A stretch of 64,000 bases of DNA, taken from positions 56,833-120,832 of the forward strand of contig CAVXRE010000014.1 of the NCBI GenBank assembly GCA_963764175.1, read 5' to 3'. Shown one piece after another: positions 1 to 64,000 of this stretch. The notes beneath the pieces are model-generated. The model worked only from the letters and a program-made list of their open reading frames with translations, made no database searches and was not told the DNA's origin. Numbering within the stretch: position 1 is the stretch's first letter; each line of letters begins with the position of its first letter. The stretch comes from an uncultured Verrucomicrobiae bacterium. Lineage in GTDB: Bacteria; Verrucomicrobiota; Verrucomicrobiia; Limisphaerales; UBA11358. The position numbers and the translations under genes were made by a program.

Positions 1-3000
1 CGTCGGATTTCTCATCCTGCCGCCCATCATCCGCGTCGTCGCGGTCAAACAATTGTCCAAACAGCTCAACCGCGAAGTTTCCATCCAAAAAGTGGAACTG
101 AATCCATTCGTGCTCTCCTGCACCGTGCGCGGCCTGCTCATCAAGGACAAGGACGGCGAACCGTTCGTTTCCTGGGACGAGGTTTACGTCAATTTCCAGC
201 TCTCGTCATTTTTCGGCAAGGCATGGGTGTTCAAGGAAATCAGCACGACCCGGCCGTTTGTTCGCGTGCAGATGAACAAGGATGGCACCTTCAATTTCTC
301 CGATCTCGTCGCCAAGTTTTCCACCAACACCCCCGCCGCCGCGCCCGAACAGCCGTCCAAACCGCTCGTCCTGCACGTGGACCGGCTGCATATCGGCGGC
401 GCGACGGCTGCCCTCGCCGATTTCACGCCGCGCGAGCCGTTCAAGCGCACGCTCGGCCCGCTCGACATCACGCTTGAAAATTTCAGCACCGACCCGGACA
501 ACAAAAATCCCTACGCCTTCACCGGCACGACGGACGCGGGCGAACAGATTTCGTGGAGCGGCTTTTTTTATCTCGACCCGCTGCGTTCGCAGGGCGAGTT
601 GAAACTGTTCAACTTCACGCTGAACAAATACGCGCCGTTGTACCAGGATTTGGTGCGCTTTGAGATTCGCGGCGGGGCCATCGCCGTGGATGCGAAATAT
701 CGTTTTGAATTGGGCGCCACCAACCGCGTCGCCGCCCTGAATGACACGGCGTTCGCCTTGCGCGATTTCAAGCTCGGCCAGCCGGGTGACAGCAACAACA
801 TCGTCGAACTGCCGCTCTTCGGCGTCACCGGCGTGAGCGCTGACCTGGAAAGCCGCCAGGCCACGGTGAATTCCGTGACCGCCATCGGCGCGAAACTCTT
901 TTTAAGCCGCGCCACGAATAATGCCATCAATGTGGTCGAACTTTCCCAGCCGGCGGAAAGCGTGACGAACGCGCCGGGCGGGATTTTGTTCCTGCTCCGC
1001 TCCGTCACCAACGCCGTCGCAATGCTGCTCAACAGCACGAACCAGTGGAGCGGCACGGTCACCAGCGTGAATTTCACAAACTGCGCGCTGCACCTCGAAG
1101 ACCTTGCCTTTTCGCGTCCGGCAAAACTCGATCTCACCGATGTCGCGCTCTCGGCCAGAAACATTTCCAATGTTCCCGGCACAAATCTCGCCGCCGAACT
1201 CTCGCTGCGCTGGAACACCAACGGTTCCATCAAGGTCGCGACCACCGCGTCGTTCCTGCCGCCGACCGCCGACATCCAGCTCGACCTCGATAATCTCGAT
1301 CTCGGCACGCTCGATCCCTATCTCGAACCCAAGCTCAATCTGTTCATCCTCGGCAGCCGGCTCGGCTTGCACGGACAGGTGCATTTGCGCACGCCAAAGG
1401 ACCAGTTGCCCGAAGTCACCTTTCACGGCGACGCGAGCCTCGACGGTTTCCACACCGTGGACGGCGTCATGGCCGAGGATTTGTTGAAATGGGATTCCGT
1501 CCACATCAACGGCATTGACGCAAACCTGAATCCGCAAACCGTCGCCATCCGGGAAATCGCCGTGGACAACGCCTACGCGCGCCTCGTCATCGAGACGAAT
1601 AAATCAATCAACCTGCTCAACGCCGTGCGTTTGACGAACACCAAAACGCCCGCCACCAATGTAACCAGGGTTGCCGCCGCGCCAAAAAACGCCGCGACCA
1701 ATTCACCTTTGCCGCGCATTTCCATCGCCAGCTTTGTCATAACAAACACCGCCGTCAGTTTCACCGACCGTTCGCTCAAGCCGAACGTAAACATGGCCAT
1801 CCAGCAGGTGAACGGCACCATTTCCGGGCTTTCATCCGAACAACTCCAGCACGCGGATTTGAATTTGAACGCGAAGGTGGACGGCGTCGGCCCGGTCGCC
1901 ATCACCGGCACCATCAATCCATTCAGCGGCACCCAGACGAACGACGTGAAAATTTCCATCAAAGACGTGGACCTGACGCCGGCGAGTTCGTATTCGGGTA
2001 AATTTGCCGGCTACCGCATTGCCGAGGGCAAATTGAACATGGACCTTTCGTATCAACTGGTCGGGGAAAAATTGCAGTCGAAAAATGTCATCACGCTCGA
2101 CCGGTTCACGTTCGGTGAAAAGGTGAACAGCCCGGACGCAACGCATCTGCCGGTGCGCCTGGCCATCGCGATTTTGAAGGACCGCGACGGCAAAATCGTC
2201 CTCGACGTGCCAATCGAAGGCAGCCTCGACGACCCGAAATTCCGCATCGGCAAGGTGGTCACGCGCGCCATCGTGAACATCCTCGAAAAAGTCGCCACGT
2301 CGCCGTTCTCGGTGCTCGGCGCGATGTTCGGCGGCGGCGGCGAGGAACTCGGCTACCAGGATTTTGCGGCGGGCAGCGCGGATTTGACGCCCGCCGACAA
2401 ACAAAAGCTCGATACGCTGGCAAAGGCGCTTTACGCGCGCCCGGCCCTGCAACTGGAAATGGTGGGCAGCGTGGACCCCGACGGCGACCGCGACGGCTTG
2501 CAACGCGCCGCGCTCGACCGGGAAATCCGCACCAGGATTTGGACGGCGCTCCGCGAATCACAGCGCGCCACGAATTCCGTTGACCAAATCATCCTCGCGC
2601 CCGACGAACGGGCGCATTGGGTGAAAAAACTTTACGGCGAATCCGTCGCCGACAACAAAATCACGCCGCAACTCATCGCCGCCAACTCGAATCTTGCCGC
2701 CTACGCCGCAGCTGTTTTACCGCGCCGGCTGGCCGCCGAAAAAGGCGCGACGATGCTCGTAAATCCCGATCAAAGCGCAAAAGAGCAACCCGCCGCAGGC
2801 ACGGGTTACCGGACAAAACTGGTTCCACCGCCTGACCCGATGGAAGCTGTCCTGCTCGCCACATTCCCGATAGGTGAAAGCGATTTGGAGACGCTGGCTG
2901 CCAGCCGCGCGAAAGTGGTCCGGGCTTATCTGTTGCAGACCGGCAAGGTTGAAGCCGCGCGCCTGTTTCTCAAGGAAGACCAAACCGCAGGTTTGCGCAG

Positions 3001-3034
3001 CGACGGCAGCCGCGTTTATTTGCAGTTCAGGTGA
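1..3034 (+). CDS. AsmA/DUF748-family outer-membrane biogenesis-type protein, 5-prime partial (frame open to window start)
   Basis: Frame 2 is open from base 2 and encodes a hydrophobic stretch (GFLILPPIIRVV) ahead of the listed TTG at 53. The long low-complexity beta-rich body has repeated DLxxxxL motifs typical of the DUF748/AsmA family. The C-terminus is a conserved D/E-rich domain. Confidence 0.55.
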   Translation, partial: VGFLILPPIIRVVAVKQLSKQLNREVSIQKVELNPFVLSCTVRGLLIKDKDGEPFVSWDEVYVNFQLSSFFGKAWVFKEISTTRPFVRVQMNKDGTFNFSDLVAKFSTNTPAAAPEQPSKPLVLHVDRLHIGGATAALADFTPREPFKRTLGPLDITLENFSTDPDNKNPYAFTGTTDAGEQISWSGFFYLDPLRSQGELKLFNFTLNKYAPLYQDLVRFEIRGGAIAVDAKYRFELGATNRVAALNDTAFALRDFKLGQPGDSNNIVELPLFGVTGVSADLESRQATVNSVTAIGAKLFLSRATNNAINVVELSQPAESVTNAPGGILFLLRSVTNAVAMLLNSTNQWSGTVTSVNFTNCALHLEDLAFSRPAKLDLTDVALSARNISNVPGTNLAAELSLRWNTNGSIKVATTASFLPPTADIQLDLDNLDLGTLDPYLEPKLNLFILGSRLGLHGQVHLRTPKDQLPEVTFHGDASLDGFHTVDGVMAEDLLKWDSVHINGIDANLNPQTVAIREIAVDNAYARLVIETNKSINLLNAVRLTNTKTPATNVTRVAAAPKNAATNSPLPRISIASFVITNTAVSFTDRSLKPNVNMAIQQVNGTISGLSSEQLQHADLNLNAKVDGVGPVAITGTINPFSGTQTNDVKISIKDVDLTPASSYSGKFAGYRIAEGKLNMDLSYQLVGEKLQSKNVITLDRFTFGEKVNSPDATHLPVRLAIAILKDRDGKIVLDVPIEGSLDDPKFRIGKVVTRAIVNILEKVATSPFSVLGAMFGGGGEELGYQDFAAGSADLTPADKQKLDTLAKALYARPALQLEMVGSVDPDGDRDGLQRAALDREIRTRIWTALRESQRATNSVDQIILAPDERAHWVKKLYGESVADNKITPQLIAANSNLAAYAAAVLPRRLAAEKGATMLVNPDQSAKEQPAAGTGYRTKLVPPPDPMEAVLLATFPIGESDLETLAASRAKVVRAYLLQTGKVEAARLFLKEDQTAGLRSDGSRVYLQFR

Positions 3035-3297
3035 ATTCCGGTTCCTGATTTGGAATTCAGGCGGAATGCGCTGGAGCGGCTGGAAGCGGAATTGGTTTGA
3101 AAATCGCTGGACAAGATTGGGTGGCGCGAGTATTCAGCATATAATTGGAAAATCTGGGCTTCAATTTGCGTGAAAAAATACACCCAAAGTACCCGGCACT
3201 TACGATATATCCAGAGACGGGCCAGAAGATCTCTTGAAGCGCGTTTGCGCTTTAAGCGTTATCGGCGTTGAATGTTGAGCGTTGAGTGTGCTTTGAC

Positions 3298-3345
3298 ATA
3301 TAGCAAGTCGGCATTGACATCAGCGGCCTGTCGTGGCTCAGTTCA
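3298..3345 (+). promoter_or_regulatory. Copy A of a duplicated ~30 bp motif (CAAGyCGGCATTGACATCA...GTGGCT) containing a TTGACA -35-like hexamer
   Basis: The motif recurs at 3800-3852, immediately upstream of the next gene. Both copies lie about 25-60 bp upstream of a start codon. Confidence 0.35.
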
Positions 3346-3370
3346 CGTCGTTCGGCGGGGTTTGCATGTT

Positions 3371-3754
3371 ATGATTTCATGGCAGGGCAAAACACTTCGG
3401 GTGCAGGCGAGATATGTCCCGCGCTTCCTCTGGACGACCGCTTCCATTGACGTCTTCCTCGATGACCGGTGCATTTTGCGCACGGGCGGAAAACTCAAGC
3501 TCACAGGCTCATATACCGCCTTGTTCAACGACGGCGGTTCGGAGCACCAGGCTGAATTGCGCTGGGGACAATCGAGAAATTTCCGTTTCCCGTATCACCT
3601 GCGCATTGACGGAGTCATCGTTGATGATTCGCTTGTCCATATCGAAAACCGGTACATGACAAGGATTCCGGCATTTATCATCGTCGCCCTGTTGTTTTCA
3701 TTTTTCAGCCTTGCGTTCTGGCTTCTGATGCTGCTGCTGTTTCATGCACTGTAG
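3371..3754 (+). CDS. hypothetical small protein with C-terminal transmembrane helix
   Basis: ATG at 3371 within ORF 3272..3754. The C-terminus (FIIVALLFSFFSLAFWLLMLLLF) is strongly hydrophobic. No recognisable domain. Confidence 0.3.
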   Translation: MISWQGKTLRVQARYVPRFLWTTASIDVFLDDRCILRTGGKLKLTGSYTALFNDGGSEHQAELRWGQSRNFRFPYHLRIDGVIVDDSLVHIENRYMTRIPAFIIVALLFSFFSLAFWLLMLLLFHAL

Positions 3755-3799
3755 CCAACCACAAAAAATTCCGGTGAATCACGAGCAGTCAGCTCCAAA

Positions 3800-3852
3800 C
3801 ACTTTCGCGGTTCGCAACAAGCCGGCATTGACATCACCTGTCCGGCGTGGCT
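3800..3852 (+). promoter_or_regulatory. Copy B of the duplicated GGCATTGACATCA motif upstream of the B12-radical SAM gene
   Basis: A 19-nt near-identical core is shared with copy A, and a downstream GTGGCT is also shared. Confidence 0.35.
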
Positions 3853-3862
3853 GTGTTAACCG

Positions 3863-5260
3863 GTGCATCCTGACATGAAGCTGGAGCTTGTCACTGCCGA
3901 GGGGCCGGCGACGTTGTGGATGCGCAAGGGGCGGCTGATCCGGTTTCCACAGTTGACAATGCCGCTCCTCGCGGCACTCACGCCCGGGGATGTCGAGATC
4001 CATCATACCGATGAAATTGTCAGTCCGGTAAACTTCGACCGCGCCGCTGACCTGGTCGGCATCACAACGACCACCTGTTCCGCGCCCCACGCCTATGAAA
4101 TTGCCGATGAGTTTCGCGGGCGCGGCGTGGCAGTCGTTTTTGGCGGGCCGCATCCCACACTGTTGCCGGATGAAGCGGCCCAACACGCGGACAGCGTCTT
4201 GATTGGTGAAGCAGAAGGGGTTTGGCCCAACCTCATACGCGATTTTCAAAAGGGCCGGCTCAAACGTTTCTATCAGGCGTCAAGCCCGCCAGCATTGGCC
4301 GGGCTGCCCAAGGCCCGCCGCGATCTCATCGAGCGCCGGGCTTATGGGCGCGGAGTTCTCATCGCCACGCGCAGTTGCCCGCACTCATGCGGTTATTGCA
4401 TGCTGCCTCACTTCTATCATCATCTCTATCGCTGCCGCCCCAGCGAAGAGGTGGTGGCTGAAGCCGCTTCAATCCCTGAGAATGCGCTGATCTTTTGGGA
4501 CGACAACATCATCGGGAGCCTGGACTACGCCCGCGAACTTTTTCGCCGACTGATTCCGTTGCGCAAGCGGTGGACCAGCCAGGCTACATTCAACATCGTG
4601 GATCACGAGGACCTCATCCAGCTCGCCGGAGCCAGTGGTTGTGAGGCGCTCTTCATCGGCCTGGAGTCCATCTCGGCGGCCAGCCTCCGGGAGACCGGCA
4701 AGGCATTCAACAAACCACGGCGTTATCTCGACGGAATAAAAAAACTGCATGATGCCGGAATCGCCGTGCAAACCGGCTTGGTCTTCGGTTTTGATCACGA
4801 CGACGTCACCGTTTTCGAACGCACGCTGGCTTTGCTTGAGAAGGCGGGGGTGGATGTTGCCTCGATTGGCAGTCTCACTCCGTTTCCGGGAACGCCGATC
4901 TTTCGCAAACTGGAGGAGGAAGGCCGGATTCTCACCCGCGATTGGTCGAAATACAATGCAAGGACGGATGTTGTTTTCCGACCTCGGCAAATGACCCCGG
5001 ATCAACTGCAGGCGGGAGTCGAGTGGGTCACAAAGCAGTTCTATTCATTGAGTTCCATCTCCCGGCGTCTTCTCGCCAAATCCCGAACCGGTCTCTGGTG
5101 GAACATCCCCAGGAACCTGGGTTACAAAATCGCCTTCGATAAACTTGGGAGGCGGGGATACAATCCCGCCGATAACTCCGAAGATTCCGGCAGCACGCCC
5201 GGTGAGTCGCTCGCACACCCCGCTTCCGATGTGTCTGCTCCTGAGTCTGTCAGCGCGTGA
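3863..5260 (+). CDS. B12-binding domain / radical SAM domain protein
   Basis: The N-terminal Rossmann-like cobalamin-binding region (VGITTTTCSAPHAYEIA...VVFGGPHPT) is followed by a CxxxCxxC radical SAM cluster motif (CPHSCGYC). The start is GTG at 3863, or ATG at 3875. Confidence 0.8.
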   Translation: MHPDMKLELVTAEGPATLWMRKGRLIRFPQLTMPLLAALTPGDVEIHHTDEIVSPVNFDRAADLVGITTTTCSAPHAYEIADEFRGRGVAVVFGGPHPTLLPDEAAQHADSVLIGEAEGVWPNLIRDFQKGRLKRFYQASSPPALAGLPKARRDLIERRAYGRGVLIATRSCPHSCGYCMLPHFYHHLYRCRPSEEVVAEAASIPENALIFWDDNIIGSLDYARELFRRLIPLRKRWTSQATFNIVDHEDLIQLAGASGCEALFIGLESISAASLRETGKAFNKPRRYLDGIKKLHDAGIAVQTGLVFGFDHDDVTVFERTLALLEKAGVDVASIGSLTPFPGTPIFRKLEEEGRILTRDWSKYNARTDVVFRPRQMTPDQLQAGVEWVTKQFYSLSSISRRLLAKSRTGLWWNIPRNLGYKIAFDKLGRRGYNPADNSEDSGSTPGESLAHPASDVSAPESVSA

Positions 5261-5301
5261 CGTGATTTTTTACAGAAAGGCGGGAGCCTGGGACGTTTGG
5301 T

Positions 5302-6408
5302 TTACCGGAAGATTGCCCTGACGATTTCCTTGCCGGCAAAAATCCAGATCAATGCCGCCAGCGCGATGTAAGGCCCGTAAGGCATCCGCGAAGACCAGCG
5401 GCGCCGGCGCATCGCAATGAGCGTCACGCCCACCACAGCGCCAATCATCGAACTGAGCATCAGCGAAAAAATCACCCCCTGCCAGCCGACGAACGCGCCG
5501 ATGGCTCCCATGAATTTCACGTCGCCCAGACCCATCGCCTCGCGTGGCAGGATGATTTCCGTGCTCACCGCCTCCATGCAGGCCACCGTTGCCGGGTCGA
5601 TTTTTTCCTCCCCGATTTCCAGCGTTGTGGGCGACAGCCGCACCAGTACATCCGCGTAGCAGCGGTCCAACAGTTCCAGCGTGCGCGCCCGCAGCACAAT
5701 CACGTCCGATTTGCGGTAGAACAAATCTTCAAAGGGAATTTCCCTGTCCGGCAGGTGCACCGACGTTTCAGTGAAAACGATTTTTGCGTCCAAGGGCAGT
5801 TTCACCCGCTGCCGGCCAAACAACAATTTTCCAATCCGCAAAATTGCGTAAATCGTCCCCGCGCCAACCACGATGCCAATCAAGCTTTGAAGCATCCCCC
5901 GGCCCAGCGTGTGCGCGCCCTGCAACGACGGCAGGAGACTTGACACGGCAAAACCTGCCACGATGCCGCCCAGCGTGATTTCGTCGGGGATGATGAAATG
6001 CTCAAAGTCAATGAACGTCGCAGCCATCAAGCCCGCGATGAAAATTGCGTACACGAGCGCCAGCGCCGGCGATTTTTCGCCGAAGCCCAGCCAGCAACCG
6101 AGAAACGCGACGCCGGTGAGCAGTTCGACAATGAAATAGCGGGGCGAGATGGGAGCACCACAGTTTTTACAGCGTCCGCGCAGCGCCAGCCATGTCACCA
6201 GCGGGATGTTCAGATACCACGGGATGGAATATTTGCAGTGCGGGCAATGGGATTTCGGCGTGACAATGCTCAGGCCGAGCGGCAGCCGGTAGATGCACAC
6301 GTTCAGGAAACTGCCGACGATGCAGCCCAGCACAAAGAAAACCAGCGACCAGAAATGGAACGGCACCGCCACCCAGTTCCTGGTGTCGAAAATGGCGTCA
6401 ATGCCCAT
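5302..6408 (-). CDS. pilD: type IV prepilin peptidase (A24 family) with ~100 aa internal insertion
   Basis: N-terminal zinc-binding CPHC...CKNC motifs, the GVAFLGCW motif and multi-TM topology are present. The start was moved to the internal Met (MGIDAIF) to remove the overlap with aroE. Confidence 0.8.
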   Translation of the reverse strand: MGIDAIFDTRNWVAVPFHFWSLVFFVLGCIVGSFLNVCIYRLPLGLSIVTPKSHCPHCKYSIPWYLNIPLVTWLALRGRCKNCGAPISPRYFIVELLTGVAFLGCWLGFGEKSPALALVYAIFIAGLMAATFIDFEHFIIPDEITLGGIVAGFAVSSLLPSLQGAHTLGRGMLQSLIGIVVGAGTIYAILRIGKLLFGRQRVKLPLDAKIVFTETSVHLPDREIPFEDLFYRKSDVIVLRARTLELLDRCYADVLVRLSPTTLEIGEEKIDPATVACMEAVSTEIILPREAMGLGDVKFMGAIGAFVGWQGVIFSLMLSSMIGAVVGVTLIAMRRRRWSSRMPYGPYIALAALIWIFAGKEIVRAIFR

Positions 6409-7321
6409 AAATGCTTCGTTCGAGCGCGCGGCGCATGACGTCAACCGGCGCGGGTTTGCCCGTCCAGATTTCAAACGCCTTCGCGCCCTGATGCAGCAAC
6501 ATGCCGAGGCCGTTCGACGTTTTGCAGCCCGCCGCCTTCGCCGCGGCCAGCAGCTTTGTCTCCGCCGGCTTGTAAATCATGTCATAAACCGCGCGGGCCT
6601 TGGGCAGCGGAAATTGTTTTTCATCCAGCGGCAAGGGATCGCTTTCCTTCAAACCAATCGGCGTGGCGTTCAACAACAAATCCACCTCGCCCGTCGGAAA
6701 ACCGATCTGCACCTTAACGCGCGGATGCCGTTTGCGGATTTCCTCCGCCACTGCCTCGGCCTTGGACACCACGTAATCAACAAGAAACAGTTCCGACACA
6801 TTTTCAACCGCCAGCCTCAGGGCCGCCACCTGTCCTGCCCCGCCGGTCCCAACCAGCAATACTTTCAGCCCCGCCAGCTTCAAGCCGAGGTCCTCGCGCA
6901 AGGAGCGGGCGATGCCATCGGAATCGGTGTTGAAGCCTTGCGCCCGGATTTCACCGGAAACCGGTTCCGAAAAATGGTGCAGCGGCTGCCATTGTCCGGC
7001 GGCGGCGCGCGCCTCAAACCTGACGGTATTCACCGCGCCCCAGGTTTTGGACGATTCATCCAGCTCATCCACGATTTGCATCGCGAGCAGCTTGTGCGGC
7101 ACGGTCAGGTTCAGGCCGGAGAACTGCATGGCCTTGGCGCCGGCGATGGCGGCGCGCAGATTGTCGGGGTGAACTTCAAACGCGAGGTAACGCCAGTTCA
7201 GGCCGAGCGCGGCGAACGCGGCATTGTGCATCGCGGGCGACGCGGAATGGCGGATGGGAAAGCCATAGACCGCGCAACAGCGCGTCGCGGCATTGATGGC
7301 GGGTGAAACCGGTTCAGACAT
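6398..7321 (-). CDS. aroE: shikimate dehydrogenase
   Basis: Conserved YAVYGFPIRHSASPAMHNAAF substrate-binding motif and NxTxPHK motif. ATG at 7321. Confidence 0.85.
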   Translation of the reverse strand: MSEPVSPAINAATRCCAVYGFPIRHSASPAMHNAAFAALGLNWRYLAFEVHPDNLRAAIAGAKAMQFSGLNLTVPHKLLAMQIVDELDESSKTWGAVNTVRFEARAAAGQWQPLHHFSEPVSGEIRAQGFNTDSDGIARSLREDLGLKLAGLKVLLVGTGGAGQVAALRLAVENVSELFLVDYVVSKAEAVAEEIRKRHPRVKVQIGFPTGEVDLLLNATPIGLKESDPLPLDEKQFPLPKARAVYDMIYKPAETKLLAAAKAAGCKTSNGLGMLLHQGAKAFEIWTGKPAPVDVMRRALERSIYGH

Positions 7322-7494
7322 GCAGGATTTATACGCAGCCACAGCGTGAGTTCAAAGCGCAAAGTCCAAAGATGTATTGGAAACCTTTGCAAAATGCCTG
7401 TAGCGGCGCTCTGTGAGCGTCGCACAATTCACAATCCGTCGGGAAATGCGGCGGTCACAGACCCGCCGCCACAAGGAAATGCTTTTGCCAGTCG

Positions 7495-7905
7495 TTATTC
7501 GTGAATGGTGATGATGTCGCCCGGTTCGAGCGGCACATCGGAGCCAATCAGCAGCATCTTCGGGGCAAGCTTTGCTTCTTCGCCCTGTCGCGTGATGATG
7601 ATTTCCTTCGGGTCATACTGGCCGAGATAATTCGCCGTGGCGATGGCCTGCGCGAGTGTCAATCCTTCCACCCACGGCACGTCGGGATTTTGCACGGGGC
7701 CGACGACCGTAACGCCCGGAACCTGAACCTGCTGCTGCCGCAATGCGGCGTTCTGCCCGGCGAGGTAGGCCGCCTGGGCCTGAATCTGGGCCTGGGTTTG
7801 AGCCTTCGATTTTGAAACACAACCGCAAAACAGGACGACACTGAAAAGCAAGATCACCGGTGCAGCACCAACGCAAAACAATTTCCGCCACCTGTCCATC
7901 GCCAT
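7495..7905 (-). CDS. SLBB-domain (polysaccharide-export / ComEA-like beta-grasp) lipoprotein
   Basis: Start taken at the internal Met (MAMDRW...). A signal peptide with a Cys lipobox (LFCGC) is followed by a Q/A-rich linker and a C-terminal SLBB-like motif (GDIITI). It sits immediately downstream of pilT with a 2-bp gap. Confidence 0.5.
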   Translation of the reverse strand: MAMDRWRKLFCVGAAPVILLFSVVLFCGCVSKSKAQTQAQIQAQAAYLAGQNAALRQQQVQVPGVTVVGPVQNPDVPWVEGLTLAQAIATANYLGQYDPKEIIITRQGEEAKLAPKMLLIGSDVPLEPGDIITIHE

Positions 7906-7906
7906 G

Positions 7907-9091
7907 CTATTTCTTGAGGATTTTCCCGAAATCACCTTCCGTCGGCTCAATTTCAATCCGCTGTCCCTCGCTCGCCGCCGGAGCCGATGACGGAAGCCTG
8001 CCTTTCTTTTCCATTTTCGGCGCGGTGGAAATCGGCGGCAACGGCGCGGCGGAATCAACTTCAGCCGGTTCGCTGTCCGGCGGCTCCGCGCTCTGGCCGG
8101 GGACAAAGAAATTGGACCGGCCTTCCAGCCATTTGGCATAACGCTGAAAGGTCCACATGCCGTTGTCGGCGCCGGTTTCAATGGCGGTGACGATTTTGAA
8201 AAAGTCGCGGTTGCGGATGAAATTTTTCACCGCATGCGTCGCCACCAGAATTTCGCATTCAGGCACGCGAATGTTCAAATCCTGCCGGAACCGCAGCCGT
8301 TGCGAAATGACCGCGACAAGGCAATCCGCCAGTTGCGCGCAAACGGCGCTTTGAATTTCCGCCGGGAATGCCGAAGCCACGCGCTGCAACGCCTCGGCGC
8401 AGGACGAGGAATGGACCGTCGCCAGAACGAGGTGGCCGGTCTCCGACGCGCTCAGCGTCAGGCGCATCGTTTCCGGATCGCGCATCTCGCCCACCATCAG
8501 CACGTCCGGGTCTTCCCGCAACGCATCGAGCAGGGCCTGCTCGAAACTCGGCGTGTCGCGTCCCACTTCGCGCTGCCGGATGAAGGCGCGGCGCGGACGA
8601 AACGAATATTCAATCGGACTTTCGACCGTCACGATGTGGCGGGTCTCGGTCAGGTTGATTTCCTGAATCAAGGCCGCGAGGGTCGAGGATTTGCCGCAAC
8701 CGGTCGGCCCGCTCACCAGAATCAAGCCGTGCGTGTTTTTGACCAGTTTCTTGAGGTCGGGATGCAAATTGAGCTTTTCGACCGTGGCCTGAAAGATACT
8801 GAGCAGGCGGATGGCCAGGCCGACACCGCGCGAGGTCTGCAGAATGTTGATCCGGCAGCGGACACCGCGAATCGTCTTCGACAAATCAAACGAACGCCGC
8901 TCCAGAAAAGCCGGCCACTGCGTTTCGCCGATGATCTCCCGCGCCAGCTCCGTCAACACTTTGGGTGCGATGGGTTCGCCCTGCACGCGCAAGGCGCCGC
9001 GCACGCGCAACGCCGCCGGCATGCCGCCCTCCAGATGCAGGTCGCTGGCGCCGCTGGCCGCCGCCGATTCAATCAATGTTTCCAGTTGCAT
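7907..9091 (-). CDS. pilT: type IV pilus twitching-motility ATPase PilT with Pro/Glu-rich C-terminal extension
   Basis: Walker A (GPTGCGKSST), the GEMRD motif and N-terminal ASDLHL are present. The start is placed at the second Met, by comparison with typical PilT N-termini. Confidence 0.85.
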   Translation of the reverse strand: MQLETLIESAAASGASDLHLEGGMPAALRVRGALRVQGEPIAPKVLTELAREIIGETQWPAFLERRSFDLSKTIRGVRCRINILQTSRGVGLAIRLLSIFQATVEKLNLHPDLKKLVKNTHGLILVSGPTGCGKSSTLAALIQEINLTETRHIVTVESPIEYSFRPRRAFIRQREVGRDTPSFEQALLDALREDPDVLMVGEMRDPETMRLTLSASETGHLVLATVHSSSCAEALQRVASAFPAEIQSAVCAQLADCLVAVISQRLRFRQDLNIRVPECEILVATHAVKNFIRNRDFFKIVTAIETGADNGMWTFQRYAKWLEGRSNFFVPGQSAEPPDSEPAEVDSAAPLPPISTAPKMEKKGRLPSSAPAASEGQRIEIEPTEGDFGKILKK

Positions 9092-9136
9092 TCGTTTTAC
9101 CTGCTTGTTCAACACTTCACCCGCCGAAAAGTTCTT

Positions 9137-9898
9137 TCAGATCTGCATGACGGATTTTTTCCACGCCGCGGCGGCGGATTTGATATCCGCCGCGCAGTTT
9201 GCGCGCGGCTTCACAAAACGCGGCGTGAACCACGGGAACATTCCAACCAAATCGTACGTCACCAAAATCTGGCCGTCGCAAACGTCGCCGCTGCCGATGC
9301 CGATGGTCGGAATGGGAACATGCGCGGTGATTTCCCGGGCGACCGGCGGCGTCACGAGTTCGAGCACAATCGCGAACGCGCCCGCGGCAGCCAGTGCCAT
9401 CGCATCCTCGAGCAACGCCCGGGCTTCCGCCTCGTTTTTGCCTTTGACGTGGTAGCCGCCCTCCTTCAGCACGCTTTGCGGCAACATGCCAAGATGCCCG
9501 CAAAACGGAATTCCAGCGGAAATAATCGCGTGAACCTGCGGCAGAATTTTTCGCCCGCCCTCGGCCTTCACAAACTCCGCGCCGGCGGCGGCAAGCCGCT
9601 TTGCATTTTTCACCGCAGCCGCAACGGTCTGGTAACTTCGGTACGGCAAGTCCGCGCCAAGCAGCGCGCGCGGCCTGGCGCGGGCGGCGGCTCGGATGTG
9701 ATGCTCCATCTCGGCCATCGTCACATGCGTCGTGTCGGGATAACCCAGCACGACCATGCCCAGCGAATCACCGACGAGAATGAGCGGAATGCCCGCCTCG
9801 TCGAGCAGCTTCGCCATCGGAAAATCGTAGGCGGTGAGCGCGGCGATTCTTTCGCCGCGATCCTTCATGGCGCGGATGGTTTTGGTGGTGATTTTCAT
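9137..9898 (-). CDS. panB: 3-methyl-2-oxobutanoate hydroxymethyltransferase
   Basis: Highly conserved ALTAYD...LVGDSLGMV...GYP motifs. Alternative upstream start at 9937. Confidence 0.9.
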   Translation of the reverse strand: MKITTKTIRAMKDRGERIAALTAYDFPMAKLLDEAGIPLILVGDSLGMVVLGYPDTTHVTMAEMEHHIRAAARARPRALLGADLPYRSYQTVAAAVKNAKRLAAAGAEFVKAEGGRKILPQVHAIISAGIPFCGHLGMLPQSVLKEGGYHVKGKNEAEARALLEDAMALAAAGAFAIVLELVTPPVAREITAHVPIPTIGIGSGDVCDGQILVTYDLVGMFPWFTPRFVKPRANCAADIKSAAAAWKKSVMQI

Positions 9899-9968
9899 TT
9901 CGTGAATGGTTGCATCGTTGCCTCGTGTCGCAATCAAGCCCGATTGAACGATTCAACCATGCAACAAT

Positions 9969-10985
9969 TTAACGTTTCTCAAAACTTTCCAGCAATTCCT
10001 CAGGCGTGGTCGTGGCGGTGCCGATTTTGCCCACGACGATGCCCGCCGCGTGATTCGAAAGAATTGCGGCTTCGAGCGGCGACGCCCCTGCCGCTATCGC
10101 CAGCGTGAACGTCGCGATGACCGTGTCGCCCGCGCCGGAAACGTCGAATACTTCCTGGGCGACGGTTGGAATGTGAAACGGCTTCTGCCCGCGCTGGCAA
10201 AGCAACATGCCTTGTTCGCCGAGCGTGACCAAAAGCACGGCCGGACGCAGTTCATTGAGCAATCGTTCCGCAACCAGCATGAGATTTTTGTCCGCAAGCG
10301 GATTCGGATTGCGCGTTTCATCCGGCAGATTTGCCAGCTCGAATGCCTCCTTGCGATTGGGGGTGACGAGCGAGAGGCTTGACAGATTCAGGCGATGGAC
10401 CGGCTTGGGATCGAAACTGAGCCAGATGCCACGCGCGCGGCAGAGCGTTTTGATTTCATTGAGCAACGACTGGGTCACAACGCCTTTGCCGTAATCGCCG
10501 ACGATGACGGCGGCGGCGCGCGAAAGTTTCGCCTTCAGTCCGGCGATCAGGCGTCCGGTCAGTTTCGCGTCCAGGCCATCGCGCGTTTCGCGGTCAATGC
10601 GCACGACCTGCTGCTTGTGTGCCACGATCCGGGTTTTGACGCTCGTGTGCCGCGCGGAATTCGCAACCAATCCGGAGCAGCCGATTTTATGTCCAACCAG
10701 AAGCTTTTCCAGCCGGCGGGCGGCATCATCGTGGCCGATTGCGCCAAAAATTTCCGTCGGCACGTTCAACGTGGTCAGATTGCGCGCGACGTTGGCGGCG
10801 CCGCCCGGCATGAAGCTTTCGCGCTCGAAATCCACGACCGGCACCGGCGCTTCCGGCGAAATGCGCGCGACGCTGCCCCAGATGAACTGGTCAAGCATCA
10901 CGTCGCCGACGACGAGTACGCGGGTTTTTGTCGCGGCATTCAGGATTTGCCGCGCACGCGAAACGGATAAAAGTTTTGAACTCAT
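9969..10985 (-). CDS. hldE: D-glycero-beta-D-manno-heptose 7-phosphate kinase (RfaE domain I / HldE kinase domain only), PfkB family
   Basis: VLVVGDVMLDQFIWG and PEAPVPVV motifs match RfaE domain I. A C-terminal GAGD ribokinase-family motif is present, and there is no adenylyltransferase domain. Confidence 0.75.
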   Translation of the reverse strand: MSSKLLSVSRARQILNAATKTRVLVVGDVMLDQFIWGSVARISPEAPVPVVDFERESFMPGGAANVARNLTTLNVPTEIFGAIGHDDAARRLEKLLVGHKIGCSGLVANSARHTSVKTRIVAHKQQVVRIDRETRDGLDAKLTGRLIAGLKAKLSRAAAVIVGDYGKGVVTQSLLNEIKTLCRARGIWLSFDPKPVHRLNLSSLSLVTPNRKEAFELANLPDETRNPNPLADKNLMLVAERLLNELRPAVLLVTLGEQGMLLCQRGQKPFHIPTVAQEVFDVSGAGDTVIATFTLAIAAGASPLEAAILSNHAAGIVVGKIGTATTTPEELLESFEKR

Positions 10986-11147
10986 TCTATTTAGCCACAG
11001 ATGAAACACAGATTAAACACGGATGAAAACACATTTTTATCCTCCGATTGCGCAGATTTTCGCCGAACAAAATCCCACCTGCTGAATCTGCGCGTCCAGG
11101 GACGTTTTATCTGTGTTTCATTTGTGAAAATCTGCGGCACAAAAAGT

Positions 11148-11936
11148 CTAACCCAAAAATGCCGTCAACGGACTGGTGGCGCTGGCGGTTTCCAGCGTCG
11201 CGGCAAGTCCGGTTTCATAAGCGGCGCGTCCGGCTTCGACCGCCATTTTAAACGCGATGGCCATCCGGTTTGGGTCGCTCGAAACGGCGACAGCGGTGTT
11301 GACGAGCACGGCATCGGCGCCCATTTCCATCGCCTCCGCCGCATGGCTCGGCGCGCCGAGGCCGGCGTCCACCACCACGGGCACGGTGGCCTGTTCGATG
11401 ATGATGCGGATTTGGTCGCGTGTTTGCACGCCGCGATTCGACCCGATTGGCGAGCCGAGCGGCATCACGGTCGCAACGCCGATGTCCTGCAAACGCTTCG
11501 CCAAAACCGGGTCGGCGTTGATGTAAGGCAAAACGGTGAAACCCTCCTTGACCAGAATTTCGGCGGCCTTGAACGTCTCAATCGGGTCTGGCAGCAAAAA
11601 ACGCGGGTCGGGGTGGATTTCGAGCTTCACCCATTTTGGCAGACCGGCGGCGACGGCGAGGCGGGCGAGCCGCACGGCCTCCTCGGCATTCATCGCACCA
11701 CTGGTGTTGGGCAGGAGCAGGTATTTTTGGGGGTCAATGAACTCAAGAATATTCGCGAACGGATCGCGCTGGCCGCTCAAATCAGCGCGGCGCAGGGCGA
11801 CGGTGACCATTTGCGCACCGCTGGCGGCAAGGGCATCACGCATCGCTTCCGGCGAGGAAAATTTTCCAGTGCCCATGATGAGCCGGGAACTAAATTCGCG
11901 TTTGGCGATGACCAGCGGTTGAGACGGCAAAGACAT
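11148..11936 (-). CDS. thiG: thiazole synthase
   Basis: LIMGTGKF and [10 protein letters not shown] motifs. The start is placed at the internal Met (MSLPSQ) rather than the long upstream extension. Confidence 0.85.
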
Positions 11937-12033
11937 TGCAGACAATTTAGGAAAAAACAGGCGATTGTCGAGGCGGGATGCGGGAGGGGATTGGACTATT
12001 TTTGTCGAATGACCGACGCGCGAATGAATCGGA

Positions 12034-12666
12034 TCATTTGAAGGTGAGGGTGCTAATTGAATCTTCGAATTCCTTGAGTTCTTTATCGTCTGAACTGCCA
12101 GTTTCATTCATTTCGCTAAAGGCTACGTTTATTCGCCAATCGGGGCGCGTTGGGTGAATGAAATCATAACCATGCGAAATAAAGATGTAATCACCTTCTT
12201 TACCAGCCAAAACGAGATGCACTTTTGCCTTCCATTCGTATTTAATACAGAACTTTCCGAATTGCTCGCAAGGAACAAAAGTGCTTTCTAATAATTCCTC
12301 GCCCGGCTTGAATTGTAATCTGTGAGGTTTGATAAAAGCCAAAAAGTCATCATGCGATTTGAATGTCGAGTCTGTTGGGAAAGCCAATGCATCCATTTCC
12401 CACCTTGGTATTGAAACGCTGGTTTGTAACATCACATTCGTTCCGTCTTTTTCATAAATGACCCAATCTCTTCCCTTCGGTGGCATAAATGAAAAAAGGG
12501 CCGTCTGCTGAAGCTGGTGCGCTTCGGTGTGCGCCATGTGCTCATCAATTTTTCGAGCGATGTAGAACCGTGGGTCGTATTGCGTTTCACAGCCGACAAG
12601 AAGCGCCAACAAAAATACAAGTGCCCAAATTCCAAGTTGCTGCTTGTTGGCCGGCTTCCAGTGCAT
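12034..12666 (-). CDS. hypothetical lipoprotein in AT-richer islet
   Basis: Signal peptide with lipobox (LLVGC) after the internal Met. No recognisable domain. Local GC is clearly below that of the flanks. Confidence 0.4.
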
Positions 12667-12774
12667 GGACGGGAATAGCCCGTTTGCGGGAAATTGGCAA
12701 GCGTGGTTTGGGCATAGATAAAACAAAGGATTGTTTGATTGCCGGATAATTGGATTGTTGGTGGACGCGGAATC

Positions 12775-12855
12775 ATCCATTTATCCATTTATCCAGCCAT
12801 CCAATTATCCAGTTCGGATTTTATCCGCGCCCATCCGCGTCATCCGCGGTCAAAA
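12775..12855. repeat. short intergenic direct repeats: TTATCCA x4 then ATCCGCG x3
   Basis: Read directly: catccatttatccatttatccagccatccaattatccag ... ttatccgcgcccatccgcgtcatccgcgg. Confidence 0.6.
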
Positions 12856-12859
12856 CAAT

Positions 12860-15748
12860 TCACGGTGTGACAGTGACATTGTCGAAGAGCGCTGAATTCA
12901 ACGCCGAGTTATTGTGCGCCGACAAGGCAAGCCCGACGTAAATTGTTTTTTTCATCGGGAGCGTCACGCCGTCCACGCGCTGCCAGTTGACGCCGTCAGG
13001 CGAGACGTAGCCGGTAAAGCTGTCGCCCGCGCGGGTCAGTTTCACCCAAAACGGAACATTGTTTGCCGGACCGTCGGTGTTGCGGCTGATGTTGTCCGCG
13101 GTTGGGCGCCATTGAAAAGCCGAGCCGCCGCCGGCCGTGATGGTCATGAGCGCGTGCCTGGAGCCGGGCGCGAGGGATTCACGGAACATCACGGCGGCCT
13201 TGGCCCACGGATCGGTGAACTGGATTGAGACAACGCGTGCGATGATTTGCCCGTCGCCGGTCAGCGGCAGATAAGTGTAATGAAACGCGTCGGCGCTTTC
13301 CCAGATGTCGATGCCGGACGCGGTCATGTTGAACTGGCCGTTCAAGTAACTCGCGTCGCCCGCCTGCCCGACGCTGCCGATGTCCCTGTGCTCCCAGTCC
13401 GGCGGAAGCGAGGGCAGCACCAGCGGCAGCGAATCAATCCATCTGGCGATGACGGCGACCGCGTTGCGATCAACGACATTCTTGGCCAGCGGCGGCATTT
13501 GCAAATTGCCGGCAAGGTTGACACGGTGCAACAGGATGGATTTGCCGGCATCGCCGGGAGCGATGATTTTTGCGCCGGTGATGCCGAGCGGATTTTCCAC
13601 CGGCCCGTTGACAATATTTTGTTTTGCCAGCGGCGTATCAACGCGCGCGTCGAAAAATGCCTCAGCACCGCCGGGCCGATGACATTGCGAGCAATTGGCG
13701 TCGAGATAGGAACGCACCCTCCATTGCAGCGAGGCCTTTGTGTCGGTGACAGCGACGAGCCGCGCGAAGTGCGGGATTTCACGTTCATCGAGCTTCGCGT
13801 CAAAAAGGCCGATGTGGTTCCAGGCGCGAAGCTGGTTGTCGGTGACGTGGTTTGGATATGTGAAATCGCCATCGAGCTGGCGCGTTTTGACGCCGAGCAC
13901 ACCGCCCGACGCAGGCGTGTGACAGGTCAGACAATCCTGGCGCCCGGGATAAAACCACCGCTGAATCCGCGTGCCGCCCGCGGTCTTGATGACAATGTCC
14001 TCGTTTGTTCCGGCCGTCACCAAATCGGCGTCGCTGTGGTCGGGACGCCATTTGTAGCTCGCGCCATAAACCGCGCCGCTCGTGTCACGGACGAGCAGGC
14101 GCGTTTCGAGCCGGCGGAGAATTTTCGGATTGGTGTCGTCCACGGGCAGTTCAAAATTTTTCACGAACACCGTGCCGGCTGGAAAGGTCCATTCGCCGTT
14201 CGGCGCAAAGCCGATGACGGCGTTCGTCGGCAGCGCCATCCAGCGCAGTTTGACCGCGCCGTCCGACCACAATGGCGAATTGACGTTGTAAGGAATCAAG
14301 CCGGTCGCGGGTTCGAGTTTTTCGAGGTCGGCGAACACGCCGGTTTGCGACAGCAATTTCGGGAATGCTCTGGCCGGTGGTGGCGGGCCGCCGCGCGCCA
14401 GTGTGTAGATGCGCCCGCCTACGCTGCTCATCTGGCACAGGTAAATCTCGCCGGCGGCGTCCACGCCGAAGGATGAAAGTCCGGTATAATCGGCGCCGGA
14501 ATTCGGGCCGTTGCCTTTTGGCATGACGCAAAGAACATCCTTTCCGACCGGCGTGGTTGTCTCGTCCAGCGCCCAGATGATGTGATAAACATTGTCGCCG
14601 AAGATGTATTTGCCGCCGAGGTCGGTCGCAAATTCCCTGCCGCGATAAACGTAACCGCCGATGATTGCGCGCCCGTCGCTGTGCGGATAATCCAGAACCG
14701 GCCCGCGGCTGATGCCGATGTAGGGCGGTTTCATTTCACCAAGCGTTCCCTCGCAGCGGTCCCATTGAAAATTCAGGCCGGACTCGCCCGGCTCGATCAC
14801 GTCAATTTCCTCGCGCGCGCTTTCGCCCACGTCGCCGATGAAAATTCTCCCCGTCGGCGGGTCATAAGTCATGCGGTGAGGGCTGCGCAGGCCGAGGCAG
14901 AAAAATTCCTCCAGCGCGTTGGTCTGGCCGACGAACGGATTGTTGTTCGGGATGAAATAATTCGCCGTGAAGCCGTTGGCCGGCTGGCGCGGAACCGGAT
15001 GGCTCACGTTTCCACCGCGGCAATCCACGTCAATGCGAAAGACGCCGGAGTACAGGTTGCGATTGATGATTTGCGTGTTGTCGCCGTTGGCGTTGTCGCC
15101 GTCCGTCCAGTAAAGAAATCCGTTTTTTGGATGGAAAAACATCCCGCCGCCATGATGCCAGATGGTCTGGTCGGTCAGGTCAACGAACACCATTTCGGAA
15201 CCGGGAATCGCCACGCCGTTCGTGTCGAGCGTGAAGCGCGAAAGCCGGTCGTGGTAGGTGTCGGGCAGAATCGGGTCCGGACGCGTGTAGGCATCGCCGG
15301 CGACCGTGCCGGGCTTGACCCAGGTGTAATAGACGAAAACGAAATGGTTCGTCGCAAAGCCCGGATGAAACGCCAGGCCGAGCAATCCCGAATCATCCCA
15401 GCCCTGGCATTGGTTGCTGATGTTAAGGATGAGTTTTTTTTGCGTCGCACCGGGAGAATTCTGAAACGTCCAAACGCGGCCTTCGCGTTCCCAGACGCAC
15501 AATTCGTCCGTGCCCGGCACCGGCGCCAGGCCGACGGCATTGGTGAAGATCAGGTTTGTGAACGCGACCACCGCCGACCAGTTGCCCGAAATGCCCGGGG
15601 CCGTTTCGGGCATCGTGCCGTTCAGGAAGGCGCCGACCGATGGACGCGCGTCCAGCCCGTGGGGTTTGGCGCCGGCGGAAAAAACGAGACAACCTGAAAA
15701 CGCGAAGGCAAAAAGCATTTTGCCACTCGCGCGAAGCTTGAGAAACAT
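12860..15748 (-). CDS. PQQ-dependent sugar dehydrogenase (SGDH-like beta-propeller) fused to cytochrome c domains and a C-terminal concanavalin-like beta-sandwich domain; secreted
   Basis: Signal peptide. HHGGG and other SGDH-type propeller motifs are present. There are two CxxCH heme motifs (CLTCH, CSQCH). The C-terminal ~150 aa has a lectin/glucanase-like composition. Confidence 0.55.
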   Translation of the reverse strand: MFLKLRASGKMLFAFAFSGCLVFSAGAKPHGLDARPSVGAFLNGTMPETAPGISGNWSAVVAFTNLIFTNAVGLAPVPGTDELCVWEREGRVWTFQNSPGATQKKLILNISNQCQGWDDSGLLGLAFHPGFATNHFVFVYYTWVKPGTVAGDAYTRPDPILPDTYHDRLSRFTLDTNGVAIPGSEMVFVDLTDQTIWHHGGGMFFHPKNGFLYWTDGDNANGDNTQIINRNLYSGVFRIDVDCRGGNVSHPVPRQPANGFTANYFIPNNNPFVGQTNALEEFFCLGLRSPHRMTYDPPTGRIFIGDVGESAREEIDVIEPGESGLNFQWDRCEGTLGEMKPPYIGISRGPVLDYPHSDGRAIIGGYVYRGREFATDLGGKYIFGDNVYHIIWALDETTTPVGKDVLCVMPKGNGPNSGADYTGLSSFGVDAAGEIYLCQMSSVGGRIYTLARGGPPPPARAFPKLLSQTGVFADLEKLEPATGLIPYNVNSPLWSDGAVKLRWMALPTNAVIGFAPNGEWTFPAGTVFVKNFELPVDDTNPKILRRLETRLLVRDTSGAVYGASYKWRPDHSDADLVTAGTNEDIVIKTAGGTRIQRWFYPGRQDCLTCHTPASGGVLGVKTRQLDGDFTYPNHVTDNQLRAWNHIGLFDAKLDEREIPHFARLVAVTDTKASLQWRVRSYLDANCSQCHRPGGAEAFFDARVDTPLAKQNIVNGPVENPLGITGAKIIAPGDAGKSILLHRVNLAGNLQMPPLAKNVVDRNAVAVIARWIDSLPLVLPSLPPDWEHRDIGSVGQAGDASYLNGQFNMTASGIDIWESADAFHYTYLPLTGDGQIIARVVSIQFTDPWAKAAVMFRESLAPGSRHALMTITAGGGSAFQWRPTADNISRNTDGPANNVPFWVKLTRAGDSFTGYVSPDGVNWQRVDGVTLPMKKTIYVGLALSAHNNSALNSALFDNVTVTP

Positions 15749-15947
15749 CCTCTTCACGAATTGAAACACGCACAAGATTCTCCGCTTCGCCCGCGCCGTC
15801 AATTTTTAAGTGTTAATTTGCGCCGGACGAATCGAACCTGGATGCACATTTCGTCCATGGATTGACCTGCGTGAGGGCCGGGTAACGCAAATCAATGGAT
15901 CAAACAGACGCCAACCATCCGCCGTTTTTGAACCGCACTGCCATCGG

Positions 15948-17978
15948 TCAATTTGACTTGATCTTGAAGAAAACGCTGTTCCCCGCATTGGTCGTGGTAA
16001 CGCGGAATTGAGAATTGGTGACGATGGCTTGGAAGGATGCCAGCATGTCTGTCGTCCACGTTGAGCCCAGGTTTGTCGCCGTCAGCAACTGAAACGGCGC
16101 GCCATGGTAATTGGCCACGTTGAAGTTGGCCTGAAACTGGGTCCCGGTTCGTGCTGCTTGACCCATAAATTGAACGGTCATTGGTGGCAGGTTCGTCGCG
16201 GTCACGCGTGTCGCCGATCCCCAGGGAAGCACCCGCCCCGGGAGTTGCGCGCAAACGCTCAATAGATAATCGCCCGAATTCGTCGGGTAGAGGACGAATG
16301 AGTTGCCGGTCGGAACATTGTTGGTGACGGGACTTTGCTCCTGGTCTGCGTTGGAAACCGCGATGTTGTCGAGGCAGAGCCCGACATAGGAATTCGTCTC
16401 ATTGAAGTAGCTTCCACCGCTGAAATCATAAACGAAACGGATTTGCGTTGGCATTCCGGCGCAAGCTCCGAGCGAGACGGCAACCTGGCTGTACGATGCA
16501 TCCCCGCTGCCACCGCTGCCAGCCTCGTTCCAGATGTCCTGCCACGCGGCGCCGCCGTTGGTGGAAAACTGGGCGTGAGCGACCTGGCTTGACGTGGCAT
16601 ACCCAAGCAGTTTGTAAAAGGTGAGCTGGCTGTTTGTGCGCGGGAGCAGGATCGGATTCAACGTTAGAAACTGGCTTCCGCCGTCCGGTTGACACAGGTG
16701 GAATGCGTGGCTTCCGGAATACACAAGGTCATTGATGATGACAGGATATCCCGGCGACTGGACGACGGTGACATTCGTCAAACCGTTTTCCGCGCCTTCA
16801 ATCGCGGTGTAGGGTGAAAGCCTGGTGACAAGATACTGGTAATTCGTGGCTGCTCCCACCGTCGTAAATGAATAGTAATTGTTGTTGGTCAAGGCGGCGA
16901 GATTCGGGCCTGAAATCGCGGGTGGCGAATACGCCGGGACATAATCCACCTTGACGTTGGACAGGTTGCTCACCGTCACCACGACTTGATTGGTCAGTCC
17001 GGAAGCGGAGAAAATCACCAGGTAATTGCCGTTCGTTGTTATCGGCACGGCGTAACCTCCTGAATTGGCCGTGACGGCGAAATAAGTTGAGCCGGGCACC
17101 TGCACCGTGACGCCGCCTATTCCCTCGCCCAAGTTGTAAAAGCCGCTTCCGCTAAGATCATAATAGACAACGCCGGTGATCAATGGTGTGGCTGACTGCT
17201 GGGTCGCGAAGTCCTGCGTCACCAATTGCGGCCCCACCGATCCATTGGTGCCGTCCACGACGCCTACCCCGATTTCGCGGAAGGCGCTGTCATGAATGTT
17301 GAGACGATGCCCCGGCGGGGTCTGCATTCCCCCGGTGCCCGGACCCCAATCCACTTCAAAAGCGGCGTGGCCGTAGAAAACATATTCGGAGTATGAATAA
17401 ACGTTTTCACCGTAAGTGTACCAGTTGTATCCCTGCGCCGTGATCCGGTCGCCGGGGCTTGAACCATCCGTTCCCGTGTGGCCTTGGTATTGGTTGGTGA
17501 ACATGTCTCCGCTATGCACTCGCGCGGCAGCCAGGAGTTCCGCGTTCATGGCGACTGGTGGTGAAGATGTTATCGTGTTGAACTGCGACTCCATCAGGTT
17601 CGTGTCCACGCCAAAATACGCATAGGCCGCCAACACATTTGGATCAGTCGTGGTTGCCAGAATCACGCCCTCGGCGGGCGGGTTGCCGCGGGCGCGATTG
17701 ACGTATTCGAGGTAAAGCTGTTCTTCATCCGTCGGGCTGCCGATTGAATAAGGCGTCATTCCCTCGGGTGCCGGCGACGGCTCAAAGGCGGGAGATGCGC
17801 CATGGTTTACCACCACGGGTGGCGCGGGGGGCGGCGCCTGCGGCTTCCGGCTGCCGGCAGTTGTCGGCACGGGTTGCCCTTGAGAACAAAGCGGTGTCAA
17901 AACCAGAAGGCAGGCCGCCCAGATGACGGATGCCGTCAGCAAGGAGGGCGCAGAAAAGGGGGCGCGGATGATTTTCAT
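15948..17978 (-). CDS. secreted CAP (SCP/PR-1-like) domain protein with Pro-rich linker and C-terminal beta-rich (Ig-like) repeats
   Basis: Signal peptide, then a PAPPPAPPVV linker. The CAP-domain signature (YLEYVNRARGNP...HTGTDGSSPGDRI...GENV) is present, and the remaining ~450 aa are Thr/Ser/Gly-rich beta repeats. Confidence 0.6.
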   Translation of the reverse strand: MKIIRAPFSAPSLLTASVIWAACLLVLTPLCSQGQPVPTTAGSRKPQAPPPAPPVVVNHGASPAFEPSPAPEGMTPYSIGSPTDEEQLYLEYVNRARGNPPAEGVILATTTDPNVLAAYAYFGVDTNLMESQFNTITSSPPVAMNAELLAAARVHSGDMFTNQYQGHTGTDGSSPGDRITAQGYNWYTYGENVYSYSEYVFYGHAAFEVDWGPGTGGMQTPPGHRLNIHDSAFREIGVGVVDGTNGSVGPQLVTQDFATQQSATPLITGVVYYDLSGSGFYNLGEGIGGVTVQVPGSTYFAVTANSGGYAVPITTNGNYLVIFSASGLTNQVVVTVSNLSNVKVDYVPAYSPPAISGPNLAALTNNNYYSFTTVGAATNYQYLVTRLSPYTAIEGAENGLTNVTVVQSPGYPVIINDLVYSGSHAFHLCQPDGGSQFLTLNPILLPRTNSQLTFYKLLGYATSSQVAHAQFSTNGGAAWQDIWNEAGSGGSGDASYSQVAVSLGACAGMPTQIRFVYDFSGGSYFNETNSYVGLCLDNIAVSNADQEQSPVTNNVPTGNSFVLYPTNSGDYLLSVCAQLPGRVLPWGSATRVTATNLPPMTVQFMGQAARTGTQFQANFNVANYHGAPFQLLTATNLGSTWTTDMLASFQAIVTNSQFRVTTTNAGNSVFFKIKSN

Positions 17979-18144
17979 TGTGTCATAGTTCGACTTAATT
18001 GCATTTGATGCAGGATAAACGGTGATTTAAAAGCATGATTTATACCAGCTCTGTCCGCATTTCACGTTGAAATTCCTCAAAAATGCCGTCCGCACATGGC
18101 TCATTTTTCTTTGAACTTCCGCAATGTGAATTTAGCTTGGGCGC

Positions 18145-18918
18145 ATGTTCCGTCCTTGCATTGACCTGCATGAAGGCAAAGTGAAGCAAATCGTCGGCGG
18201 CACGCTCGGCGAGGCCGGCCCGCGCACGAACTTTGTCTCCGACCGCCCCGCCGCGTGGTTTGCGGAACTTTACAAGCGCGACGGGCTTGCCGGCGGCCAC
18301 GTCATCATGCTGGGTCCCGGCAATGAAACGGAAGCGCTCGCGGCGCTCGCGGCATTTCCAGGCGGGCTGCAAATCGGCGGCGGAATCAATTCTGAAAATG
18401 CGCGCGGCTGGCTTGACGCCGGCGCGTCGCACATCATCGTCACGAGCTGGGTGTTTCGCGAAGGCCGCGTGGATTGGCAGCGGCTGGACGAACTGGTCAA
18501 GACCGCCGGCAGGAACCGGCTGGTGCTGGATCTGAGCTGCCGCAAGCGCGGAGAAAATTATTTTGTCGTGACCGACCGCTGGCAGAAATTCACGGAACTG
18601 GCCATTTCACGGAATGCCCTTCAAAAGCTTGCCAAGAGCTGCGCGGAATTTCTGGTCCATGCGGTGGATGTGGAAGGCCTGTGTCGCGGCATTGACCGTG
18701 AACTGGTCGAAAAACTCGGTGAATGGACGACTGTTCCGACGACTTACGCGGGTGGTGCAAATTCGCTGTCGGATTTGGAAGAAGTCGCGTGGCTGGGGCA
18801 AGGCAGGATTGACCTGACCATCGGCTCGGCGCTCGACATTTTCGGCGGCAACGGTGTTCGCTACGCCGATTTGCTAAAATTCAACCGCCGCCGGACGAAA
18901 AAATCCGGCGGCGGTTGA
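18145..18918 (+). CDS. hisA: ProFAR isomerase, eukaryote/His6-type HisA
   Basis: The N-terminus MFRPCIDLHEGKVKQIVGGTL is characteristic of the His6-type isomerase rather than the classical bacterial HisA. Confidence 0.8.
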   Translation: MFRPCIDLHEGKVKQIVGGTLGEAGPRTNFVSDRPAAWFAELYKRDGLAGGHVIMLGPGNETEALAALAAFPGGLQIGGGINSENARGWLDAGASHIIVTSWVFREGRVDWQRLDELVKTAGRNRLVLDLSCRKRGENYFVVTDRWQKFTELAISRNALQKLAKSCAEFLVHAVDVEGLCRGIDRELVEKLGEWTTVPTTYAGGANSLSDLEEVAWLGQGRIDLTIGSALDIFGGNGVRYADLLKFNRRRTKKSGGG

Positions 18919-18932
18919 TTGTCGGAAAATAA

Positions 18933-19268
18933 TCAGGATTTGATCACGTCAATCTTGCTTGGCGTCATCATTTCCTTGCCGTTCTTTTCCTTGACGGTGC
19001 CTGTGACCGTCACTTTTTCAGAACTGCCGCCGCAAATCGGATCGTGCGCGGCCTTGCTCACGTCATTTTGCTTCAGGTAGTAATTGACGGTCTTGCCGTC
19101 CTGCGAAACCTGGACGACATTTTGACACGATTTGGTCTCATGCAATGTGCATTTGCCGCAGACCATCGTGCCGGTAATCGTGACTTGATTTGTATCGGCG
19201 GCGAACGCACGCGTGGTTAGTCCCGCCAGCAAAACTCCGGCGGCCAGAACTGCGATGAATTTTTTCAT
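18933..19268 (-). CDS. small secreted Cys-pair protein, unknown function
   Basis: Signal peptide from the internal Met (MKKFIAVLAAGVLLAGL...AFA). There are CGKC and ICGG pairs. Confidence 0.4.
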   Translation of the reverse strand: MKKFIAVLAAGVLLAGLTTRAFAADTNQVTITGTMVCGKCTLHETKSCQNVVQVSQDGKTVNYYLKQNDVSKAAHDPICGGSSEKVTVTGTVKEKNGKEMMTPSKIDVIKS

Positions 19269-19330
19269 AGTTTTTCGATTCAGGTTTACAGGATGTAAGA
19301 CATCATAATGCATCATTTTGTTCAATCAAA

Positions 19331-19870
19331 TTAATTCTCTGCTTTTTGGGTGGCGAACAATTCAGCGATGACAATTTGAAATTCAGGTATCAATTTTTCC
19401 GTCAGCATCTCGCTGCCGGCCAGAATGCCCTTCAAGGCCAGCCCCCATTCCGTGCTGTGGTAAATTTCCACGTTGTCATAGCGCGGATCCACCATCCACA
19501 ACCGTGGAATGCGGATTTTTTCGTAGAGCTCCTTTTTGACGACCGTGTCGGTGCGGTGATCGTCGCGGCTGATGATTTCCACGGCGAGCCAGAGTTTGCC
19601 GGTGGCCATGGTCACAAGCGCGAGATCGGGACAAATCGCCGTCGAGCGGGAAACCTGGACTTTGGTGCGCGGCGCCAGCAGTTGGGTGCTGGGCAGGTTC
19701 GCCACGCTCGCCGTCATCAACGCGTGCAGACGGTCACAAATCGCTTCGTGGCGCTCGCCCGGCGCGGAACGCGGCAACGACGCCCCATCGAAAATTTCCT
19801 CATACGACCGGCTCACGTACATCAGCAAAGCAGCGATTTGCGCGAACGGCAAGCGCGAGTTTTTCATCAA
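19331..19870 (-). CDS. Uma2-family (DUF820) putative endonuclease
   Basis: Conserved LWMVDP...VEIY core typical of the Uma2 family. Confidence 0.55.
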   Translation of the reverse strand: MMKNSRLPFAQIAALLMYVSRSYEEIFDGASLPRSAPGERHEAICDRLHALMTASVANLPSTQLLAPRTKVQVSRSTAICPDLALVTMATGKLWLAVEIISRDDHRTDTVVKKELYEKIRIPRLWMVDPRYDNVEIYHSTEWGLALKGILAGSEMLTEKLIPEFQIVIAELFATQKAEN

Positions 19871-19878
19871 AACAAAGC

Positions 19879-19907
19879 TTGCAAATCGCCGGGAGCGTGA
19901 CTAGATT
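19879..19907 (+). promoter_or_regulatory. candidate sigma70-type promoter of the rpsP operon (TTGCAA -17 nt- TAGATT)
   Basis: The hexamers are read directly, with 17-nt spacing. The site is 22 bp upstream of the rpsP start. Confidence 0.35.
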
Positions 19908-19928
19908 TTCGGCTCTTTTGAAAAATTT

Positions 19929-20183
19929 ATGGCAGTAAAAATTCGCATGAAGCGCGTCGGGGCCAAGAACGCTCCGTTTTTCCGCATTGTAGTGGCCGAC
20001 AGCCGCAGCCCGCGCGATGGCAAGTTCATCGAGGAAATTGGCTCATATCGGCCGTTGAAAAAGGGCGACAATGTCACCCTTGATCTCGAACGCGCCAAAT
20101 ACTGGGTGAGCAAGGGCGCACAGCCAAGCGACACCGTCGCCAGCTTCATCAAAAAAGCCGGCAAGGCGGTCGCGGCGGCTTGA
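19929..20183 (+). CDS. rpsP: 30S ribosomal protein S16
   Basis: [26 protein letters not shown] is canonical S16. Confidence 0.95.
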
Positions 20184-20199
20184 AAATAATTTTGACGCG

Positions 20200-20445
20200 A
20201 TGCAGGAGTTTCTGGAATACGTCGTCAAAGGACTTGTGCAACACCCGGACGCCGTGAGCGTCACGCCGGTGGAACGCGCGGGCATGACGGTTTATGAGCT
20301 CCGCATGGACCAGTCGGATGTGGGCAAAATCATCGGACGGCAGGGTGTGACGATCAACGCCATCCGCTCGTTGTTGCTGGCCGGCAGCGCCAGGAAGGGC
20401 TTGCGCTGCTCCGTGGAGATTGTCGAGGAAAAGCCGGCCGGCTGA
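20200..20445 (+). CDS. KH-domain RNA-binding protein (YlqC/UPF0109 family)
   Basis: The VGKIIGRQG KH motif is present, and the position immediately after rpsP is conserved. Confidence 0.8.
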   Translation: MQEFLEYVVKGLVQHPDAVSVTPVERAGMTVYELRMDQSDVGKIIGRQGVTINAIRSLLLAGSARKGLRCSVEIVEEKPAG

Positions 20446-20504
20446 ACTGTAGCAGCGGTCCATGACCGTCGGGCGAATCGACAATTTCGGAACGCCGCTG
20501 CAAA

Positions 20505-21170
20505 ATGAAAATTGACGTGCTCACTTTGTTCCCGGCGATGTTCGCCGGGCCGCTTGACGAAAGCATCGTCAAACGGGCGCGCGATGCCGGTCTGGTGGAT
20601 CTGAAAATCCACAACTTGCGCGACTGGACGCACGACCGGCACAAGACCGTGGACGACCGGCCGTTCGGCGGCGGACCGGGAATGTTGTTGAAGCCCGAAC
20701 CGCTCTTTGAAGCGATTGAAAGTTTGAAGCGCGAAAAAATGCGCGTGATTTTGCTGTCGCCCGCCGGGCGGCAATTCAATCAGGCCATCGCGCACGAACT
20801 GGCAAAAGAGGAAGATTTGCTGCTCGTCACCGGCCATTACGAAGGCTTTGACGAGCGGGTGCGGGAAAAAATTGCCGACGACGAGCTGTCCATAGGCGAT
20901 TACGTGCTGACGAACGGCGCGCTGCCCGCGATGGTGGTGATTGACGCGGTCGTGCGGCTGCTGCCCGGGGCGCTGGGCGACGATGAAAGTTCGCATGACG
21001 AATCGTTCAGCCACGGGCTGTTGGAATATCCGCAGTACACGCGGCCGGCGGAATTCCGCGGGATGAAGGTCCCGGAGATTTTGGTTTCCGGCAACCATGC
21101 TGAAATTGAAAAGTGGCGGCGTGAACAGGCAAAAGCGCGGACAAGAGAACGCAGACCGGATTTGATGTAG
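20505..21170 (+). CDS. trmD: tRNA (guanine37-N1)-methyltransferase
   Basis: [10 protein letters not shown]...[11 protein letters not shown] are canonical TrmD motifs. Confidence 0.95.
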
Positions 21171-21229
21171 CGGCGGTTTGTGACCGCAAAAAAATAAATG
21201 CGCCGCTTACTGAGCGCGCTGTAAATTTT

Positions 21230-21613
21230 ATGAACCAGGCATTACAGGAAAAAATTGAATCGGAACAGTATCGCAAGGACAAAACGGATTTTGCGGTGGG
21301 CGACAGCGTGCGCGTGCATACCAAAGTCGTCGAAGGCGACAAGGAACGCATCCAAATCTTCGCGGGCGTCGTCATCGGCAAACGCGGGCATGGCTTGAAC
21401 GAAACGTTCACCGTCCGGCGCATCAGCTACGGCGAGGGGGTCGAGCGCGTGTTCCCGCTGCATTCTCCGCGCGTGGACAAAATCGAGGTCGAACGGAAAG
21501 GCCAAGTCCGCCGCGCCAAGCTCACCTACCTGCGCGAACGTCTTGGCAAAGGCGCGACCCTCGTGCGCGAGAAGGAAGAAAAGGCTGTCGCCACGCCGGC
21601 GGCGGCGAAGTAA
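21230..21613 (+). CDS. rplS: 50S ribosomal protein L19
   Basis: Canonical L19 sequence ([10 protein letters not shown]...[18 protein letters not shown]). Confidence 0.95.
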
Positions 21614-21633
21614 ACCGGGAAATTCTTCATAAA

Positions 21634-21660
21634 GGCGGGTATATTAGGCCCGCTTTTTTT
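21634..21660 (+). terminator. rho-independent terminator after rplS
   Basis: GCGGG - 9 nt loop - CCCGC hairpin followed by a T7 tract. Confidence 0.7.
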
Positions 21661-21699
21661 GCTGTTATTTCTTACCGGGCCTGCTAAACTGGCCTTTCT

Positions 21700-22125
21700 A
21701 TGCGCCAGCTTGCCGTTCAATTTCTGGACCAAGGGTTTCACCGGGTGCTCTTTGACGCCATGCCGATGCCGGTCTTCGTGGTGGACAAGGATTTATCCAT
21801 CTTCGACCACAATGCAGCGGCGGCGCGCCTGTTCGGGAAGGGCAAGAAACTCGTCATCCGGCGGCGCGGCGGAGAACTGCTGAACTGCGTGCATTCGATG
21901 AAAGGAGCCAGCGCTTGTGGCAGCGCTCCGGCCTGTCGCGATTGCATGGTGCTCAAGTCCGTGCGCACCGCCGCGCGGGGCCGCCGTGTCACGCGCCGAT
22001 GGGCACCAATGGAGCTGGTCCGCAATGGCAGGGTTGCCAAGGTGAAATTGCGGGTGAGTTGCCAGCCGTTCAACTACGGCCGCAGTTCATTCATCCTGCT
22101 CGTTCTCGAGGGCTTGAACGACTGA
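21700..22125 (+). CDS. hypothetical small protein with four-Cys cluster (possible PAS-like sensor fragment)
   Basis: CVHSMKGASACGSAPACRDC cluster. No confident domain assignment. Confidence 0.35.
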   Translation: MRQLAVQFLDQGFHRVLFDAMPMPVFVVDKDLSIFDHNAAAARLFGKGKKLVIRRRGGELLNCVHSMKGASACGSAPACRDCMVLKSVRTAARGRRVTRRWAPMELVRNGRVAKVKLRVSCQPFNYGRSSFILLVLEGLND

Positions 22126-22163
22126 ACCGGCGGACAAATTCCGCACGGCGGCCTTGAGCCGTT

Positions 22164-23282
22164 TTAATTGTCTGAAGCACGTGCCGCTGCCGCCATCGCA
22201 AGCTGCTCCTTTACAAACGCACCGAATACCGTCGGCTCATACTGCCAGTTTTTAATCAACGTTGGCCCGGCGGCAGTGTGCAAATCCCAAGCCGTCCAGT
22301 GGAGTTTGTGTTTTTGGACATACTTCATCAGGCTGCTGGCGTAGTTCAAATTGTTCGTGCTGTGTCCTTCAAAACCCCATTCGCCCACGTAAACCGGATA
22401 TTTCCAACTGATGTCGCCGAAGCTACGGTCCCAGTGTTTTTTGTTTGCGTACGGATGCGTTTCATAAAGGAAATTCAAACCTTTCATTCCATAACCGTGC
22501 ATCACGCCGCTCAAATCAAAACCCCAATCCAGCCCGGCGACGGTCACCAAATTGGTTGCCCCGGTTGACCGGACGGTGTCGTAAAGCTTCTGCAAACCCA
22601 CGGCTTCGTAAGTGACGACGCCCTGGTCAGGATTCCAGCGCGCCGGTTTGTCGGTGGCCGTTCCGCCATCGCGCCAAACCGCAAAAGACACATCATGTGG
22701 TTCATTGTAAAGTCCGAAAATGACATTCGGCTGGTTCTTGTAATGTGTCGCCATGTCCTGCCAGAAATCTACCGAATGTTTGTCCGGCATGTCATGCTGG
22801 CCAAGCCGGCCGCCTTCGTTGATCCAGGTGCCGCAATCCGACCAGTGCAAATCCAGATCAATGTACACGTGCGCCGCCGCGCAGGTGTCCACCAGTTTGT
22901 CCACTAGGGCGCGGTAAGCCGCGCCGCCGTCGGTTTGATTCGTCATTTTGCCGAACCAGCGGTCCTGCGCCAGCGGCAGCCGGATGAGATTGGCCTTCCA
23001 ATCGCTGATGGCGCGGTTCACGGATTCCTCGACGTGGTCGCCGCCGTTTGTCCATTCCAACGAGGCGATGTTGACACCGCAGAGCAGGACTCGTTTGCCG
23101 CCGGCATCGAACACCTTTTTCCCCTTGGTGTGCAGACTCATCGAGTCGAGCTTGGGATCAAACGACCGGGTCTGGCTTGCCATCAATCCGTTTTCCGCAG
23201 GCTGGCTTTTTCCCGTCGATTGAAACAGCACGAATAATCCCAATGCAGCCAGCATTGCCTTCAGAAAATTCAATTTTAGCAT
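22164..23282 (-). CDS. secreted glycoside hydrolase family 5 (cellulase-like)
   Basis: Signal peptide. The NEP catalytic-acid motif (GLYNEPH) and the nucleophile context (VGEWGF) are typical of GH5. Confidence 0.7.
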   Translation of the reverse strand: MLKLNFLKAMLAALGLFVLFQSTGKSQPAENGLMASQTRSFDPKLDSMSLHTKGKKVFDAGGKRVLLCGVNIASLEWTNGGDHVEESVNRAISDWKANLIRLPLAQDRWFGKMTNQTDGGAAYRALVDKLVDTCAAAHVYIDLDLHWSDCGTWINEGGRLGQHDMPDKHSVDFWQDMATHYKNQPNVIFGLYNEPHDVSFAVWRDGGTATDKPARWNPDQGVVTYEAVGLQKLYDTVRSTGATNLVTVAGLDWGFDLSGVMHGYGMKGLNFLYETHPYANKKHWDRSFGDISWKYPVYVGEWGFEGHSTNNLNYASSLMKYVQKHKLHWTAWDLHTAAGPTLIKNWQYEPTVFGAFVKEQLAMAAAARASDN

Positions 23283-23314
23283 GGGAAACATGTACCAGTT
23301 GGCCCGGAAAAATA

Positions 23315-23848
23315 TCAAACGCAAATTTTAGTGACAGCTCCCCTGTAAATCTCCAATGCCCCCGCGCTGAAGCAAACCAGAACCACCTTTTCCACCGAAC
23401 GGTCTTGCTCCAGAAAATCTTTCGTCTCGCAGACGGCAATACGCGCCGCGCGATCCACCGGAAAGCCGTACGCGCCGGCGCTGACGGACGGAAACGCCAC
23501 GGCTTTGATTCCATGCTGGAGGACGATTTCAAAGCAGCTTCGATAACAGCTTGCGAGCAACTCATCTTCGCCGTGGTTGCCGCCGCGCCAGACCGGGCCG
23601 ACGGTGTGAATGACCCATTTGGCGGGAAGTTTGTAGCCGTGCGTGATTTTGGCCTGTCCGGTCGCGCAACCGCCGAGCGTGCGGCATTCCGCCAGCAATT
23701 CCGGACCTGCAGCGCGATGAATTGCGCCATCCACTCCTCCTCCGCCGAGCAATGTCGTATTTGCGGCATTCACAATTGCGTCCACACGTTGTCGCGTGAT
23801 GTCGCCGGCAATGACGGCCAGACGGTTTGAAATATTTTCGCCGGACAT
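23315..23848 (-). CDS. macro-domain protein (O-acetyl-ADP-ribose deacetylase type)
   Basis: [26 protein letters not shown] is the macro-domain signature. Confidence 0.8.
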
Positions 23849-23968
23849 GGAGAATTCTCAAATCCAACTTGCTTTGAATGGGGCTTTCAATTCTGAAGCC
23901 TGCTTGAATTGTTTACCCGGTGTGGCGAACGCGGCTGATAACCAGCCAAGACAGCAACCTCGTCGTGG

Positions 23969-24844
23969 TTAATAAACAACCTTGTTCAGCGGATATTCGA
24001 TGATGCCTTCCGCGCCGGCGGTCTTGAGCTGCGGAATCAGTTCACGGACGACGTGCTCGTCAATAATTGTTTCCACCGCCACCCAGCCCTTCAGGCTCAG
24101 GCTGGAAATCGTCGGGTTGCGCAATGCAGGCAGATTTTTCAGCAGCTTCGCCAGATTTTTCTCGGCGATGTTCATCTTCAAACCGACCTTGGCTTCCGCC
24201 TCGAGCGCGCCTTTGAGCAGCAGCGCCAGCGTCTCCATCTTTCTGCGCTTCCATGGGTCTTTCCACGCCTGATGATTGGCGATGAGCCGGGGCGTGGAAG
24301 TGAGCAGCGTGTCCACAATGCGCAGCTTGTTCGCGCGCAGTGACGAACCGGTCTCGGTCAATTCCACGATCGCGTCCACCAGCTCGTGCGCCTTCACTTC
24401 AGTGGCGCCCCACGAAAATTCCACCTCCGCCTTCACGCCATGCCGGCGAAGGTATTTTCTTGTGAGGTTGACGACCTCGGTCGCGATGCGTTTACCCTTC
24501 AAATCCTTCACCGATTTGACGGGTGAATTTTCCGGCACGGCCAGCACCCACCGCGCCGGTTGCCGTGTCGTCTTGCTGAAAAGAAATTCGGCGACCTCGT
24601 GGACATTCGAACCGTTCTCGACAATCCAGTCATGACCGGTGATGCCGCCGTCAAGATAGCCGTGCTCGACGTAGCGGCTGATTTCCTGCGAGCGGATCAG
24701 GCGAATCTCCAGTTCGGCGTCGTCCACGTAAGGCACGTAGGAGCGGCTGCTGACCGTGATGTTGTAGCCCGCCTTCGCCATTTTTTGGATGGTGGCTTCC
24801 TGCAAACTGCCTTTCGGCAGACCGAATTTTAATTTTTTGCTCAT
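23969..24844 (-). CDS. hisG: ATP phosphoribosyltransferase, long form
   Basis: The N-terminal [14 protein letters not shown] is present. The 290 aa length implies the C-terminal regulatory domain is present. Confidence 0.9.
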
Positions 24845-25014
24845 CTTGCTCCCGAAAATCCCGCTTCACGCGTGTGATGGGGTTAATCTGCCAAGTTCAG
24901 CCCGGAAACGCCACTTTCTTCTTTTTCCTTTTCATTGCAATAACAAAAACATTGGGCATTGGGCATGGCGGTTCGGTGGTAGGTTTTTCTGTTTTATAAG
25001 TTAAATCCCATTCT

Positions 25015-25545
25015 TCATTTTACGTCTTCAATCGTCCATTCGCCGTCCACTTTTTTCAGCGAGAAGGTGTAGTGCCCGGTGACTGCATCGCCCGCATACC
25101 ATTTGCCGATCGCTTCAACTGTGTCCCCTTCGGGGTCGAGGGCGTCCACGCTCAAAATCATCGCCGACCCGCCGGTGTCCTTGTCAACCGGCGACCGGCC
25201 CGGTCGCAATTCGGCGCGGTAGGCCGCCTTGATGGGTGGGACGTGGCCGGGAAATGTCCGTCTGACTGCCTCGACCTCCGCGTCATCGGCTTGCAAAAAA
25301 ATCGCCGTGTATCCGCCGTCATCCCAAAAATGGCGTTGCAGCAGATAACCATAGACCGCCATTTCCACCTTGAGCAAATCGTCTTTTTCCAGTCCTGGCG
25401 TCCGTGGCGGGGAGGCGGTCACGACCGCGTTTGTAGGTTCCGGCAGGCGCTCGTCATTGAACCGGATTACTTCCTTGTCCGAAAAACAACCGGTGGCGAG
25501 ACACGCCGACAACAAGGCGAACAAAAATAAAACTGCCGTTTTCAC
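25015..25545 (-). CDS. hypothetical lipoprotein
   Basis: GTG start, then a signal peptide with lipobox (LATGC). No known domain. Confidence 0.4.
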   Translation of the reverse strand: MKTAVLFLFALLSACLATGCFSDKEVIRFNDERLPEPTNAVVTASPPRTPGLEKDDLLKVEMAVYGYLLQRHFWDDGGYTAIFLQADDAEVEAVRRTFPGHVPPIKAAYRAELRPGRSPVDKDTGGSAMILSVDALDPEGDTVEAIGKWYAGDAVTGHYTFSLKKVDGEWTIEDVK

Positions 25546-26162
25546 GGGTTTTCCCAAATCACCCTTCGTCCGGCCACTGAAACCTGCCCACGCGCAATCG
25601 CCTCCACACATTTCGGGTAAAGCTCGTGTTCCGCCGTGTGAATCCGCTGAATCAAAGTTTCCGGCGTGTCATTGTCGAGCACCGGCACGGTTTGCTGGCC
25701 AATGATGGCTCCGGAATCCACGCCCGCATCCACGAAATGCACCGTGCAACCCGTCAACTTTACTCCGTAATCCAGCGCCTGCTTCCACGCTTCGAGGCCG
25801 GGAAACGACGGCAGCAGCGACGGATGAATGTTCACGATGCGGCCTTCAAACGCACGAAGGAAATCGCCCTTCAGCACCCGCATGAAGCCCGCGAGCACAA
25901 TCAAATCCGCTTTTGCTTCCTGCAGCGCACCGACGAATGCCCGCTCCGCCTCTTCGTCCAGTTTGGTGCGGAATTTCCCCGGCGGAATGAACCTGGCTGG
26001 GATCCTCTGTTCGCGCGCGTGCGACAAAATCCCCGCGCTTTCGACATCACTCAAGACGAGTGCGACCTCCGCCGGAATTTTTCCTGACGCGCACGCCCCG
26101 GCAATTGCGGCAAAGTTGGTGCCTTTGCCGGAACCGAGGACGCCCAATCGGAATGAATTGCT
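25542..26162 (-). CDS. purN: phosphoribosylglycinamide formyltransferase
   Basis: LGVLGSGKGTNFAAI at the N-terminus, and SLLPSFPG downstream. The start is placed at the GTG (VSNSF); the ORF track extends it to 26225. Confidence 0.85.
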   Translation of the reverse strand, partial: SNSFRLGVLGSGKGTNFAAIAGACASGKIPAEVALVLSDVESAGILSHAREQRIPARFIPPGKFRTKLDEEAERAFVGALQEAKADLIVLAGFMRVLKGDFLRAFEGRIVNIHPSLLPSFPGLEAWKQALDYGVKLTGCTVHFVDAGVDSGAIIGQQTVPVLDNDTPETLIQRIHTAEHELYPKCVEAIARGQVSVAGRRVIWENP

Positions 26163-26223
26163 CACCGCGATTTGAATAACAGAACAACCGTCCGAAAGCA
26201 AATGCGTCTGGACAGCCAAAAAC

Positions 26224-26772
26224 ATGTCCTTATTTTTAAATCAGAGACCGATGGGCAATTTTTACACCAATTTCACAATTTTTGACGCGGACATTGAAGA
26301 GGTGACGGCCGCCGCCAAAGAATTGAAACGCGAGGCTTATATTCTGAAGTCCGGCAACGATGTCGTGGTTTTTGATCGCGATTGCGATGAGCAAGATGTC
26401 GAAGAAATCGAGATGCTCGGCACCGCCCTTTCGAAAAAATTGGGCGTCCGCATCCTGGCTTGCCTCAATCACGACGATGACCATCTTTTGCTTTGGATCT
26501 TTGAAGGCAAAAACAGGCGGGCGTCTTATCAATCAATCCTGGATGCGCCGCGATTTGCCTGGGCGCTTTCAAAATTCCGAGGCGGTTTTTTGACTTATCC
26601 GTTTGTTTTTGCCGTACTCGCCTGGCCGATCTTCATTTTCCAGGTGTTTAGACATCAGGCACTCAAGAAGCTGCTTTTATTGCCAAGTTCATCGGTGGGT
26701 CTGGGCTGTGCTTACCTTTCAAAGGGAGAAATTCCCCCGAATCTTCCGGCTGAAGATATCAGGCAAATATAG
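26224..26772 (+). CDS. hypothetical protein with C-terminal hydrophobic segment
   Basis: ORF only. It is divergent from purN. Confidence 0.3.
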   Translation: MSLFLNQRPMGNFYTNFTIFDADIEEVTAAAKELKREAYILKSGNDVVVFDRDCDEQDVEEIEMLGTALSKKLGVRILACLNHDDDHLLLWIFEGKNRRASYQSILDAPRFAWALSKFRGGFLTYPFVFAVLAWPIFIFQVFRHQALKKLLLLPSSSVGLGCAYLSKGEIPPNLPAEDIRQI

Positions 26773-26854
26773 CAAATCTGAAAGTTAAGCTCCGTCCATT
26801 AAATCGAATTTCAGGGATTTTTTAATATCACTGCGCGCGGCCTGAAAAATCATA

Positions 26855-28183
26855 TTGAATTTTCGACGTGCTTTTGTTCTTCAAATGGTTTTCATTGGTG
26901 GCGTGACAATCTGGATACTGGCTCTGGTATTGCTGGCGTCGTTGGCTGCGCTTGGTTATCGGCAGGGAGCGATCCGCGTGGTGTTTTCATTTGCCGGCAT
27001 CGTTTTTGCCGGTTTGCTCGCCGCACCGCTGGGAGAACATTTCAAGCCGCTGATGCCGCACGCGGGCATTCACAATCCGATGTTGATCTGGATTCTGGGA
27101 CCGCTGGAAGCATTCGTTCTGGTGCTGATTTTGTTCAAGATCGCCGGCTCCGTCGTGCATCGCCAGACGGAGCTGCATTACAAATACCAAGCCGATGATT
27201 TGAAGTTCGCGTTGTGGGAGCGGCTGAATCGCAGGCTTGGTCTCTGCCTCGGTGTGCTGAACGGCGCCGCTTATTTCGTGTTGATCTGCTTTGCTCTTTT
27301 CAACTTCAGTTATGGCACGGTGCAAATCGCCTCGTCCGACAGCCAGACATGGTCAACACGGCTGATCAACAAGTTCGGGCACGATTTGGAAAGCACCGGC
27401 ATGAACAAGGCCGCACGCGCCGTCGCCACGTTGCCGGAAAGTTATTACAAAACCGCGGACCTGGCGGGCTTGCTTTGCCAAAACCCGCAATTGGGCGACC
27501 GTTTCGTTCGTTACCCGGCGTTCCTCTCGTTGCTGGAACGCGACGACCTCAAACAACTCGCGCAGGACAGCACCTTCACCAGCGCCTTTCAAGGGGGCGC
27601 GCCGATGGGCCAATTGTTCGACGACCCACAAATCAAAGCCATTCTGCAAAACAATGATCTTATCCACACCGTCTGGGAAAACTTGCAGACCAACATGGAC
27701 GACTTGGTGGGCTACCTTAAAACCGGCCAGTCTTCCAAGTATGATTCCGAAAAAATGCTGGGCTTCTGGGATTTCAACCCAGTCACCACCGCCGCACTGC
27801 TGCCCATCGCGCAACCAAAGATTTCGCCCGCCCAAATGATGTTCGCGCGCCTTTGGATGACCAATTATTTACAAACCGTTCTTGTCGTCGTGCCGGACCA
27901 TCAAGTTTTCCTGCACAATCTGCCGCGCTTGAAATCATCGCCGGTGGGTGAAACAGCGACGCTGCACTTGTGGCCCATCATCATTTACGGGATTCGCAGC
28001 GGTTCGCTGCCGAACACGGAAGCCTCGACGCTGCCGGGCCAATGGGAAAGCGCTGATGGCGGTTACAAATTGTCCTTTACCAACAATGGCAAAACCGACT
28101 CTTTGGAGGTCCAAATCATAAACGACCGGCTGACAATGACGACCTCCGACGGGGATGCCATGGTCTTTGACCGGGAGCAGTAG
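26855..28183 (+). CDS. CvpA-family membrane protein with long C-terminal soluble extension
   Basis: The N-terminal 4-TM region (VTIWILALVLLASLAALGYRQG...FAGIVFAGLLAAPLG) resembles CvpA. Confidence 0.5.
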   Translation: MNFRRAFVLQMVFIGGVTIWILALVLLASLAALGYRQGAIRVVFSFAGIVFAGLLAAPLGEHFKPLMPHAGIHNPMLIWILGPLEAFVLVLILFKIAGSVVHRQTELHYKYQADDLKFALWERLNRRLGLCLGVLNGAAYFVLICFALFNFSYGTVQIASSDSQTWSTRLINKFGHDLESTGMNKAARAVATLPESYYKTADLAGLLCQNPQLGDRFVRYPAFLSLLERDDLKQLAQDSTFTSAFQGGAPMGQLFDDPQIKAILQNNDLIHTVWENLQTNMDDLVGYLKTGQSSKYDSEKMLGFWDFNPVTTAALLPIAQPKISPAQMMFARLWMTNYLQTVLVVVPDHQVFLHNLPRLKSSPVGETATLHLWPIIIYGIRSGSLPNTEASTLPGQWESADGGYKLSFTNNGKTDSLEVQIINDRLTMTTSDGDAMVFDREQ

Positions 28184-28315
28184 ATTCCCAAAAACCATCT
28201 GGTTTTTAAACACCACGGCATTTAAAAAGCGGGTAAAAACGTTATTCTACCTGCAATCTTCCGCTTTCGCGGTGAGGCGCCCAAAAAACGGCGTGGCTTA
28301 TGCTATAAGGCGGGC

Positions 28316-28738
28316 ATGGGTGTATCGCACATAGCAGTCATTGCAGCTATCAGCCTTTCGGGGCTGCTGCCATCCAGTTGCACGAAGACTTTTTCTGCAA
28401 GGGAGGCGAAGAAAAACGCCCCGGCTCCAGCCCCGGTTGTGGAAAAGCCAAGCCCGGTGGTTCCGACGCTCTCGAACACCAAAGATCTCGGCGAGCTTGC
28501 ACTGACCAATCGCTATGAAACCCGCGTCGAACTTGGCGCGGGCCGGAGTTGCACCATCACACCAAAACTTCTCGATCGCGACAACCTCCAACTCACAATG
28601 GCCCTTCAATCCACGAATCCCAATGGCAAGACAGCGGGCTTTATTGTCACCCAGGTGGTTACCCGCCCCGGCAAGCCTTTTGACGTGGCGATCGGCGATA
28701 TGGACATTACCATCACGCCGGAAATTGCCCAGGAATGA
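28316..28738 (+). CDS. hypothetical lipoprotein
   Basis: Signal peptide with Cys (LPSSC). No domain. Confidence 0.35.
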   Translation: MGVSHIAVIAAISLSGLLPSSCTKTFSAREAKKNAPAPAPVVEKPSPVVPTLSNTKDLGELALTNRYETRVELGAGRSCTITPKLLDRDNLQLTMALQSTNPNGKTAGFIVTQVVTRPGKPFDVAIGDMDITITPEIAQE

Positions 28739-29033
28739 AAATCGGCGGGCGAAAAGATTCGCACCGCAGGGATGTCTTGAAGTTTTTCAACCGCGCGGTT
28801 AGTACACAAGAACGTACCGCATTAAATTCACTATGCCCACCAAAATCACGGGAACAACCACGCTGCCCCAGACATCAATTTGGATGTTTCGCGCGTCGTT
28901 GACTGGTCTGATTGACGCGATTGTATGGTAAAGTTTGCTGCGATTTACATTGGCCGTAACGATGCTCATAACCGGCTTTAAAGCAAACCCGGTGCCAAAG
29001 TAAACACCCTGAAACCTGCGATTTATGGGGAAA

Positions 29034-29111
<78 letters not shown>

Positions 29112-29274
29112 AACCATCGCCGGAATCTTAACCTGTCCACAACCGGATTCAATCATGAAACGTTGCAAATAAGGCGCAATCGGGATTTTCCGGAAGTGTC
29201 GATCTCCAAAAGGACAGCCATTTCGTTCTGATTTTGAGCGTCGGGCCTGGAAATTGCGCGCCTTCAATGCCGTC

Positions 29275-30189
29275 TTACCGCTTGTTTCGCGGTTGAATGA
29301 TTTTTGGACGGATTGGCGGAGGCATCGGAATCTTCGGCGGCATGGGCGGCGGTTCGGCCATTTCCGGCGGACGCGACCGTTCTTTCCCGGCGAATTCCAC
29401 AACCTGCCCTGCGATTTTCTGCACCGATTCAGCAACCGGCGCCGCCTTGCCGATTGTTTCAGCAGCCCCGGTTTCAATTTTCCCGGCCTGCTTCGACAGC
29501 CAGTCTTCGGCTTTTGTCGCATATTCGCCAATCTTTGTCTCGGGAAATTTCATCTCGCCGATGTTGAAATTGCCAAGCGCCTGCATCCCCTGACCGATGG
29601 GGCCAGCCACCGGTTCGCGCAACTGGCTGCCGGCCGTTTCCAAAGTCTGATAGCCGTTTACAATCCAGTCCAGTTTGCCGGTCTCAATATCAAGCAACAA
29701 CCCATGCACGGGAATTTTCGGACCGATGAGCGGGCTGTGCCGGACGATATCCACCGCCTTGATCACATTTTGCCGTTCGCTGCTGAACAAGCCGAAAAAT
29801 TCGTTGAGATTGTCCGGCAACGAATGCCGCTCGACGCCCAGCTCCTTGAATTTGTCCAGCAACTGCAAGGCGGTGGTTCTACAGACCAGGCAATCCGTGT
29901 GGCCGATGATGGCGATTTCGCGTCCGCCTTTGACCGCGCAGGCCAGGGCCAGCGTACGGGTCATCGAACTCATGGGATCAAAGATGATGTTGCCTGCGTT
30001 GCGCAGCCAGATGAATTGGTCAGCCGGCAGCGCAAGGGCATTTGGGAAAAATGCATTCAGCCGCGGGTCAATGCACGTCAATGCGATGACCGGCAATTCG
30101 TCTGCATAATCTGCCGGATGCAATCCAGCCGTCGTGTCACCGGCCACCGCCCGGTGGTTCGCGTCAATGATGGCTTCGAAGAGGCGCAT
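29275..30189 (-). CDS. beta-class carbonic anhydrase-like domain fused to C-terminal extension with Pro-rich tail
   Basis: CIDPR (CxDxR) and GHTDC (HxxC) zinc-ligand motifs at the appropriate spacing. The C-terminus contains PPPMPPKIPMPPPIRP. Confidence 0.5.
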   Translation of the reverse strand: MRLFEAIIDANHRAVAGDTTAGLHPADYADELPVIALTCIDPRLNAFFPNALALPADQFIWLRNAGNIIFDPMSSMTRTLALACAVKGGREIAIIGHTDCLVCRTTALQLLDKFKELGVERHSLPDNLNEFFGLFSSERQNVIKAVDIVRHSPLIGPKIPVHGLLLDIETGKLDWIVNGYQTLETAGSQLREPVAGPIGQGMQALGNFNIGEMKFPETKIGEYATKAEDWLSKQAGKIETGAAETIGKAAPVAESVQKIAGQVVEFAGKERSRPPEMAEPPPMPPKIPMPPPIRPKIIQPRNKR

Positions 30190-30393
30190 ATAAATTCACG
30201 GTTTAATACCTTTATTATTTTTCCCGCTTGCAGAAATTATAAATTAGGACCGCAATTAACGAGCCCGAAAAGAGTACAATTTTTGGCAATAGTGGCTGAT
30301 TTAAGTCTAACAAATACCTGAGTCCCTGCAAAGTCCCAAAAGCAAAAAACACAGAAAAGAGCATCACAAATTATTACTTCCTATTCACGTTAT

Positions 30394-30930
30394 TTATCTC
30401 CAATCAACAAATGGCAGCGGCACCTCTCTAAAAATGCTTAATTTACGTGGGCCCGCTGAAAGACATTTCCAAACTCCGTCCTCTTTATGCCACCAAACTG
30501 TAGAATATGACACTTCATAATCTGGAAGCTCGGTAAATTTACATATGAGAATCGCTTCGTCGACATTGGTTGAACCATAAGAACTTCGAAACCCAACAGA
30601 TAAAACATCATAGTTAACTAACCCCCAAAGTTTTTCAGCGTTTTTTGCCTCTGCAAGATAATCAGACTCCCGAACGTCTTCTCGGAAAGCTTTTGCGCGC
30701 AGTTCATAAGTATCGTGCCATTGTTTATCCCGCAACAATTGATAAAATCTTTTCAGGTCATGCGCTAATGTGCTCGCGGCATCCATCATAACTGGATCAG
30801 CATACTGAGCGGTTTCATCTAATATGCTAGTATTAGGATGCCAATCATTTGTGCTTGTTTCTTGGGAATGTGCTGCACATACGACTGACATCGCAATTAA
30901 ACAAATTTTTGGTAAATTGTAACGATTCAT
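30394..30930 (-). CDS. hypothetical secreted protein in AT-richer islet
   Basis: Signal peptide. Local GC is well below the flanks. Confidence 0.4.
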   Translation of the reverse strand: MNRYNLPKICLIAMSVVCAAHSQETSTNDWHPNTSILDETAQYADPVMMDAASTLAHDLKRFYQLLRDKQWHDTYELRAKAFREDVRESDYLAEAKNAEKLWGLVNYDVLSVGFRSSYGSTNVDEAILICKFTELPDYEVSYSTVWWHKEDGVWKCLSAGPRKLSIFREVPLPFVDWR

Positions 30931-30936
30931 AAATCT

Positions 30937-31170
30937 TCAAACTGATTTTTTCCACGGCTGCAACGGCGGCGGGTCGAAGGCGGGAGCCGGTGGCACCTTC
31001 GGCATCAGGAACCAGAGAACAAAATAAACTATCACTCCGGCAAACGCGGTAAAAATGGTTGCCAAGACCCAGACCACGCGCAAACGAGCCGGCGACCACC
31101 CGAGATGTTTCGCCAGCCCGCCGCAAACTCCGGCGATCACCCGATTATTTTGCGAACGGCAGATTTTCAT
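30937..31170 (-). CDS. PspC-domain membrane protein
   Basis: VIAGVCGGLAKHLGWSPARLRVVWVL is the PspC signature. Confidence 0.7.
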   Translation of the reverse strand: MKICRSQNNRVIAGVCGGLAKHLGWSPARLRVVWVLATIFTAFAGVIVYFVLWFLMPKVPPAPAFDPPPLQPWKKSV

Positions 31171-31241
31171 ATTTTCGCTGGGAGGGTCGCCGTGCCGGCG
31201 ACCCGCTATTTTTGGACGGCGACACGCCGTCCTTCCAATTT

Positions 31242-32759
31242 TTATTTATCCTTGTCGTCATCCTTTTTCATCGCCTTTTTGAGCGCGGGAACCTGCTCCA
31301 GCAATTTCTCGAACTTCACGCCGGTCAGGGCTTCCAGCACGGGCGGCAACTGGCTGATGATGGTGGTCACGTCGCCGGTCAGCTTGCTCGCGCCGCCGCC
31401 GGGACCGTTGCCGCTGTTGATGATGACCATTTTCTCGGTCTTGGAGAGCGGCTCGCTGATCTTGCCCGCCACTTCCGGCAGCACGCGCACAATCATTTCG
31501 ATGACCGCCGCCTCGTTGTATTGCTTGAAGCTCTCGGCCTTGGCCTGCATCGCGGACGCCGTCGCCTTGCCCTGTGCCTCGATGACGGTGGCCTCGGCGA
31601 GACCACGCGCCTTGTTCGCATCAGCCTCGGCAATACCGGTGGCCTTGACGACGTCGGCGCCGGCAAAACCGGTCGCCTTGGTCGCGGAAGCAGCACCCGC
31701 CGCCTCGGTTTCAAGCTGGAATTTCTTGGCGTTGGCCAGCGTCTCGACCTTGTAACGCTCGGCGTCCGCGGGTTTTTGCACGGTGGCTTCGAGTTCGCGC
31801 TGTTTGCGCAGGATTTCCTGCTGCTGCAATTCAATCTGTTTCTGCTTTTCGATGATGCTCACCTGCACTTCCTCGGCCTTCACCAACTGGCCGGTCTTGA
31901 ATTTCTGCAAATCGTACGCGAGGTCGGCCTGGGCCTTCTGCTGGTTCACCGTGGCCTGATATTGTGCCACATTGGATTGATAATCGCGCTGCGCCTCGGC
32001 AATCTTGGTATCGGCGGCAAATTGCGCTTCCTGTCCGGCCTGCTTGGCCTGCGCGGACCGGATCTGTGAATCACGGTCGGCCTCGGCCTGGGCGATGATG
32101 GCGTCGCGTTTGACCTGGGCGATGCGCGGCTTGCCGAGCGCGTCGAGATAGCCCTGGCCGTCGCGGATGTCGCGGATGGTGAAGCTGATGATGTTGAGGC
32201 CCATGTTCGCCATGTCGCCTGCGGCCACTTCCTGGACTTTTTGGGCGAAGGCGTCGCGGTTTTGATAAATCTCCTCAACGGTCATCGTGCCGAGGATGGC
32301 GCGCAAATGGCCTTCGAGCGTTTGCGTGGCGATGTTGCGGATTTCATCGGTGCTTTTCCCCAGAAACTGCTCCGCCGCCGTGCGGATGGAAACGTCGTCG
32401 CCTTTGACCTTGGTTTGCGCGACGCCGTCCACCTTCACCGGCACGCCCTTGCTCGTGTAAACTTCCGGCGTCTGCACATCGATGGTCAGCAGCTCCAGCG
32501 AGAGGATGTCCACCTTCTCGAAAATCGGCCAGACGAACGTGCCGCCGCCCTTGACGATGCGAAAGCCGACCTTCGTGCCATCCAGCTCACGATGTTTGAT
32601 GCCGGACACGACCAACACCTGGTTCGGCCCGACCTTGGTGTAACGGCTGAACACCATGTACAAGAGCAGGAACACGACGATGACGATGACGACCGCGGCG
32701 ATGATGACGATGCCGCCCTGCATAAGGTCCAGTTCGGCCAGCAAGGGTGAGAGGTTCAT
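31242..32759 (-). CDS. flotillin / SPFH (band 7) family protein
   Basis: An N-terminal TM is followed by the SPFH domain and long coiled-coil EA-rich repeats typical of flotillin/YqiK. Confidence 0.85.
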   Translation of the reverse strand: MNLSPLLAELDLMQGGIVIIAAVVIVIVVFLLLYMVFSRYTKVGPNQVLVVSGIKHRELDGTKVGFRIVKGGGTFVWPIFEKVDILSLELLTIDVQTPEVYTSKGVPVKVDGVAQTKVKGDDVSIRTAAEQFLGKSTDEIRNIATQTLEGHLRAILGTMTVEEIYQNRDAFAQKVQEVAAGDMANMGLNIISFTIRDIRDGQGYLDALGKPRIAQVKRDAIIAQAEADRDSQIRSAQAKQAGQEAQFAADTKIAEAQRDYQSNVAQYQATVNQQKAQADLAYDLQKFKTGQLVKAEEVQVSIIEKQKQIELQQQEILRKQRELEATVQKPADAERYKVETLANAKKFQLETEAAGAASATKATGFAGADVVKATGIAEADANKARGLAEATVIEAQGKATASAMQAKAESFKQYNEAAVIEMIVRVLPEVAGKISEPLSKTEKMVIINSGNGPGGGASKLTGDVTTIISQLPPVLEALTGVKFEKLLEQVPALKKAMKKDDDKDK

Positions 32760-32791
32760 ATTAAGTTGGTGGTTGATAGTTCGGATTTAAA

Positions 32792-33343
32792 TCATTTGGT
32801 TGTCTGGACGTAAAACTGGGTTCCGACGATGCGGGTGATTTTGACGGTCCTGCCATTGGCCACTGCCGCGCTGTTTTCCGCACGGGCCGGCGCCGAATAA
32901 CGCGTCCCGCCCACGACGTAGGCGATTTCGCCCACGCCATTTTCCGGGATGGGAGTGATGACATTCGCCTCGGCGCCAATCAGGTTGGCGACGCGAGATT
33001 CACTGGAGCTTTGCGTATGGCGAAACACCGAGCGCAAAAAAATGAGCAGCACACCTGAAACCGCCAAACCACCGATGAGGGAAAGCGGAGCGCTGATTGC
33101 CGCGTTGCTCGTTTTTGGAAACTGCGTGAAAATGAGGCCGAAACCGCCGAAGGCCGTTATAAAGGAAGCCATGATTGTCGGACTGAAAATGGAGATGCCC
33201 GGCGCATCGCTGCTGTCCGCGCCCGCTTCCACGTGACCGCCGCTGCCAGCCACGTGGTCGCCATGCCCGAAAAAGTGTCCGGCCATGACACTGACCATTG
33301 TGAAGATTAGACCGGCCACCAGACAGATTCCATAGACTATCAT
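32792..33343 (-). CDS. NfeD-like membrane protein (flotillin partner)
   Basis: Multi-TM N-terminus plus a C-terminal OB-fold-like soluble domain. Its position upstream of flotillin is conserved. Confidence 0.6.
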   Translation of the reverse strand: MIVYGICLVAGLIFTMVSVMAGHFFGHGDHVAGSGGHVEAGADSSDAPGISIFSPTIMASFITAFGGFGLIFTQFPKTSNAAISAPLSLIGGLAVSGVLLIFLRSVFRHTQSSSESRVANLIGAEANVITPIPENGVGEIAYVVGGTRYSAPARAENSAAVANGRTVKITRIVGTQFYVQTTK

Positions 33344-33557
33344 AAGCCCTCGCTGAGTTGATGTTTGCGCGAGTAAAATCCCAACCCGCTCCCAACGCAA
33401 GCAGGAAAGGTGGATCGGTTGTCGCCGGTTTGATTCATATTTCACGCCTATCAAACATCAGTATTGCCAAAACCGCATCTATAAACTGGCGGCGGATTTG
33501 TAAGGCGCCCTTTGCCCCTTGATCTTGGTGCCAATCTTAATCTGCTGATCGGCGGTT

Positions 33558-34142
33558 ATGATTAAGAAGAAGATTAAAATTACAGCGGAATACGGCCGCT
33601 TCCCGCTTGCCAATCGGCTGTGGCTTTTTCATTGTCTTGTCATGCAATCCTACGAACTCTTGCGCGAGGTATTTGAAAACAAGACGCCCAAACAGGTCGC
33701 CGCCGACCTCGGCCTGTCGCTTTCGATGGTTTATAAATGGGCCGAACCGCCGAACCACGCCTCAGGCAGCGGCACGGGCAATCCGCTGGACCGCATTGAA
33801 GCGCTGCTCACAAGCACCGGCGATCACCGGCTTGTTCAATGGATTTGCCAGCGCGCCGGGGGCTTTTTCATTCTGAATCCCAAAAACACGCCGCATCCGC
33901 ATTACCTGATTCCGGCCACGAACCAGATCGTCCAGGAATTTGCCGACCTGCTGCATGTCATTGCCGCCGCCACCGCCGATGACGCAATCACGCAGCCGGA
34001 ATCCAGGGAAATTCGCGCGCGATGGGAGGAATTGAAGACGGTGACGGAAGGTTTTGTGGCCTGCTGCGAAGAGGGAAATTTCAGTCACATTCGAAATCAC
34101 GCCTCAAAACACGCGGCGTCAAAAGCGAATGAGAAACATTGA
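33558..34142 (+). CDS. putative phage CII-like helix-turn-helix regulator
   Basis: KQVAADLGLSLSMVYKWAEP resembles the CII-family HTH. No other domain. Confidence 0.35.
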   Translation: MIKKKIKITAEYGRFPLANRLWLFHCLVMQSYELLREVFENKTPKQVAADLGLSLSMVYKWAEPPNHASGSGTGNPLDRIEALLTSTGDHRLVQWICQRAGGFFILNPKNTPHPHYLIPATNQIVQEFADLLHVIAAATADDAITQPESREIRARWEELKTVTEGFVACCEEGNFSHIRNHASKHAASKANEKH

Positions 34143-34889
34143 AGTCCTTATCGAAAAACTTTTCAGGCAGAGTCCTAATTTCACCGCAGACGATATTTTA
34201 ACCAGAACGATATGATAAGCCCCGCTAGAATGATGAACCACATGAACAGCACCCACCATATTTTCAGCTCTTGAACACTCATTTTAATACGCGCACAGGT
34301 TGCGGCAATTCATCGTTGTTTTGCGCGTTCCGCCATCTGCCGTTTTCATCCCGGTAAGCCATGCAAGTAAAGTTGACCCCTTGAACCATGACAAATCTAA
34401 TGATAAATGGCGATGGGCGTTTCTGGCCCGTCGCCGTGGTGCGGTACTTTGCGCATCTTTTGCGGAGTTTTAATGCCATGTTCTGATGATTTTTCTCGTT
34501 TACTTCACGAGACAAAGACTTCATTTCAATCAATCAACGGACCCGGCGTCCCAAACGACACCGGCAAACATTATGAGTCAGGCAATGGACAACCTCAGGC
34601 TATCGCGGAAGTGGTGAGAGCGACAACTGCCCTTTGGGGCAATGGCATAATGCGTTTCTGCAAAAGTTGTTTTTGGGCAAAAAAAGCGCAGCCCAAATAA
34701 CCAAGCTGCACCTCAAACATAAGTCATCCGGCAACATGAGATTGCCGGGCACAGAAACCAAAGCAACCAGAGCCACTCCAACAACTGCTCTTTGCGGCAG
34801 GTGTAGTAAGGTGTAGTAATAACCTGCTTCGGTGGAAAATATTCACCCGATCTGCGAGTGAAATCTGGCGATTCTCGAATGGCGCCGGC

Positions 34890-35543
34890 TCAGTTGGTGC
34901 GTCCGCTGTTCCGTGTCTTGAACAGACCCGCTTCATCCACAAGGCGCGTCAGTTCCGCCACTGATTGCACCTGCAATTTTCTCGTGATGTTTGTCCGGTG
35001 CAACTTCACGGTGCGTTCATTGATATCCAGTTCGGAGGCAATTTGCTTGTTCATCCGGCCCCGCACCACGTGCTCCAACACCTCCAGTTCGCGCTCGCTA
35101 AGCTCATTAAAACGACGGCGCAAATCCCGCAATTGTTCACGCTGACGCCGTTCCTGTGCGTCCCGTTCCATCGCCCGCTCAACCGCCGCCAGCAACTCCT
35201 CCTTCCGGGCACGCTTCGTCAAAAAATCCTCCGCTCCGCCCCGCATCGCGCTCACCGTTGTCGGAATGTCACCCTGGCCGGTCAAAAAAACTATGGGCAA
35301 TGGATTTGCAGAACACCTCAACGCCTCCTGCAATTCCAATCCGTCCATCCCAGGCATCTGCAGATCGGCCACGACGCAGCCGGGCATCTCCGGGGCCAGC
35401 CGGTCCAGAAATTCCTGCGCCGAGGCAAAAGCCTGCACGTGGTAACCGACCGCGCTCAGCAAACGGGACACCGACTTCAGGAAGGACGCGTCGTCATCCA
35501 CGATGAAAACGGTACCGGATCGGCGGTAAAGAGTGGCAGTCAT
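34890..35543 (-). CDS. response regulator, FixJ/NarL (LuxR-type HTH) family
   Basis: Receiver domain (VFIVDDD...) plus a C-terminal LuxR HTH (LSERELEVL...IASEL). Confidence 0.85.
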   Translation of the reverse strand: MTATLYRRSGTVFIVDDDASFLKSVSRLLSAVGYHVQAFASAQEFLDRLAPEMPGCVVADLQMPGMDGLELQEALRCSANPLPIVFLTGQGDIPTTVSAMRGGAEDFLTKRARKEELLAAVERAMERDAQERRQREQLRDLRRRFNELSERELEVLEHVVRGRMNKQIASELDINERTVKLHRTNITRKLQVQSVAELTRLVDEAGLFKTRNSGRTN

Positions 35544-35560
35544 GACTCTGATTTTAAGCT

Positions 35561-37465
35561 TCAATGGCTCGCTGGCAAGCCGCCATCCTCCGCCTTCGCC
35601 GGGTTCCACCGCGGCAGGGTGAACGTGGCCGTTGTTCCGCCATCCGCGTTGCCGTCTACACGGATGTTTCCGCCGTGCGCTTCGATGATGGTCTTTGAAA
35701 TGGCCAGTCCCATGCCCATCCCATTGGGTTTCGTGGTGAAGAATGGCTCAAAAATGTGTGCGACATCACCCGGCGCAATGCCGGTTCCGCAATCACTCAC
35801 CGCCACTTGCAGATTGCCATTCTCCGCCTCGCCAATCCGCACGGCCAATGACCGCCGGGACTTGGGAATGGCGTCCATCGCATCCATACCATTCAAGACG
35901 AGGTTCAGCAACACTTGCTGCAAATGCACCCGGTCTCCCCGCACCGGCGGCAAGTGCGGCGATGTTTGCAGAGACAATTTGATTTGCCTCGCCTCGACAT
36001 CGGGTTGAATCAGGACGACCGTGTCTTCCACCAGATCGCGCAAATCCAAACGGCTCAACACCAGGCTCCGCCGCTTGAACAAAGTCCGCATGCGATCAAC
36101 CACGTTTCCCGCCCGGCTGGCGTCCCGGTGGATATCGGTCATTATTGCCCGGACTTCCTCCAGATTGGGCCGGTCGTTCTGGAGAAATATTTCCGCCGCT
36201 TCCGTGTTTCGCAAAATGGCGCCCAGCGGCTGATTAAGCTCATGGGTCAACGACGATGACAATTGGCCCATCGTTGAAACCCTGGCCACATGCGTCAGTT
36301 CCGTTCGCTGCTGCTGAATTTCCGCCTCAGCCCGGCGGCGCTGCCTCCGTTGCACCAGCAACGCCGCGATGGTTATCGCCTGCGCCAGCAAAACCGTCCC
36401 CGCGAACAGAATCAGTGCCTGATGCTCCTCCCACATTGAATGCGGGCGGTAGCGGACCACGCAATTCACCGGCAACCGGCTTTGTTTTATGTCCCAGCGT
36501 TTCAGCGCGCGCCAGTCAACCATGGGGGTTCCATTCGTCCGCACCTCGATGGGGATCTGGTTCACGGGTGTTCCCGCCAGCGCCTTTTCCGCCAGCCTGC
36601 CGGCCAGTGTCCCAAGACTCTCAAAATCCACGACGGACCCGCCCGTTGCGCCCGTGCCAATCAGTCCGGCCCCCAACACGTACACCGGCACGCTGGCGGA
36701 GGGAGCCAGCATTTCGGCAATCTGCAAAGTGTAGAATGGCTGGCCGGTCACATCGCGCTGCTGCACCGGGGAGAGCAGAATGACCGTGTCCTCCGGCAAC
36801 GACGCCGCAGCCTCCCGCATTTCCGCCATCGGCCGGTTTGTCCAGAACTCGAATTTCACGCCGTCCACGGACTCGGCGGTCTTTCGGATGCGGTCCAAAA
36901 TGATCTGGTCCGTTCTTGAGACCCCGCTTACCACAACCACGCGGCGCGTTTCGGGTTGCAGTTGAAAGATGAATTTTATCGTCCCCTGAATATCGTAACG
37001 CTGGACGATTCCCGTGAAGGGGCGACGGCCGAGTGTGCCCGGCACTTCCAGCTCGTTCACCGCCACAAAAACGGCAGGCAGGTTGGAAACCACGGACGAC
37101 GGCAGCTCGTCTGCCAGCGAGAAGTCCCGCGCCATGAACGCCATCACCAGATCAAGGTTCTGCCCCGAGTATTTATCCCTCAGGTAATTTTCGAACTGCG
37201 GGTAATAGCTTGGATTTGAAAAATGACTGGCATCAAGGCTTTCGGTGAAGAACTCGACCGGGTTTGTGCTGTGCGCCAGCATTTCCGCCTGCACGGCTTG
37301 TTGCATCATCATGTTGCCCGGCAGGTCTCTCCCTTCGCTAAAAATCATCAGCACCCGTTTTACCCGCAAACCTTGCGCGCCATTTGAACCTTGCGCATGG
37401 CAGACCCGTGCTTCATCAGACATTAAACTGAAAACCAGTGCCGCCACCAAAACCCATCCGGGCAT
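35561..37465 (-). CDS. sensor histidine kinase with periplasmic ABC-substrate-binding-protein-like domain
   Basis: The periplasmic domain lies between an N-terminal signal/TM and a second TM. It is followed by HisKA (HELNQPLGAI) and HATPase (GTGIAPGD...GMGLAI) motifs. Confidence 0.8.
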   Translation of the reverse strand: MPGWVLVAALVFSLMSDEARVCHAQGSNGAQGLRVKRVLMIFSEGRDLPGNMMMQQAVQAEMLAHSTNPVEFFTESLDASHFSNPSYYPQFENYLRDKYSGQNLDLVMAFMARDFSLADELPSSVVSNLPAVFVAVNELEVPGTLGRRPFTGIVQRYDIQGTIKFIFQLQPETRRVVVVSGVSRTDQIILDRIRKTAESVDGVKFEFWTNRPMAEMREAAASLPEDTVILLSPVQQRDVTGQPFYTLQIAEMLAPSASVPVYVLGAGLIGTGATGGSVVDFESLGTLAGRLAEKALAGTPVNQIPIEVRTNGTPMVDWRALKRWDIKQSRLPVNCVVRYRPHSMWEEHQALILFAGTVLLAQAITIAALLVQRRQRRRAEAEIQQQRTELTHVARVSTMGQLSSSLTHELNQPLGAILRNTEAAEIFLQNDRPNLEEVRAIMTDIHRDASRAGNVVDRMRTLFKRRSLVLSRLDLRDLVEDTVVLIQPDVEARQIKLSLQTSPHLPPVRGDRVHLQQVLLNLVLNGMDAMDAIPKSRRSLAVRIGEAENGNLQVAVSDCGTGIAPGDVAHIFEPFFTTKPNGMGMGLAISKTIIEAHGGNIRVDGNADGGTTATFTLPRWNPAKAEDGGLPASH

Positions 37466-37588
37466 CCGGCTCGACCGCGGGAAAAACTGGCTGGGACAAT
37501 TCAAATTGGAACGAGCATGTTCTTGCAGCCGCCTTTTTTCAAGCCTCATGCGGCGCTTGCGCTCGTCTTCTCAATTCCAAAAGGCAGA

Positions 37589-39010
37589 TCATCCCCCCGC
37601 CTTTTTCTTCGTGAATGAGTGCGTCGCGTGGCCGTAAAAAACGTCCGCGCATTCCATCAGCGTCTCGGACAGCGTCGGATGCGGATGCACGGTCAGCGCA
37701 ATGTCCGCGGCGGTCGCGCCCATTTCCAGCGCCAGCACGGCTTCGGAAATCAATTCGCCCGCGCCCGCGCCCACGATGCCCACGCCCAGCACCCGGTCGC
37801 TTTCGGGATCAATCAACATTTTCGTCAGACCGTCCGTCCGATCAAATGACATCGCCCGGCCCGATGCCGCCCACGGGAATTTCGCCACCTCGTATTTCAC
37901 GCCGCGTTCCTTCGCCTCGGCTTCGGTCAAACCGCACCATGCAAGTTCGGGATCGGTGAAGACCACCGCCGGAATGACGACGTGCTCAAACACGCTGTTC
38001 TCGCCGTTGATGACCTCGACGGCTATGCGCGCTTCCTTGTGCGCCTTGTGCGCCAGCAAAATGCCGCCCGCGATGTCGCCGATGGCGTAAATGTTCGGGT
38101 CATTGGTTTGTTGACGTTCGTTGACCTTCACGAACCCTTTTTCATCGAGTTCTACCTTGGTGTTCTCAAGTCCGAGATCGGCGCTGTTCGGTGACCGGCC
38201 CACGGCCACAAGCACACGGTCGTAAAGTTCGGACACCTTCTGGCCGTTGTGTTCCATCTCAACCTTGATCTGCTTGCCGGCAGTGGCCATTTTCACGACC
38301 TTCGCCTTGAGCCGGATTTCCTTGAACATTTTCTTCGCGTTGGCCACGACGGGCCGCGCGAGGTCGGGGTCGGCGCCGGCGAGCACAGCGTCGAGCGCTT
38401 CAACGAGCGTGATTTTGCTGCCCAGCGCGGCATAGACGGTGCCGAGTTCCATGCCAATGTAGCCGCCGCCCACAACCAGCAGATTCTCCGGAATGTCCTC
38501 AACTTCAAGCGCCTCGGTCGAAGTCATGATGCGTGGATTGCCAAGGTCGAACACCTTGGGCATGGCGGCGACCGAACCGACGGCGAGAATTGCCTGGTCA
38601 TATTGGATGAACTGCTGACCCTGCTCCGTCTCGACGCGCAACGTCTGTGAACCTTCAAAATAACCGCGTCCTTGAATCACCTGCACACCGCGCATTTTGG
38701 CAAGCGATGCAACACCGCCGCCGAGTTTTTCCAAGATGGATTCTTTCCAAGCGCGGAGCTTCGACAAATCCAACGCCGGCGGTGCGAATGTAATGCCGCG
38801 GTGTTCGGAATCCTTTGCCGCTGTGATCTGGTGCGTCGCGTAGAGGAGCGCCTTCGACGGAATGCAACCGCGATTCAGGCAAACTCCGCCCAGCCGTTTC
38901 TCGCGCTCGACCAGAATGACCTTTTTGCCGAGGTCGGCGGCATAAAATGCAGCCGCGTATCCGCCCGGCCCCGCGCCGACAACCACAATTTGAGTTTTAA
39001 TCGGATCCAT
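37589..39010 (-). CDS. lpdA: dihydrolipoyl dehydrogenase (E3)
   Basis: FAD motif VVGAGPGGY and redox-active GGVCLNRGCIPSK. Confidence 0.9.
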   Translation of the reverse strand: MDPIKTQIVVVGAGPGGYAAAFYAADLGKKVILVEREKRLGGVCLNRGCIPSKALLYATHQITAAKDSEHRGITFAPPALDLSKLRAWKESILEKLGGGVASLAKMRGVQVIQGRGYFEGSQTLRVETEQGQQFIQYDQAILAVGSVAAMPKVFDLGNPRIMTSTEALEVEDIPENLLVVGGGYIGMELGTVYAALGSKITLVEALDAVLAGADPDLARPVVANAKKMFKEIRLKAKVVKMATAGKQIKVEMEHNGQKVSELYDRVLVAVGRSPNSADLGLENTKVELDEKGFVKVNERQQTNDPNIYAIGDIAGGILLAHKAHKEARIAVEVINGENSVFEHVVIPAVVFTDPELAWCGLTEAEAKERGVKYEVAKFPWAASGRAMSFDRTDGLTKMLIDPESDRVLGVGIVGAGAGELISEAVLALEMGATAADIALTVHPHPTLSETLMECADVFYGHATHSFTKKKAGG

Positions 39011-39079
39011 AGTTAAACTTTTTGTTCGTCCCCAATCTTGCACATGTTCATTCGATTGCCAGAACGAGAACAAGGTGAA

Positions 39080-40339
39080 TTAAAATTTGGCTTTTTCCTC
39101 TTTAAAATCCTGCAATGCGGCCACGAGGTCCACGATGAACCGCGCCGCTTCGCCGCCGTCAATAACGCGGTGATCATAGGACAGGCTCAGCGGTGTCATC
39201 ATGCGCACTTCAACCTTGCCGTCGCGAACGACCGGCTTCATCGCGCCGCGGCCCAGACCGAGAATGGCCACCTGCGGCTTGTTCACGATGGGCGTGAAAT
39301 GCGCGCCGCCGATCGCGCCCTGATTTGATATGGTGAACGTGCCGCCCTTGAGTTCTTCGGCGGTCACCTTCCGGTCACGCGCCTTTTGCGCGAGCTGTTC
39401 CAGTTCCTTCACCAGTTCGAGCATGGATTTCTTGTCCACGTCGCGGATGACCGGCACAATCAAGCCCTGCTCCGTGTCCACCGCGATGCCGATGTGATAA
39501 TAATTCTTGATGACAATTTCATTGGCCGCCTCGTCGAGGCTGGAGTTGAAAATCGGGTGCTTCTTCAGCGTCTCCACCAGCGCCTTGAGCACAAATGGCG
39601 TCAGCGTGAGCTTCACGCCTTTCTTTTCGTAGGCCGGGGCGAATTTTTTGCGCAACGCGTTCAGTTGCGTAAAGTCCGCGTCGTCAAACTGGGTGACGTG
39701 CGGAATCGTGGTCCAGTTTTCCGACATCCGGCGCGCAATCACCTGGCGCAACGGCGTTACCGGCTTTTTTGTCACCGGCCCCCATTGGGAAAAATCAATT
39801 TGTTCGGCGGCGGGCTTCGCAGGAGCGGCCCCGGCGGCGGGCCTGGGCTTGTCCGCCGTCTTTTGCAAACGTGCAATGTAAGCACGGATGTCACCGATGC
39901 CGATGCGCCCGCCCGCTTCGCTGCCGCGGACCCGGCTCAAATCAAGACCCAGTTCACGCGCGAGCTTGCGCACGGACGGCGACGCGACGGGCGCGGCCAC
40001 CCTTTGCGGGATTTCCTCCTCCTCAACCTTGGATTCTTCGGCCTCAACTTCGGGTTCCGGTTCCGGTCTGGCATATTTTGCGGCGGGCGCGGCGGCAGGC
40101 ACCGGTTCTCCGCCGCTCAATGAAATCAGGCGCTGGCCGACGGTGATCTTGTCACCGGGCTTGACATGAATTTTCGTGACGACGCCGGCCGCCGTGGACG
40201 GAATCGAGGCCACGGCCTTTTCGTTTTCCAATTCCAGAATGGCCTGGTCCTTGGCGACCGTGTCGCCTTCCTTCACGAAGACGTTGACCACGACGCCCGA
40301 ATCCGCGCCCTCACCTAATTTGGGAAGTTTTACATCCAT
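39080..40339 (-). CDS. dihydrolipoamide acyltransferase (E2 component of a 2-oxo acid dehydrogenase complex)
   Basis: Lipoyl domain (ELENEKA...), E3-binding domain, and catalytic DHRVIDG motif. Confidence 0.9.
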   Translation of the reverse strand: MDVKLPKLGEGADSGVVVNVFVKEGDTVAKDQAILELENEKAVASIPSTAAGVVTKIHVKPGDKITVGQRLISLSGGEPVPAAAPAAKYARPEPEPEVEAEESKVEEEEIPQRVAAPVASPSVRKLARELGLDLSRVRGSEAGGRIGIGDIRAYIARLQKTADKPRPAAGAAPAKPAAEQIDFSQWGPVTKKPVTPLRQVIARRMSENWTTIPHVTQFDDADFTQLNALRKKFAPAYEKKGVKLTLTPFVLKALVETLKKHPIFNSSLDEAANEIVIKNYYHIGIAVDTEQGLIVPVIRDVDKKSMLELVKELEQLAQKARDRKVTAEELKGGTFTISNQGAIGGAHFTPIVNKPQVAILGLGRGAMKPVVRDGKVEVRMMTPLSLSYDHRVIDGGEAARFIVDLVAALQDFKEEKAKF

Positions 40340-40456
40340 AAATTAACAGGCTGAATACTTTGGAGAAATGCGCCTCCTTTTTCCAGAAATAAATTCTCCA
40401 CGAATAGAACATTGATTGCCCTGATGGACCAGTATTTGCAGAAAGGCTTCGAATGA

Positions 40457-41665
40457 CTAAGGGGTTTTAAGCCGATAGAAGGCATCACCGGCGGAAATGG
40501 GTAAAGTCACCTGATTTTGCAGGTTCGTAAAATTAAGCACGGGCGAGTTGGTTGCGTCCGTCCAATTCGTCGTGGTCAGATCTGTATTCTGCTGCAACAC
40601 AAAATTTGTCGAAGGCACAATCCAAGAAAGCGTGAGGTTGGTGTCGGAAGGTGCAATGTTCAAAAACGACTCGGGAATGGATTGCAGAGTGTAGATACCC
40701 CCGCTGAAGGTACCCCCACTGAAAGAGCTTCCCGCTGTCAACTTGTTTCCATCCGCTGAGGATGAGACAGAACGCCATGGATAACCAGAGGGCACATTGT
40801 TCGACATCCAAGTAACCCCATAATCAGTCGAGGTATAAATTGTTCCACCGAATGAACTCCCAGCCCCCGCAATTAATCTGGCCCCATCCGCCGAGGAAGC
40901 GACGGATTCCCAATTGTTGCTCGGCGCACCGGTTTCTATCCAAGTTGTTCCTGAATTTGTTGAGATGTAAATGCCGCCGAGATTACCGAAGCCCGCCGCT
41001 GCTACCACCTTGTTGCCATCCGCCGAGGAAGCGATGGCTGCCAGCCATCCGGCAGGTGCATTATTCGACATCCATGTAGCTCCAGAATTACTCGATGTGT
41101 ACATTCCATAAAACCCCGCCGCCACCAGCTTGTTCCCGTCGGCCGAAGAGGCAACGGCTCCCCAATAATCAATGGGCGTGCTGCTCGCTGTCCAAGTAAT
41201 TCCCGAGTTCGTTGAGATATAAAGCGGGGTAAAATCACTCGCCGCTGCCACTAATTTGCTGCCATCGGCGGAAGATGCGAAGGAAATCCAATCTGTGTTG
41301 GGCAGAACAGTCGTAGTCCAATCTGCTCCCGAATTTGTTGAGACGTAAACGCCGCCACCGGCAACCCCCACAATCAATCTGCTTCCATCCGCCGAAGCGG
41401 CAGCAGAATACAGATTAGGACTGGGCGCATTATTCGAAGTCCAAGTCGCCCCCCAATTTGTTGAAATGTAAATGCCGCCGCTACCGCCAACCACCGCTAT
41501 TAATTTGCTCCCGTCAGCTGACGACATGACTGCCTGCCACGAGTAATTGGTGGGCGCGCTGGTCTGAGTCCACGTTTGAGCGAATCCAGGATTAACGGCG
41601 GCGAACAGGCTGCCATAAAAAGTCACGAGTAACAGCCGCAGTTGCTTTTTCATGATTAATGACAT
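40457..41665 (-). CDS. secreted BNR/Asp-box repeat beta-propeller protein (Ycf48-like)
   Basis: Signal peptide. There are seven or more S-T-N/D-x-G-x-T/D-W repeats (STNWGATW, STNSGADW, STNSGITW ...). Confidence 0.6.
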   Translation of the reverse strand: MSLIMKKQLRLLLVTFYGSLFAAVNPGFAQTWTQTSAPTNYSWQAVMSSADGSKLIAVVGGSGGIYISTNWGATWTSNNAPSPNLYSAAASADGSRLIVGVAGGGVYVSTNSGADWTTTVLPNTDWISFASSADGSKLVAAASDFTPLYISTNSGITWTASSTPIDYWGAVASSADGNKLVAAGFYGMYTSSNSGATWMSNNAPAGWLAAIASSADGNKVVAAAGFGNLGGIYISTNSGTTWIETGAPSNNWESVASSADGARLIAGAGSSFGGTIYTSTDYGVTWMSNNVPSGYPWRSVSSSADGNKLTAGSSFSGGTFSGGIYTLQSIPESFLNIAPSDTNLTLSWIVPSTNFVLQQNTDLTTTNWTDATNSPVLNFTNLQNQVTLPISAGDAFYRLKTP

Positions 41666-41797
41666 ATCGCGTCGTTCGTTGGAAAAGACAAGAAAATTTC
41701 CCGTGAATGGGTTGCTGCCTTCTGCTTCAGAGGACGGAGTCCTACGTGCCTCGATTAAGTTTTGGACTCGCAACGGGCGTCACTCCGCGCTGCCACT

Positions 41798-42565
41798 CTA
41801 CTTGCTGATGCCGCGTTCGCTGGTGCGGATGAATTGGACGAGGTGCTTGGTTTCCGGCAACGGTGGAAGGTCCTTTTCGATTTTCGCCAGCGCGTTGGAA
41901 ATGGTAAGGCCTTCGCGGAACAAAATTTTGTAGGCCGATTTCAGCGCGTTTTGCGCGTCCTCGGAAATCCCATTGCGTTCCATGCCGACCTTGTTGATGG
42001 TGCGCGTTTCCGCCGGGTTGCCGTCGGCGATCATGAACGGCGGAACGTCCTGCACCACCTTCGAGCAGCCGCCAATCATCGCCAGTCTGCCGATGCGGCA
42101 AAACTGGTGAACCGCCGCCAGCCCGCCAATCACCGCATGGTCCTCCACGGTCACGTGACCGGCGAGCGTCGCGACGTTGGACATGATGATGTGGCTGCCC
42201 AGCGAGCAATTGTGCGCGACGTGGCAGTAGGCCAGGATGTGATTGCGCGAGCCGACGCGCGTGACCTCGCCGTCGCCGGTTGCGCTGTGAATGGTGACGT
42301 ATTCGCGAAAGGTGTTGCCGTCGCCGATTTCGGTGCGCGTGACGCCGCCCTTCCATTTCAAGTCCTGCGTCTTCAACCCGATGCTCGCGAACGGAAAAAT
42401 TTCATTTTCCTTTCCGAGTTTCGTGTAACCGTCAATGACGACGTGGGAATGGAGCTTGCTCCCGTCGCCGAGCGCCACGTGTTCGCCGATGACGCAATAA
42501 GGGCCAATCTCGCAACCGGAACCGATTTGCGCCTTGGGATGAATGATTGCAGTCGGATGAATCAT
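41798..42565 (-). CDS. lpxA: UDP-N-acetylglucosamine O-acyltransferase
   Basis: MIHPTAIIHPKAQIG and hexapeptide repeats are present, and the length fits LpxA. Confidence 0.9.
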   Translation of the reverse strand: MIHPTAIIHPKAQIGSGCEIGPYCVIGEHVALGDGSKLHSHVVIDGYTKLGKENEIFPFASIGLKTQDLKWKGGVTRTEIGDGNTFREYVTIHSATGDGEVTRVGSRNHILAYCHVAHNCSLGSHIIMSNVATLAGHVTVEDHAVIGGLAAVHQFCRIGRLAMIGGCSKVVQDVPPFMIADGNPAETRTINKVGMERNGISEDAQNALKSAYKILFREGLTISNALAKIEKDLPPLPETKHLVQFIRTSERGISK

Positions 42566-42570
42566 GAAAA

Positions 42571-42966
42571 TTACGAATTGCGAACAGCGAATGCCGAATC
42601 TCCCGTTTTTGCCGATGCGATGGAACCGCGTGCAGTCTTCTTGGACTGGATCATTATTGCGACCAACTGATGAGCCTCATCTTTCAGGCGAACAAGTTCC
42701 AGATTTTTCGGAGCAGCCAAACTTTCCAGCAACTCAAACCAGTATTCGGATTCGTCGGCTTCTTCTTCCACAATGGAAAGATTGTTTATGAAATCCGCCT
42801 TGGATTTTGACCGGCAGGCGGCGCGATAATTTGCTCCCACGGACGTTCCAGCTCTTACGAGTTGATTTGAAATGATTCGAATTTCGAATTTGCCATTCAG
42901 CATTGAACAAAAGCGAACGACATCCACGGCAAATCGTTTCGTTCGATCTTTTAAATCATTGGCCAT
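42571..42966 (-). CDS. four-helix-bundle protein (23S rRNA intervening-sequence protein family)
   Basis: VRAGTSVGANYRAA...EADESEYWFELL is the characteristic signature. Confidence 0.75.
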   Translation of the reverse strand: MANDLKDRTKRFAVDVVRFCSMLNGKFEIRIISNQLVRAGTSVGANYRAACRSKSKADFINNLSIVEEEADESEYWFELLESLAAPKNLELVRLKDEAHQLVAIMIQSKKTARGSIASAKTGDSAFAVRNS

Positions 42967-43010
42967 AATTCCCGATTCGCAATTCTCGATTCACAATTCG
43001 CAATTCAAAA

Positions 43011-44405
43011 TTACATTTCACGGAGCATGAACGTCACCGCGGCTTCACTCACAACCACGCCGGCGACCTTGCAAACGCCCTTGGCCTTGCCGATTTTGCC
43101 GCGGATCTTGGTCAATTCAATCTCGATGATCAGCGTGTCGCCGGGCACAACCGGCTTGCGCCATTTCACGTCCTCGGCGGACATGAAATAGGCCACCTGG
43201 TTCGCGGTCTCGACCTGTTGCAAAAGCAAAATGCCGGCGACCTGCGCCATGGCCTCGAGTTGCAACACGCCCGGCATGATGGGATGCCCGGGGAAATGTC
43301 CCTGAAAATACGCCTCGTTCATCGTCACGTTTTTGACGCCGGTGATTTTGCTGCCTTCGATTTTCAAAACACGGTCCACCATCAGAAATGGCGGGCGGTG
43401 AGGCAGCAGCTTCATGATTCGCTCGACGTCCATCGCTCCGCCCTCGGCAACCAGCGGCACGGGCGCGGCGATTTTTGGGGGCGGCGGGGCAAACGTCTGC
43501 GCGGCGCGCAACGGTTTTTGCATCTGCGCAACAATGTGCCGGACCATTTCGCAATTCGCCGCGTGGCTCGGCTTGACGGCAATCAAATGCCCGCGGATCG
43601 GCCGGCCGAGCAGCGACAAATCGCCGACGATATCGAGCATCTTGTGCCGCACAAATTCCTCGGGATACCGCAGCGGCTCGGTCGTCAGCACCGCGTCGTC
43701 ACGGATGACGACGGCGTTTTCCAGGCTGCCGCCCTTGATGAGGCCGTTTTTGATGAGAAATTCAATTTCCTCGTAGAAACAAAACGTCCGGGCGTGCGAC
43801 AATTCCTTCTCCCAGGTCTTGGGCGTGATTTCCGTGCTGAAAAACTGCGTGAACTGGCCGTTCTTGTCCGCGCTGGTGCAGGTGATTTTGAAGGCGTCGT
43901 CGGGAAACAGCGTCATCATCGTCTCGCCCATCTGCAATTCAATCGGCTCGGCGGGCGAATACGGTTCACGCTTTTCCGCCAGCGGTGCGATGCCGGCATC
44001 CTGGATGATTTTGCAGAACTCGCGCGAGCTGCCGTCGGCGATGGGCGGTTCGTTGGCGTCCAATTCGACAATGGCGTTGTCAATGCCGCAACCCGCCAGC
44101 GCCGCGAGGACGTGTTCGATGGTGTGAATCTTCACATTGCCCTTGGCAAGCGTCGTCGAGCGGGTCGTTTCGCCGACATTTTCCACGCGCGCCTCGATTT
44201 CCGGTTTGCCTTCGAGGTCCACGCGGCGGAAGCGCACGCCGCTGTTGGCGGGCGCGGGCAGGATTGTCATGTTCACCCGGTTGCCGCTGTGCAGGCCGAT
44301 GCCGGAAAAAGTGACGGGCCGGTTGAGTGTCTGTTGGTTAAGCACGGGCAAATTAGACAAAACACAAACCCGGTTGGCAAGGTCACACTTGCAGCCTTCT
44401 CCCAA
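43011..44405 (-). CDS. lpxC-fabZ: bifunctional UDP-3-O-acyl-GlcNAc deacetylase / 3-hydroxyacyl-ACP dehydratase
   Basis: The N-terminal LpxC (FSGIGLHSGN...HTIEHVLAAL) and the C-terminal FabZ hotdog (HFPGHPIMPGVL) lie in a single ORF. Confidence 0.9.
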   Translation of the reverse strand: MGEGCKCDLANRVCVLSNLPVLNQQTLNRPVTFSGIGLHSGNRVNMTILPAPANSGVRFRRVDLEGKPEIEARVENVGETTRSTTLAKGNVKIHTIEHVLAALAGCGIDNAIVELDANEPPIADGSSREFCKIIQDAGIAPLAEKREPYSPAEPIELQMGETMMTLFPDDAFKITCTSADKNGQFTQFFSTEITPKTWEKELSHARTFCFYEEIEFLIKNGLIKGGSLENAVVIRDDAVLTTEPLRYPEEFVRHKMLDIVGDLSLLGRPIRGHLIAVKPSHAANCEMVRHIVAQMQKPLRAAQTFAPPPPKIAAPVPLVAEGGAMDVERIMKLLPHRPPFLMVDRVLKIEGSKITGVKNVTMNEAYFQGHFPGHPIMPGVLQLEAMAQVAGILLLQQVETANQVAYFMSAEDVKWRKPVVPGDTLIIEIELTKIRGKIGKAKGVCKVAGVVVSEAAVTFMLREM

Positions 44406-44463
44406 TCCTGATTCGCAACCATAATCGCCGAAAAAAAGATCACGATTACAGCACTGGCTGCGG

Positions 44464-45681
44464 TTACATCATGTCCGCCGCCAGCACGCGCACCGTTTCT
44501 TCCAGGGATGTCTGGCCGTTGATGACGCGGTGCAACCCGTTTTGCCAGAGCGTTCTCATGCCCTGTTGAATCGCAATTTCTTCGAGGGCCGACGTTGACA
44601 TTTTCTTCAAGACCGCCTCGCGGAACGGTTCGTCCACGACGAGCAACTCGGTCACGGGCAGGCGCCCGGAAAAACCGGTGTTGGTGCAACGCGGGCAGCC
44701 CAAGCCGTGCCGGAACTGCGCCTGCGACCTCAATTCTTCTGGCAAAACCCTGAGCTGGCTCGGGTCCGGCTCGTAGGATTCGGAACAATCCGGACAATTG
44801 CAGCGCACCAGCCGCAGCCCAAGCACGCCGAGAATGGCCGATGCCAGCATGAACGGCTCGATTTCCATGTTGATGAGCCGCGTGAACGCGCCGGCCGACC
44901 TGCCGGAATGGATCGTGCTGAGGACCAGATGCCCCGTCAATCCGGCCTGCACGGCGATGGCCGCCGTTTCCGGGTCGCGAATTTCGCCCACCATGACGAT
45001 TTGCGGGTCCTGCCGCATGATGCTTCTGAGCGCGATTGCGTAGGTGAAATCCTGCGCCGGGTTGATCTGCGTCTGGCTGATCATCGGCAGATTGAATTCC
45101 ACCGGATCTTCCACCGTGCTGATGCTCACGCTCGTCCCGTCGCGCTGCATGACGTGGCAGAGCGAGGAATACATCGTGTTCGTCTTGCCGGAACCGGTCG
45201 GACCGGTGAACAGGAGCAAACCGCTGGAACGTTTCAACAGGCGCACCAGCCCTTTCGACGCCGACTCGTCGAAGTTGAGCGCATTCAAATCAAACCGCCG
45301 GTCGCGCGGGTCGAACAGGCGGATGACGATTTTCTCGCCGCGGGTCGTTGGAAAAATCGAGATGCGCAGTTGCACGCCTTCCAATTCCGGCCCGCCCGAC
45401 GCCGCACCGTCCTGCGGCATGCCGGCCTGATAAGTGACCAGGTTGGCCATGACCTTGAAGCGCATGGCAATTTTATCCAGGAACTCCAGCGGCAGATGCG
45501 CCACCTCGACCAGGACGCCGTTGACCCGCGCGCGCACCGCGATGGCCTTCTCCCACGGCTCGATGTGCAGGTCGCTTGCGTTGAGCTTGATGGCGTCACG
45601 CACCATGCAGTTGACCAGCGCGCTGATCTCAAAGTTCTGTGCCGCGCCTTCGGACTGAAGATATTGAACAGTGTAGTTCAT
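44464..45681 (-). CDS. GspE/PilB-type type II/IV secretion ATPase (short form)
   Basis: Walker A GPTGSGKT. The tetracysteine CPDC...CPRC zinc motif of GspE/PilB is present. The long N-terminal domains are absent. Confidence 0.8.
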   Translation of the reverse strand: MNYTVQYLQSEGAAQNFEISALVNCMVRDAIKLNASDLHIEPWEKAIAVRARVNGVLVEVAHLPLEFLDKIAMRFKVMANLVTYQAGMPQDGAASGGPELEGVQLRISIFPTTRGEKIVIRLFDPRDRRFDLNALNFDESASKGLVRLLKRSSGLLLFTGPTGSGKTNTMYSSLCHVMQRDGTSVSISTVEDPVEFNLPMISQTQINPAQDFTYAIALRSIMRQDPQIVMVGEIRDPETAAIAVQAGLTGHLVLSTIHSGRSAGAFTRLINMEIEPFMLASAILGVLGLRLVRCNCPDCSESYEPDPSQLRVLPEELRSQAQFRHGLGCPRCTNTGFSGRLPVTELLVVDEPFREAVLKKMSTSALEEIAIQQGMRTLWQNGLHRVINGQTSLEETVRVLAADMM

Positions 45682-45893
45682 GCTGGCGTGAGTCTTTGCC
45701 GGAGAATAAAAACGCCCCCGCCGAATTGCAAGGAATGGATTCAATTGATTCCGCCCAAATCGTAATCATAACCTTGTTCTTGATCGTAATCACTGAAGGC
45801 AGAAGATTAAGATTGAGATGACGATTAAGATCAAGACGCCATCCCAACCCACTTGCCGCTTGCCTGAACAATCCGTCTGCTTAGAATCAAACT

Positions 45894-46421
45894 GTGACTC
45901 AAAAGCAATTTTATGACTGGCAGACGGCAGGCGGCGGCGGCGATGTTTCACTGCTCATCGCGACACTGGAACGCCGCGAAATCCCGTGGTGCATGATCGG
46001 CGGGCTGGCGGTCAACCATTGGGCGAAAGAACCGATGGCGACGGCGGACGTGGACGTGGTTATTGCCGCCGGGCGCGTCGAGGAAGCGGTCAAGGCGTTG
46101 CAAGCGGCGGGTTTCAAGGCCAAAAAATTCAAATGGTCGGTCAATCTCAAAGGCCGGTCGAAAGTGCTTGTGCAAATCAGCACGGAAGATTTTTACCGTG
46201 AATTTCCAGAACGCTCGAAGCCTGCGGATATTCACGGCATGCTCATGCGGGTGGCGAGTTTGCCGGACACGCTGCGCGGGAAAATTCTGGCCTGGCAGGA
46301 CCTGGAGCGCCGCGCCAGCAAACGCCAGAAGGATTTGCTGGACATCATGCGCCTCGTTGAAGCTCATCCCAAACTCCGCAAGCTGCTGCCTGCTGACCTG
46401 GCAAAGAAAATCAAAGGGTAA
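45894..46421 (+). CDS. nucleotidyltransferase-fold protein (minimal NTase-like)
   Basis: A GG...DVDVV motif (MIGGLAVNHWA...ADVDVVI) is present. Confidence 0.4.
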   Translation: MTQKQFYDWQTAGGGGDVSLLIATLERREIPWCMIGGLAVNHWAKEPMATADVDVVIAAGRVEEAVKALQAAGFKAKKFKWSVNLKGRSKVLVQISTEDFYREFPERSKPADIHGMLMRVASLPDTLRGKILAWQDLERRASKRQKDLLDIMRLVEAHPKLRKLLPADLAKKIKG

Positions 46422-46562
46422 AATTTGCGCCGTTGCCTTGCGTTCAACTTTCTCTGGACAACCGACTTTGCCAGATTAAGAATCAATCTCATGAAAATGG
46501 ATAGGCCGCCCGACGCAGCGTTCATTACTATTTAGGCCACTCGAACGTACCCATGAAAATAT

Positions 46563-47060
46563 ATGGATGACGGTCCCGATGTTGGCACAGTCGTATTGAT
46601 TTTGACCGGTCTGGTCGGCGTGCTGATTTTCGCGTTCATTGGTCGTCTGATTGGGCAGAAGCGTGGCCAGTCCGAAGGAGGTGCGGCGATGGGCGCTCTG
46701 CTGGGACCTGTCGGTCTCGTAGGCGCAGCTTTTTTGCCAGACAAGCGCCGTCAGTGCCCCGCATGTAAGGGTCGCGTGCCGGACGATGCGCGAAAGTGTA
46801 TGCACTGCGGCGAGGATTTGCCTGTTCAGTCCGCGCCTGCACCACCAGCACCGGCAGCGGTTGTTCCCCCCTCATTTGATTACGACCCGTTTTCCGTTCG
46901 AACTATTCCAACGCCAGCTCCGCGACCGCCAGAACCCGAAATGACCGCGGCGGATTTGAGCATTGCTTGCCCTTTATGTGGTGAGCGTCTCGCGGTGTCA
47001 TCTGTGAAACGGGGTGAGAATTATTGCCCTCATTGTTCTGAGAAATTTATAGCCGAGTGA
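46563..47060 (+). CDS. membrane-anchored double zinc-ribbon protein
   Basis: N-terminal TM. There are two CxxC...CxxC ribbons (CPACKG...CMHCGE; CPLCGE...CPHCSE). Confidence 0.45.
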   Translation: MDDGPDVGTVVLILTGLVGVLIFAFIGRLIGQKRGQSEGGAAMGALLGPVGLVGAAFLPDKRRQCPACKGRVPDDARKCMHCGEDLPVQSAPAPPAPAAVVPPSFDYDPFSVRTIPTPAPRPPEPEMTAADLSIACPLCGERLAVSSVKRGENYCPHCSEKFIAE

Positions 47061-47168
47061 CGAGTGATCTAATCCGAGGCCAGACTGCCTTCTCCGCGCC
47101 TCTGCGTTTAATTCTTCCTTCTCCGAATTGCCGCTTGCCGGACGGTTTTCCTGAATTAACCTGTCAGC

Positions 47169-47990
47169 ATGGCTTGGTTCACTGACCGGCATTGCTTTCT
47201 GCTCGCCGTGATGATTTACGGGTTGAGCACGGTGTATTCGGTTTTCCTGTGGCGGATGGGATTTCGCAAGGATGACCACGTGAATTATTTCCTGCTGCTG
47301 GCCGCGTTCGCGCTGCATACCACCGCCATGTTCAAGCGCGGCTTTTCCCTCAACCAATGCCCCGTCAACAACCTTTACGAAGCCACCACGTTCATCGCGT
47401 GGGCCATCGTCGCCGCCTACCTCATCGTCGGGCTGCTGCCGCGACTGCGATTTCTCGGCGCGTTTGCATCGCCGGTCTTGTTTGGCATCGGCGTGTTCGC
47501 GCTCATGCCCGCGCTCGACCCGCCACGCGGGCCGAAACCGGAATTTTCCGGCGCGTTGACCAGTCTGCACGCGGCGACCATTTTGCTGGCGTACGGCGCG
47601 TTCGGCCTGGGCGCAGTGGCGGCGGGAATGTTTTTGACGCAGCAGCATGACTTGAAATTCCACAAACTCCGCGCGGTGCTGTCGCTTCTGCCGCCGATTC
47701 AACGGCTGGAAACCATCGCCGGCAGGCTGGTGCTCGCCGGGCTGGTGCTCTTCACCATCGGCCTCGCCGCCGGCAGACATTTGACTCGGCCCGAAGGCGT
47801 CAGCTATTGGCAGGACCCGAAAGTGGTCTGGTCCATTTTCATGTGGCTGGTTTATCTGGCGTTGCTGATTCTGCGCCGGCTGCGCGTGCCGTCAAACCGG
47901 GGCTTCGCCATCAGCGTCATCAGCGCGTTCGTATTCCTGCTCCTGACTTTTTGGGGCACCAACCTGCTTTCACCCCTGCATCATCAATGA
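47169..47990 (+). CDS. CcsA-like cytochrome c assembly family membrane protein (HemX-like, precedes hemA)
   Basis: A polytopic membrane protein with a CcsA-like W-rich C-terminal region. It sits immediately upstream of hemA, as in Bacillus hemAXCDBL. Confidence 0.6.
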   Translation: MAWFTDRHCFLLAVMIYGLSTVYSVFLWRMGFRKDDHVNYFLLLAAFALHTTAMFKRGFSLNQCPVNNLYEATTFIAWAIVAAYLIVGLLPRLRFLGAFASPVLFGIGVFALMPALDPPRGPKPEFSGALTSLHAATILLAYGAFGLGAVAAGMFLTQQHDLKFHKLRAVLSLLPPIQRLETIAGRLVLAGLVLFTIGLAAGRHLTRPEGVSYWQDPKVVWSIFMWLVYLALLILRRLRVPSNRGFAISVISAFVFLLLTFWGTNLLSPLHHQ

Positions 47991-49060
47991 ACGTTGTCGT
48001 CGTCGGCCTGAGCCATCATTCGTCGCCCGTGGAGCTGCGGGAACGGTTTGCCTTTGCCGAGGCAAAAATTCCCGGCGCGCTTAAATCGCTGCGCGAAACC
48101 GGCATCGCCGACGAAGCGGTGATTCTCTCGACGTGCAATCGCGTGGAAATTTATGCTGCGACGGCGCTCGAACCGGCCCGGGCTTTTGCCGGGATAAAAA
48201 AGTTTCTCGTTACGGCCCATGCTGATGACGCGGCGCTGGGTGATGAACTTTACGCCTTCACCGAACCGCAAAGCCTGCATCACCTGTTCAAGGTTGCGTG
48301 CGGGCTCGATTCGATGGTTCTCGGCGAAACCGAAATCCTCGGCCAGCTCAAGCAGGCTTACTCGCTCGCGCATCACCATGGCCATACCGGTGCGCGTTTG
48401 AACAAGGCATTTCAACGCGCGTTCAACGCCGCCAAGCACGTCCGCACCGAGACGAACATCCAGCGCGGCAGCGTGTCCGTGGCATCGGTCGCGGTGGAAC
48501 TCGCAGAGAAAATTTTCAGCTCGCTCAATGACCGCGAAGTCATGGTCATTGGCGCCGGCGAAACGAGCGAAAAAACCGCACGCGCCCTGCTCTCCCGCGG
48601 CGCGCGCAGCATCATCGTCGCCAACCGTTCGCACGAGCGCGCGGTGGTGCTGGCGAACGAACTGGGCGGACACGCCGTGCAATTTGGCGATTGGTCTGCG
48701 GAATTTGGCAAGATCGACATTGCCATCAGCAGCACGTCCGCGCCGCATCACATCCTCGACCGCGCCATGCTTGAGCCGTTGATGAAGCTGCGCCATCACC
48801 GGCCGTTGCTGCTCATTGACATTGCCGTGCCGCGCGATATTGACCCCGAGGTGAATTTTCTGGAAAACGTTTATCTTTACAACATCGACGATCTTCAAGC
48901 CATCGCCGACGACTATCTCCGGTTGCGCAAGGAGGAAATTGCGCGATGCGAGGCCATCATTGCCGAAAAGGTAAAGCCGTTGCTTGAACCGAAAAACCTG
49001 CAGCCGCAGATGAACACAGATGGACACAGATCAATGGAGATGTCACCCGCAAAATCCTGA
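47987..49060 (+). CDS. hemA: glutamyl-tRNA reductase
   Basis: MNVVVVGLSHHSSPVELRERFAF...LSTCNRVEIY is canonical. The NAD-binding motif VIGAGETSE is present. The start is placed at ATG ~47987. Confidence 0.9.
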   Translation: MNVVVVGLSHHSSPVELRERFAFAEAKIPGALKSLRETGIADEAVILSTCNRVEIYAATALEPARAFAGIKKFLVTAHADDAALGDELYAFTEPQSLHHLFKVACGLDSMVLGETEILGQLKQAYSLAHHHGHTGARLNKAFQRAFNAAKHVRTETNIQRGSVSVASVAVELAEKIFSSLNDREVMVIGAGETSEKTARALLSRGARSIIVANRSHERAVVLANELGGHAVQFGDWSAEFGKIDIAISSTSAPHHILDRAMLEPLMKLRHHRPLLLIDIAVPRDIDPEVNFLENVYLYNIDDLQAIADDYLRLRKEEIARCEAIIAEKVKPLLEPKNLQPQMNTDGHRSMEMSPAKS

Positions 49061-49114
49061 GAAATTTGTTGTTCTTTTAATCTGTGTTTATCTGTGTACA
49101 TCTGTGGCTAAAAA

Positions 49115-50164
49115 ATGGCTGCTGAACGCCCCATAATCATCGCCACGCGCGGCAGCGCGCTGGCGCTCGCGCAGGCCAACCTGATTGCCGCGCAATGCCG
49201 GGAAACATTTCCGCGGCTGCGCTTCGAACTGAAAATCATCAAGACCACCGGTGACAAATTGCAGACCGCTTCGATGGCGAAAAAGGGCGAAAGCCTGCCG
49301 AAAGGTCTGTTCACCAAGGAACTTGAAGTCGCTCTCGTCAAAGGCCACGCCGATCTGGCTGTCCACAGCCTGAAAGATTTGCCAACGGATTTGCCCGCCG
49401 GACTGAAACTCGCCGCCACGCCCAAGCGCGCCGACGTGCGCGACGTTTTGATCTATCGCGATGCCGGATTTATCAGGGCCCGAGCCGCCGAATTTTCTTC
49501 TCAACCCTCAACCCTCAACCCTCAACCGGTTGATTGGGCGCCGGGACAGGACGCGTTGCGCGGTTTCCAGCCGCACCTGAAGCTGAAGGATTTTCCGAAG
49601 GCCGCAACCATCGCCACGAGCAGCACGCGACGCAAAGCGCAATTGCTCGCGGCTCGTCCGGATTTGAACGTCGTGGAAATTCGCGGCAACGTCACCACGC
49701 GGATGCAAAAGGTCGCCGAACGCGGCGAACTGGACGCGACCGTGCTCGCGCTCGCCGGATTGACGCGGCTCAATTTCCGCGTCACGCCCGAAGGCAAACT
49801 CGAAGGCGATGCGGTGCCGGATGGTCTCCTGGCGACGATTCTGGACGTGGACGTGATGCTGCCGTGCGTTGGCCAGGGCGCGATTGGCATTGAGATTCGG
49901 GCGGACGACGAACGCATCGCAAAAATTTGCGAGCGGCTGAATCATTTCAACACGTTTCAATGCGTAACCGCCGAGCGCGCGTTTCTGCGCGCGATGGGCG
50001 GCGGCTGCCAGAGTCCGGTGGCCGCCTATGCCGAAATCAACGGCAGCCGGGTGGAAATGCGCGCGGTGTCGTTTTGCGACAGACCGGCCAAACGCAGCGA
50101 AGGGAAACGTCCGGTGGCCGAGGCAGCGGTGCTGGGAGAACAACTTGCGGCGGAGTTGAAATAA
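49115..50164 (+). CDS. hemC: hydroxymethylbilane synthase (porphobilinogen deaminase)
   Basis: IATRGSALALAQA...KTTGDK canonical N-terminus. It carries an internal insertion that contains a heptanucleotide repeat. Confidence 0.9.
   Translation: MAAERPIIIATRGSALALAQANLIAAQCRETFPRLRFELKIIKTTGDKLQTASMAKKGESLPKGLFTKELEVALVKGHADLAVHSLKDLPTDLPAGLKLAATPKRADVRDVLIYRDAGFIRARAAEFSSQPSTLNPQPVDWAPGQDALRGFQPHLKLKDFPKAATIATSSTRRKAQLLAARPDLNVVEIRGNVTTRMQKVAERGELDATVLALAGLTRLNFRVTPEGKLEGDAVPDGLLATILDVDVMLPCVGQGAIGIEIRADDERIAKICERLNHFNTFQCVTAERAFLRAMGGGCQSPVAAYAEINGSRVEMRAVSFCDRPAKRSEGKRPVAEAAVLGEQLAAELK
49499..49526 (+). repeat. tandem heptanucleotide repeat (TCAACCC)x3.9 inside hemC
   Basis: Read directly: tcaaccctcaaccctcaaccctcaacc. 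It encodes SQPSTLNPQP. Confidence 0.85.
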
Positions 50165-50205
50165 AAACTTCTCAAACCTTTTGATCCTCCCTGTTCTTCA
50201 ACCGG

Positions 50206-50604
50206 CTATTTTTCCAGAGCGGCGAGGATGGAATCCAGTTGTTTGCGTTCGATGTCGGTGGCGGTTCCGGCGACGATGTGTCCGGCGATGCTGCGCAGGA
50301 TGTGGGCCTTGTCAGCGGGCAGATCCTTCAGCACATCGTTGAGCAGGGTTTTGACGATGGTGACGAAGGTGTTGCCGTTGTAATTGCAAAAGGGAGCCAG
50401 ACGGTGACATTGAAAGCCGATTTGTAAAACTTCCGCCAGCGACAATTTCCGGGCGCGACTCCGCTCCCACAATTCCTTTGCCGGAGCGTAACCGTCGGAC
50501 GCGGGCTTATGCAGGGCTTTCCGGGCTTCGCAAAGTGCGGCATTGATGGAAACGACCGTTTCCCAAGGAACTATTTGAAGCCAGTTTTTGACTGGTCCAA
50601 CCAT
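50206..50604 (-). CDS. hypothetical protein
   Basis: ORF only. It is adjacent to a 67-aa ORF (50610..50813) on the same strand but in another frame. Confidence 0.3.
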   Translation of the reverse strand: MVGPVKNWLQIVPWETVVSINAALCEARKALHKPASDGYAPAKELWERSRARKLSLAEVLQIGFQCHRLAPFCNYNGNTFVTIVKTLLNDVLKDLPADKAHILRSIAGHIVAGTATDIERKQLDSILAALEK

Positions 50605-50609
50605 CGCGG

Positions 50610-50813
50610 CTATGCGGACTTTGACTTTTTAAGGCTGGCTTTGATTCGCTGTAAAGTACCCACTCCCTCGCTTTTCAGATAGCCCTTGCCTGTTCGCGCC
50701 AAAACCGGTTCGGCGAGAAAACGATGCTGCATACGAAGCCCCTGCTTGATGGCTTCCTTCAGGAATTTGTTCTCTGCCACGGTCATATATGGAAGGTAAT
50801 CAATGAACCCCAC
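50610..50813 (-). CDS. hypothetical small protein (possibly N-terminal part of a disrupted gene with 50206..50604)
   Basis: ORF only. Confidence 0.2.
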   Translation of the reverse strand: MGFIDYLPYMTVAENKFLKEAIKQGLRMQHRFLAEPVLARTGKGYLKSEGVGTLQRIKASLKKSKSA

Positions 50814-50902
50814 AATCGCAAATCCATTCTGGTTGAAACAAAAACGGCGCGAACTTTCGTCCGCGCCGTTCCCCAGTTCCTCCCGGCTGGTCGTCCCAAA
50901 AA

Positions 50903-51943
50903 TTACTTTTTGGAAGTTTTCTTGATCGGCACTGTCGCAATTGTCTGGAGGATGCGACCGGCGATCTTGTAGGGATCGCCCTGTGAGTTCGGACGGCGAT
51001 CTTCCAGATAGCCGCGGTAGCCGTCGGGGATGAAGCTCTGCGGCAGGCGGACGGAAGCGCCGCGGTTACCAACCCCGTAATTGAATTTGTCAATGGACTG
51101 CGTCTCGTGGAGGCCGGTCAGGCGCAGATGATTGTCAGGGCCGTAGACGGCGATGTGCTCGTTCTTGTATTTGTCGAACGCGGCCATGAGGGCCTCGAAG
51201 TATTCCTTGCCGCCTACTTCGCGCATGTGCGTCGTCGAGAAGTTGGTGTGCATGCCGGAGCCGTTCCAGTCCACGTCCTTGCCGAGGGGTTTGCAATGCC
51301 AGTTCACATCCACGCCGTATTTTTCACAGAGGCGCATGAGCAGATAGCGCGCGACCCACATCTGGTCGGCGGCATTCCTGGAGCCTTTGCCGAAGATCTG
51401 GAATTCCCACTGGCCCTTGGCGACCTCGGAATTGATGCCTTCATGGTTGATGCCGGCGTCGAGGCAGAGCTGGAGATGCGTGTCCACAATTTCGCGGGCG
51501 ATGCAGCCGACGTTCTTGTAGCCGACGGCGGTGTAGTATTCGCCCTGCGGCGGGGGAAAGCCGCCACCGGGCGGGAAGCCGAGCGGCGCGCCGTCCTTGT
51601 AGAGAAAATATTCCTGCTCGAAACCGAACCATGCGCCCGGATCATCAGGAATCGTGGCGCGGGCATTGGTCGGGTGAGGGGTCTTCTTGTCGGGCATGTA
51701 AACTTCGGACATGACGATGACGCCGTTCTGCTTGGTGGTGTCGGGATAGACGGCCACGGGTTTGAGCATGCAATCCGAGGTGCGGCCCTCGGCCTGGCGG
51801 GTCGAGCTGCCGTCGAAGTTCCACCAGGGAAGTTCTTCGAGTTTTGGAAACTTCGCAAATTCCTTGATGGTGGTTTTGCCGCGGAGGTTTGCGACGGGTT
51901 CATAACCGTCGAGCCAGAGGTATTCCAATTTATATTTTGCCAT
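50903..51943 (-). CDS. glnII: glutamine synthetase type II
   Basis: Size ~346 aa with an N-terminus YLWLDGYEP...[11 protein letters not shown] typical of eukaryote-like GSII. Confidence 0.85.
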
Positions 51944-52333
51944 GGAGTTGAATGCAGGATGTTGTTGGTTTTAGTGTGTCAAGTTACTTGTTACTGACGT
52001 CAAACAGTTTCACAGGCATCAGCAGGTAGAATACCATCCCGGAACAATCTGTCCGGCCGGCGGCGAAAAAAACTTGGAATCGCCAGTGCCAGCGCGATTT
52101 TTTCAGTGCCAGATTTTTTTTGACCGGGAAATCAACCTGCGCGCAGGCTGTATTTTTTTGCCCACGCTGCGCTGATTTATCCGTTTGAAACGCGGTACTG
52201 TAAAGTAACTTTCCAAGCAGGATAAAGTACGCGATATTTGAAATCAAACGAAAATGACAGCGGTCTTTGGGCGGTCGTAATGGCGTTTGGATGAATTTCC
52301 GCCGGCTCCGGCAGCGACAATGGCATCGGATAT

Positions 52334-52717
52334 ATGTTGCAGGTGAAGGACACTCTCAGGGCGACCGTGAACATCGGCTTTGATGGCCGGGTGTTCAAGG
52401 CTTACCACGGCCCGGACGCGCCCGCGCGGTTTGCCAAGGAGGTGCGAATCCTGCGTCTGCTGGAGGCCCGGAAATGCGGGTTCGTTCCCCGGTTGCTTGA
52501 AGCCGATTCCAAACGACTCCGCATCATCACCACAAATTGTGGAAACCGGGTGGAACATCTGGATGCAGAGCGCGCGCGGGAGTTGTTTGCCGAACTGGAA
52601 ACCTACGGCGTGCGCCACGACGATCCCGACGTGCGCAACGTCACTTACCGCCAGTCCGACGGGCGTTTTTGCGTGGTTGATTTTGAATTTGCCACCATTC
52701 TACCGGGCTTTGAATGA
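52334..52717 (+). CDS. small protein-kinase-like fold protein (truncated/minimal kinase)
   Basis: A kinase catalytic-loop-like HDDPDVRNV motif is followed by CVVDFEFA (DFG-like). It is only 127 aa. Its stop overlaps the PP2C start. Confidence 0.35.
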   Translation: MLQVKDTLRATVNIGFDGRVFKAYHGPDAPARFAKEVRILRLLEARKCGFVPRLLEADSKRLRIITTNCGNRVEHLDAERARELFAELETYGVRHDDPDVRNVTYRQSDGRFCVVDFEFATILPGFE

Positions 52718-53571
52718 TGTCCACTCCAAAAAATAATCCGCGCTTGGCGTCCACCGCCAAACGCCTGCAATGGTCCGGAAGAACGGACCGCGGCAAGGTC
52801 CGTCCCAACAATGAGGACGCCTTCCTCGGCATCCGCTTTGATTCCCGGGAAATCCATCGCCTGGGAAAATTCGGCGAGGCCTCAACAGGGCACATGGACT
52901 TTGCCTTCGCCGTAAGCGACGGGATGGGCGGCGAATTGGCCGGGGAATACGCCAGCCAGATCGCGGTGGAAAAAATCACGGCGCTTCTCCCGCGCTCGTT
53001 CCAACAATCCGCCGTGGGATTGGAGGCCGGATTCGGGGATGTGCTGACGGAGCTGTTCGATCAAATCCACCGGGCGCTACAATACCTCGGCGGGAATTGC
53101 GAGGAATGCGCGGGCATGGAGACAACCTTGAGCCTGTGCTGGTTCACCCCGGGCTGGATGTATTTTGGCCACATCGGCGACAGCCGGATTTATTACCTGC
53201 CGGCGCGTGAAGGCGGGATCAGACAGTTGAGCCAGGACGACACATACGTCGGCTGGTTGTTCCGGAACGGCAAAATCAGCGAGCGCGAAGCCCGCATCCA
53301 TCCCCGGCGAAATCTGCTGCAAAAGGCCCTGGGTGGCGGCAACCAGTTTGTTGACCCGCAGGTGGGCGCGGTGGCTTATGAGGCTGGCGACATCTTTCTG
53401 CTGTGCACAGACGGTTTGGTGGAGGGGCTTTACGACCATCATCTGGTCGAGCTGTTGCGCCCGCCCGGATCTGCCGGGATCGGCACAAATCCGGCCCACC
53501 GACTGGTGGAAGCGGCGTTGGAAAAGGACGGTGGCGACAACACAACGGCGCTGGTGATTCAGGTAATTTGA
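52714..53571 (+). CDS. PP2C-family Ser/Thr protein phosphatase
   Basis: RTDRGKVRPNNEDAF, AVSDGMGG and LCTDGL motifs. Confidence 0.8.
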   Translation: MMSTPKNNPRLASTAKRLQWSGRTDRGKVRPNNEDAFLGIRFDSREIHRLGKFGEASTGHMDFAFAVSDGMGGELAGEYASQIAVEKITALLPRSFQQSAVGLEAGFGDVLTELFDQIHRALQYLGGNCEECAGMETTLSLCWFTPGWMYFGHIGDSRIYYLPAREGGIRQLSQDDTYVGWLFRNGKISEREARIHPRRNLLQKALGGGNQFVDPQVGAVAYEAGDIFLLCTDGLVEGLYDHHLVELLRPPGSAGIGTNPAHRLVEAALEKDGGDNTTALVIQVI

Positions 53572-53629
53572 GCGGGTGATGTTCACCGCCGCATATTTGA
53601 AGCCGAAAAATCACTCCGCCAAATGGAGA

Positions 53630-53674
53630 TAAAAAAACTGCGCCGGTTTTGGTATTAGCCAACAACCGGCGCAG
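53630..53674 (-). terminator. rho-independent terminator downstream of amt (minus strand)
   Basis: An 11-bp GC-rich stem (CTGCGCCGGTT/AACCGGCGCAG) is followed by a U7 tract on the minus strand. Confidence 0.7.
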
Positions 53675-53692
53675 CGTCGAACTTTCCCTCTT

Positions 53693-55321
53693 TTAGTCGT
53701 GGTAGCCCTCTTCGCCGTGTTCAGCAAAGTCGAGACCAGCGATTTCCACCTCCTCGGTCGGACGCAAGCCCACCAGCGCCTTCGTGATGTAGGCAATTAC
53801 AATCGTGCCCACGATGAACAGCGCCAGGGATACTGCGACCGTCTTCAGCTGCTCAATCAATTGCGGCTGAAAGATTTTGTCGGTGACAAATTTGCTCAAG
53901 TTGGTTGCCAGGTTTGGATTGGCGGCCTGACGGGCGAACATGCCGGTCATGATCGCGCCGCACATTCCACCGATGCCGTGAACGCTCCACGCATCCAGCG
54001 CGTCGTCCATGCCGAGCCAGGCTTTGACTTTGTAGCAGAAGAACCACGGAATGGTTCCGGCTGCGATGCCGATCCAAATCGAGCCTGACGGAAGAACATA
54101 ACCGCAAGCCGGAGTGATGAGCACCAGACCCGCCACAGCGCCTGAGCAGAAGCCCAGCACCGTGGGTTTGCCTTTGACAATCCAATCCCACATCGGCCAC
54201 ACAAATGAGCCGACCGCCGTGGCAATCGTCGTGGTGGTGAAGGCGTTGGCCGCAATCACGTCAGCCGCGACCGCGCTGCCCGAGTTGAAGCCATACCAGC
54301 CTACCCAGAGCATCGAAGCGCCGATGTAAGTCAGCACGATGCTGTGCGGCGTGAAGTTGGCCTTGGGAAAGCCCAGGCGTTTGCCGAGTATGATGCACAA
54401 CACCAAGCCCGACCAACCGGAAGACATATGCACAACCGTACCGCCGGCAAAGTCAAGGCCGTGAATCTTTGCGTCGGCATTCCAGCAGCCGTTCATGATT
54501 CCGTTGACACCCCAGACCATGTGGCCTTGCGTGAAATACACAATCAACATCCACAAGGTCATGAATACGAGAATGGCCTTGAACTTCATGCGCTCGGCAA
54601 TCGAACCCACGATGAGCGCCGGGGTGATGATGGCGAACATCATCTGGAACATGGCGTAAACGTTTTCCGAAACCCAATAAGAGTAACCCGGATTGGGCGC
54701 CGAAGTGACGTTTGACATCATCCAACATATCTTTGGATCTCCGACGACACCGTATATCCAGTCCAATTTCATGGCCGCAGCGCCGCCCGCGCCGCCGAAG
54801 ATCATGCCGTAGCCGCAGATGACGTAGAGAATCGTGACGAGGCCTGTGATCAGGAAGCATTGCGCGAGCACGGAGAGCACGTTCTTTTTGCGGACGAGAC
54901 CGCCGTAGAACAGCGCCAGACCGGGCAGCGTCATGAACAACACCAGCGCCGTGCTGGTCAGCAACCACGCATTATGGCCGGCACCCGGGAATGATACATA
55001 TGCCCCAAGGCTGTTGTTAAGGTTGGTGTTGATAATGTTTCCGGCCAGCCCAAAATTCACCGTCCAGTTGCCATTGGTGTCCTTGTAGGTAGCCGTCGGA
55101 TCCCCGTTTTGGAAATACGCTTCAACTGATTCCATGCGTTGTTCCATTGTCGGCGCGTTGGTGGTCCAGGCGGCCACGGGCGCATTGGTGGCTGCAGCAG
55201 CAGCCGGCGCGTTGGTGGATGCCGGGGCCGCGGCGCCAGCGTTCGTATCATCCGCACGCGACGTGTATGCGCCAAATGCAGTGACTGCAATCAAAGCGAT
55301 AGTTAAAAGATATCGTTTCAT
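53693..55321 (-). CDS. amtB: ammonium transporter with signal peptide and Ala/Thr-rich N-terminal extension
   Basis: Canonical Amt TM core. Start taken at MKRYLL (55321). Alternative upstream start at 55363. Confidence 0.9.
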   Translation of the reverse strand: MKRYLLTIALIAVTAFGAYTSRADDTNAGAAAPASTNAPAAAAATNAPVAAWTTNAPTMEQRMESVEAYFQNGDPTATYKDTNGNWTVNFGLAGNIINTNLNNSLGAYVSFPGAGHNAWLLTSTALVLFMTLPGLALFYGGLVRKKNVLSVLAQCFLITGLVTILYVICGYGMIFGGAGGAAAMKLDWIYGVVGDPKICWMMSNVTSAPNPGYSYWVSENVYAMFQMMFAIITPALIVGSIAERMKFKAILVFMTLWMLIVYFTQGHMVWGVNGIMNGCWNADAKIHGLDFAGGTVVHMSSGWSGLVLCIILGKRLGFPKANFTPHSIVLTYIGASMLWVGWYGFNSGSAVAADVIAANAFTTTTIATAVGSFVWPMWDWIVKGKPTVLGFCSGAVAGLVLITPACGYVLPSGSIWIGIAAGTIPWFFCYKVKAWLGMDDALDAWSVHGIGGMCGAIMTGMFARQAANPNLATNLSKFVTDKIFQPQLIEQLKTVAVSLALFIVGTIVIAYITKALVGLRPTEEVEIAGLDFAEHGEEGYHD

Positions 55322-55359
55322 GGTTTTATATTTAAAAAGGGTTTCAAGTGGTTGGGCGA

Positions 55360-55836
<477 letters not shown>

Positions 55837-55972
55837 TTAAATTCCCCCAAAATGCCGCCGTAAAAAAACATGTTGCGATTTGCGCAGTGAAGAAAATATT
55901 CGCCAGTGTTCGGGTGAAGAAAAAATGGGGGCAATCTGTGAATAAATCCGAGAAACGAGTTGCGAAAATAAA

Positions 55973-56062
55973 TGGTCGGAGCGACAGGATTTGAACCTGC
56001 CCCCTGCCATAGATTCACAAGCACTTACAAAGGCAGACGCACAAAGAGACTCACAAACTCCG
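55973..56062 (-). ncRNA. tRNA-like 3-prime element: acceptor stem, T-arm (TTCAAAT loop) and encoded CCA present, but no canonical D or anticodon arms
   Basis: Hand fold: 5-prime CGGAGTT pairs with 3-prime CGCTCCG. The T-stem is GCAGG/CCTGT, followed by ACCA. The internal 55 nt lack a GG D-loop or any anticodon hairpin. Confidence 0.4.
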
Positions 56063-56365
56063 GTCGCCTCATTGCACGGTCTGTCCCAAGTAGTCACCGC
56101 TTGGGCAAAACTTTCCGAACCGCTCAAGGCGGCAATCCTCGCCATTGTCAAATCAGCGGCGTGATTTTAGGAATGAACCGCATGAGCTTTAACCTGACAT
56201 GGCACATGAGCGCGTCACAATCGAATTTAACGCGCTTGCAGGCCGGGGATTTGGACGGGCGGCACTGGAAGATCACCGCTTTGGAAAAACGTGCTGGCGA
56301 GGCTGGTAATCGGCACGGCGGCGATTTGGGCGTGAGACTGACGAACTGAAAACGGAGGACGAACC

Positions 56366-56653
56366 ATGAACTTGAATCCCGCTGAATTGCTGAATCCCAT
56401 CTTCAACGCTCTGGACAGCTTGATTGAAAACTACGGCGTTTATCTCTACCTGGTGTTTGTCTGGCTGGCACTGCTGGCTATCGGTTGGATTTTAAGCGGC
56501 GGCTTGCGGAAACGGCTGAAAGGAAATTCAACCACGGTCATTCCCGGCATCATTTTCACGATGCACCCGCCGACGCAATCCCCGCCGCCAATCATCGGCA
56601 TCGAGGTCGAGCAGACATGGAAAGATGACAACGAAATGATGGACGAACCATGA
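56366..56653 (+). CDS. hypothetical small membrane protein
   Basis: A GGAGG sits 8 nt upstream of the ATG. There is one strong TM helix (LYLVFVWLALLAIGWIL). Confidence 0.35.
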   Translation: MNLNPAELLNPIFNALDSLIENYGVYLYLVFVWLALLAIGWILSGGLRKRLKGNSTTVIPGIIFTMHPPTQSPPPIIGIEVEQTWKDDNEMMDEP

Positions 56654-56945
56654 CAACTTTTCACTCACGACGATCAGACTGTGGCCGACGTGTTCAGAAA
56701 ATGGCAAACGCCGCCACGTTCAATTTCACACCACGGATTACACCACCGAATTTGCACGGTCATGTTCACGAAGCGCGAAAAATCCGGTGCAACAATGCTC
56801 CAAGCACGGTGCAAGCGCATATCACGAAATTGTCATTTTATACATCGCAAGCCTTACCCCTTGTCAAAACAAGGTTTTTACGGCTCGCCAATAGCTCGCC
56901 GAAAACTGCGCGGAGTCCCGCGAGACGGTCACGCGATGGGCGCGC

Positions 56946-56995
56946 AACATCCGGCAAGACATCCGGCGAAATATCCGCGCAACGTCCCGGCAATG
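56946..56995. repeat. degenerate 12-bp-periodic tandem repeat (ACATCCGGCRAR-like units x4)
   Basis: Read directly: acatccggcaag acatccggcgaa atatccgcgcaa cgtcccggcaat. Confidence 0.6.
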
Positions 56996-57144
56996 GCCGG
57001 ACAGTGGCAACGGCAATGCCGCCGAGCGTCCGTAAAGACGACTCGCAAGACAACTTGCCTTGCTCCCGACTTGGACGCGCCATGTCCGCGCCGGAAACTT
57101 GCGAGACGACTCGCCTCAAATCTCAACCATGACATCTAAAAATT

Positions 57145-57657
57145 ATGAATACACCAATCACACCACCATCAACGCCCGATCTCGAATCGCTGCACAAGGC
57201 GGTTCAGGAGTTCCGGCCTGTTCCGCATCGTGTCCCGTTCAACGGTTTGAAACCCGTCCATGATTCCATCGTGGAACTGCGTAAGCAAACTGTGTCTTAC
57301 GCCGCCATTGCCGATTTGCTGCAACAGCATGGGGTAAAAACCAGTCGGGCGCGTGTGGCCGAATACGGCCGCATCGTCCTGGAAGGCGGTAAAAAGCGCA
57401 AACGGCGGAAACGGACGAAAACCACGCCAGCCGCAAATATCCCGGCCACGTCTCAAAGTGCGTCAGCCGTGGCCGCACAACCCGCGCCGGCCACGCCGCC
57501 GGCAATGGCGATCACAAGCGAAGTTCCGCCGCCACCGAAAGAAAATTCTGCATACACATCGCGCGGACCGCGCATCGCCAACGTCCCGCAAATGAGTCCA
57601 GAAGAAGCCGCAGAATTCGACGCTTTCCTGAAATCAGAAAACGCCCCAAAGCCGTGA
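57145..57657 (+). CDS. hypothetical protein: N-terminal HTH-like domain, K/R-rich patch, Ala/Pro-rich low-complexity tail
   Basis: VSYAAIADLLQQHGVKTSRARVAEYGR is HTH-like. This is followed by KKRKRRKRTK and a PA-rich tail. Confidence 0.35.
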   Translation: MNTPITPPSTPDLESLHKAVQEFRPVPHRVPFNGLKPVHDSIVELRKQTVSYAAIADLLQQHGVKTSRARVAEYGRIVLEGGKKRKRRKRTKTTPAANIPATSQSASAVAAQPAPATPPAMAITSEVPPPPKENSAYTSRGPRIANVPQMSPEEAAEFDAFLKSENAPKP

Positions 57658-57839
57658 CCGGCATAACCGTGATTGTCTGGGGGTCGTAACGAGGGGCAGA
57701 CAATCACGATGCGCCGCGCGGCGCAAGAGCGCAGAGGCAAACAAACTTGGCCAGCGACGTTCGCCAGCCACACGCAGCCGCAAAGGTTCAGACGCCGCCC
57801 CGACAGGCCAATAACACCACGCTAGAAGCAAGTCTTTTC

Positions 57840-58100
57840 GGTTGGCAGCACGGTTAGCACCGGGTTAGCAACAGGGCGGTAATCATACGAGGCAGCATCC
57901 GAAGCAACATGGTTGTCACCATGCGAGGCAACGGCGAAGCAACACGGTTGGCAACAGAGTTGGCATTTCACGAAGCACGCTGGTTGGCATCGAGCGAAGC
58001 AGCCAACGCAACATGAAACGCAATGCTTGGCGCAACAGGCGAGGCAACATTTCACGCAGCACCAAGCGAAGCATTTCGCGCAACATTGGCGAAGCACAGA
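57840..58100. repeat. ~260 bp array of degenerate 12-bp-periodic repeats (GCAACAnnnnnG-like, ~20 units); frames give CCxx or LREMLP peptide repeats
   Basis: Units aligned by eye (gcaacggcgaa / gcaacacggttg / gcaacagagttg / gcatttcacgaa ...). The repetitive translations in all frames reflect the 12-nt period. Confidence 0.6.
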
Positions 58101-58480
58101 AACCTTGCCCCTTTAAGGGGTAGCGCGTGCCTTGACTAATTTCTACTTTTCGCCGCTTCCTTGCGATTGTCCTGGGTGTGACTTGGCCGGATGATTTCAG
58201 CGGCATGAACGGCTGACATTGAACCATGTTGAATGGCGTTTAGTTGCGTGAACCTTTCGCGCGATTTTTGCGCTAATTTTGCGCAACATTTGCGGCAGCG
58301 GTCGTGGCCTCAAGCTGTGCTAAGGGAAGATGTCTGACGGATTTTGAGCCGGTTCCTTCCGGCGCAACTGCTGTGTGCATCGCAGTCACCAGCTTGGCCG
58401 CTCCGCTGTTACGCCAACCGCGTTGCATGACAAGGAGAATAGCGTCCCGTCTAAAATCACCAAGTCACCGGAGCCAGGAT

Positions 58481-58548
58481 GTTGAAAAGCGTTGAATCAT
58501 CCTGTTGAATTTCGTTGAACGGCGTTGAAACCATCAACGCATTTCAAC
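58481..58548. repeat. array of five GTTGAA direct repeats at 10-13 bp spacing plus inverted TTCAAC copies
   Basis: GTTGAA occurs at 58481, 58491, 58504, 58514 and 58524. ATCAAC/TTCAAC occur at 58533 and 58543. Another GTTGAA lies at 58228. Confidence 0.6.
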
Positions 58549-58700
58549 ACAATTTTCCGTGCCATGCGGCGCATAGCTGAGAAACTACAATTTTCCGTAG
58601 GGGTGGGGCGTCCCGCTTTCGAGCATCCAATTAGGATGCCAACGGAATGATTTCAAATGGGGCTATTGGCTTAAAATCCGAATGTGGCAAATGGATTTAG

Positions 58701-58784
58701 AAGCGGCAAAAGGCGACAAAAGGCGGCAAGTTAAAGCGACAAATTGCGGCAAATTCGTTGCCGCCTTTTGTCGCTTTTTGCCGC
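58701..58784. repeat. 28-bp-arm inverted repeat (1 mismatch) with 28-nt spacer, built from six GCGRCAAA units
   Basis: The left arm AGCGGCAAAAGGCGACAAAAGGCGGCAA matches the reverse complement of the right arm TTGCCGCCTTTTGTCGCTTTTTGCCGCT. The spacer carries further GCGACAAA/GCGGCAAA units. Confidence 0.7.
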
Positions 58785-58978
58785 TCGGTTTCGAGCCGCG
58801 TTCTTTCCGAACGATTTCGTTGGGAGATGGTGTCTGTGTGCAAATGAAGTTTCCATCGGCCTCACTCCGATGCCATTTTCTGGCTGCGATGAATGTATGG
58901 CAACTGCCGTCGTGGGATTGGTGCGGTCGTAGCCTGTCCGTGACCGTGGACGGTTCTTGGCTTGTTCCGGGTAAAATT

Positions 58979-59503
58979 TCACTCAATGGGATTCTCACTC
59001 ATCTTTTTACCGATATAAATCTGCAATGGGAACGTGACGGCATCAACAACGAATGTAAATGGAAGCAATCCAACAGCCTTGCTAACAACCTTGATGTTCA
59101 CGGTTGTTCTTCGGTTCACGTCCACGCCTCCCTGACTTTGAACGCTGGCGATTTTTTTGTAATTCGAGTTTAGCTCCTTCCGTAAATATATTTTTTGCCG
59201 CACCTGCGGCGGCAAAGAGCTAATGTCCTTGAACGTGACATCGCCCTTCGTTTGAAGATGCGCCGCAACCAAAATATCCTGCGGAACAATCAAGTAAGCA
59301 GAAACACCATTTTGTTCTCCTGTTTTCGTCAGCGTGCCTTCGACCGCCAAACTGCCGTCGGACTTCGATTTGTAAATGGCCGTTGGCGAAAAATAATCTG
59401 ACTTACTGCCGACTGCATCATGCCACATGATACCAGTGACGCATCCCGACAGCAGTGGAAGCATAATTGCCACCACGAGAACTTGAAACGCTTTGCTTGG
59501 CAT
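58979..59503 (-). CDS. hypothetical lipoprotein (last gene of AT-richer operon)
   Basis: Signal peptide with lipobox (LLSGC). No known domain. Confidence 0.45.
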   Translation of the reverse strand: MPSKAFQVLVVAIMLPLLSGCVTGIMWHDAVGSKSDYFSPTAIYKSKSDGSLAVEGTLTKTGEQNGVSAYLIVPQDILVAAHLQTKGDVTFKDISSLPPQVRQKIYLRKELNSNYKKIASVQSQGGVDVNRRTTVNIKVVSKAVGLLPFTFVVDAVTFPLQIYIGKKMSENPIE

Positions 59504-59519
59504 CGGCAAGCACAATGTT

Positions 59520-59894
59520 TCAAGGCGTGTTCACGCCCTGAAAGGATTCCAACCCACCCAGTAAATTCTGCTTGGGGTCAAACTCCACGTTCCCGTCGTT
59601 TGGCGTCGGGTTCAGGTAAAAGCTAAACTCCATGAAGTCACCGTAAACTTTTCCGTAGAGCGCGCTTTTCACATTGCCGTTTGCGTTCAGCACTGCCCGC
59701 ACACGAAAGAAGTAATTCCGGTTTTCATCATAATCAGATATTCCCGGCTGCCCAGAATGGTGAGCATTTTCCCTGATCAACTGGGATTGATAACCGTTTG
59801 CCGGTGCTTCATGGGGTGAACGCAGACCCCTCCCTTTCTCCGCATCCGGCACGAGAAATTCATGACCAGAAACCCAGGTGTAGTGTGCGTTCAT
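59520..59894 (-). CDS. hypothetical protein consisting of an unrecognised ~110 aa domain shared with the C-terminus of the 60982..61971 product
   Basis: The stretch FFRVRAVLNANGNVKSALYGKVYG...YLNPTPNDGNVEFDPKQN aligns by eye with FFRVRTVLDSNGNVKSALYGKIQG...YLNPVPNSRNVEFDLKQN in the other protein. Confidence 0.5.
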   Translation of the reverse strand: MNAHYTWVSGHEFLVPDAEKGRGLRSPHEAPANGYQSQLIRENAHHSGQPGISDYDENRNYFFRVRAVLNANGNVKSALYGKVYGDFMEFSFYLNPTPNDGNVEFDPKQNLLGGLESFQGVNTP

Positions 59895-60970
59895 TTTACT
59901 TCACCATTCATTTTCTTGCGCAGTTCGTCCGTTGTCGGGGGAACTCCGGGCTGTTTCATCAAATACTTGTCAGATGATTTTCCGTTGTCGGCAAGGCGCA
60001 AGGCGTTTGAGGCGGAAATCCACTCAACACCTATTTCTTGAAGTTTGTTGTTATCAACATCGAAAAAGTCTATAGTCGCCCGATTAGTATCTACTGTCCG
60101 CCACGGAACCGGCCCCCCCACAAACATGGCCAACCCAATAAAAGCCATGCCGTCATTATTCAAAATTAGACTGAATGATTCTTCATTCGTCCAAACGCCA
60201 ACGAAAGGTGAATTCTTTGGCGTAACGTATTGCTCAATTAACGAACGATAGATGCCTTTTTTATCGAGTTGTCGAAGCAGAACTATGTCACGTCTTTCAG
60301 CCAGAATATCCACGGCGGACTTTTTACTGGCATTTTGAAGATAGGGATCAGCTCCGGCTTTTACCAACAGCGGCAACAAGCCCAAATCTTGATATTTCGG
60401 CGGTTGTCGCAAGACAGCATCAAGCAAAGATCGGCCTGTCTTTATCTCTTGAACACGCGCACCGTGTTCAAGAAGCCATTTAAGAGTATTTTCTCTTTCC
60501 TTCCCACACACTACAGCCATTTCCAAGGCCGTCATTTTCTCCCCAGTAGAAATCTGATTGATATCGGCCCCTTCCATGATAAGCTGTTTTATGAATTCCA
60601 AATTCCCTCGGATTACAGCCGCTTGAAGTGGTGTTTTATCACTCTCAAAGTTAGTGGGACACTCGTATCCGACATCTGCTCCCTGCTTGTGCAAGTATTC
60701 GAGCGCGTAAAATTGAGGACTGCGATAAGATAATCGGTCTGCGAGAAGATCGAACAACAGCCGAGAAGAAGTTGCTTTTCGGTCGGAGACACCGCGCGAG
60801 AAAATTTCAAACAAGTTTGTAAAAGTATTATAGCTGGCCGCGTTGCAAGCAGCCGCAAGCACATCACCTTCGGTTGGACTAGAAACATCTTTGCCAGCGG
60901 TTTGGCCAAACGAGTTGAAACAGCAACAAAGAAAAGGCACCGCAACTAGAGCTTTTAAGAATGCCTTCAT
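59891..60970 (-). CDS. periplasmic/secreted ankyrin-repeat protein
   Basis: Signal peptide. There are multiple ANK-like repeats (LLEHGARV, LVKAGADPYLQNASKKSAVDIL, etc.). GC is low. Confidence 0.75.
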   Translation of the reverse strand: MKAFLKALVAVPFLCCCFNSFGQTAGKDVSSPTEGDVLAAACNAASYNTFTNLFEIFSRGVSDRKATSSRLLFDLLADRLSYRSPQFYALEYLHKQGADVGYECPTNFESDKTPLQAAVIRGNLEFIKQLIMEGADINQISTGEKMTALEMAVVCGKERENTLKWLLEHGARVQEIKTGRSLLDAVLRQPPKYQDLGLLPLLVKAGADPYLQNASKKSAVDILAERRDIVLLRQLDKKGIYRSLIEQYVTPKNSPFVGVWTNEESFSLILNNDGMAFIGLAMFVGGPVPWRTVDTNRATIDFFDVDNNKLQEIGVEWISASNALRLADNGKSSDKYLMKQPGVPPTTDELRKKMNGEVK

Positions 60971-60981
60971 ATAATTTAACT

Positions 60982-61971
60982 TTATGGGGCTTTGACCTGC
61001 TCGGTAAATGGCAGTCCTTGAAATATATTTTGCTTCAGATCAAATTCCACGTTCCGCGAGTTTGGCACTGGGTTGAGATAGTAATCGAAAGCTATTCCAG
61101 AACGCGGTGCTTCACTGCCGACATAAAATCTCACCTCGCCCTGTATCTTGCCATAGAGCGCGCTTTTCACGTTGCCGTTTGAGTCCAATACTGTGCGCAC
61201 ACGGAAAAAATATCCAGAAGCCGGTTCTGAAGTTTCAGTAAAGTTATGATAGCTCCATGCCAGTGCTGGCTGATAACCTTCTTCCGCAGCGGAATGCGGC
61301 ATCACCAGTGGACTGAGGCCGGTATCGGCGGGAGAGGGCGGCACAACGACAACGCCGTCACCCGCATTGGGGAACGTCAGTTTCAAGTTCGCATCAAATT
61401 CCTGCGGGCTGGTGATTTTACGATGAACGGTGAAAAGCATGTCGGCGGTCTTGCCAGCACCATACGGTGCAACCCAGTCCCCAACTGTCAAATCGAAGCC
61501 CACTGGTTCATTCTCCTTGGGCATTTTTATTTCCTCCTTTTTCGCATACATCGCAATCGGTTTGCCGATTTTTTTGAGCACCAATGTAAAGGTTGGATTC
61601 CGGCTCGCGGCCACAGTCTTGTCGTCAAACTGTCCCGGCTGATAAAGTTCATGGCCAATGTGAGTAGTGTAATAGCCGGCCTTTCCAACGTTGACTCCAA
61701 ATGTCCATGAACTGTCCGTGTGGGATGCGCTAAACATCCCGTTGTCGTCGGTGAGACCTTTGATTTCCCCATACGCTTGCTGGTCTGGTGCCGACGGCGG
61801 CAGAATGGTGTATTGAACGGACACGTCCGCCCCTGGCACTGGATTGCCGTCCTCACCGACGACTTTGATGGTCGCAGTCCACGGATACTTTGTCAGTTGT
61901 CCGAAGGCACAACCGTTGGTGAACATGATGAGCGTTAGACAGAGAAAGGTGAGCGTGTTTTTCATAATCAT
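60982..61971 (-). CDS. secreted protein with carboxypeptidase-regulatory-like/Ig-like N-domain and C-terminal copy of the shared ~110 aa domain
   Basis: Signal peptide. ATIKVVGEDGNPVPGADVSV is a CarbD-reg-like strand. The C-terminus is paralogous to the 59520..59894 product. Its ATG overlaps the upstream stop (ATGA). Confidence 0.55.
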   Translation of the reverse strand: MIMKNTLTFLCLTLIMFTNGCAFGQLTKYPWTATIKVVGEDGNPVPGADVSVQYTILPPSAPDQQAYGEIKGLTDDNGMFSASHTDSSWTFGVNVGKAGYYTTHIGHELYQPGQFDDKTVAASRNPTFTLVLKKIGKPIAMYAKKEEIKMPKENEPVGFDLTVGDWVAPYGAGKTADMLFTVHRKITSPQEFDANLKLTFPNAGDGVVVVPPSPADTGLSPLVMPHSAAEEGYQPALAWSYHNFTETSEPASGYFFRVRTVLDSNGNVKSALYGKIQGEVRFYVGSEAPRSGIAFDYYLNPVPNSRNVEFDLKQNIFQGLPFTEQVKAP

Positions 61972-64000
61972 TTGAGATTTCCCGTAGTTACCATTTGTTT
62001 GAACAACTGATAGGTGAAGGTGTAAGCAACGATGCGAGCGTCCGAGTGATGCCATTCACCGAACGCGGTAGTGCCTATTGGCCATTGCGGCGCACCGCGA
62101 CCAGTCGGCCAACCATTTTCATACGAAGACTGCATATCAAAATTTCTCGTGCCGCCAAATCTGATGTCAAGATTCGTGTCCGCATTCGCTCCGAGAGGCA
62201 ACGTCAGTGCCGGAATCGCGTCCGACAAGATGCGGTTGCGGTTGGTCTGCACATAGGCGCTGCCGCTCGAACTGGCGGTGAACATCGCCGTGTCAACGCT
62301 CATGTCGAAAAAGGCGTTGGTCTGCAACACCGAGTTGGTAATCACCGCCGGCGGGATGTTCGTCCGCAACCCGTTCACGAAAAACACGTAGCCGGAATTA
62401 AGATTTTCATTGAGTCCCCAGCCGCCGTGGTCGCTGCTCAAAATCGTGTTGCCCAACATCTGGCCTTTATCTTTTTCCTGCCACGCCCAAACGTATGTTC
62501 CCGATTGCCCCTCTATCCATTGCACTAGCTGGGCACCAAAAAGTAAAATAAGGTTCGAGGGTGGCGCGCCGCTGTAGGTTCGCAGCACTTCCTCACCGCT
62601 GGAATAAAAGTTATAGACTGCGGTGCTGCCAAAATTACCAAACCGATTGTTCCACGTCAAAGTGCTGCGGGCGTCGTTGGTCGGCCATACATTGAACCAT
62701 TCGCTCGCCCAAAGCGCAGTGGCGTAATTCAGCCAAGGAGCGGACGATGTGGAATAAACCATGTTGGTGTTTATCGGCGTGCTGCCGTCAATCGCCTCCA
62801 TCGGCACGGCGGCGTCCACCATGAAGTATTGGCTGATGGGTGCATTCCAATCGCTCATGGCGCTCAACGCCACCATGTTGCCCAAACTATGTGCCATTAC
62901 CGTTGTCGGCCCGTTGGTCAGCGTGGCAATGAAGTTTGCCAGCAACGGTGCAGTCTGAAAAGCGTGAACCACGTTCGTCTGATAGTTGGCCGTCACGCCC
63001 GAAATCCAATTCCCCTGCGAGTCATTGCCATACCAGTTCACGCCGTAAAACCTGGCGTGCGAGCCAGACCAGTAAAGCCGCTTGTAGATGTCGGCAAACC
63101 AGCCGCGTGCCTGATACGGACTGACATTATAGCCATGCACGAACACGACATTTTTATCAATCGTGTCCGGCTCATTGGGCACGCTGGCATCCGTCAGTCG
63201 GTCGGGCAATAAATTTGCTTGATTGGTTGCCGCTCCAATCAGCAGGTTTTTGTAACGGAACATCTGTTCTACACCGCTGATGCTCAAATAAAGTGAAGTC
63301 TGCGCAATCTGGTTCGTGCCGTGGTAAATCGTCAGCACCAATGGCTGCGTTGTGGATGCTGCTGCTTCCACCAGAATGATGCCCTGATTGTTTGTGGCAA
63401 TGCCACCAACAAACGACTGCAACAGCGTCACGCCGCCATTAGCTGCATTGGTGATGGTGGTCAGCGACGCATTGGCCAAATTGCCCGACTCATTCGTGTC
63501 GTGCAAAAAATTCATGTAATTGGTTGGCGTCAAGTCCGTGTAGGCGAACCGCAACACGCCGTCGGCTTGGCTCAAAACAAATGACCAGTTGGTATCCGTG
63601 AAGCTGATTCCGGCACTTAAAGCATTGCTCTGGAACAAACTGCTGATGTTGATATACAGAGGGAAGTAGTTCACGAGGTCTCGCCGTCCGTGGATTTTCC
63701 ACTGGCGCTGAATTTGCAACACGCCATTGCCTTGTGCCCCCTGTCCCGGAATGCCTGTGCCGCCGAAATCGCCAGCGTCGGAAGTATCGTCAACCCAAAA
63801 ACGAAACGGTTTGCTTGCCGATACGAAATCCGGGCCTTGGTAAGTGAAATCCATCGTGCCATCATGATTGGCGTCCGCCGAGAGTGCAACCACACGAACC
63901 ACGCCCGTGCCTTGCTGCCCGGTGTTAATGTCAGGCATTGTCACCAGTGCAACCATGCCCGGCTGCGTCGGGAAGAAGTCGCCATACGGCGAAACCACGC
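61968..64000 (-). CDS. large secreted alpha/beta-hydrolase (lipase/esterase-like, GxSxG = AHSLG) domain protein, 5-prime partial (continues beyond window end)
   Basis: FVHGYN...MAHSLGNMVA is a serine-hydrolase nucleophile elbow. The ORF has no start before the window end. N/T/S-rich beta regions flank the domain. Confidence 0.6.
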   Translation of the reverse strand, partial: VVSPYGDFFPTQPGMVALVTMPDINTGQQGTGVVRVVALSADANHDGTMDFTYQGPDFVSASKPFRFWVDDTSDAGDFGGTGIPGQGAQGNGVLQIQRQWKIHGRRDLVNYFPLYINISSLFQSNALSAGISFTDTNWSFVLSQADGVLRFAYTDLTPTNYMNFLHDTNESGNLANASLTTITNAANGGVTLLQSFVGGIATNNQGIILVEAAASTTQPLVLTIYHGTNQIAQTSLYLSISGVEQMFRYKNLLIGAATNQANLLPDRLTDASVPNEPDTIDKNVVFVHGYNVSPYQARGWFADIYKRLYWSGSHARFYGVNWYGNDSQGNWISGVTANYQTNVVHAFQTAPLLANFIATLTNGPTTVMAHSLGNMVALSAMSDWNAPISQYFMVDAAVPMEAIDGSTPINTNMVYSTSSAPWLNYATALWASEWFNVWPTNDARSTLTWNNRFGNFGSTAVYNFYSSGEEVLRTYSGAPPSNLILLFGAQLVQWIEGQSGTYVWAWQEKDKGQMLGNTILSSDHGGWGLNENLNSGYVFFVNGLRTNIPPAVITNSVLQTNAFFDMSVDTAMFTASSSGSAYVQTNRNRILSDAIPALTLPLGANADTNLDIRFGGTRNFDMQSSYENGWPTGRGAPQWPIGTTAFGEWHHSDARIVAYTFTYQLFKQMVTTGNLK

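Follow-up and report, generated by a model that had tools for sequence, protein, structure and literature searches.

A tRNA-Pro genomic island beside glnK in a peat-soil Verrucomicrobium carries a conserved backbone module at its attR end

The 2.8 kb that separate glnK from an AT-rich operon in this uncultured, peat-soil Verrucomicrobium are the attR-proximal, conserved backbone end of an intact, recently mobile genomic island of ~16-17 kb, inserted at the T-arm of tRNA-Pro(UGG) beside glnK. The island family is widespread and apparently undescribed. As a whole, the best explanation of the segment, which we consider probable, joins a mobile-island backbone, an integrase that swaps its tail, and repeat arrays that act as protein-binding sites. 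The window referred to throughout is the whole stretch of DNA analysed (64,000 nt), and the features that it contains are as follows (window coordinates, strand).

55973-56000, minus: attR core, displaced 3'-terminal 28 nt of tRNA-Pro(UGG) (T-arm, acceptor 3' strand, CCA), from identity to the full tRNA-Pro(tgg)
55991-56164, plus: predicted integrase 'tail' exon, which would continue the Int C-terminus (..WSERQDLNL) through the att core and end in ..LSQVVTAWAKLSEPLKAAILAIVKSAA and a stop codon (open frame, in-silico excision, pN/pS)
56036-56057, plus: two tandem 11-bp direct repeats, GACGCACAAAG AGACTCACAAA, candidate Int arm-type sites, which occur at every left end
56165-56365, no strand: optional spacer, including a called 58-aa ORF (56173-56349), absent in ~40% of copies
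56366-56653, plus: p95, small protein with one hydrophobic (transmembrane-like) segment; conserved backbone gene in nearly all copies (pN/pS 0.44)
56650-57132, plus: p160, basic, low-complexity ORF (open frame) whose ATG overlaps the p95 stop (ATGA)
56859-56879, plus: covarying hairpin and T-run (terminator/attenuator-like) inside p160, at the outer end of inverted repeat IR-L (56827-56972) (terminator scan, covariation)
56890-57025, plus: nucleotide-constrained segment upstream of p170, holding 12-bp array 1 (GCGCAACATCC GGCAAGACATCC ...) (pN/pS, TRF, conservation)
57145-57657, plus: p170, with a tri-helical (homeodomain/resolvase-like) HTH at residues ~13-79, the run KKRKRRKR, a linker that is P/A-rich and disordered, the conserved motif SRGPRIA and a helix at the C-terminus
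57668-57830, no strand: Block X, a 12-bp-stem hairpin (57668-57708) and a minus-strand terminator-like hairpin (57770 to 57748) (inverted-repeat, terminator and fold scans)
57839-58100, plus: 12-bp array 2, ~22 phased units, consensus nG[C/G][G/T][A/T]R-GCAACA, unit types CGARGCAACA and GTTnGCAACA (periodicity)
58105-58139, no strand: degenerate remnant of IR-R (inverted copy of 56838-56862) with hairpin CCCCTTTAAGGGG (58108-58120)
58255-58294, plus: 11-bp array TTTTGCGCAAC, 3-4 units (lag-11 autocorrelation 0.62)
58480-58549, plus: GTTGAA array, five direct repeats at 10-13 bp spacing, then two inverted half-sites
58702-58785, no strand: GCGRCAAA 10-bp array forming a 28-nt inverted repeat (aligned in 26 loci)
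58783-58835, plus: module right end, with hairpin and T-run (58783-58805), covarying stem (58806-58826) and invariant GATGGTGTCT (58826-58835) (family homology limit)
58979-64000, minus: island cargo (the 'AT-rich operon'), with the same genes in sister strain L074

Insertion site and empty sites

In L052 and L042, both syntenic relatives, the 3' end of tRNA-Pro(tgg) has exactly the 28 nt that positions 55973-56000 give on the minus strand (GCAGGTTCAAATCCTGTCGCTCCGACCA), which identifies the tRNA-like 3' fragment that a first-pass annotation of this DNA had placed at the start of the segment. ARAGORN called no complete tRNA at this position, and a 25-mer from the fragment occurs once in the window (0 expected by chance). 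In L052 and L042 the order is glnK, tRNA fragment, island, int, tRNA-Pro and ispH, with both the intact and the displaced copy of the direct repeat formed by the 3' part of the tRNA; the intact copy belonging to the window's own island falls beyond the window. Cores of 16-33 nt are present at both ends of 11 further islands. The island/chromosome junction lies at 56000|56001, and the alignment of three contigs with 98.8-99.1% identity to the window (L081, L083 and L085) ends at exactly 56000; in these empty-site contigs the island is absent, and the tRNA-Pro(tgg) that stands between glnK and ispH is intact. Such presence/absence polymorphism with an intact attB in relatives is the pattern of a tRNA-integrated island, and because the strains with empty sites match the flank at 99% identity, mobility of the island is recent. 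That the segment is island backbone with attR is almost certain. The earlier view of it as a piece of integrated mobile DNA with a tRNA remnant at its start is borne out by attR and the empty sites, as is its expected appearance as an indel, the strains that lack it being ~99% identical up to 56000. The same annotation had allowed for an assembly artefact, which is contradicted by the presence of the segment at 100% identity in an NCBI MAG contig and at 98-99% in two independent ENA assemblies.

Distribution of the module and extent of the island

The module (56001-58835) matched 62 genome loci by blastn, with sharp boundaries at query positions ~56036 and ~58835. Its hosts are always Limisphaerales-type MAGs, and it is often multi-copy or tandem. 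The left end abuts a tRNA T-arm in all loci with a readable left junction (40/40). The module is also found at Ser, Asp and Leu tRNAs, beside unrelated genes, and subfamilies insert in either orientation relative to the tRNA, with int reading tRNA sense or antisense. Phage and plasmid collections held no match apart from a single IMG/VR contig, a DNA motif search of viral contigs returned that contig and one chance match, p170 was without a match in INPHARED phages, and a PHROG search of the backbone matched only the integrase; a PICI or phage satellite was rejected on these grounds.

Cargo genes in the window encode a lipoprotein, a 124-aa protein, an ankyrin-repeat protein, a 329-aa protein and the C-terminal part of a ~2050-aa LamG/alpha-beta-hydrolase protein. 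Neither int nor p243 was found inside the 64-kb window or in L004. In L074, a 98-99% identical sister strain, an ORF of 209 aa, a homologue of p243 and a PF00589 integrase come after the same cargo genes; by comparison with this strain, the window's island would continue rightward past the window end to the Xis-like gene, int and tRNA-Pro. Genes for p243 (an Xis-like HTH protein) and the PF00589 tyrosine integrase were found in 22 loci each, the latter within the island beside the att site (for example, L052 and L074) and facing outward, reading into the tRNA. Relaxase and T4SS genes had no Pfam or NCBIfam match in the backbone or sampled cargo, which led us to reject an ICE or IME; an oriT is not recognizable from sequence alone.

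Predicted exchange of the integrase tail

The integrase gene is likely to be cut and re-joined by the island's own insertion and excision, which would swap the tail of the protein. The tail frame stays open upstream through the tRNA sequence in 40/40 loci, a reading frame is common to both sides of the core in five att classes, and in-silico excision yields an Int ORF that is 45-54 aa longer and ends in the conserved tail in 12/12 islands from five att classes. Within the tail, pN/pS is 0.45 and the third codon position varies most. A repeat pair matching the one at 56036-56057 lies in the 3' part of int, across the core, where it encodes DSRIDSR, DSQIDSQ, DTQLDTQ or ASQGASQ, co-varying by subtype. 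No Int-tail fusion protein was found in databases (a tail peptide search returned only 14 short ORFs), and junctions between tandem islands are not distinguishable from attP; the tail is predicted to connect with int solely in the excised circle or where there is an attP-like junction.

This arrangement would place attP within the integrase ORF, so that the chromosomal Int would end in a short tRNA-encoded tail. On excision, the circle junction would fuse int to the tail exon (56001-56164), adding ~50 residues that end in LSQVVTAWxKLPxPLKAAILAIVKSAE, and the same junction would put p95-p160-p170 directly downstream of the p243-int operon; p95 directly follows the tail stop in ~40% of copies. 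Excision and integration would then act as a covalent switch of both integrase form and backbone expression. Circularization-dependent gene expression is known from the integrative element Tn916, and the likeness is that, on excision, a promoter-proximal operon from one end comes to stand ahead of genes from the other, here p243-int ahead of the tail and p95-p160-p170; the difference is that the present arrangement is deduced from gene order only.

With attP inside the coding sequence of int, integration would change the Int protein. In the IntP/IntX system of myxophage Mx8, attP lies inside the int ORF and the C-terminus is exchanged with the catalytic domain intact, according to the account of Tojo et al. 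1996 given in PMC4383910, and archaeal SSV-type integrases also have attP inside the int ORF (PMC7253208). The present system resembles Mx8 in the core inside the int ORF, in integrated and excised Int forms that would differ in the C-terminus, and in the catalytic domain that is kept. It differs from both in that the core is a tRNA T-arm, that the ~50-aa tail lies far downstream of the catalytic Tyr, and that five att classes of a non-viral island are involved, with the consequence for the protein predicted only. SSV integrases are split into two inactive halves, whereas the present Int is not.

Coding capacity of the backbone

The segment had been described as gene-poor with weak ORFs only. 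This holds for the right 1.2 kb (57658-58835), the only non-coding part of the module, but not for 55991-57657, which four conserved ORFs fill: the tail (pN/pS 0.45), p95 (a membrane protein of 95 aa; pN/pS 0.44), p160 (basic, 160 aa, with an open frame) and p170 (a homeodomain-like HTH protein of 170 aa; pN/pS 0.32 for its N-domain). The proteins p95, p160, p170 and p243 are members of no described family; p95 matched nothing in Pfam, PHROG or NCBIfam. Of 38 copies, 35-36 keep the p160 frame open, against 2-8 stops in the other frames, gene callers report the ORF in L069-L071, L074 and L080, and the motif GGACGAACCATGA stands ahead of both p95 and p160. Its coding signal is weak (pN/pS 0.73 vs 0.88/0.96 out of frame), and it overlaps nucleotide-level elements, with the terminator-like hairpin within the ORF. 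We conclude that p160 is probably translated, with ambiguous coding status. Codon-position variability is flat in the optional spacer (0.139/0.118/0.124), which is probably non-coding. The spacer may hold an internal promoter.

The folded part of p170 is a single ~70-aa HTH, and relatives of the protein have 5-8 tandem HTH units and a conserved RGPRIA motif. Its recognition helix is invariant, as is the array motif, so that the two show no covariation of specificity.

Repeat arrays and structured elements

TRF and autocorrelation recovered both 12-bp arrays of the first-pass annotation (56946-56982 and 57839-58100), and its GTTGAA array and GCGRCAAA inverted repeat were likewise present. These are no chance peculiarities of this stretch: all four classes (12-bp GCAACA, 11-bp TTTTGCGCAAC, GTTGAA, and 10-bp GCGRCAAA with its 28-bp inverted repeat) recur at the same relative positions family-wide. 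Array 1 has a period of 12 by TRF, and the segment around it has a column conservation of 0.91-0.94; because pN and pS are nearly equal (~0.16 each), constraint on 56890-57025 is not accounted for by coding. In array 2, lags of 12 and 24 give autocorrelations of 0.47 and 0.43, where a coding control gives ~0.30, and GCAAC, all on one strand, reaches 32.6 per kb compared with 1.75 per kb in the window. Its consensus derives from 388 units pooled from ~40 loci, spaced by 12 in 194 cases and by 11 in 54; copy number ranges from 6 to 24 between copies, no reading frame is kept, and the units keep a 5-7-nt core in strict 12-nt phase. Copies that share only 70-85% identity overall still keep the repeat cores, and the units of one array differ among themselves, a pattern unlike recent slippage. 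Some islands are wholly without arrays; L052 ends after p170.

The 11-bp TTTTGCGCAAC array is a mosaic block that sits at other positions in other islands. The GTTGAA array, a type also found in L024, L026, L031, L035, L037 and L066, has five direct copies and one exact inverted copy in 58481-58548, a second inverted TCAAC half-site at 58534-58538, and an inverted repeat, I5 (58480-58495/58534-58549); a weak sigma70-like motif (TTGAAA-17-CACAAT, 58525-58553) overlaps it. The GCGRCAAA array is the best-conserved part of the non-coding right end, with six copies in 58703-58784 and an inverted repeat that is 96% complementary (-69 kcal/mol, z = -7); compensatory changes in its arms are inconsistent between copies.

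The stem at 56859-56879 (RNA fold z = -3.0) has the compensatory variants CCTTGTC/GACAAGG, CCTTAGCC/GGCTAAGG, CCTTCG/CGAAGG and CCTTGC/GCAAGG. Many loci carry a full-length inverted copy of 56827-56972; in the window this IR-R is degenerate and its promoter-bearing part is missing, although the 12-bp array is at its longest there. An inverted copy of Block X lies just upstream of p243 at the far island end in L010, L017, L019, L023, L028, L069, L073 and L074. At the right end, GATGGTGTCT is invariant (26/26), three stem pairs show double compensatory changes, and family-wide homology stops at 58835. A promoter-like motif faces the terminal hairpin and leaves room for an RNA product.

Predicted function of the arrays and competing explanations

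The arrays are predicted to be protein-binding sites, the reading towards which their sequence inclines us. Proximity, fold and family architecture make p170 a tentative candidate for the binder. As a homeodomain-like HTH protein with a basic arm and a conserved RGPRIA peptide, it might bind as head-to-tail monomers on phased GCAAC(A) units, both in array 1 upstream of its own gene and in the long 12-bp array downstream. The resulting nucleoprotein filament could autoregulate the backbone and mark or maintain the excised circle in a centromere- or iteron-like manner, with a partner recruited through RGPRIA; the GTTGAA, TTTTGCGCAAC and GCGRCAAA arrays would be further operator-like sites, and the hairpins would be terminators that shield the backbone against transcription of the cargo, which converges on it. 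A full self-maintenance device, in which p170 polymerizes on the 12-bp GCAACA arrays, RGPRIA recruits a host replication or segregation machine and the Int tail swap sets the direction of recombination, is a doubtful extension of this scheme. If true, the excised circle would persist without Rep, Par or transfer genes of its own, by a previously unknown device for small integrative islands.

It is unlikely that the arrays are instead iterons of a vegetative replication origin of the excised island, with p170 (or p160 or p243) as minimal initiator and RGPRIA recruiting host replication proteins. Iteron plasmids and PICI/P4 origins classically have direct repeats adjoining the gene of a DNA-binding protein, and here phased direct repeats lie beside, and partly upstream of, such a gene; circularization would moreover switch the backbone genes on. 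The layout also recalls tycheposon-type islands, in which a small replication module lies at one end and the integrase at the other (10.1101/2020.12.28.424599). However, of the features of an iteron origin, tandem direct repeats are present while no backbone gene is identifiable as an initiator: the backbone proteins include no Rep, primase or helicase family, and the single ~70-aa HTH of p170 is unlike known initiators. The 12-bp unit is shorter than typical iterons of 17-22 bp, 56001-58835 has no DnaA box (TTWTNCACA), and the module has no AT-rich unwinding element, the lowest GC of any 60-nt window being 0.35. An iteron-type origin with a Rep initiator was rejected on this basis.

Regulatory RNA encoded by the non-coding 1.2 kb, with repeats acting at the RNA level as decoy or antisense, is improbable. 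It would take the form of a leftward repeat RNA running through the 12-bp array to the 57770-57748 terminator, of an sRNA of ~250 nt from 58525-58553 to the terminal hairpin/terminator, or of both. Oriented terminator-like hairpins flank the array on both sides, many islands have an inverted copy of the p170-upstream region facing it, the terminal hairpin and T-run are strongly structured (z = -7), and some stems covary. Nevertheless, there was no Rfam match beyond chance, the window lacks the promoter-bearing part of IR-R yet has the longest array, the units conserve core and phase rather than pairing potential, and compensatory changes in the GCGRCAAA arms do not agree between copies.

It is very improbable that the segment is the dead scar left by an old integration, with neutral minisatellite expansions for repeats. 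The window has no integrase, its IR-R is degenerate and array copy number is variable; in the sister strain L074, a group II intron inserted at 58130 splits the module, and an IS is also inserted. Against this, the backbone ORFs are intact, with tail, p95 and p170 under purifying selection, the 98-99% identical strain runs on to the Xis-like gene and tyrosine integrase, strains whose flank is 99% identical have empty sites, and conserved cores stand in heterogeneous units, so the 'scar' of the first-pass annotation does not hold. That the segment regulates the host's glnK-amtB nitrogen operon, for instance through sigma-54 or enhancer sites, is suggested by the adjoining glnK and TGGCA-type motifs in the array but has a negligible chance, being refuted by near-identical strains that lack the entire segment. 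Modules beside unrelated genes at Ser, Asp and Leu tRNAs and a GG-to-GC spacing of 12 in the repeats vs 11 in sigma-54 promoters (sequence inspection) also speak against it.

Relation to known systems

Centromere-like arrays bound by small DNA-binding adaptors are known from TubR-tubC (12-bp), ParR-parC (11-bp), StbA-stbDR of R388 and the omega heptads of pSM19035. The present backbone differs in having no cognate NTPase, p170 has no detectable homology to these adaptors, and array binding is in this case predicted only. A plasmid partition system (ParABS, ParMRC or TubZRC) was rejected: repeats and a candidate binder are present, but ParA, ParM and TubZ are absent from every island backbone. 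The earlier proposal of a plasmid or ICE origin or partition region is therefore not upheld, with no Rep, ParA/ParM/TubZ, relaxase, T4SS, DnaA box or AT-rich unwinding element. Also rejected were a type III toxin-antitoxin system of the ToxIN kind (units of 12 nt vs repeats of 34-36 nt, no gene following on either strand, no Rfam hit) and a CRISPR array (12-nt units contiguous, not separated by unique spacers).

Among tRNA-integrating islands, a T-stem att class and tandem islands at one tRNA have been described (PMC4383910). The present island is like those of the Islander type in its displaced 3' tRNA fragment, tyrosine integrase by the regenerated tRNA, T-arm crossover and frequent tandem accretion; it differs in the undescribed families of p95, p160, p170 and p243, in the use of either tRNA orientation and in lacking phage, conjugation and replication genes. 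Tycheposons of Prochlorococcus are site-specific tRNA islands of 8-17 kb with partial-tRNA flanks and tandem stacks, an integrase at one end, a small module at the other and variable cargo (10.1101/2020.12.28.424599). The tRNA site, tandem stacking and modular layout, with integrase and conserved module at opposite ends, are shared with tycheposons and PICI-like satellites. In contrast, the present backbone has none of the tycheposon hallmark replication genes, and a tycheposon was rejected on this ground and by the orientation of the integrase; the island lacks primase, helicase, polymerase, terS and capsid genes, and its host belongs to the Verrucomicrobiota. Tycheposon integrases face inward, whereas the present integrase faces outward into the att site.

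Insertion site and extent of the island

Comparison of occupied and empty sites indicates that the segment between glnK and the AT-rich operon (55973-58800) is an insertion into a tRNA-Pro(UGG) gene and, judged from its sequence, the backbone end of an intact island of a small, cargo-carrying, tRNA-integrating type. The window sequence is identical to contig JBAPNP010000125.1 (GCA_049279155.1), from a Limisphaerales-type Verrucomicrobiota MAG. A tRNA remnant (55973-56000, minus strand) reads GCAGGTTCAAATCCTGTCGCTCCGACCA, that is, T-arm, acceptor 3' strand and CCA. ARAGORN called no complete tRNA there, and the 28 nt match exactly the 3' end of the complete tRNA-Pro(tgg) in two syntenic loci (L052 and L042), where the order is hemA-hemC-glnA-amtB-glnK, tRNA fragment, island, integrase, tRNA-Pro and ispH. 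A derivation from tRNA-Pro(ggg) at 29034-29111 was rejected, as its acceptor stem differs. Three short peat-metagenome contigs (L081, L083 and L085), retrieved via the exact GlnK protein, match the window at 98.8-99.1% identity with alignments ending exactly at 56000, and continue with an intact tRNA-Pro(tgg) and then ispH, the island being absent. Because these empty-site alignments break off precisely there, the left island limit falls between 56000 and 56001, and the comparison proposed in the first-pass annotation shows the segment to be an indel relative to close relatives.

No integrase was detected in the window or in the near-identical contig L004, as far as ~67.6 kb. The full order appears in a 193-kb sister-strain contig (L074; 98-99% identical over the module): the ORFs p95, p160 and p170 (named by length in residues), a group II intron, a lipoprotein gene, an IS21 element, then genes for a 124-aa protein, an ankyrin protein, a 329-aa protein, a 2057-aa LamG/hydrolase protein and a 209-aa protein, a homologue of the 243-aa protein p243, and the integrase. 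Since this contig shows the complete order, we infer that the window island spans ~16-17 kb, that the AT-rich operon (58979-64000, minus strand) is its cargo and that the segment is the conserved attR-side backbone. The reading as an integrated replicon was thus right in kind, this being an integrated island, and wrong in detail, with an intact member in place of a scar and no recognisable ori or par region.

A widespread family with a conserved module

The p170 gene (57145-57657) has 944 homologous clusters at 90% identity, the best 120 of the 944 being 73-99% identical. A scan of species-representative genomes yielded 62 loci, nearly all of them with a Verrucomicrobiota or Limisphaerales label, commonly several per genome or per contig. 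Comparison of 55700-59200 with these loci by blastn delimits a conserved module from ~56036 to ~58835, with unrelated flanks. A tRNA T-arm lies ≤60 nt from the left end in all 40 loci in which that end is readable. Next to the module is either a complete tRNA-Ser in sense orientation or an antisense 3' fragment, the arrangement of the window; where there is a fragment, the entire tRNA (Ser, Asp, Pro or Leu) follows 7-10 kb farther right. The other end of the island has, on the p170 strand, p243 and then a PF00589 tyrosine integrase that reads into the tRNA (22 loci each); p243 has an excisionase-like HTH by inspection and no family match. Tandem stacks of islands are frequent (L028, L061, L046, L038, L060, L021 and L049), and L024 and L053 hold head-to-head pairs.

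With respect to the tRNA, subfamilies are inserted in either of two opposite directions (L012, L017, L019, L023, L024, L034, L045, L051, L053 and L064 versus the window and ~30 loci), and the island integrase reads the T-arm in sense (GFESPSLRH) or antisense to match; the near-palindromic T-arm (GGGGGTTCGAATCCCCC) may permit both orientations. An XRE/HTH_31-type repressor-like gene lies just upstream of an inverted block X (a hairpin-bearing repeat block) and the p243-int operon in L017 (18085-18345), L069 (8857-9117) and three other loci, and in L073 int is immediately preceded by a distinct excisionase-like gene of HTH_17 type (66 aa). Inversion of the p170/array segment between the inverted copies IR-L and IR-R was rejected, its orientation being the same in 62/62 loci, as were transposon-like terminal inverted repeats, for which the only resemblance is an unconvincing 6-nt AGACAC shared by the right end and the arm-type repeats on the left.

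A helper phage or plasmid was considered and rejected. Searches with p170 (tblastn) matched nothing in PLSDB plasmids or INPHARED phages, and only one IMG/VR contig contains the island. The array pattern was not found in viral contigs; a GCGACAAATTGCGRCAAAT match in L076 was a two-unit chance match in an unrelated AT-rich phage. Literature searches found no paper describing these islands, and the family is apparently undescribed, tRNA-integrating islands as such being already known. To our knowledge, almost no mobile elements have been characterised in peat and soil Verrucomicrobiota. The locus defines a widespread family that carries variable cargo into tRNA genes, and its sharp ends (the tRNA T-arm core and an invariant GATGGTGTCT), together with p170 as a marker, open the way to automatic annotation of such islands in MAGs.

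The integrase reading frame extends across attP

The frame of 55991-56164, the tail, runs on upstream without a stop across the tRNA sequence in 40/40 loci, and it is the frame in which the island integrase reads the tRNA core, in five att classes.

Peptides read through the tRNA core, by att class
Pro: WSERQDLNL
Ser, antisense: WRREGDSNP or GGERGIRTP
Ser, sense: GFESPSLRH
Asp: GGSGGART

When island ends were joined in silico at the repeated core, the integrase became longer by 45-54 residues in 12/12 islands, and the extension terminated in ..LSQVVTAWxKLPxPLKAAILAI(V/I)K.. at every one of the 12 reconstructed junctions, a geometry that points to exchange of the integrase tail. Direct repeats of 11 bp at 56036-57 (GACNCACAAAG AGACNCACAAA) are matched across the core by a second set in the 3' region of int, and the two sets co-vary by subtype, as would be expected of arm-type sites. 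The predicted attP junction consists of the int 3' end, TGGTCGGAGCGACAGGATTTGAACCTGC and CCCCTGCCATAGATTCACAAGC..., and the integrase of the window island, to the right of the window, is predicted to end in ..WSERQDLNLRQPAPKAGALPS. Circularisation would re-create the full-length integrase and place p95-p160-p170 downstream of the p243-int operon, whose promoter is of the canonical TTGACA-N17 form. The protein collection contained no fusion of integrase and tail, a tail-peptide search returning only short ORFs, so the circular form is one that we infer.

An integrase ORF spanning attP is known experimentally from phage Mx8, in which the C-terminus is exchanged on integration (PMC4383910) and the truncated form is reported to be impaired, and from SSV-type archaeal elements (PMC7253208). 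Location of attP inside the integrase ORF in every subtype would provide a natural, testable on/off switch, of greater interest still if the tail switch controls directionality.

Coding content of the left 1.7 kb

The segment had been described as gene-poor. An alignment of 38 copies, analysed by codon position and pN/pS, revises this for the left 1.7 kb, which is coding (tail, p95, p160 and p170).

Reading frames of the left 1.7 kb and their pN/pS
56036-56164: small ORF of the tail, 0.45
56366-56653: p95, 0.44
56650-57132: p160, 0.73 (out of frame 0.88 / 0.96)
57145-57420: HTH domain of p170, 0.32

For p160 the evidence points both ways. Translation is favoured by its 160-codon frame, open in 35-36/38 copies, other frames having 2-8 stops, by an ATGA overlap of its start codon with the p95 stop, and by a pre-start motif common to both genes. 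Its weak coding signal speaks against translation. So does 56890-57010, where the shorter repeat array lies and pN and pS are about equal, both near 0.16, which indicates constraint at the nucleotide level, and so does a hairpin and T-run inside the frame (56859-56879) with clear compensatory changes. p160 is treated here as a probable gene overlapping cis elements. A 58-aa ORF at 56173-56349 has no coding signature, in a segment absent from ~40% of copies.

Phased repeats and hairpins of the right 1.2 kb

All repeat features reported in the first-pass annotation are present, well above chance, and since the same sequence occurs in three independent assemblies they are not assembly artefacts.

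Repeat and hairpin features of the module
56946-56982: 12-bp array 1 (shorter)
57668-57830: block X, right of the p170 stop, with a 12-bp-stem hairpin and a minus-strand terminator-like hairpin; inverted copy upstream of p243
57839-58100: 12-bp array 2, autocorrelation 0.47 at lag 12
58105-58139: IR-R, degenerate in the window, inverted copy of IR-L (56827-56972) with a covarying hairpin
58255-58294: 11-bp TTTTGCGCAAC array
58480-58549: GTTGAA array
58702-58785: 10-bp GCGRCAAA array, 28-nt inverted repeat, -69 kcal/mol, z = -7

Across the family, the p170 stop is followed by block X, the 12-bp array, IR-R and, optionally, mosaic blocks, which in this island are the TTTTGCGCAAC and GTTGAA arrays, and the module closes with the GCGRCAAA inverted repeat, a hairpin with T-run, a covarying stem and GATGGTGTCT, invariant in 26/26 copies. 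The covariation establishes these hairpins as conserved structures, which appear to serve as insulation. The 12-bp array has 6-24 units, with a consensus from 388 pooled units of nG[C/G][G/T][A/T]R-GCAACA and units that follow one another at 12 bp in 194 cases and at 11 bp in 54. The density of GCAAC is 32.6 per kb in 57839-58100, on a single strand throughout, versus 1.75 per kb in the window. Because the units of an array differ from one another except in the GCAAC core, selection appears to act on the core, rather than recent slippage having produced the array. No conserved reading frame runs through it; tetrapeptide-repeat coding, suggested in the window by one Cys-rich ORF on the minus strand (57822-58097) and another of LREM type, was rejected, since every frame has stops or frame shifts over ~40 copies. 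The array is also a recombination breakpoint for cargo exchange, since L080 is 98.6% identical to window 48360-57909, diverges abruptly inside the array and carries different cargo.

In the sister strain, a group II intron (RT with RVT_N/RVT_1/GIIM) lies directly after the IR-R hairpin (L074 16484/18722, window 58130), and another island copy has an intron RT in its module (L037 12219-13730); these positions fit introns homing to terminator-like stem-loops. Right of GATGGTGTCT and a variable 5-nt spacer, ~15 loci share a ~60-nt two-hairpin block (TTGCC..GGCAA; GCGAGATATTCGC) ending GAACGTrTGG, and window 58836-58900 has another hairpin (58854-58872) with the same GAATGTATGG ending; the block may be a cargo-junction site.

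p170 as a candidate array-binding protein

An exhaustive profile search with the p170 HTH protein returned only 249 clusters in 1.84 billion representatives. Distant homologues retain the layout, from the HTH through a basic run and a P/A-rich linker to an 'RGPRIA' motif. In other relatives a ~57-aa HTH-plus-basic-linker unit is repeated 5-8 times in tandem, an architecture that would suit tandem DNA sites, one unit per HTH. A 12-bp footprint is typical of homeodomain and Hin-type HTH-plus-arm domains. We propose p170 as the array binder because of the tandem-HTH relatives, the GCAAC units both upstream and downstream of its gene (arrays 1 and 2) and the 12-bp footprint. The recognition helix and the repeat motif are both invariant in all loci, with no covariation between them. 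By coating the phased arrays, p170 could regulate its own expression and mark or maintain the excised circle, and the other arrays could be further operator-like sites. No replication or transfer gene is recognisable in the conserved backbone, yet it has four phased-repeat classes beside a new HTH protein. If these form a maintenance or mobilisation system, they would explain the persistence and spread of such minimal islands, with greater interest if it is independent of Rep and Par.

The tandem-HTH proteins (P0179, P0189, P0225 and others; 360-680 aa; unit ..EEIFNLREQGLSYKEIAEYFxxKGIKVSxxTISxRCKKIYxxKGKKEPKxKRK..) seem to come from AT-rich organisms. Searches of the plasmid, phage and IMG/VR collections yielded none of them, and P0179 and P0189 matched no locus.

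That the arrays are an iteron origin is unlikely. Their phasing beside an HTH protein has that appearance, but the module contains no DnaA box, GC-skew signal or AT-rich element, and the proposed plasmid or ICE origin or partition region is not recognisable here. RNA products from the non-coding right part are rather improbable; the Rfam scan gave sub-threshold miRNA/CsrC noise on the big hairpin and nothing else. A weak motif of sigma70 type (TTGAAA-17-CACAAT), overlapping the GTTGAA array, faces the terminal 28-bp hairpin and terminator, and 58525-58805 outlines a possible ~250-nt small RNA. An inert scar of an old integration, as the tRNA remnant might suggest, is contradicted by the evidence for an intact island and very improbable, and a host control region of glnK, next to which the segment lies, is refuted by the empty site and can be set aside. 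Candidate sigma-54 promoters (TGGCA-N-TTGCA) were rejected on inspection, their GG-to-GC spacing being 12, not 11.

Cargo and other features of the window

Cargo in other islands is diverse and mostly on the strand opposite the backbone. It includes Ser/Thr kinases with TPR, Ig/NHL surface proteins, DUF6345, ATPase_2/DUF234 and MNT/HEPN; surface proteins, kinases and toxin-antitoxin-like genes are the variable types. In the window, the 124-aa (59520-59894) and 357-aa (called 329-aa; 60982-62055) cargo proteins share a C-terminal domain (..YFFRVR.VL..NGNVKSALYGK..) without a Pfam match. A hairpin after the lipoprotein gene (59194-59216, minus strand; TTTGCCGCCGCAGGTGCGGCAAA and a T-run) has the word GCGGCAAA in common with the terminal array of the module. 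The IS21-type element (rve and IstB) of L074, at 12574-15002 between the 124-aa and lipoprotein genes, is absent from the window. Right of tRNA-Pro(ggg), ORFs without family matches occupy 29254-35000, where patches of low GC (0.44 at 30-31 kb and 0.49 at 34-35 kb) occur and 33558-34142 matches Phage_CP76 (CII-like regulator); the 29034-35000 region may represent another mobile element.

Follow-up and report, generated by a model that had tools for sequence, protein, structure and literature searches.

The window, a 64,000-nucleotide stretch of a Verrucomicrobiia genome, ends in a block of five minus-strand open reading frames (58979-64000) joined by ATGA overlaps or by gaps of at most 16 nt. 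The stop codon of the first gene, encoding a hydrolase, overlaps the start of gene 2 in the ATGA at 61968-61971, 11 nt separate gene 2 from an ankyrin gene, the ankyrin stop and the start of gene 4 overlap in the ATGA at 59891-59894, and the gap between gene 4 and a lipoprotein gene ranges from 4 to 16 nt with the choice of start codon. Read directly from the sequence, these junctions bear out the tight operon-like packing and both overlaps described in the initial annotation, while the gene-2 start in the earlier ORF list (an upstream ATG giving a 357-aa ORF) is replaced by a start at 61971, giving 329 aa and matching the form on record. The features are as follows:

61968..64000, minus strand: 3' part of the giant hydrolase gene, an ORF for a 676-aa C-terminal part plus stop codon, cut at the window end
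63189..63890, minus strand: beta-rich N-terminal subdomain of the module, residues ~37-270 (cross-phylum conservation, AF2 model)
61971..63176, minus strand: alpha/beta-hydrolase domain, residues 275-676, with large insertions
63132-63137, minus strand: HG oxyanion motif
62880..62894, minus strand: nucleophile elbow A-H-S-L-G, residues 369-373 of the window fragment (translation checked)
62886-62888, minus strand: Ser371 codon
62046..62048, minus strand: codon of His651, candidate catalytic histidine, in a W-H-H-S-D motif (conservation and position before the last helix)
60982..61971, minus strand: gene 2, 329 aa, conserved partner and predicted immunity protein
59891..60970, minus strand: exported ankyrin-repeat protein, 359 aa (Ank_2, E=1.9e-11)
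59520..59894, minus strand: gene 4, 124 aa, without signal peptide (similarity to the gene-2 C-terminal domain)
58979..59503, minus strand: predicted lipoprotein, 174 aa, with the lipobox MPSKAF…LLSG/C (from sequence)
56366..57657, plus strand: three small island ORFs (95, 160 and 170 aa), conserved in loci L001 and L004
55972..56010, minus strand: 3' fragment of a tRNA gene (T-arm, acceptor, CCA), presumed att repeat beside glnB/amtB

The GC content of the block is 0.504; all 5-kb windows in 1-55900 average 0.566 (sd 0.017), and even the lowest of them (0.512) exceeds the block, so that its composition is not genome-typical. The dip is deepest in the ankyrin gene (0.456, GC3 0.44), the lipoprotein gene has a GC of 0.469, and the hydrolase part lies closer to the genome value (0.536, GC3 0.66). 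A 37-nt tRNA 3' fragment at 55972-56010, where a full tRNA was sought and found absent, marks the island end; the identical fragment is found at the same end in L001 and L004, and the P-II and Amt genes (glnB/amtB) adjoin the boundary. The opposite end in L004 is a tyrosine integrase, and upstream of the hydrolase gene there, the integrase is accompanied by a receiver-domain gene and a 238-aa ORF. The hydrolase locus of L006 also adjoins an integrase, and the signs of mobility further include an IS21-family element and group II intron insertions. Family matches were sought for the three small island ORFs and none was found. Together, the low GC, the tRNA fragment and the integrase in L004 support the horizontal acquisition previously proposed from the lower GC relative to the flanks, and the locus forms the 3' end of this integrated island.

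The window copy of the hydrolase gene runs off the window end; the 98.8%-identical copy in L004 encodes a 2057-aa protein with a Sec signal peptide, a Laminin_G_3 (LamG) domain and FN3-like repeats, followed by a C-terminal module of ~640 aa. The hydrolase, earlier described as secreted and lipase-like in a protein longer than 676 aa, is thus the C-terminal module of this Sec-exported protein rather than a stand-alone lipase. The module comprises an Asp-rich beta subdomain (residues ~37-270, with the motifs DANHDG, FWVDDxxDxGD and RDLVNYFP) and an alpha/beta hydrolase (275-676). Conservation across phyla begins at residue ~37, and the AF2 model places beta strands in the subdomain, for which Pfam gave no family match and a dockerin-like match was not significant (E=0.36).

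The AF2 model gives a confident alpha/beta-hydrolase fold and places the AHSLG sequence, taken for a serine-hydrolase elbow in the initial annotation, between strand 365-370 and helix 373-384; the module thus shows what characterizes the superfamily, a central beta-sheet with a Sm-x-Nu-x-Sm elbow between strand and helix. Ser371, His651 and Asp653 are each present in 81/81 relatives, and His651 precedes the last modelled helix (659-672). From sequence conservation, Ser371 and His651 are the candidate nucleophile and base of a lipase-like hydrolase, and the strict conservation of this pair argues that catalysis is under selection. The acid of the putative triad would be Glu469/470 (E or D in ~95% of the 81 sequences), Glu508 (100%) or Asp653 (100%); Asp395, which stands at the pancreatic-lipase spacing, is replaced by Asn in 14 of the 81. 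The hydrolase matches DUF900 (PF05990) at 22.7 bits against a cut-off of 20.5, a marginal and partial match to profile positions 20-114 of 232. In the Pfam profile search, DUF2235, Lipase_3 and PGAP1-like models gave nothing at E<=1, and the Tle3 model aligned with 32 residues around the elbow at E=0.15 and 12 bits, short of its cut-off of 27. The families initially suggested for comparison (DUF2235, lipase_3, DUF3274, PGAP1) therefore do not accommodate the hydrolase, which falls outside the Tle1-4 Pfam families. Its structural neighbours include feruloyl esterases, acetyl-xylan esterases and PHB depolymerases.

The gene-2 product is modelled as a cleavable signal peptide (…AFG/Q), a transthyretin-like beta-sandwich and a second all-beta region. 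It is an exported, all-beta protein of ~320 aa; a signal peptide is found in every aligned homolog, and the Gln at the cleavage site is invariant. Gene 2 had no match in Pfam, NCBIfam or PDB and resembles no known immunity family, and its folds, transthyretin-like and HmuY/BfrB-like, are generic types. The partner domain forms 1140 clusters at 50% identity. BLASTP confirmed the earlier observation that genes 2 and 4 share a novel domain (41% identity over ~120 aa, E=7e-24), which is unannotated. Gene 4 is 56-65% identical to gene-2 homologs of other loci and 41% identical to gene 2 of the window, and fragments like it occur in L057 and L059. It is apparently a C-terminal-domain-only paralogue, the 3' remnant of a second, different gene-2 type.

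A genome scan returned 147 relatives among 185,579 species representatives, and we surveyed the neighbourhoods of 84 loci, spanning Verrucomicrobiota, Desulfuromonadales, Nitrospirota and Lentisphaerota, for up to 10 kb on each side. A gene-2 homolog directly follows the hydrolase module in 78 of the 84 (median gap 6 nt, many ATGA overlaps), while L080 lacks gene 2 despite 10 kb of downstream sequence. No other neighbour family recurs in the 84 loci, and VgrG, PAAR, Hcp and other T6SS genes are not recurrent, in keeping with the initial remark that the window shows no secretion-system genes. Co-localization in other genomes is thus borne out for the hydrolase and gene 2 but not for the ankyrin and lipoprotein genes, which among the 84 loci are confined to the near-identical copies L001-L005. 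What is conserved as a unit is the giant secreted protein with its lipase-like C-terminal module, together with gene 2. In all loci with a complete 3' end the module lies at the extreme C-terminus of proteins of ~600 to 3850 aa whose N-terminal parts are unrelated (LamG+FN3, transglutaminase+Big_1, TSP3+beta-helix, Ig arrays); L063 consists of a signal peptide and the module alone. Sec signal peptides are found in ~40 of 66 complete hydrolase proteins. As in polymorphic toxins, a candidate toxin domain would thus occupy the C-terminus of a multidomain exported protein.

A second trait of polymorphic toxins is the presence of orphan 5'-truncated cassettes with their own immunity genes. In L037, L091, L006 and L070, hydrolase fragments without a signal each precede a gene-2 copy wherever the contig extends far enough, while in L039 no gene-2 copy was detected after the fragment; spare gene-2 copies are found in L012, L044, L051, L053 and L091. 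The L037 orphan and main gene share 78.5% nucleotide identity over the first 317 nt and diverge thereafter, and this 5' homology block is a recombination substrate. Furthermore, the identity between gene-2 proteins follows that of hydrolase residues 398-676 (partial r 0.54) but not that of residues 40-270 (0.17) or 275-397 (0.12), a correlation that could be a plain effect of DNA adjacency. Gene 2 has diverged more quickly than the core of the hydrolase. The trait that classically marks polymorphic toxins, a change of C-terminal toxin domain between closely related N-terminal scaffolds, was not seen: the five closest metagenomic LamG/FN3 relatives all carry the same module and gene 2, and a protein search with the pre-module region returned only 13 fragments. 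The variation lies inside the family, in the C-terminal half and gene 2.

We read the gene order, fold, residue conservation, linkage, export signals, orphan fragments, mosaicism and island context observed here as tipping the balance slightly towards a lipase-like toxin that is exported via Sec, is kept in check in the periplasm by an immunity protein and has diversified through cassette exchange. The island cargo would be a two-gene antagonism module. Gene 1 provides an N-terminal lectin and FN3-like scaffold that carries the C-terminal lipase-like module and is exported via Sec; Ser371, His651 and one of the candidate acids would be its triad. Gene 2 is translationally coupled to gene 1, and its exported, all-beta product would bind and neutralise the hydrolase in the periplasm of the producer, and would as such be the immunity protein. 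We infer that the hydrolase crosses the outer membrane and is toxic, harming the membranes of competitors or other ester-linked components of their envelopes. Diversification would proceed by swapping a cassette of the hydrolase C-terminal half and its cognate gene 2, and such exchange would strand hydrolase fragments and superfluous partner genes downstream, with gene 4 as one remnant of this kind.

In the initial annotation the ankyrin protein and the lipoprotein had instead been put forward, by analogy only, as the periplasmic immunity partners of the hydrolase. Both bear export signals and lie in the same tightly packed block, and ankyrin-repeat immunity proteins of polymorphic toxins have been described (PMC3482391). 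However, neither gene is present in any of the ~80 other hydrolase loci, no ankyrin relative was found in the metagenome scan, and the 90% cluster of the ankyrin protein has 4 members; the repeats themselves are real, but the recurrent placement beside a toxin gene in different genomes that marks Imm-ank is not seen. In addition, the ankyrin gene differs from the hydrolase gene in composition (GC3 0.44 against 0.66), and in L004 an IS21-family element splits the lipoprotein gene while the hydrolase and gene 2 are intact. The lipoprotein had no Pfam, NCBIfam or PDB match. We therefore regard this partnership as very improbable. The ankyrin gene is a lineage-specific accessory gene; both it and the lipoprotein gene were added later and are specific to this lineage, possibly as further orphan immunity genes.

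The giant protein could also be an esterase or lipase, secreted or on the cell surface, that serves nutrient acquisition from polymers or lipids, with lectin-like N-terminal domains binding the substrate and gene 2 as a periplasmic helper (folding chaperone, transient inhibitor or anchor), which we consider possible but rather unlikely. N-terminal domains of the LamG, Ig-like, beta-helix and TSP3 kinds are typical of surface proteins that bind carbohydrates, polymer-degrading esterases are among the structural neighbours, and all related scaffolds keep the same module. Lipase-plus-foldase operons are moreover an established arrangement: in the LipA-Lif operons of Pseudomonas and Burkholderia, as here, a secreted lipase is followed by a co-transcribed, co-evolving periplasmic partner of ~330 aa. 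However, lipase-specific foldases (Lif) are helical and membrane-anchored, whereas gene 2 encodes an all-beta protein whose signal peptide is cleavable, and orphan arrays like those found here are not known from Lif systems. Orphan fragments with a partner gene, spare partners, mosaic exchange and integrase islands would be unexpected in a metabolic enzyme, and the slower divergence of the hydrolase core relative to gene 2 likewise speaks against this role. In a system of surface variation with no toxin role, silent cassettes would supply replacements for the exposed C-terminal half of the giant surface protein and for its co-varying partner, so that phages or predators no longer recognise the cell. 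Such a system could account for silent 5'-truncated cassettes bearing the 5' homology block and for the concentration of mosaicism in the C-terminal half, but the conserved Ser/His active site argues for selected catalysis and the partner is a separate exported protein outside the surface protein; we find this reading hardly credible.

A toxin and immunity pair would have its closest parallels in the Sec-dependent polymorphic toxins (WapA-type, Tox-ABhydrolase; Zhang et al., 2012, PMC3482391), large multidomain secreted proteins that end in an enzymatic domain, are followed at once by a small gene, have 5'-truncated orphan cassettes each with a downstream gene of its own, and reside on mobile DNA. 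Polymorphic toxins include alpha/beta-hydrolase toxin domains, and SUKH, Imm66 and Imm69 are the immunity families reported for Tox-ABhydrolase-2/3 (PMC3482391). In contrast to these systems, every related scaffold examined here keeps one catalytic family, the exchanged unit is apparently the C-terminal half of one catalytic domain plus the partner, the partner is exported, all-beta and unrelated to SUKH, Imm66 and Imm69, and RHS, filamentous haemagglutinin and LXG parts are absent. The T6SS Tle1-4 effectors and their periplasmic Tli partners (Tle3/Tli3 structure 8boz) likewise pair a GxSxG serine alpha/beta hydrolase with an adjacent gene for an exported partner, but the module has no DUF2235, Lipase_3 or PGAP1 match, T6SS genes do not recur in the 84 loci, and the hydrolase bears its own Sec signal peptide. 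Cinquedea of Haloferax, a secreted alpha/beta hydrolase with phospholipase A1 activity whose homologs are mostly Pfam DUF900, has a demonstrated antibacterial role; this DUF900-type hydrolase with an xHSxG motif is a bactericidal phospholipase (bioRxiv 10.64898/2026.06.10.730825). The nucleophile motif is SHSLG in Cinquedea and AHSLG here, a likeness at the level of motif and description, and the DUF900 likeness is limited to 95 of 232 profile positions; unlike the module described here, Cinquedea stands alone as a single gene and has neither a partner nor a giant scaffold.

Little is known about how Verrucomicrobiota, which abound in soil, peat and freshwater, compete with other bacteria. The locus points to a two-gene module that is widespread and entirely without annotation. 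A bold and unlikely proposal is that Verrucomicrobiota and some other diderm phyla use giant surface proteins, exported via Sec, in an antagonism pathway that has so far gone unrecognised and works without T5SS, T6SS or T7SS, in which swapping half a catalytic domain (acid, His, lid) with a cognate exported all-beta immunity protein of a new family of >1000 clusters switches specificity. If the hydrolase and gene 2 are a true toxin/immunity pair, they would represent a new lipase-like toxin family and a new exported immunity fold, and would provide an example of specificity switching via half-catalytic-domain exchange.

The five tightly packed genes at the end of the window were all recovered on the minus strand, as the initial annotation had described them:

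61968 to 64000, minus strand: hydrolase gene (gene 1), cut by the window end; residue numbers are those of this fragment
60982 to 61971, minus strand: gene 2, the conserved partner
59891 to 60970, minus strand: ankyrin gene
59520 to 59894, minus strand: gene 4, a short gene-2 paralogue
58979 to 59503, minus strand: lipoprotein gene

Both ATGA overlaps proposed for this block, one joining the end of the hydrolase gene to gene 2 (61968-61971) and the other the end of the ankyrin gene to gene 4 (59891-59894), could be read in the sequence, which also gave a spacing of 11 nt from gene 2 to the ankyrin gene and of 4 to 16 nt, depending on the start codon, from gene 4 to the lipoprotein gene. A 357-aa reading frame considered as gene 2 found no match in an exact look-up; the actual start is 61971 and gives a product of 329 aa, the form recorded in public assemblies. 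The lower GC content ascribed to the block was borne out as well, with 0.504 over 58979-64000 compared to a mean of 0.566 and a minimum of 0.512 in 5-kb windows of 1-55900, and the block thus lies below every one of these windows. Furthermore, GC3 was 0.44 in the ankyrin gene vs 0.66 in the hydrolase part, a difference that suggests separate origins for the two.

Relatives of the hydrolase were collected by scanning one genome per species, which returned 147 relatives, of which 80 loci were retained, all in metagenome-assembled genomes. Most belonged to Verrucomicrobiota (Limisphaerales, Chthoniobacterales and Opitutae) and others to Geobacteraceae/Desulfuromonadales, Nitrospirota, Lentisphaerota and Chryseolinea; the loci closest to the window were labelled Limisphaerales or subdivision 3. 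When all open reading frames at 84 loci were clustered, only two families recurred: the hydrolase (84/84) and homologs of gene 2 (78/84), the latter following the hydrolase at a median distance of 6 nt. Most of the loci lacking gene 2 break off no more than a few hundred bases from the hydrolase gene; L080 is the one clear exception. The ankyrin protein and the lipoprotein had been proposed as the immunity proteins, a role that co-localisation does not support: among the hydrolase loci, their genes were limited to five that are near-identical to the window (L001-L005). A metagenome scan found no ankyrin relatives, a PDB sequence search with the lipoprotein gave nothing significant, and NCBIfam, PADLOC and PHROGs returned generic ankyrin matches only. 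Possibly they are unrelated immunity genes, orphaned in a downstream array of mixed content. In several loci, small open reading frames of 100-146 aa, with many hydrophobic stretches as judged by eye, directly follow gene 2:

L008:11086-11454, small open reading frame after gene 2
L010:12992-13432, small open reading frame after gene 2
L019:4419-4721, small open reading frame after gene 2
L034:3037-3399, small open reading frame after gene 2
L050:2952-3347, small open reading frame after gene 2

They did not cluster by BLAST, and may either encode an additional membrane component or be spurious.

The complete giant gene was available from L004, a contig of 193 kb whose version of the block is near-identical to that of the window and which served as the source for DNA past the window end. 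Its 2057-aa product consists, in order, of a Sec signal peptide, a Laminin_G_3 domain, about five FN3-like repeats (counted by eye in the sequence), a match-free region and a C-terminal module of ~640 aa. The module comprises an Asp-rich beta subdomain, which has no family match, and an alpha/beta hydrolase (Abhydrolase_6, E=2.4e-6; the DUF900 match was marginal and partial), in which the AHSLG elbow noted earlier is present at residues 369-373. Across 81 module sequences, down to ~31% identity, Gly289, Ser371, Glu508, His651 and Asp653 were invariant; Glu469 and Glu470 were E or D in ~95%, and Asp395 was replaced by Asn in 14 of the 81. Ser371 and His651 are predicted to occupy canonical topological positions and are candidate catalytic residues. 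PDB sequence searches with the hydrolase, both as a single sequence and as a profile, gave nothing significant. We also observed two weak, non-significant likenesses, one to a dockerin-type Ca-binding loop (DANxDGxxD, E=0.36) at module residues ~37-50 (window 63850-63890) and one to the AHSxGNM elbow of lysosomal phospholipase A2 (LPLA2)/LCAT-type enzymes (E=1.6) at window 62870-62900; they are leads only, to what the N-terminal subdomain does and to the class of the hydrolase. Among the relatives, the module was invariably located at the protein end, in proteins of ~600 to 3850 aa whose N-terminal parts were unrelated: a transglutaminase core with Big_1, TSP3 repeats with a beta-helix, or long Ig arrays. 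The L063 protein consists of a signal peptide and the module, nothing else.

Homologs of gene 2 (n=1243, ~310-335 aa) were all unannotated and without Pfam domains, and a PDB search with their profile gave nothing significant. Their signal peptides end in A/G-Q. A lipoprotein assignment for gene 2 was rejected: the Gln after cleavage was invariant in 45 homologs and the Cys was not conserved, which marks these proteins, on sequence grounds, as predicted signal-peptidase-I substrates. The same A/G-then-Gln ending was seen in three proteins of the block:

L004:3831-3920, signal peptide of the giant protein
window 61890-61971, minus strand, signal peptide of gene 2
window 60900-60970, minus strand, signal peptide of the ankyrin protein

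Many other hydrolase proteins likewise carry AQ at the signal-peptide end. These endings recall the pyroglutamate 'Q-rule' of Bacteroidetes signal-peptidase-I substrates. The domain said to be common to genes 2 and 4 was confirmed as C-terminal, with 41% identity (E=7e-24). A search with gene 4 yielded 1140 clusters at 50% identity, nearly all of them proteins of ~300-340 aa in which the domain is C-terminal, together with a minority of short forms. Gene 4 itself lacks a signal peptide and N-terminal domains, and is 56-65% identical to gene-2 homologs of other loci vs 41% to gene 2 of the window; it appears to be what is left of the 3' part of a second type of gene 2.

Partial copies of the hydrolase, one of several signs of cassette exchange, were found in five loci (L037, L091, L070, L039 and L006). 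These 5'-truncated, signal-less fragments are followed by their own gene-2 copy in L037, L091, L070 and L006; none was detected after the L039 fragment. Taken together, the fragments have their first residues at module positions of ~133, 149, 386, 398 and 518. In L091, the main gene and gene 2 precede a fragment of the hydrolase C-half, after which come gene 2' and gene 2''; the three partners are mutually only 44-56% identical. The first 317 nt of the L037 orphan match the main gene at 78.5% nucleotide identity, beyond which the two diverge. Additional full gene-2 copies occur in L012, L044, L051 and L053, and tandem whole modules in L087. In a comparison of 2556 locus pairs, the identity of gene 2 correlated with that of hydrolase residues 398-676 (partial r 0.54) and was not tracked by residues 40-270 (0.17) or 275-397 (0.12), a pattern that could stem from linkage alone, since the C-half physically adjoins gene 2 on the DNA. 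The window hydrolase is itself a mosaic: its N-part is nearest to L092 (0.75), its C-half and gene 2 to L021 (0.60 and 0.55).

The block is part of an integrated island. At 55972-56010, adjoining glnB/amtB, is a 37-nt piece from the 3' end of a tRNA gene; no complete tRNA was found there, and the same piece marks this end of the element in L001 and L004. Beyond the window end, L004 carries a tyrosine integrase, a 238-aa open reading frame and a stand-alone response-regulator receiver gene (L004:2727-3224; Response_reg, E=2.9e-26), the last located inside the island just upstream of the giant gene and overlapping a different open reading frame picked by the public gene call. Two insertions were seen in L004:

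L004:12510-15138, IS21-family element (rve and IstB), splitting the lipoprotein gene
L004:16578-18104, group II intron reverse transcriptase, further downstream in the spacer corresponding to window ~57700-58900

The ORF-poor stretch that separates the block from the small island ORFs has period-36 and period-12 short tandem repeats (57867-57965), overlapped by a Cys-rich 91-aa minus-strand ORF that is probably a repeat artefact. A near-perfect long hairpin in the minus-strand transcript (58702-58787, folded as 58690-58800), ~190-280 nt past the end of the lipoprotein reading frame, is built from inverted 10-nt repeat arrays, GCGGCAAAAG and TTGCCGCTTT, and has a stem of ~27 bp (-53.5 kcal/mol, z=-6.7 vs shuffles). 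A U-run is absent after the stem, and a classical intrinsic terminator was rejected; the sole match of an Rfam scan was the miRNA model mir-43_2, a chance match caused by this hairpin. Further 1-kb patches of low GC (0.44-0.49; window average 0.56) at 12001-13000, 26001-27000, 30001-31000 and 34001-35000, one of them near a tRNA-Pro gene (29034-29111), may be further foreign insertions.

We consider it somewhat probable that the locus is a toxin/immunity module of the polymorphic-toxin kind; that the hydrolase is toxic, what it acts on, that gene 2 binds it and how it crosses the outer membrane are all inferred. Such a module fits with the placement of the catalytic part at the C-terminus of diverse exported proteins, with an exported partner (gene 2) that is tightly coupled and evolves faster, with orphan cassettes and spare partners, with carriage on integrase islands, and with a patchy occurrence among phyla. 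Sec-dependent systems and alpha/beta-hydrolase toxin domains have been described among polymorphic toxins (PMC3482391). The same xHSxG motif is present in a secreted hydrolase of the DUF900 type that recently proved to be a bactericidal phospholipase A1 (bioRxiv 10.64898/2026.06.10.730825), which by analogy makes a lipid target plausible for the hydrolase. The main rival, a surface esterase that acquires nutrients with the aid of a dedicated helper protein, appears unlikely and leaves the orphan fragments unexplained.

The toxin/immunity reading also has to accommodate differences from known systems. In contrast to classical polymorphic toxins, variation here is within one catalytic family: no other C-terminal domain was found on the gene-1 scaffold, the same module being kept in 5/5 scaffold relatives from the metagenome scan, a weak test, as is a protein search for scaffold relatives that returned only 13 short fragments. 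By Pfam, the hydrolase falls outside Tle1-4, and the initial annotation's remark that secretion-system genes are missing from the window extends to the 84 loci, where T6SS genes are also unlinked. The immunity families described for Tox-ABhydrolase-2/3 are SUKH, Imm66 and Imm69 (PMC3482391), whereas gene 2 matches none of them and has no Pfam hits; nor would it be Lif-like, because it is predicted to be all-beta. Altogether, neither the hydrolase family nor the gene-2 family has been described before; their layout is that of a familiar, here putative, toxin/immunity pair, in which the unit of exchange would be unusual. The locus is not categorically new, but it is useful and testable, and comes from an understudied phylum.
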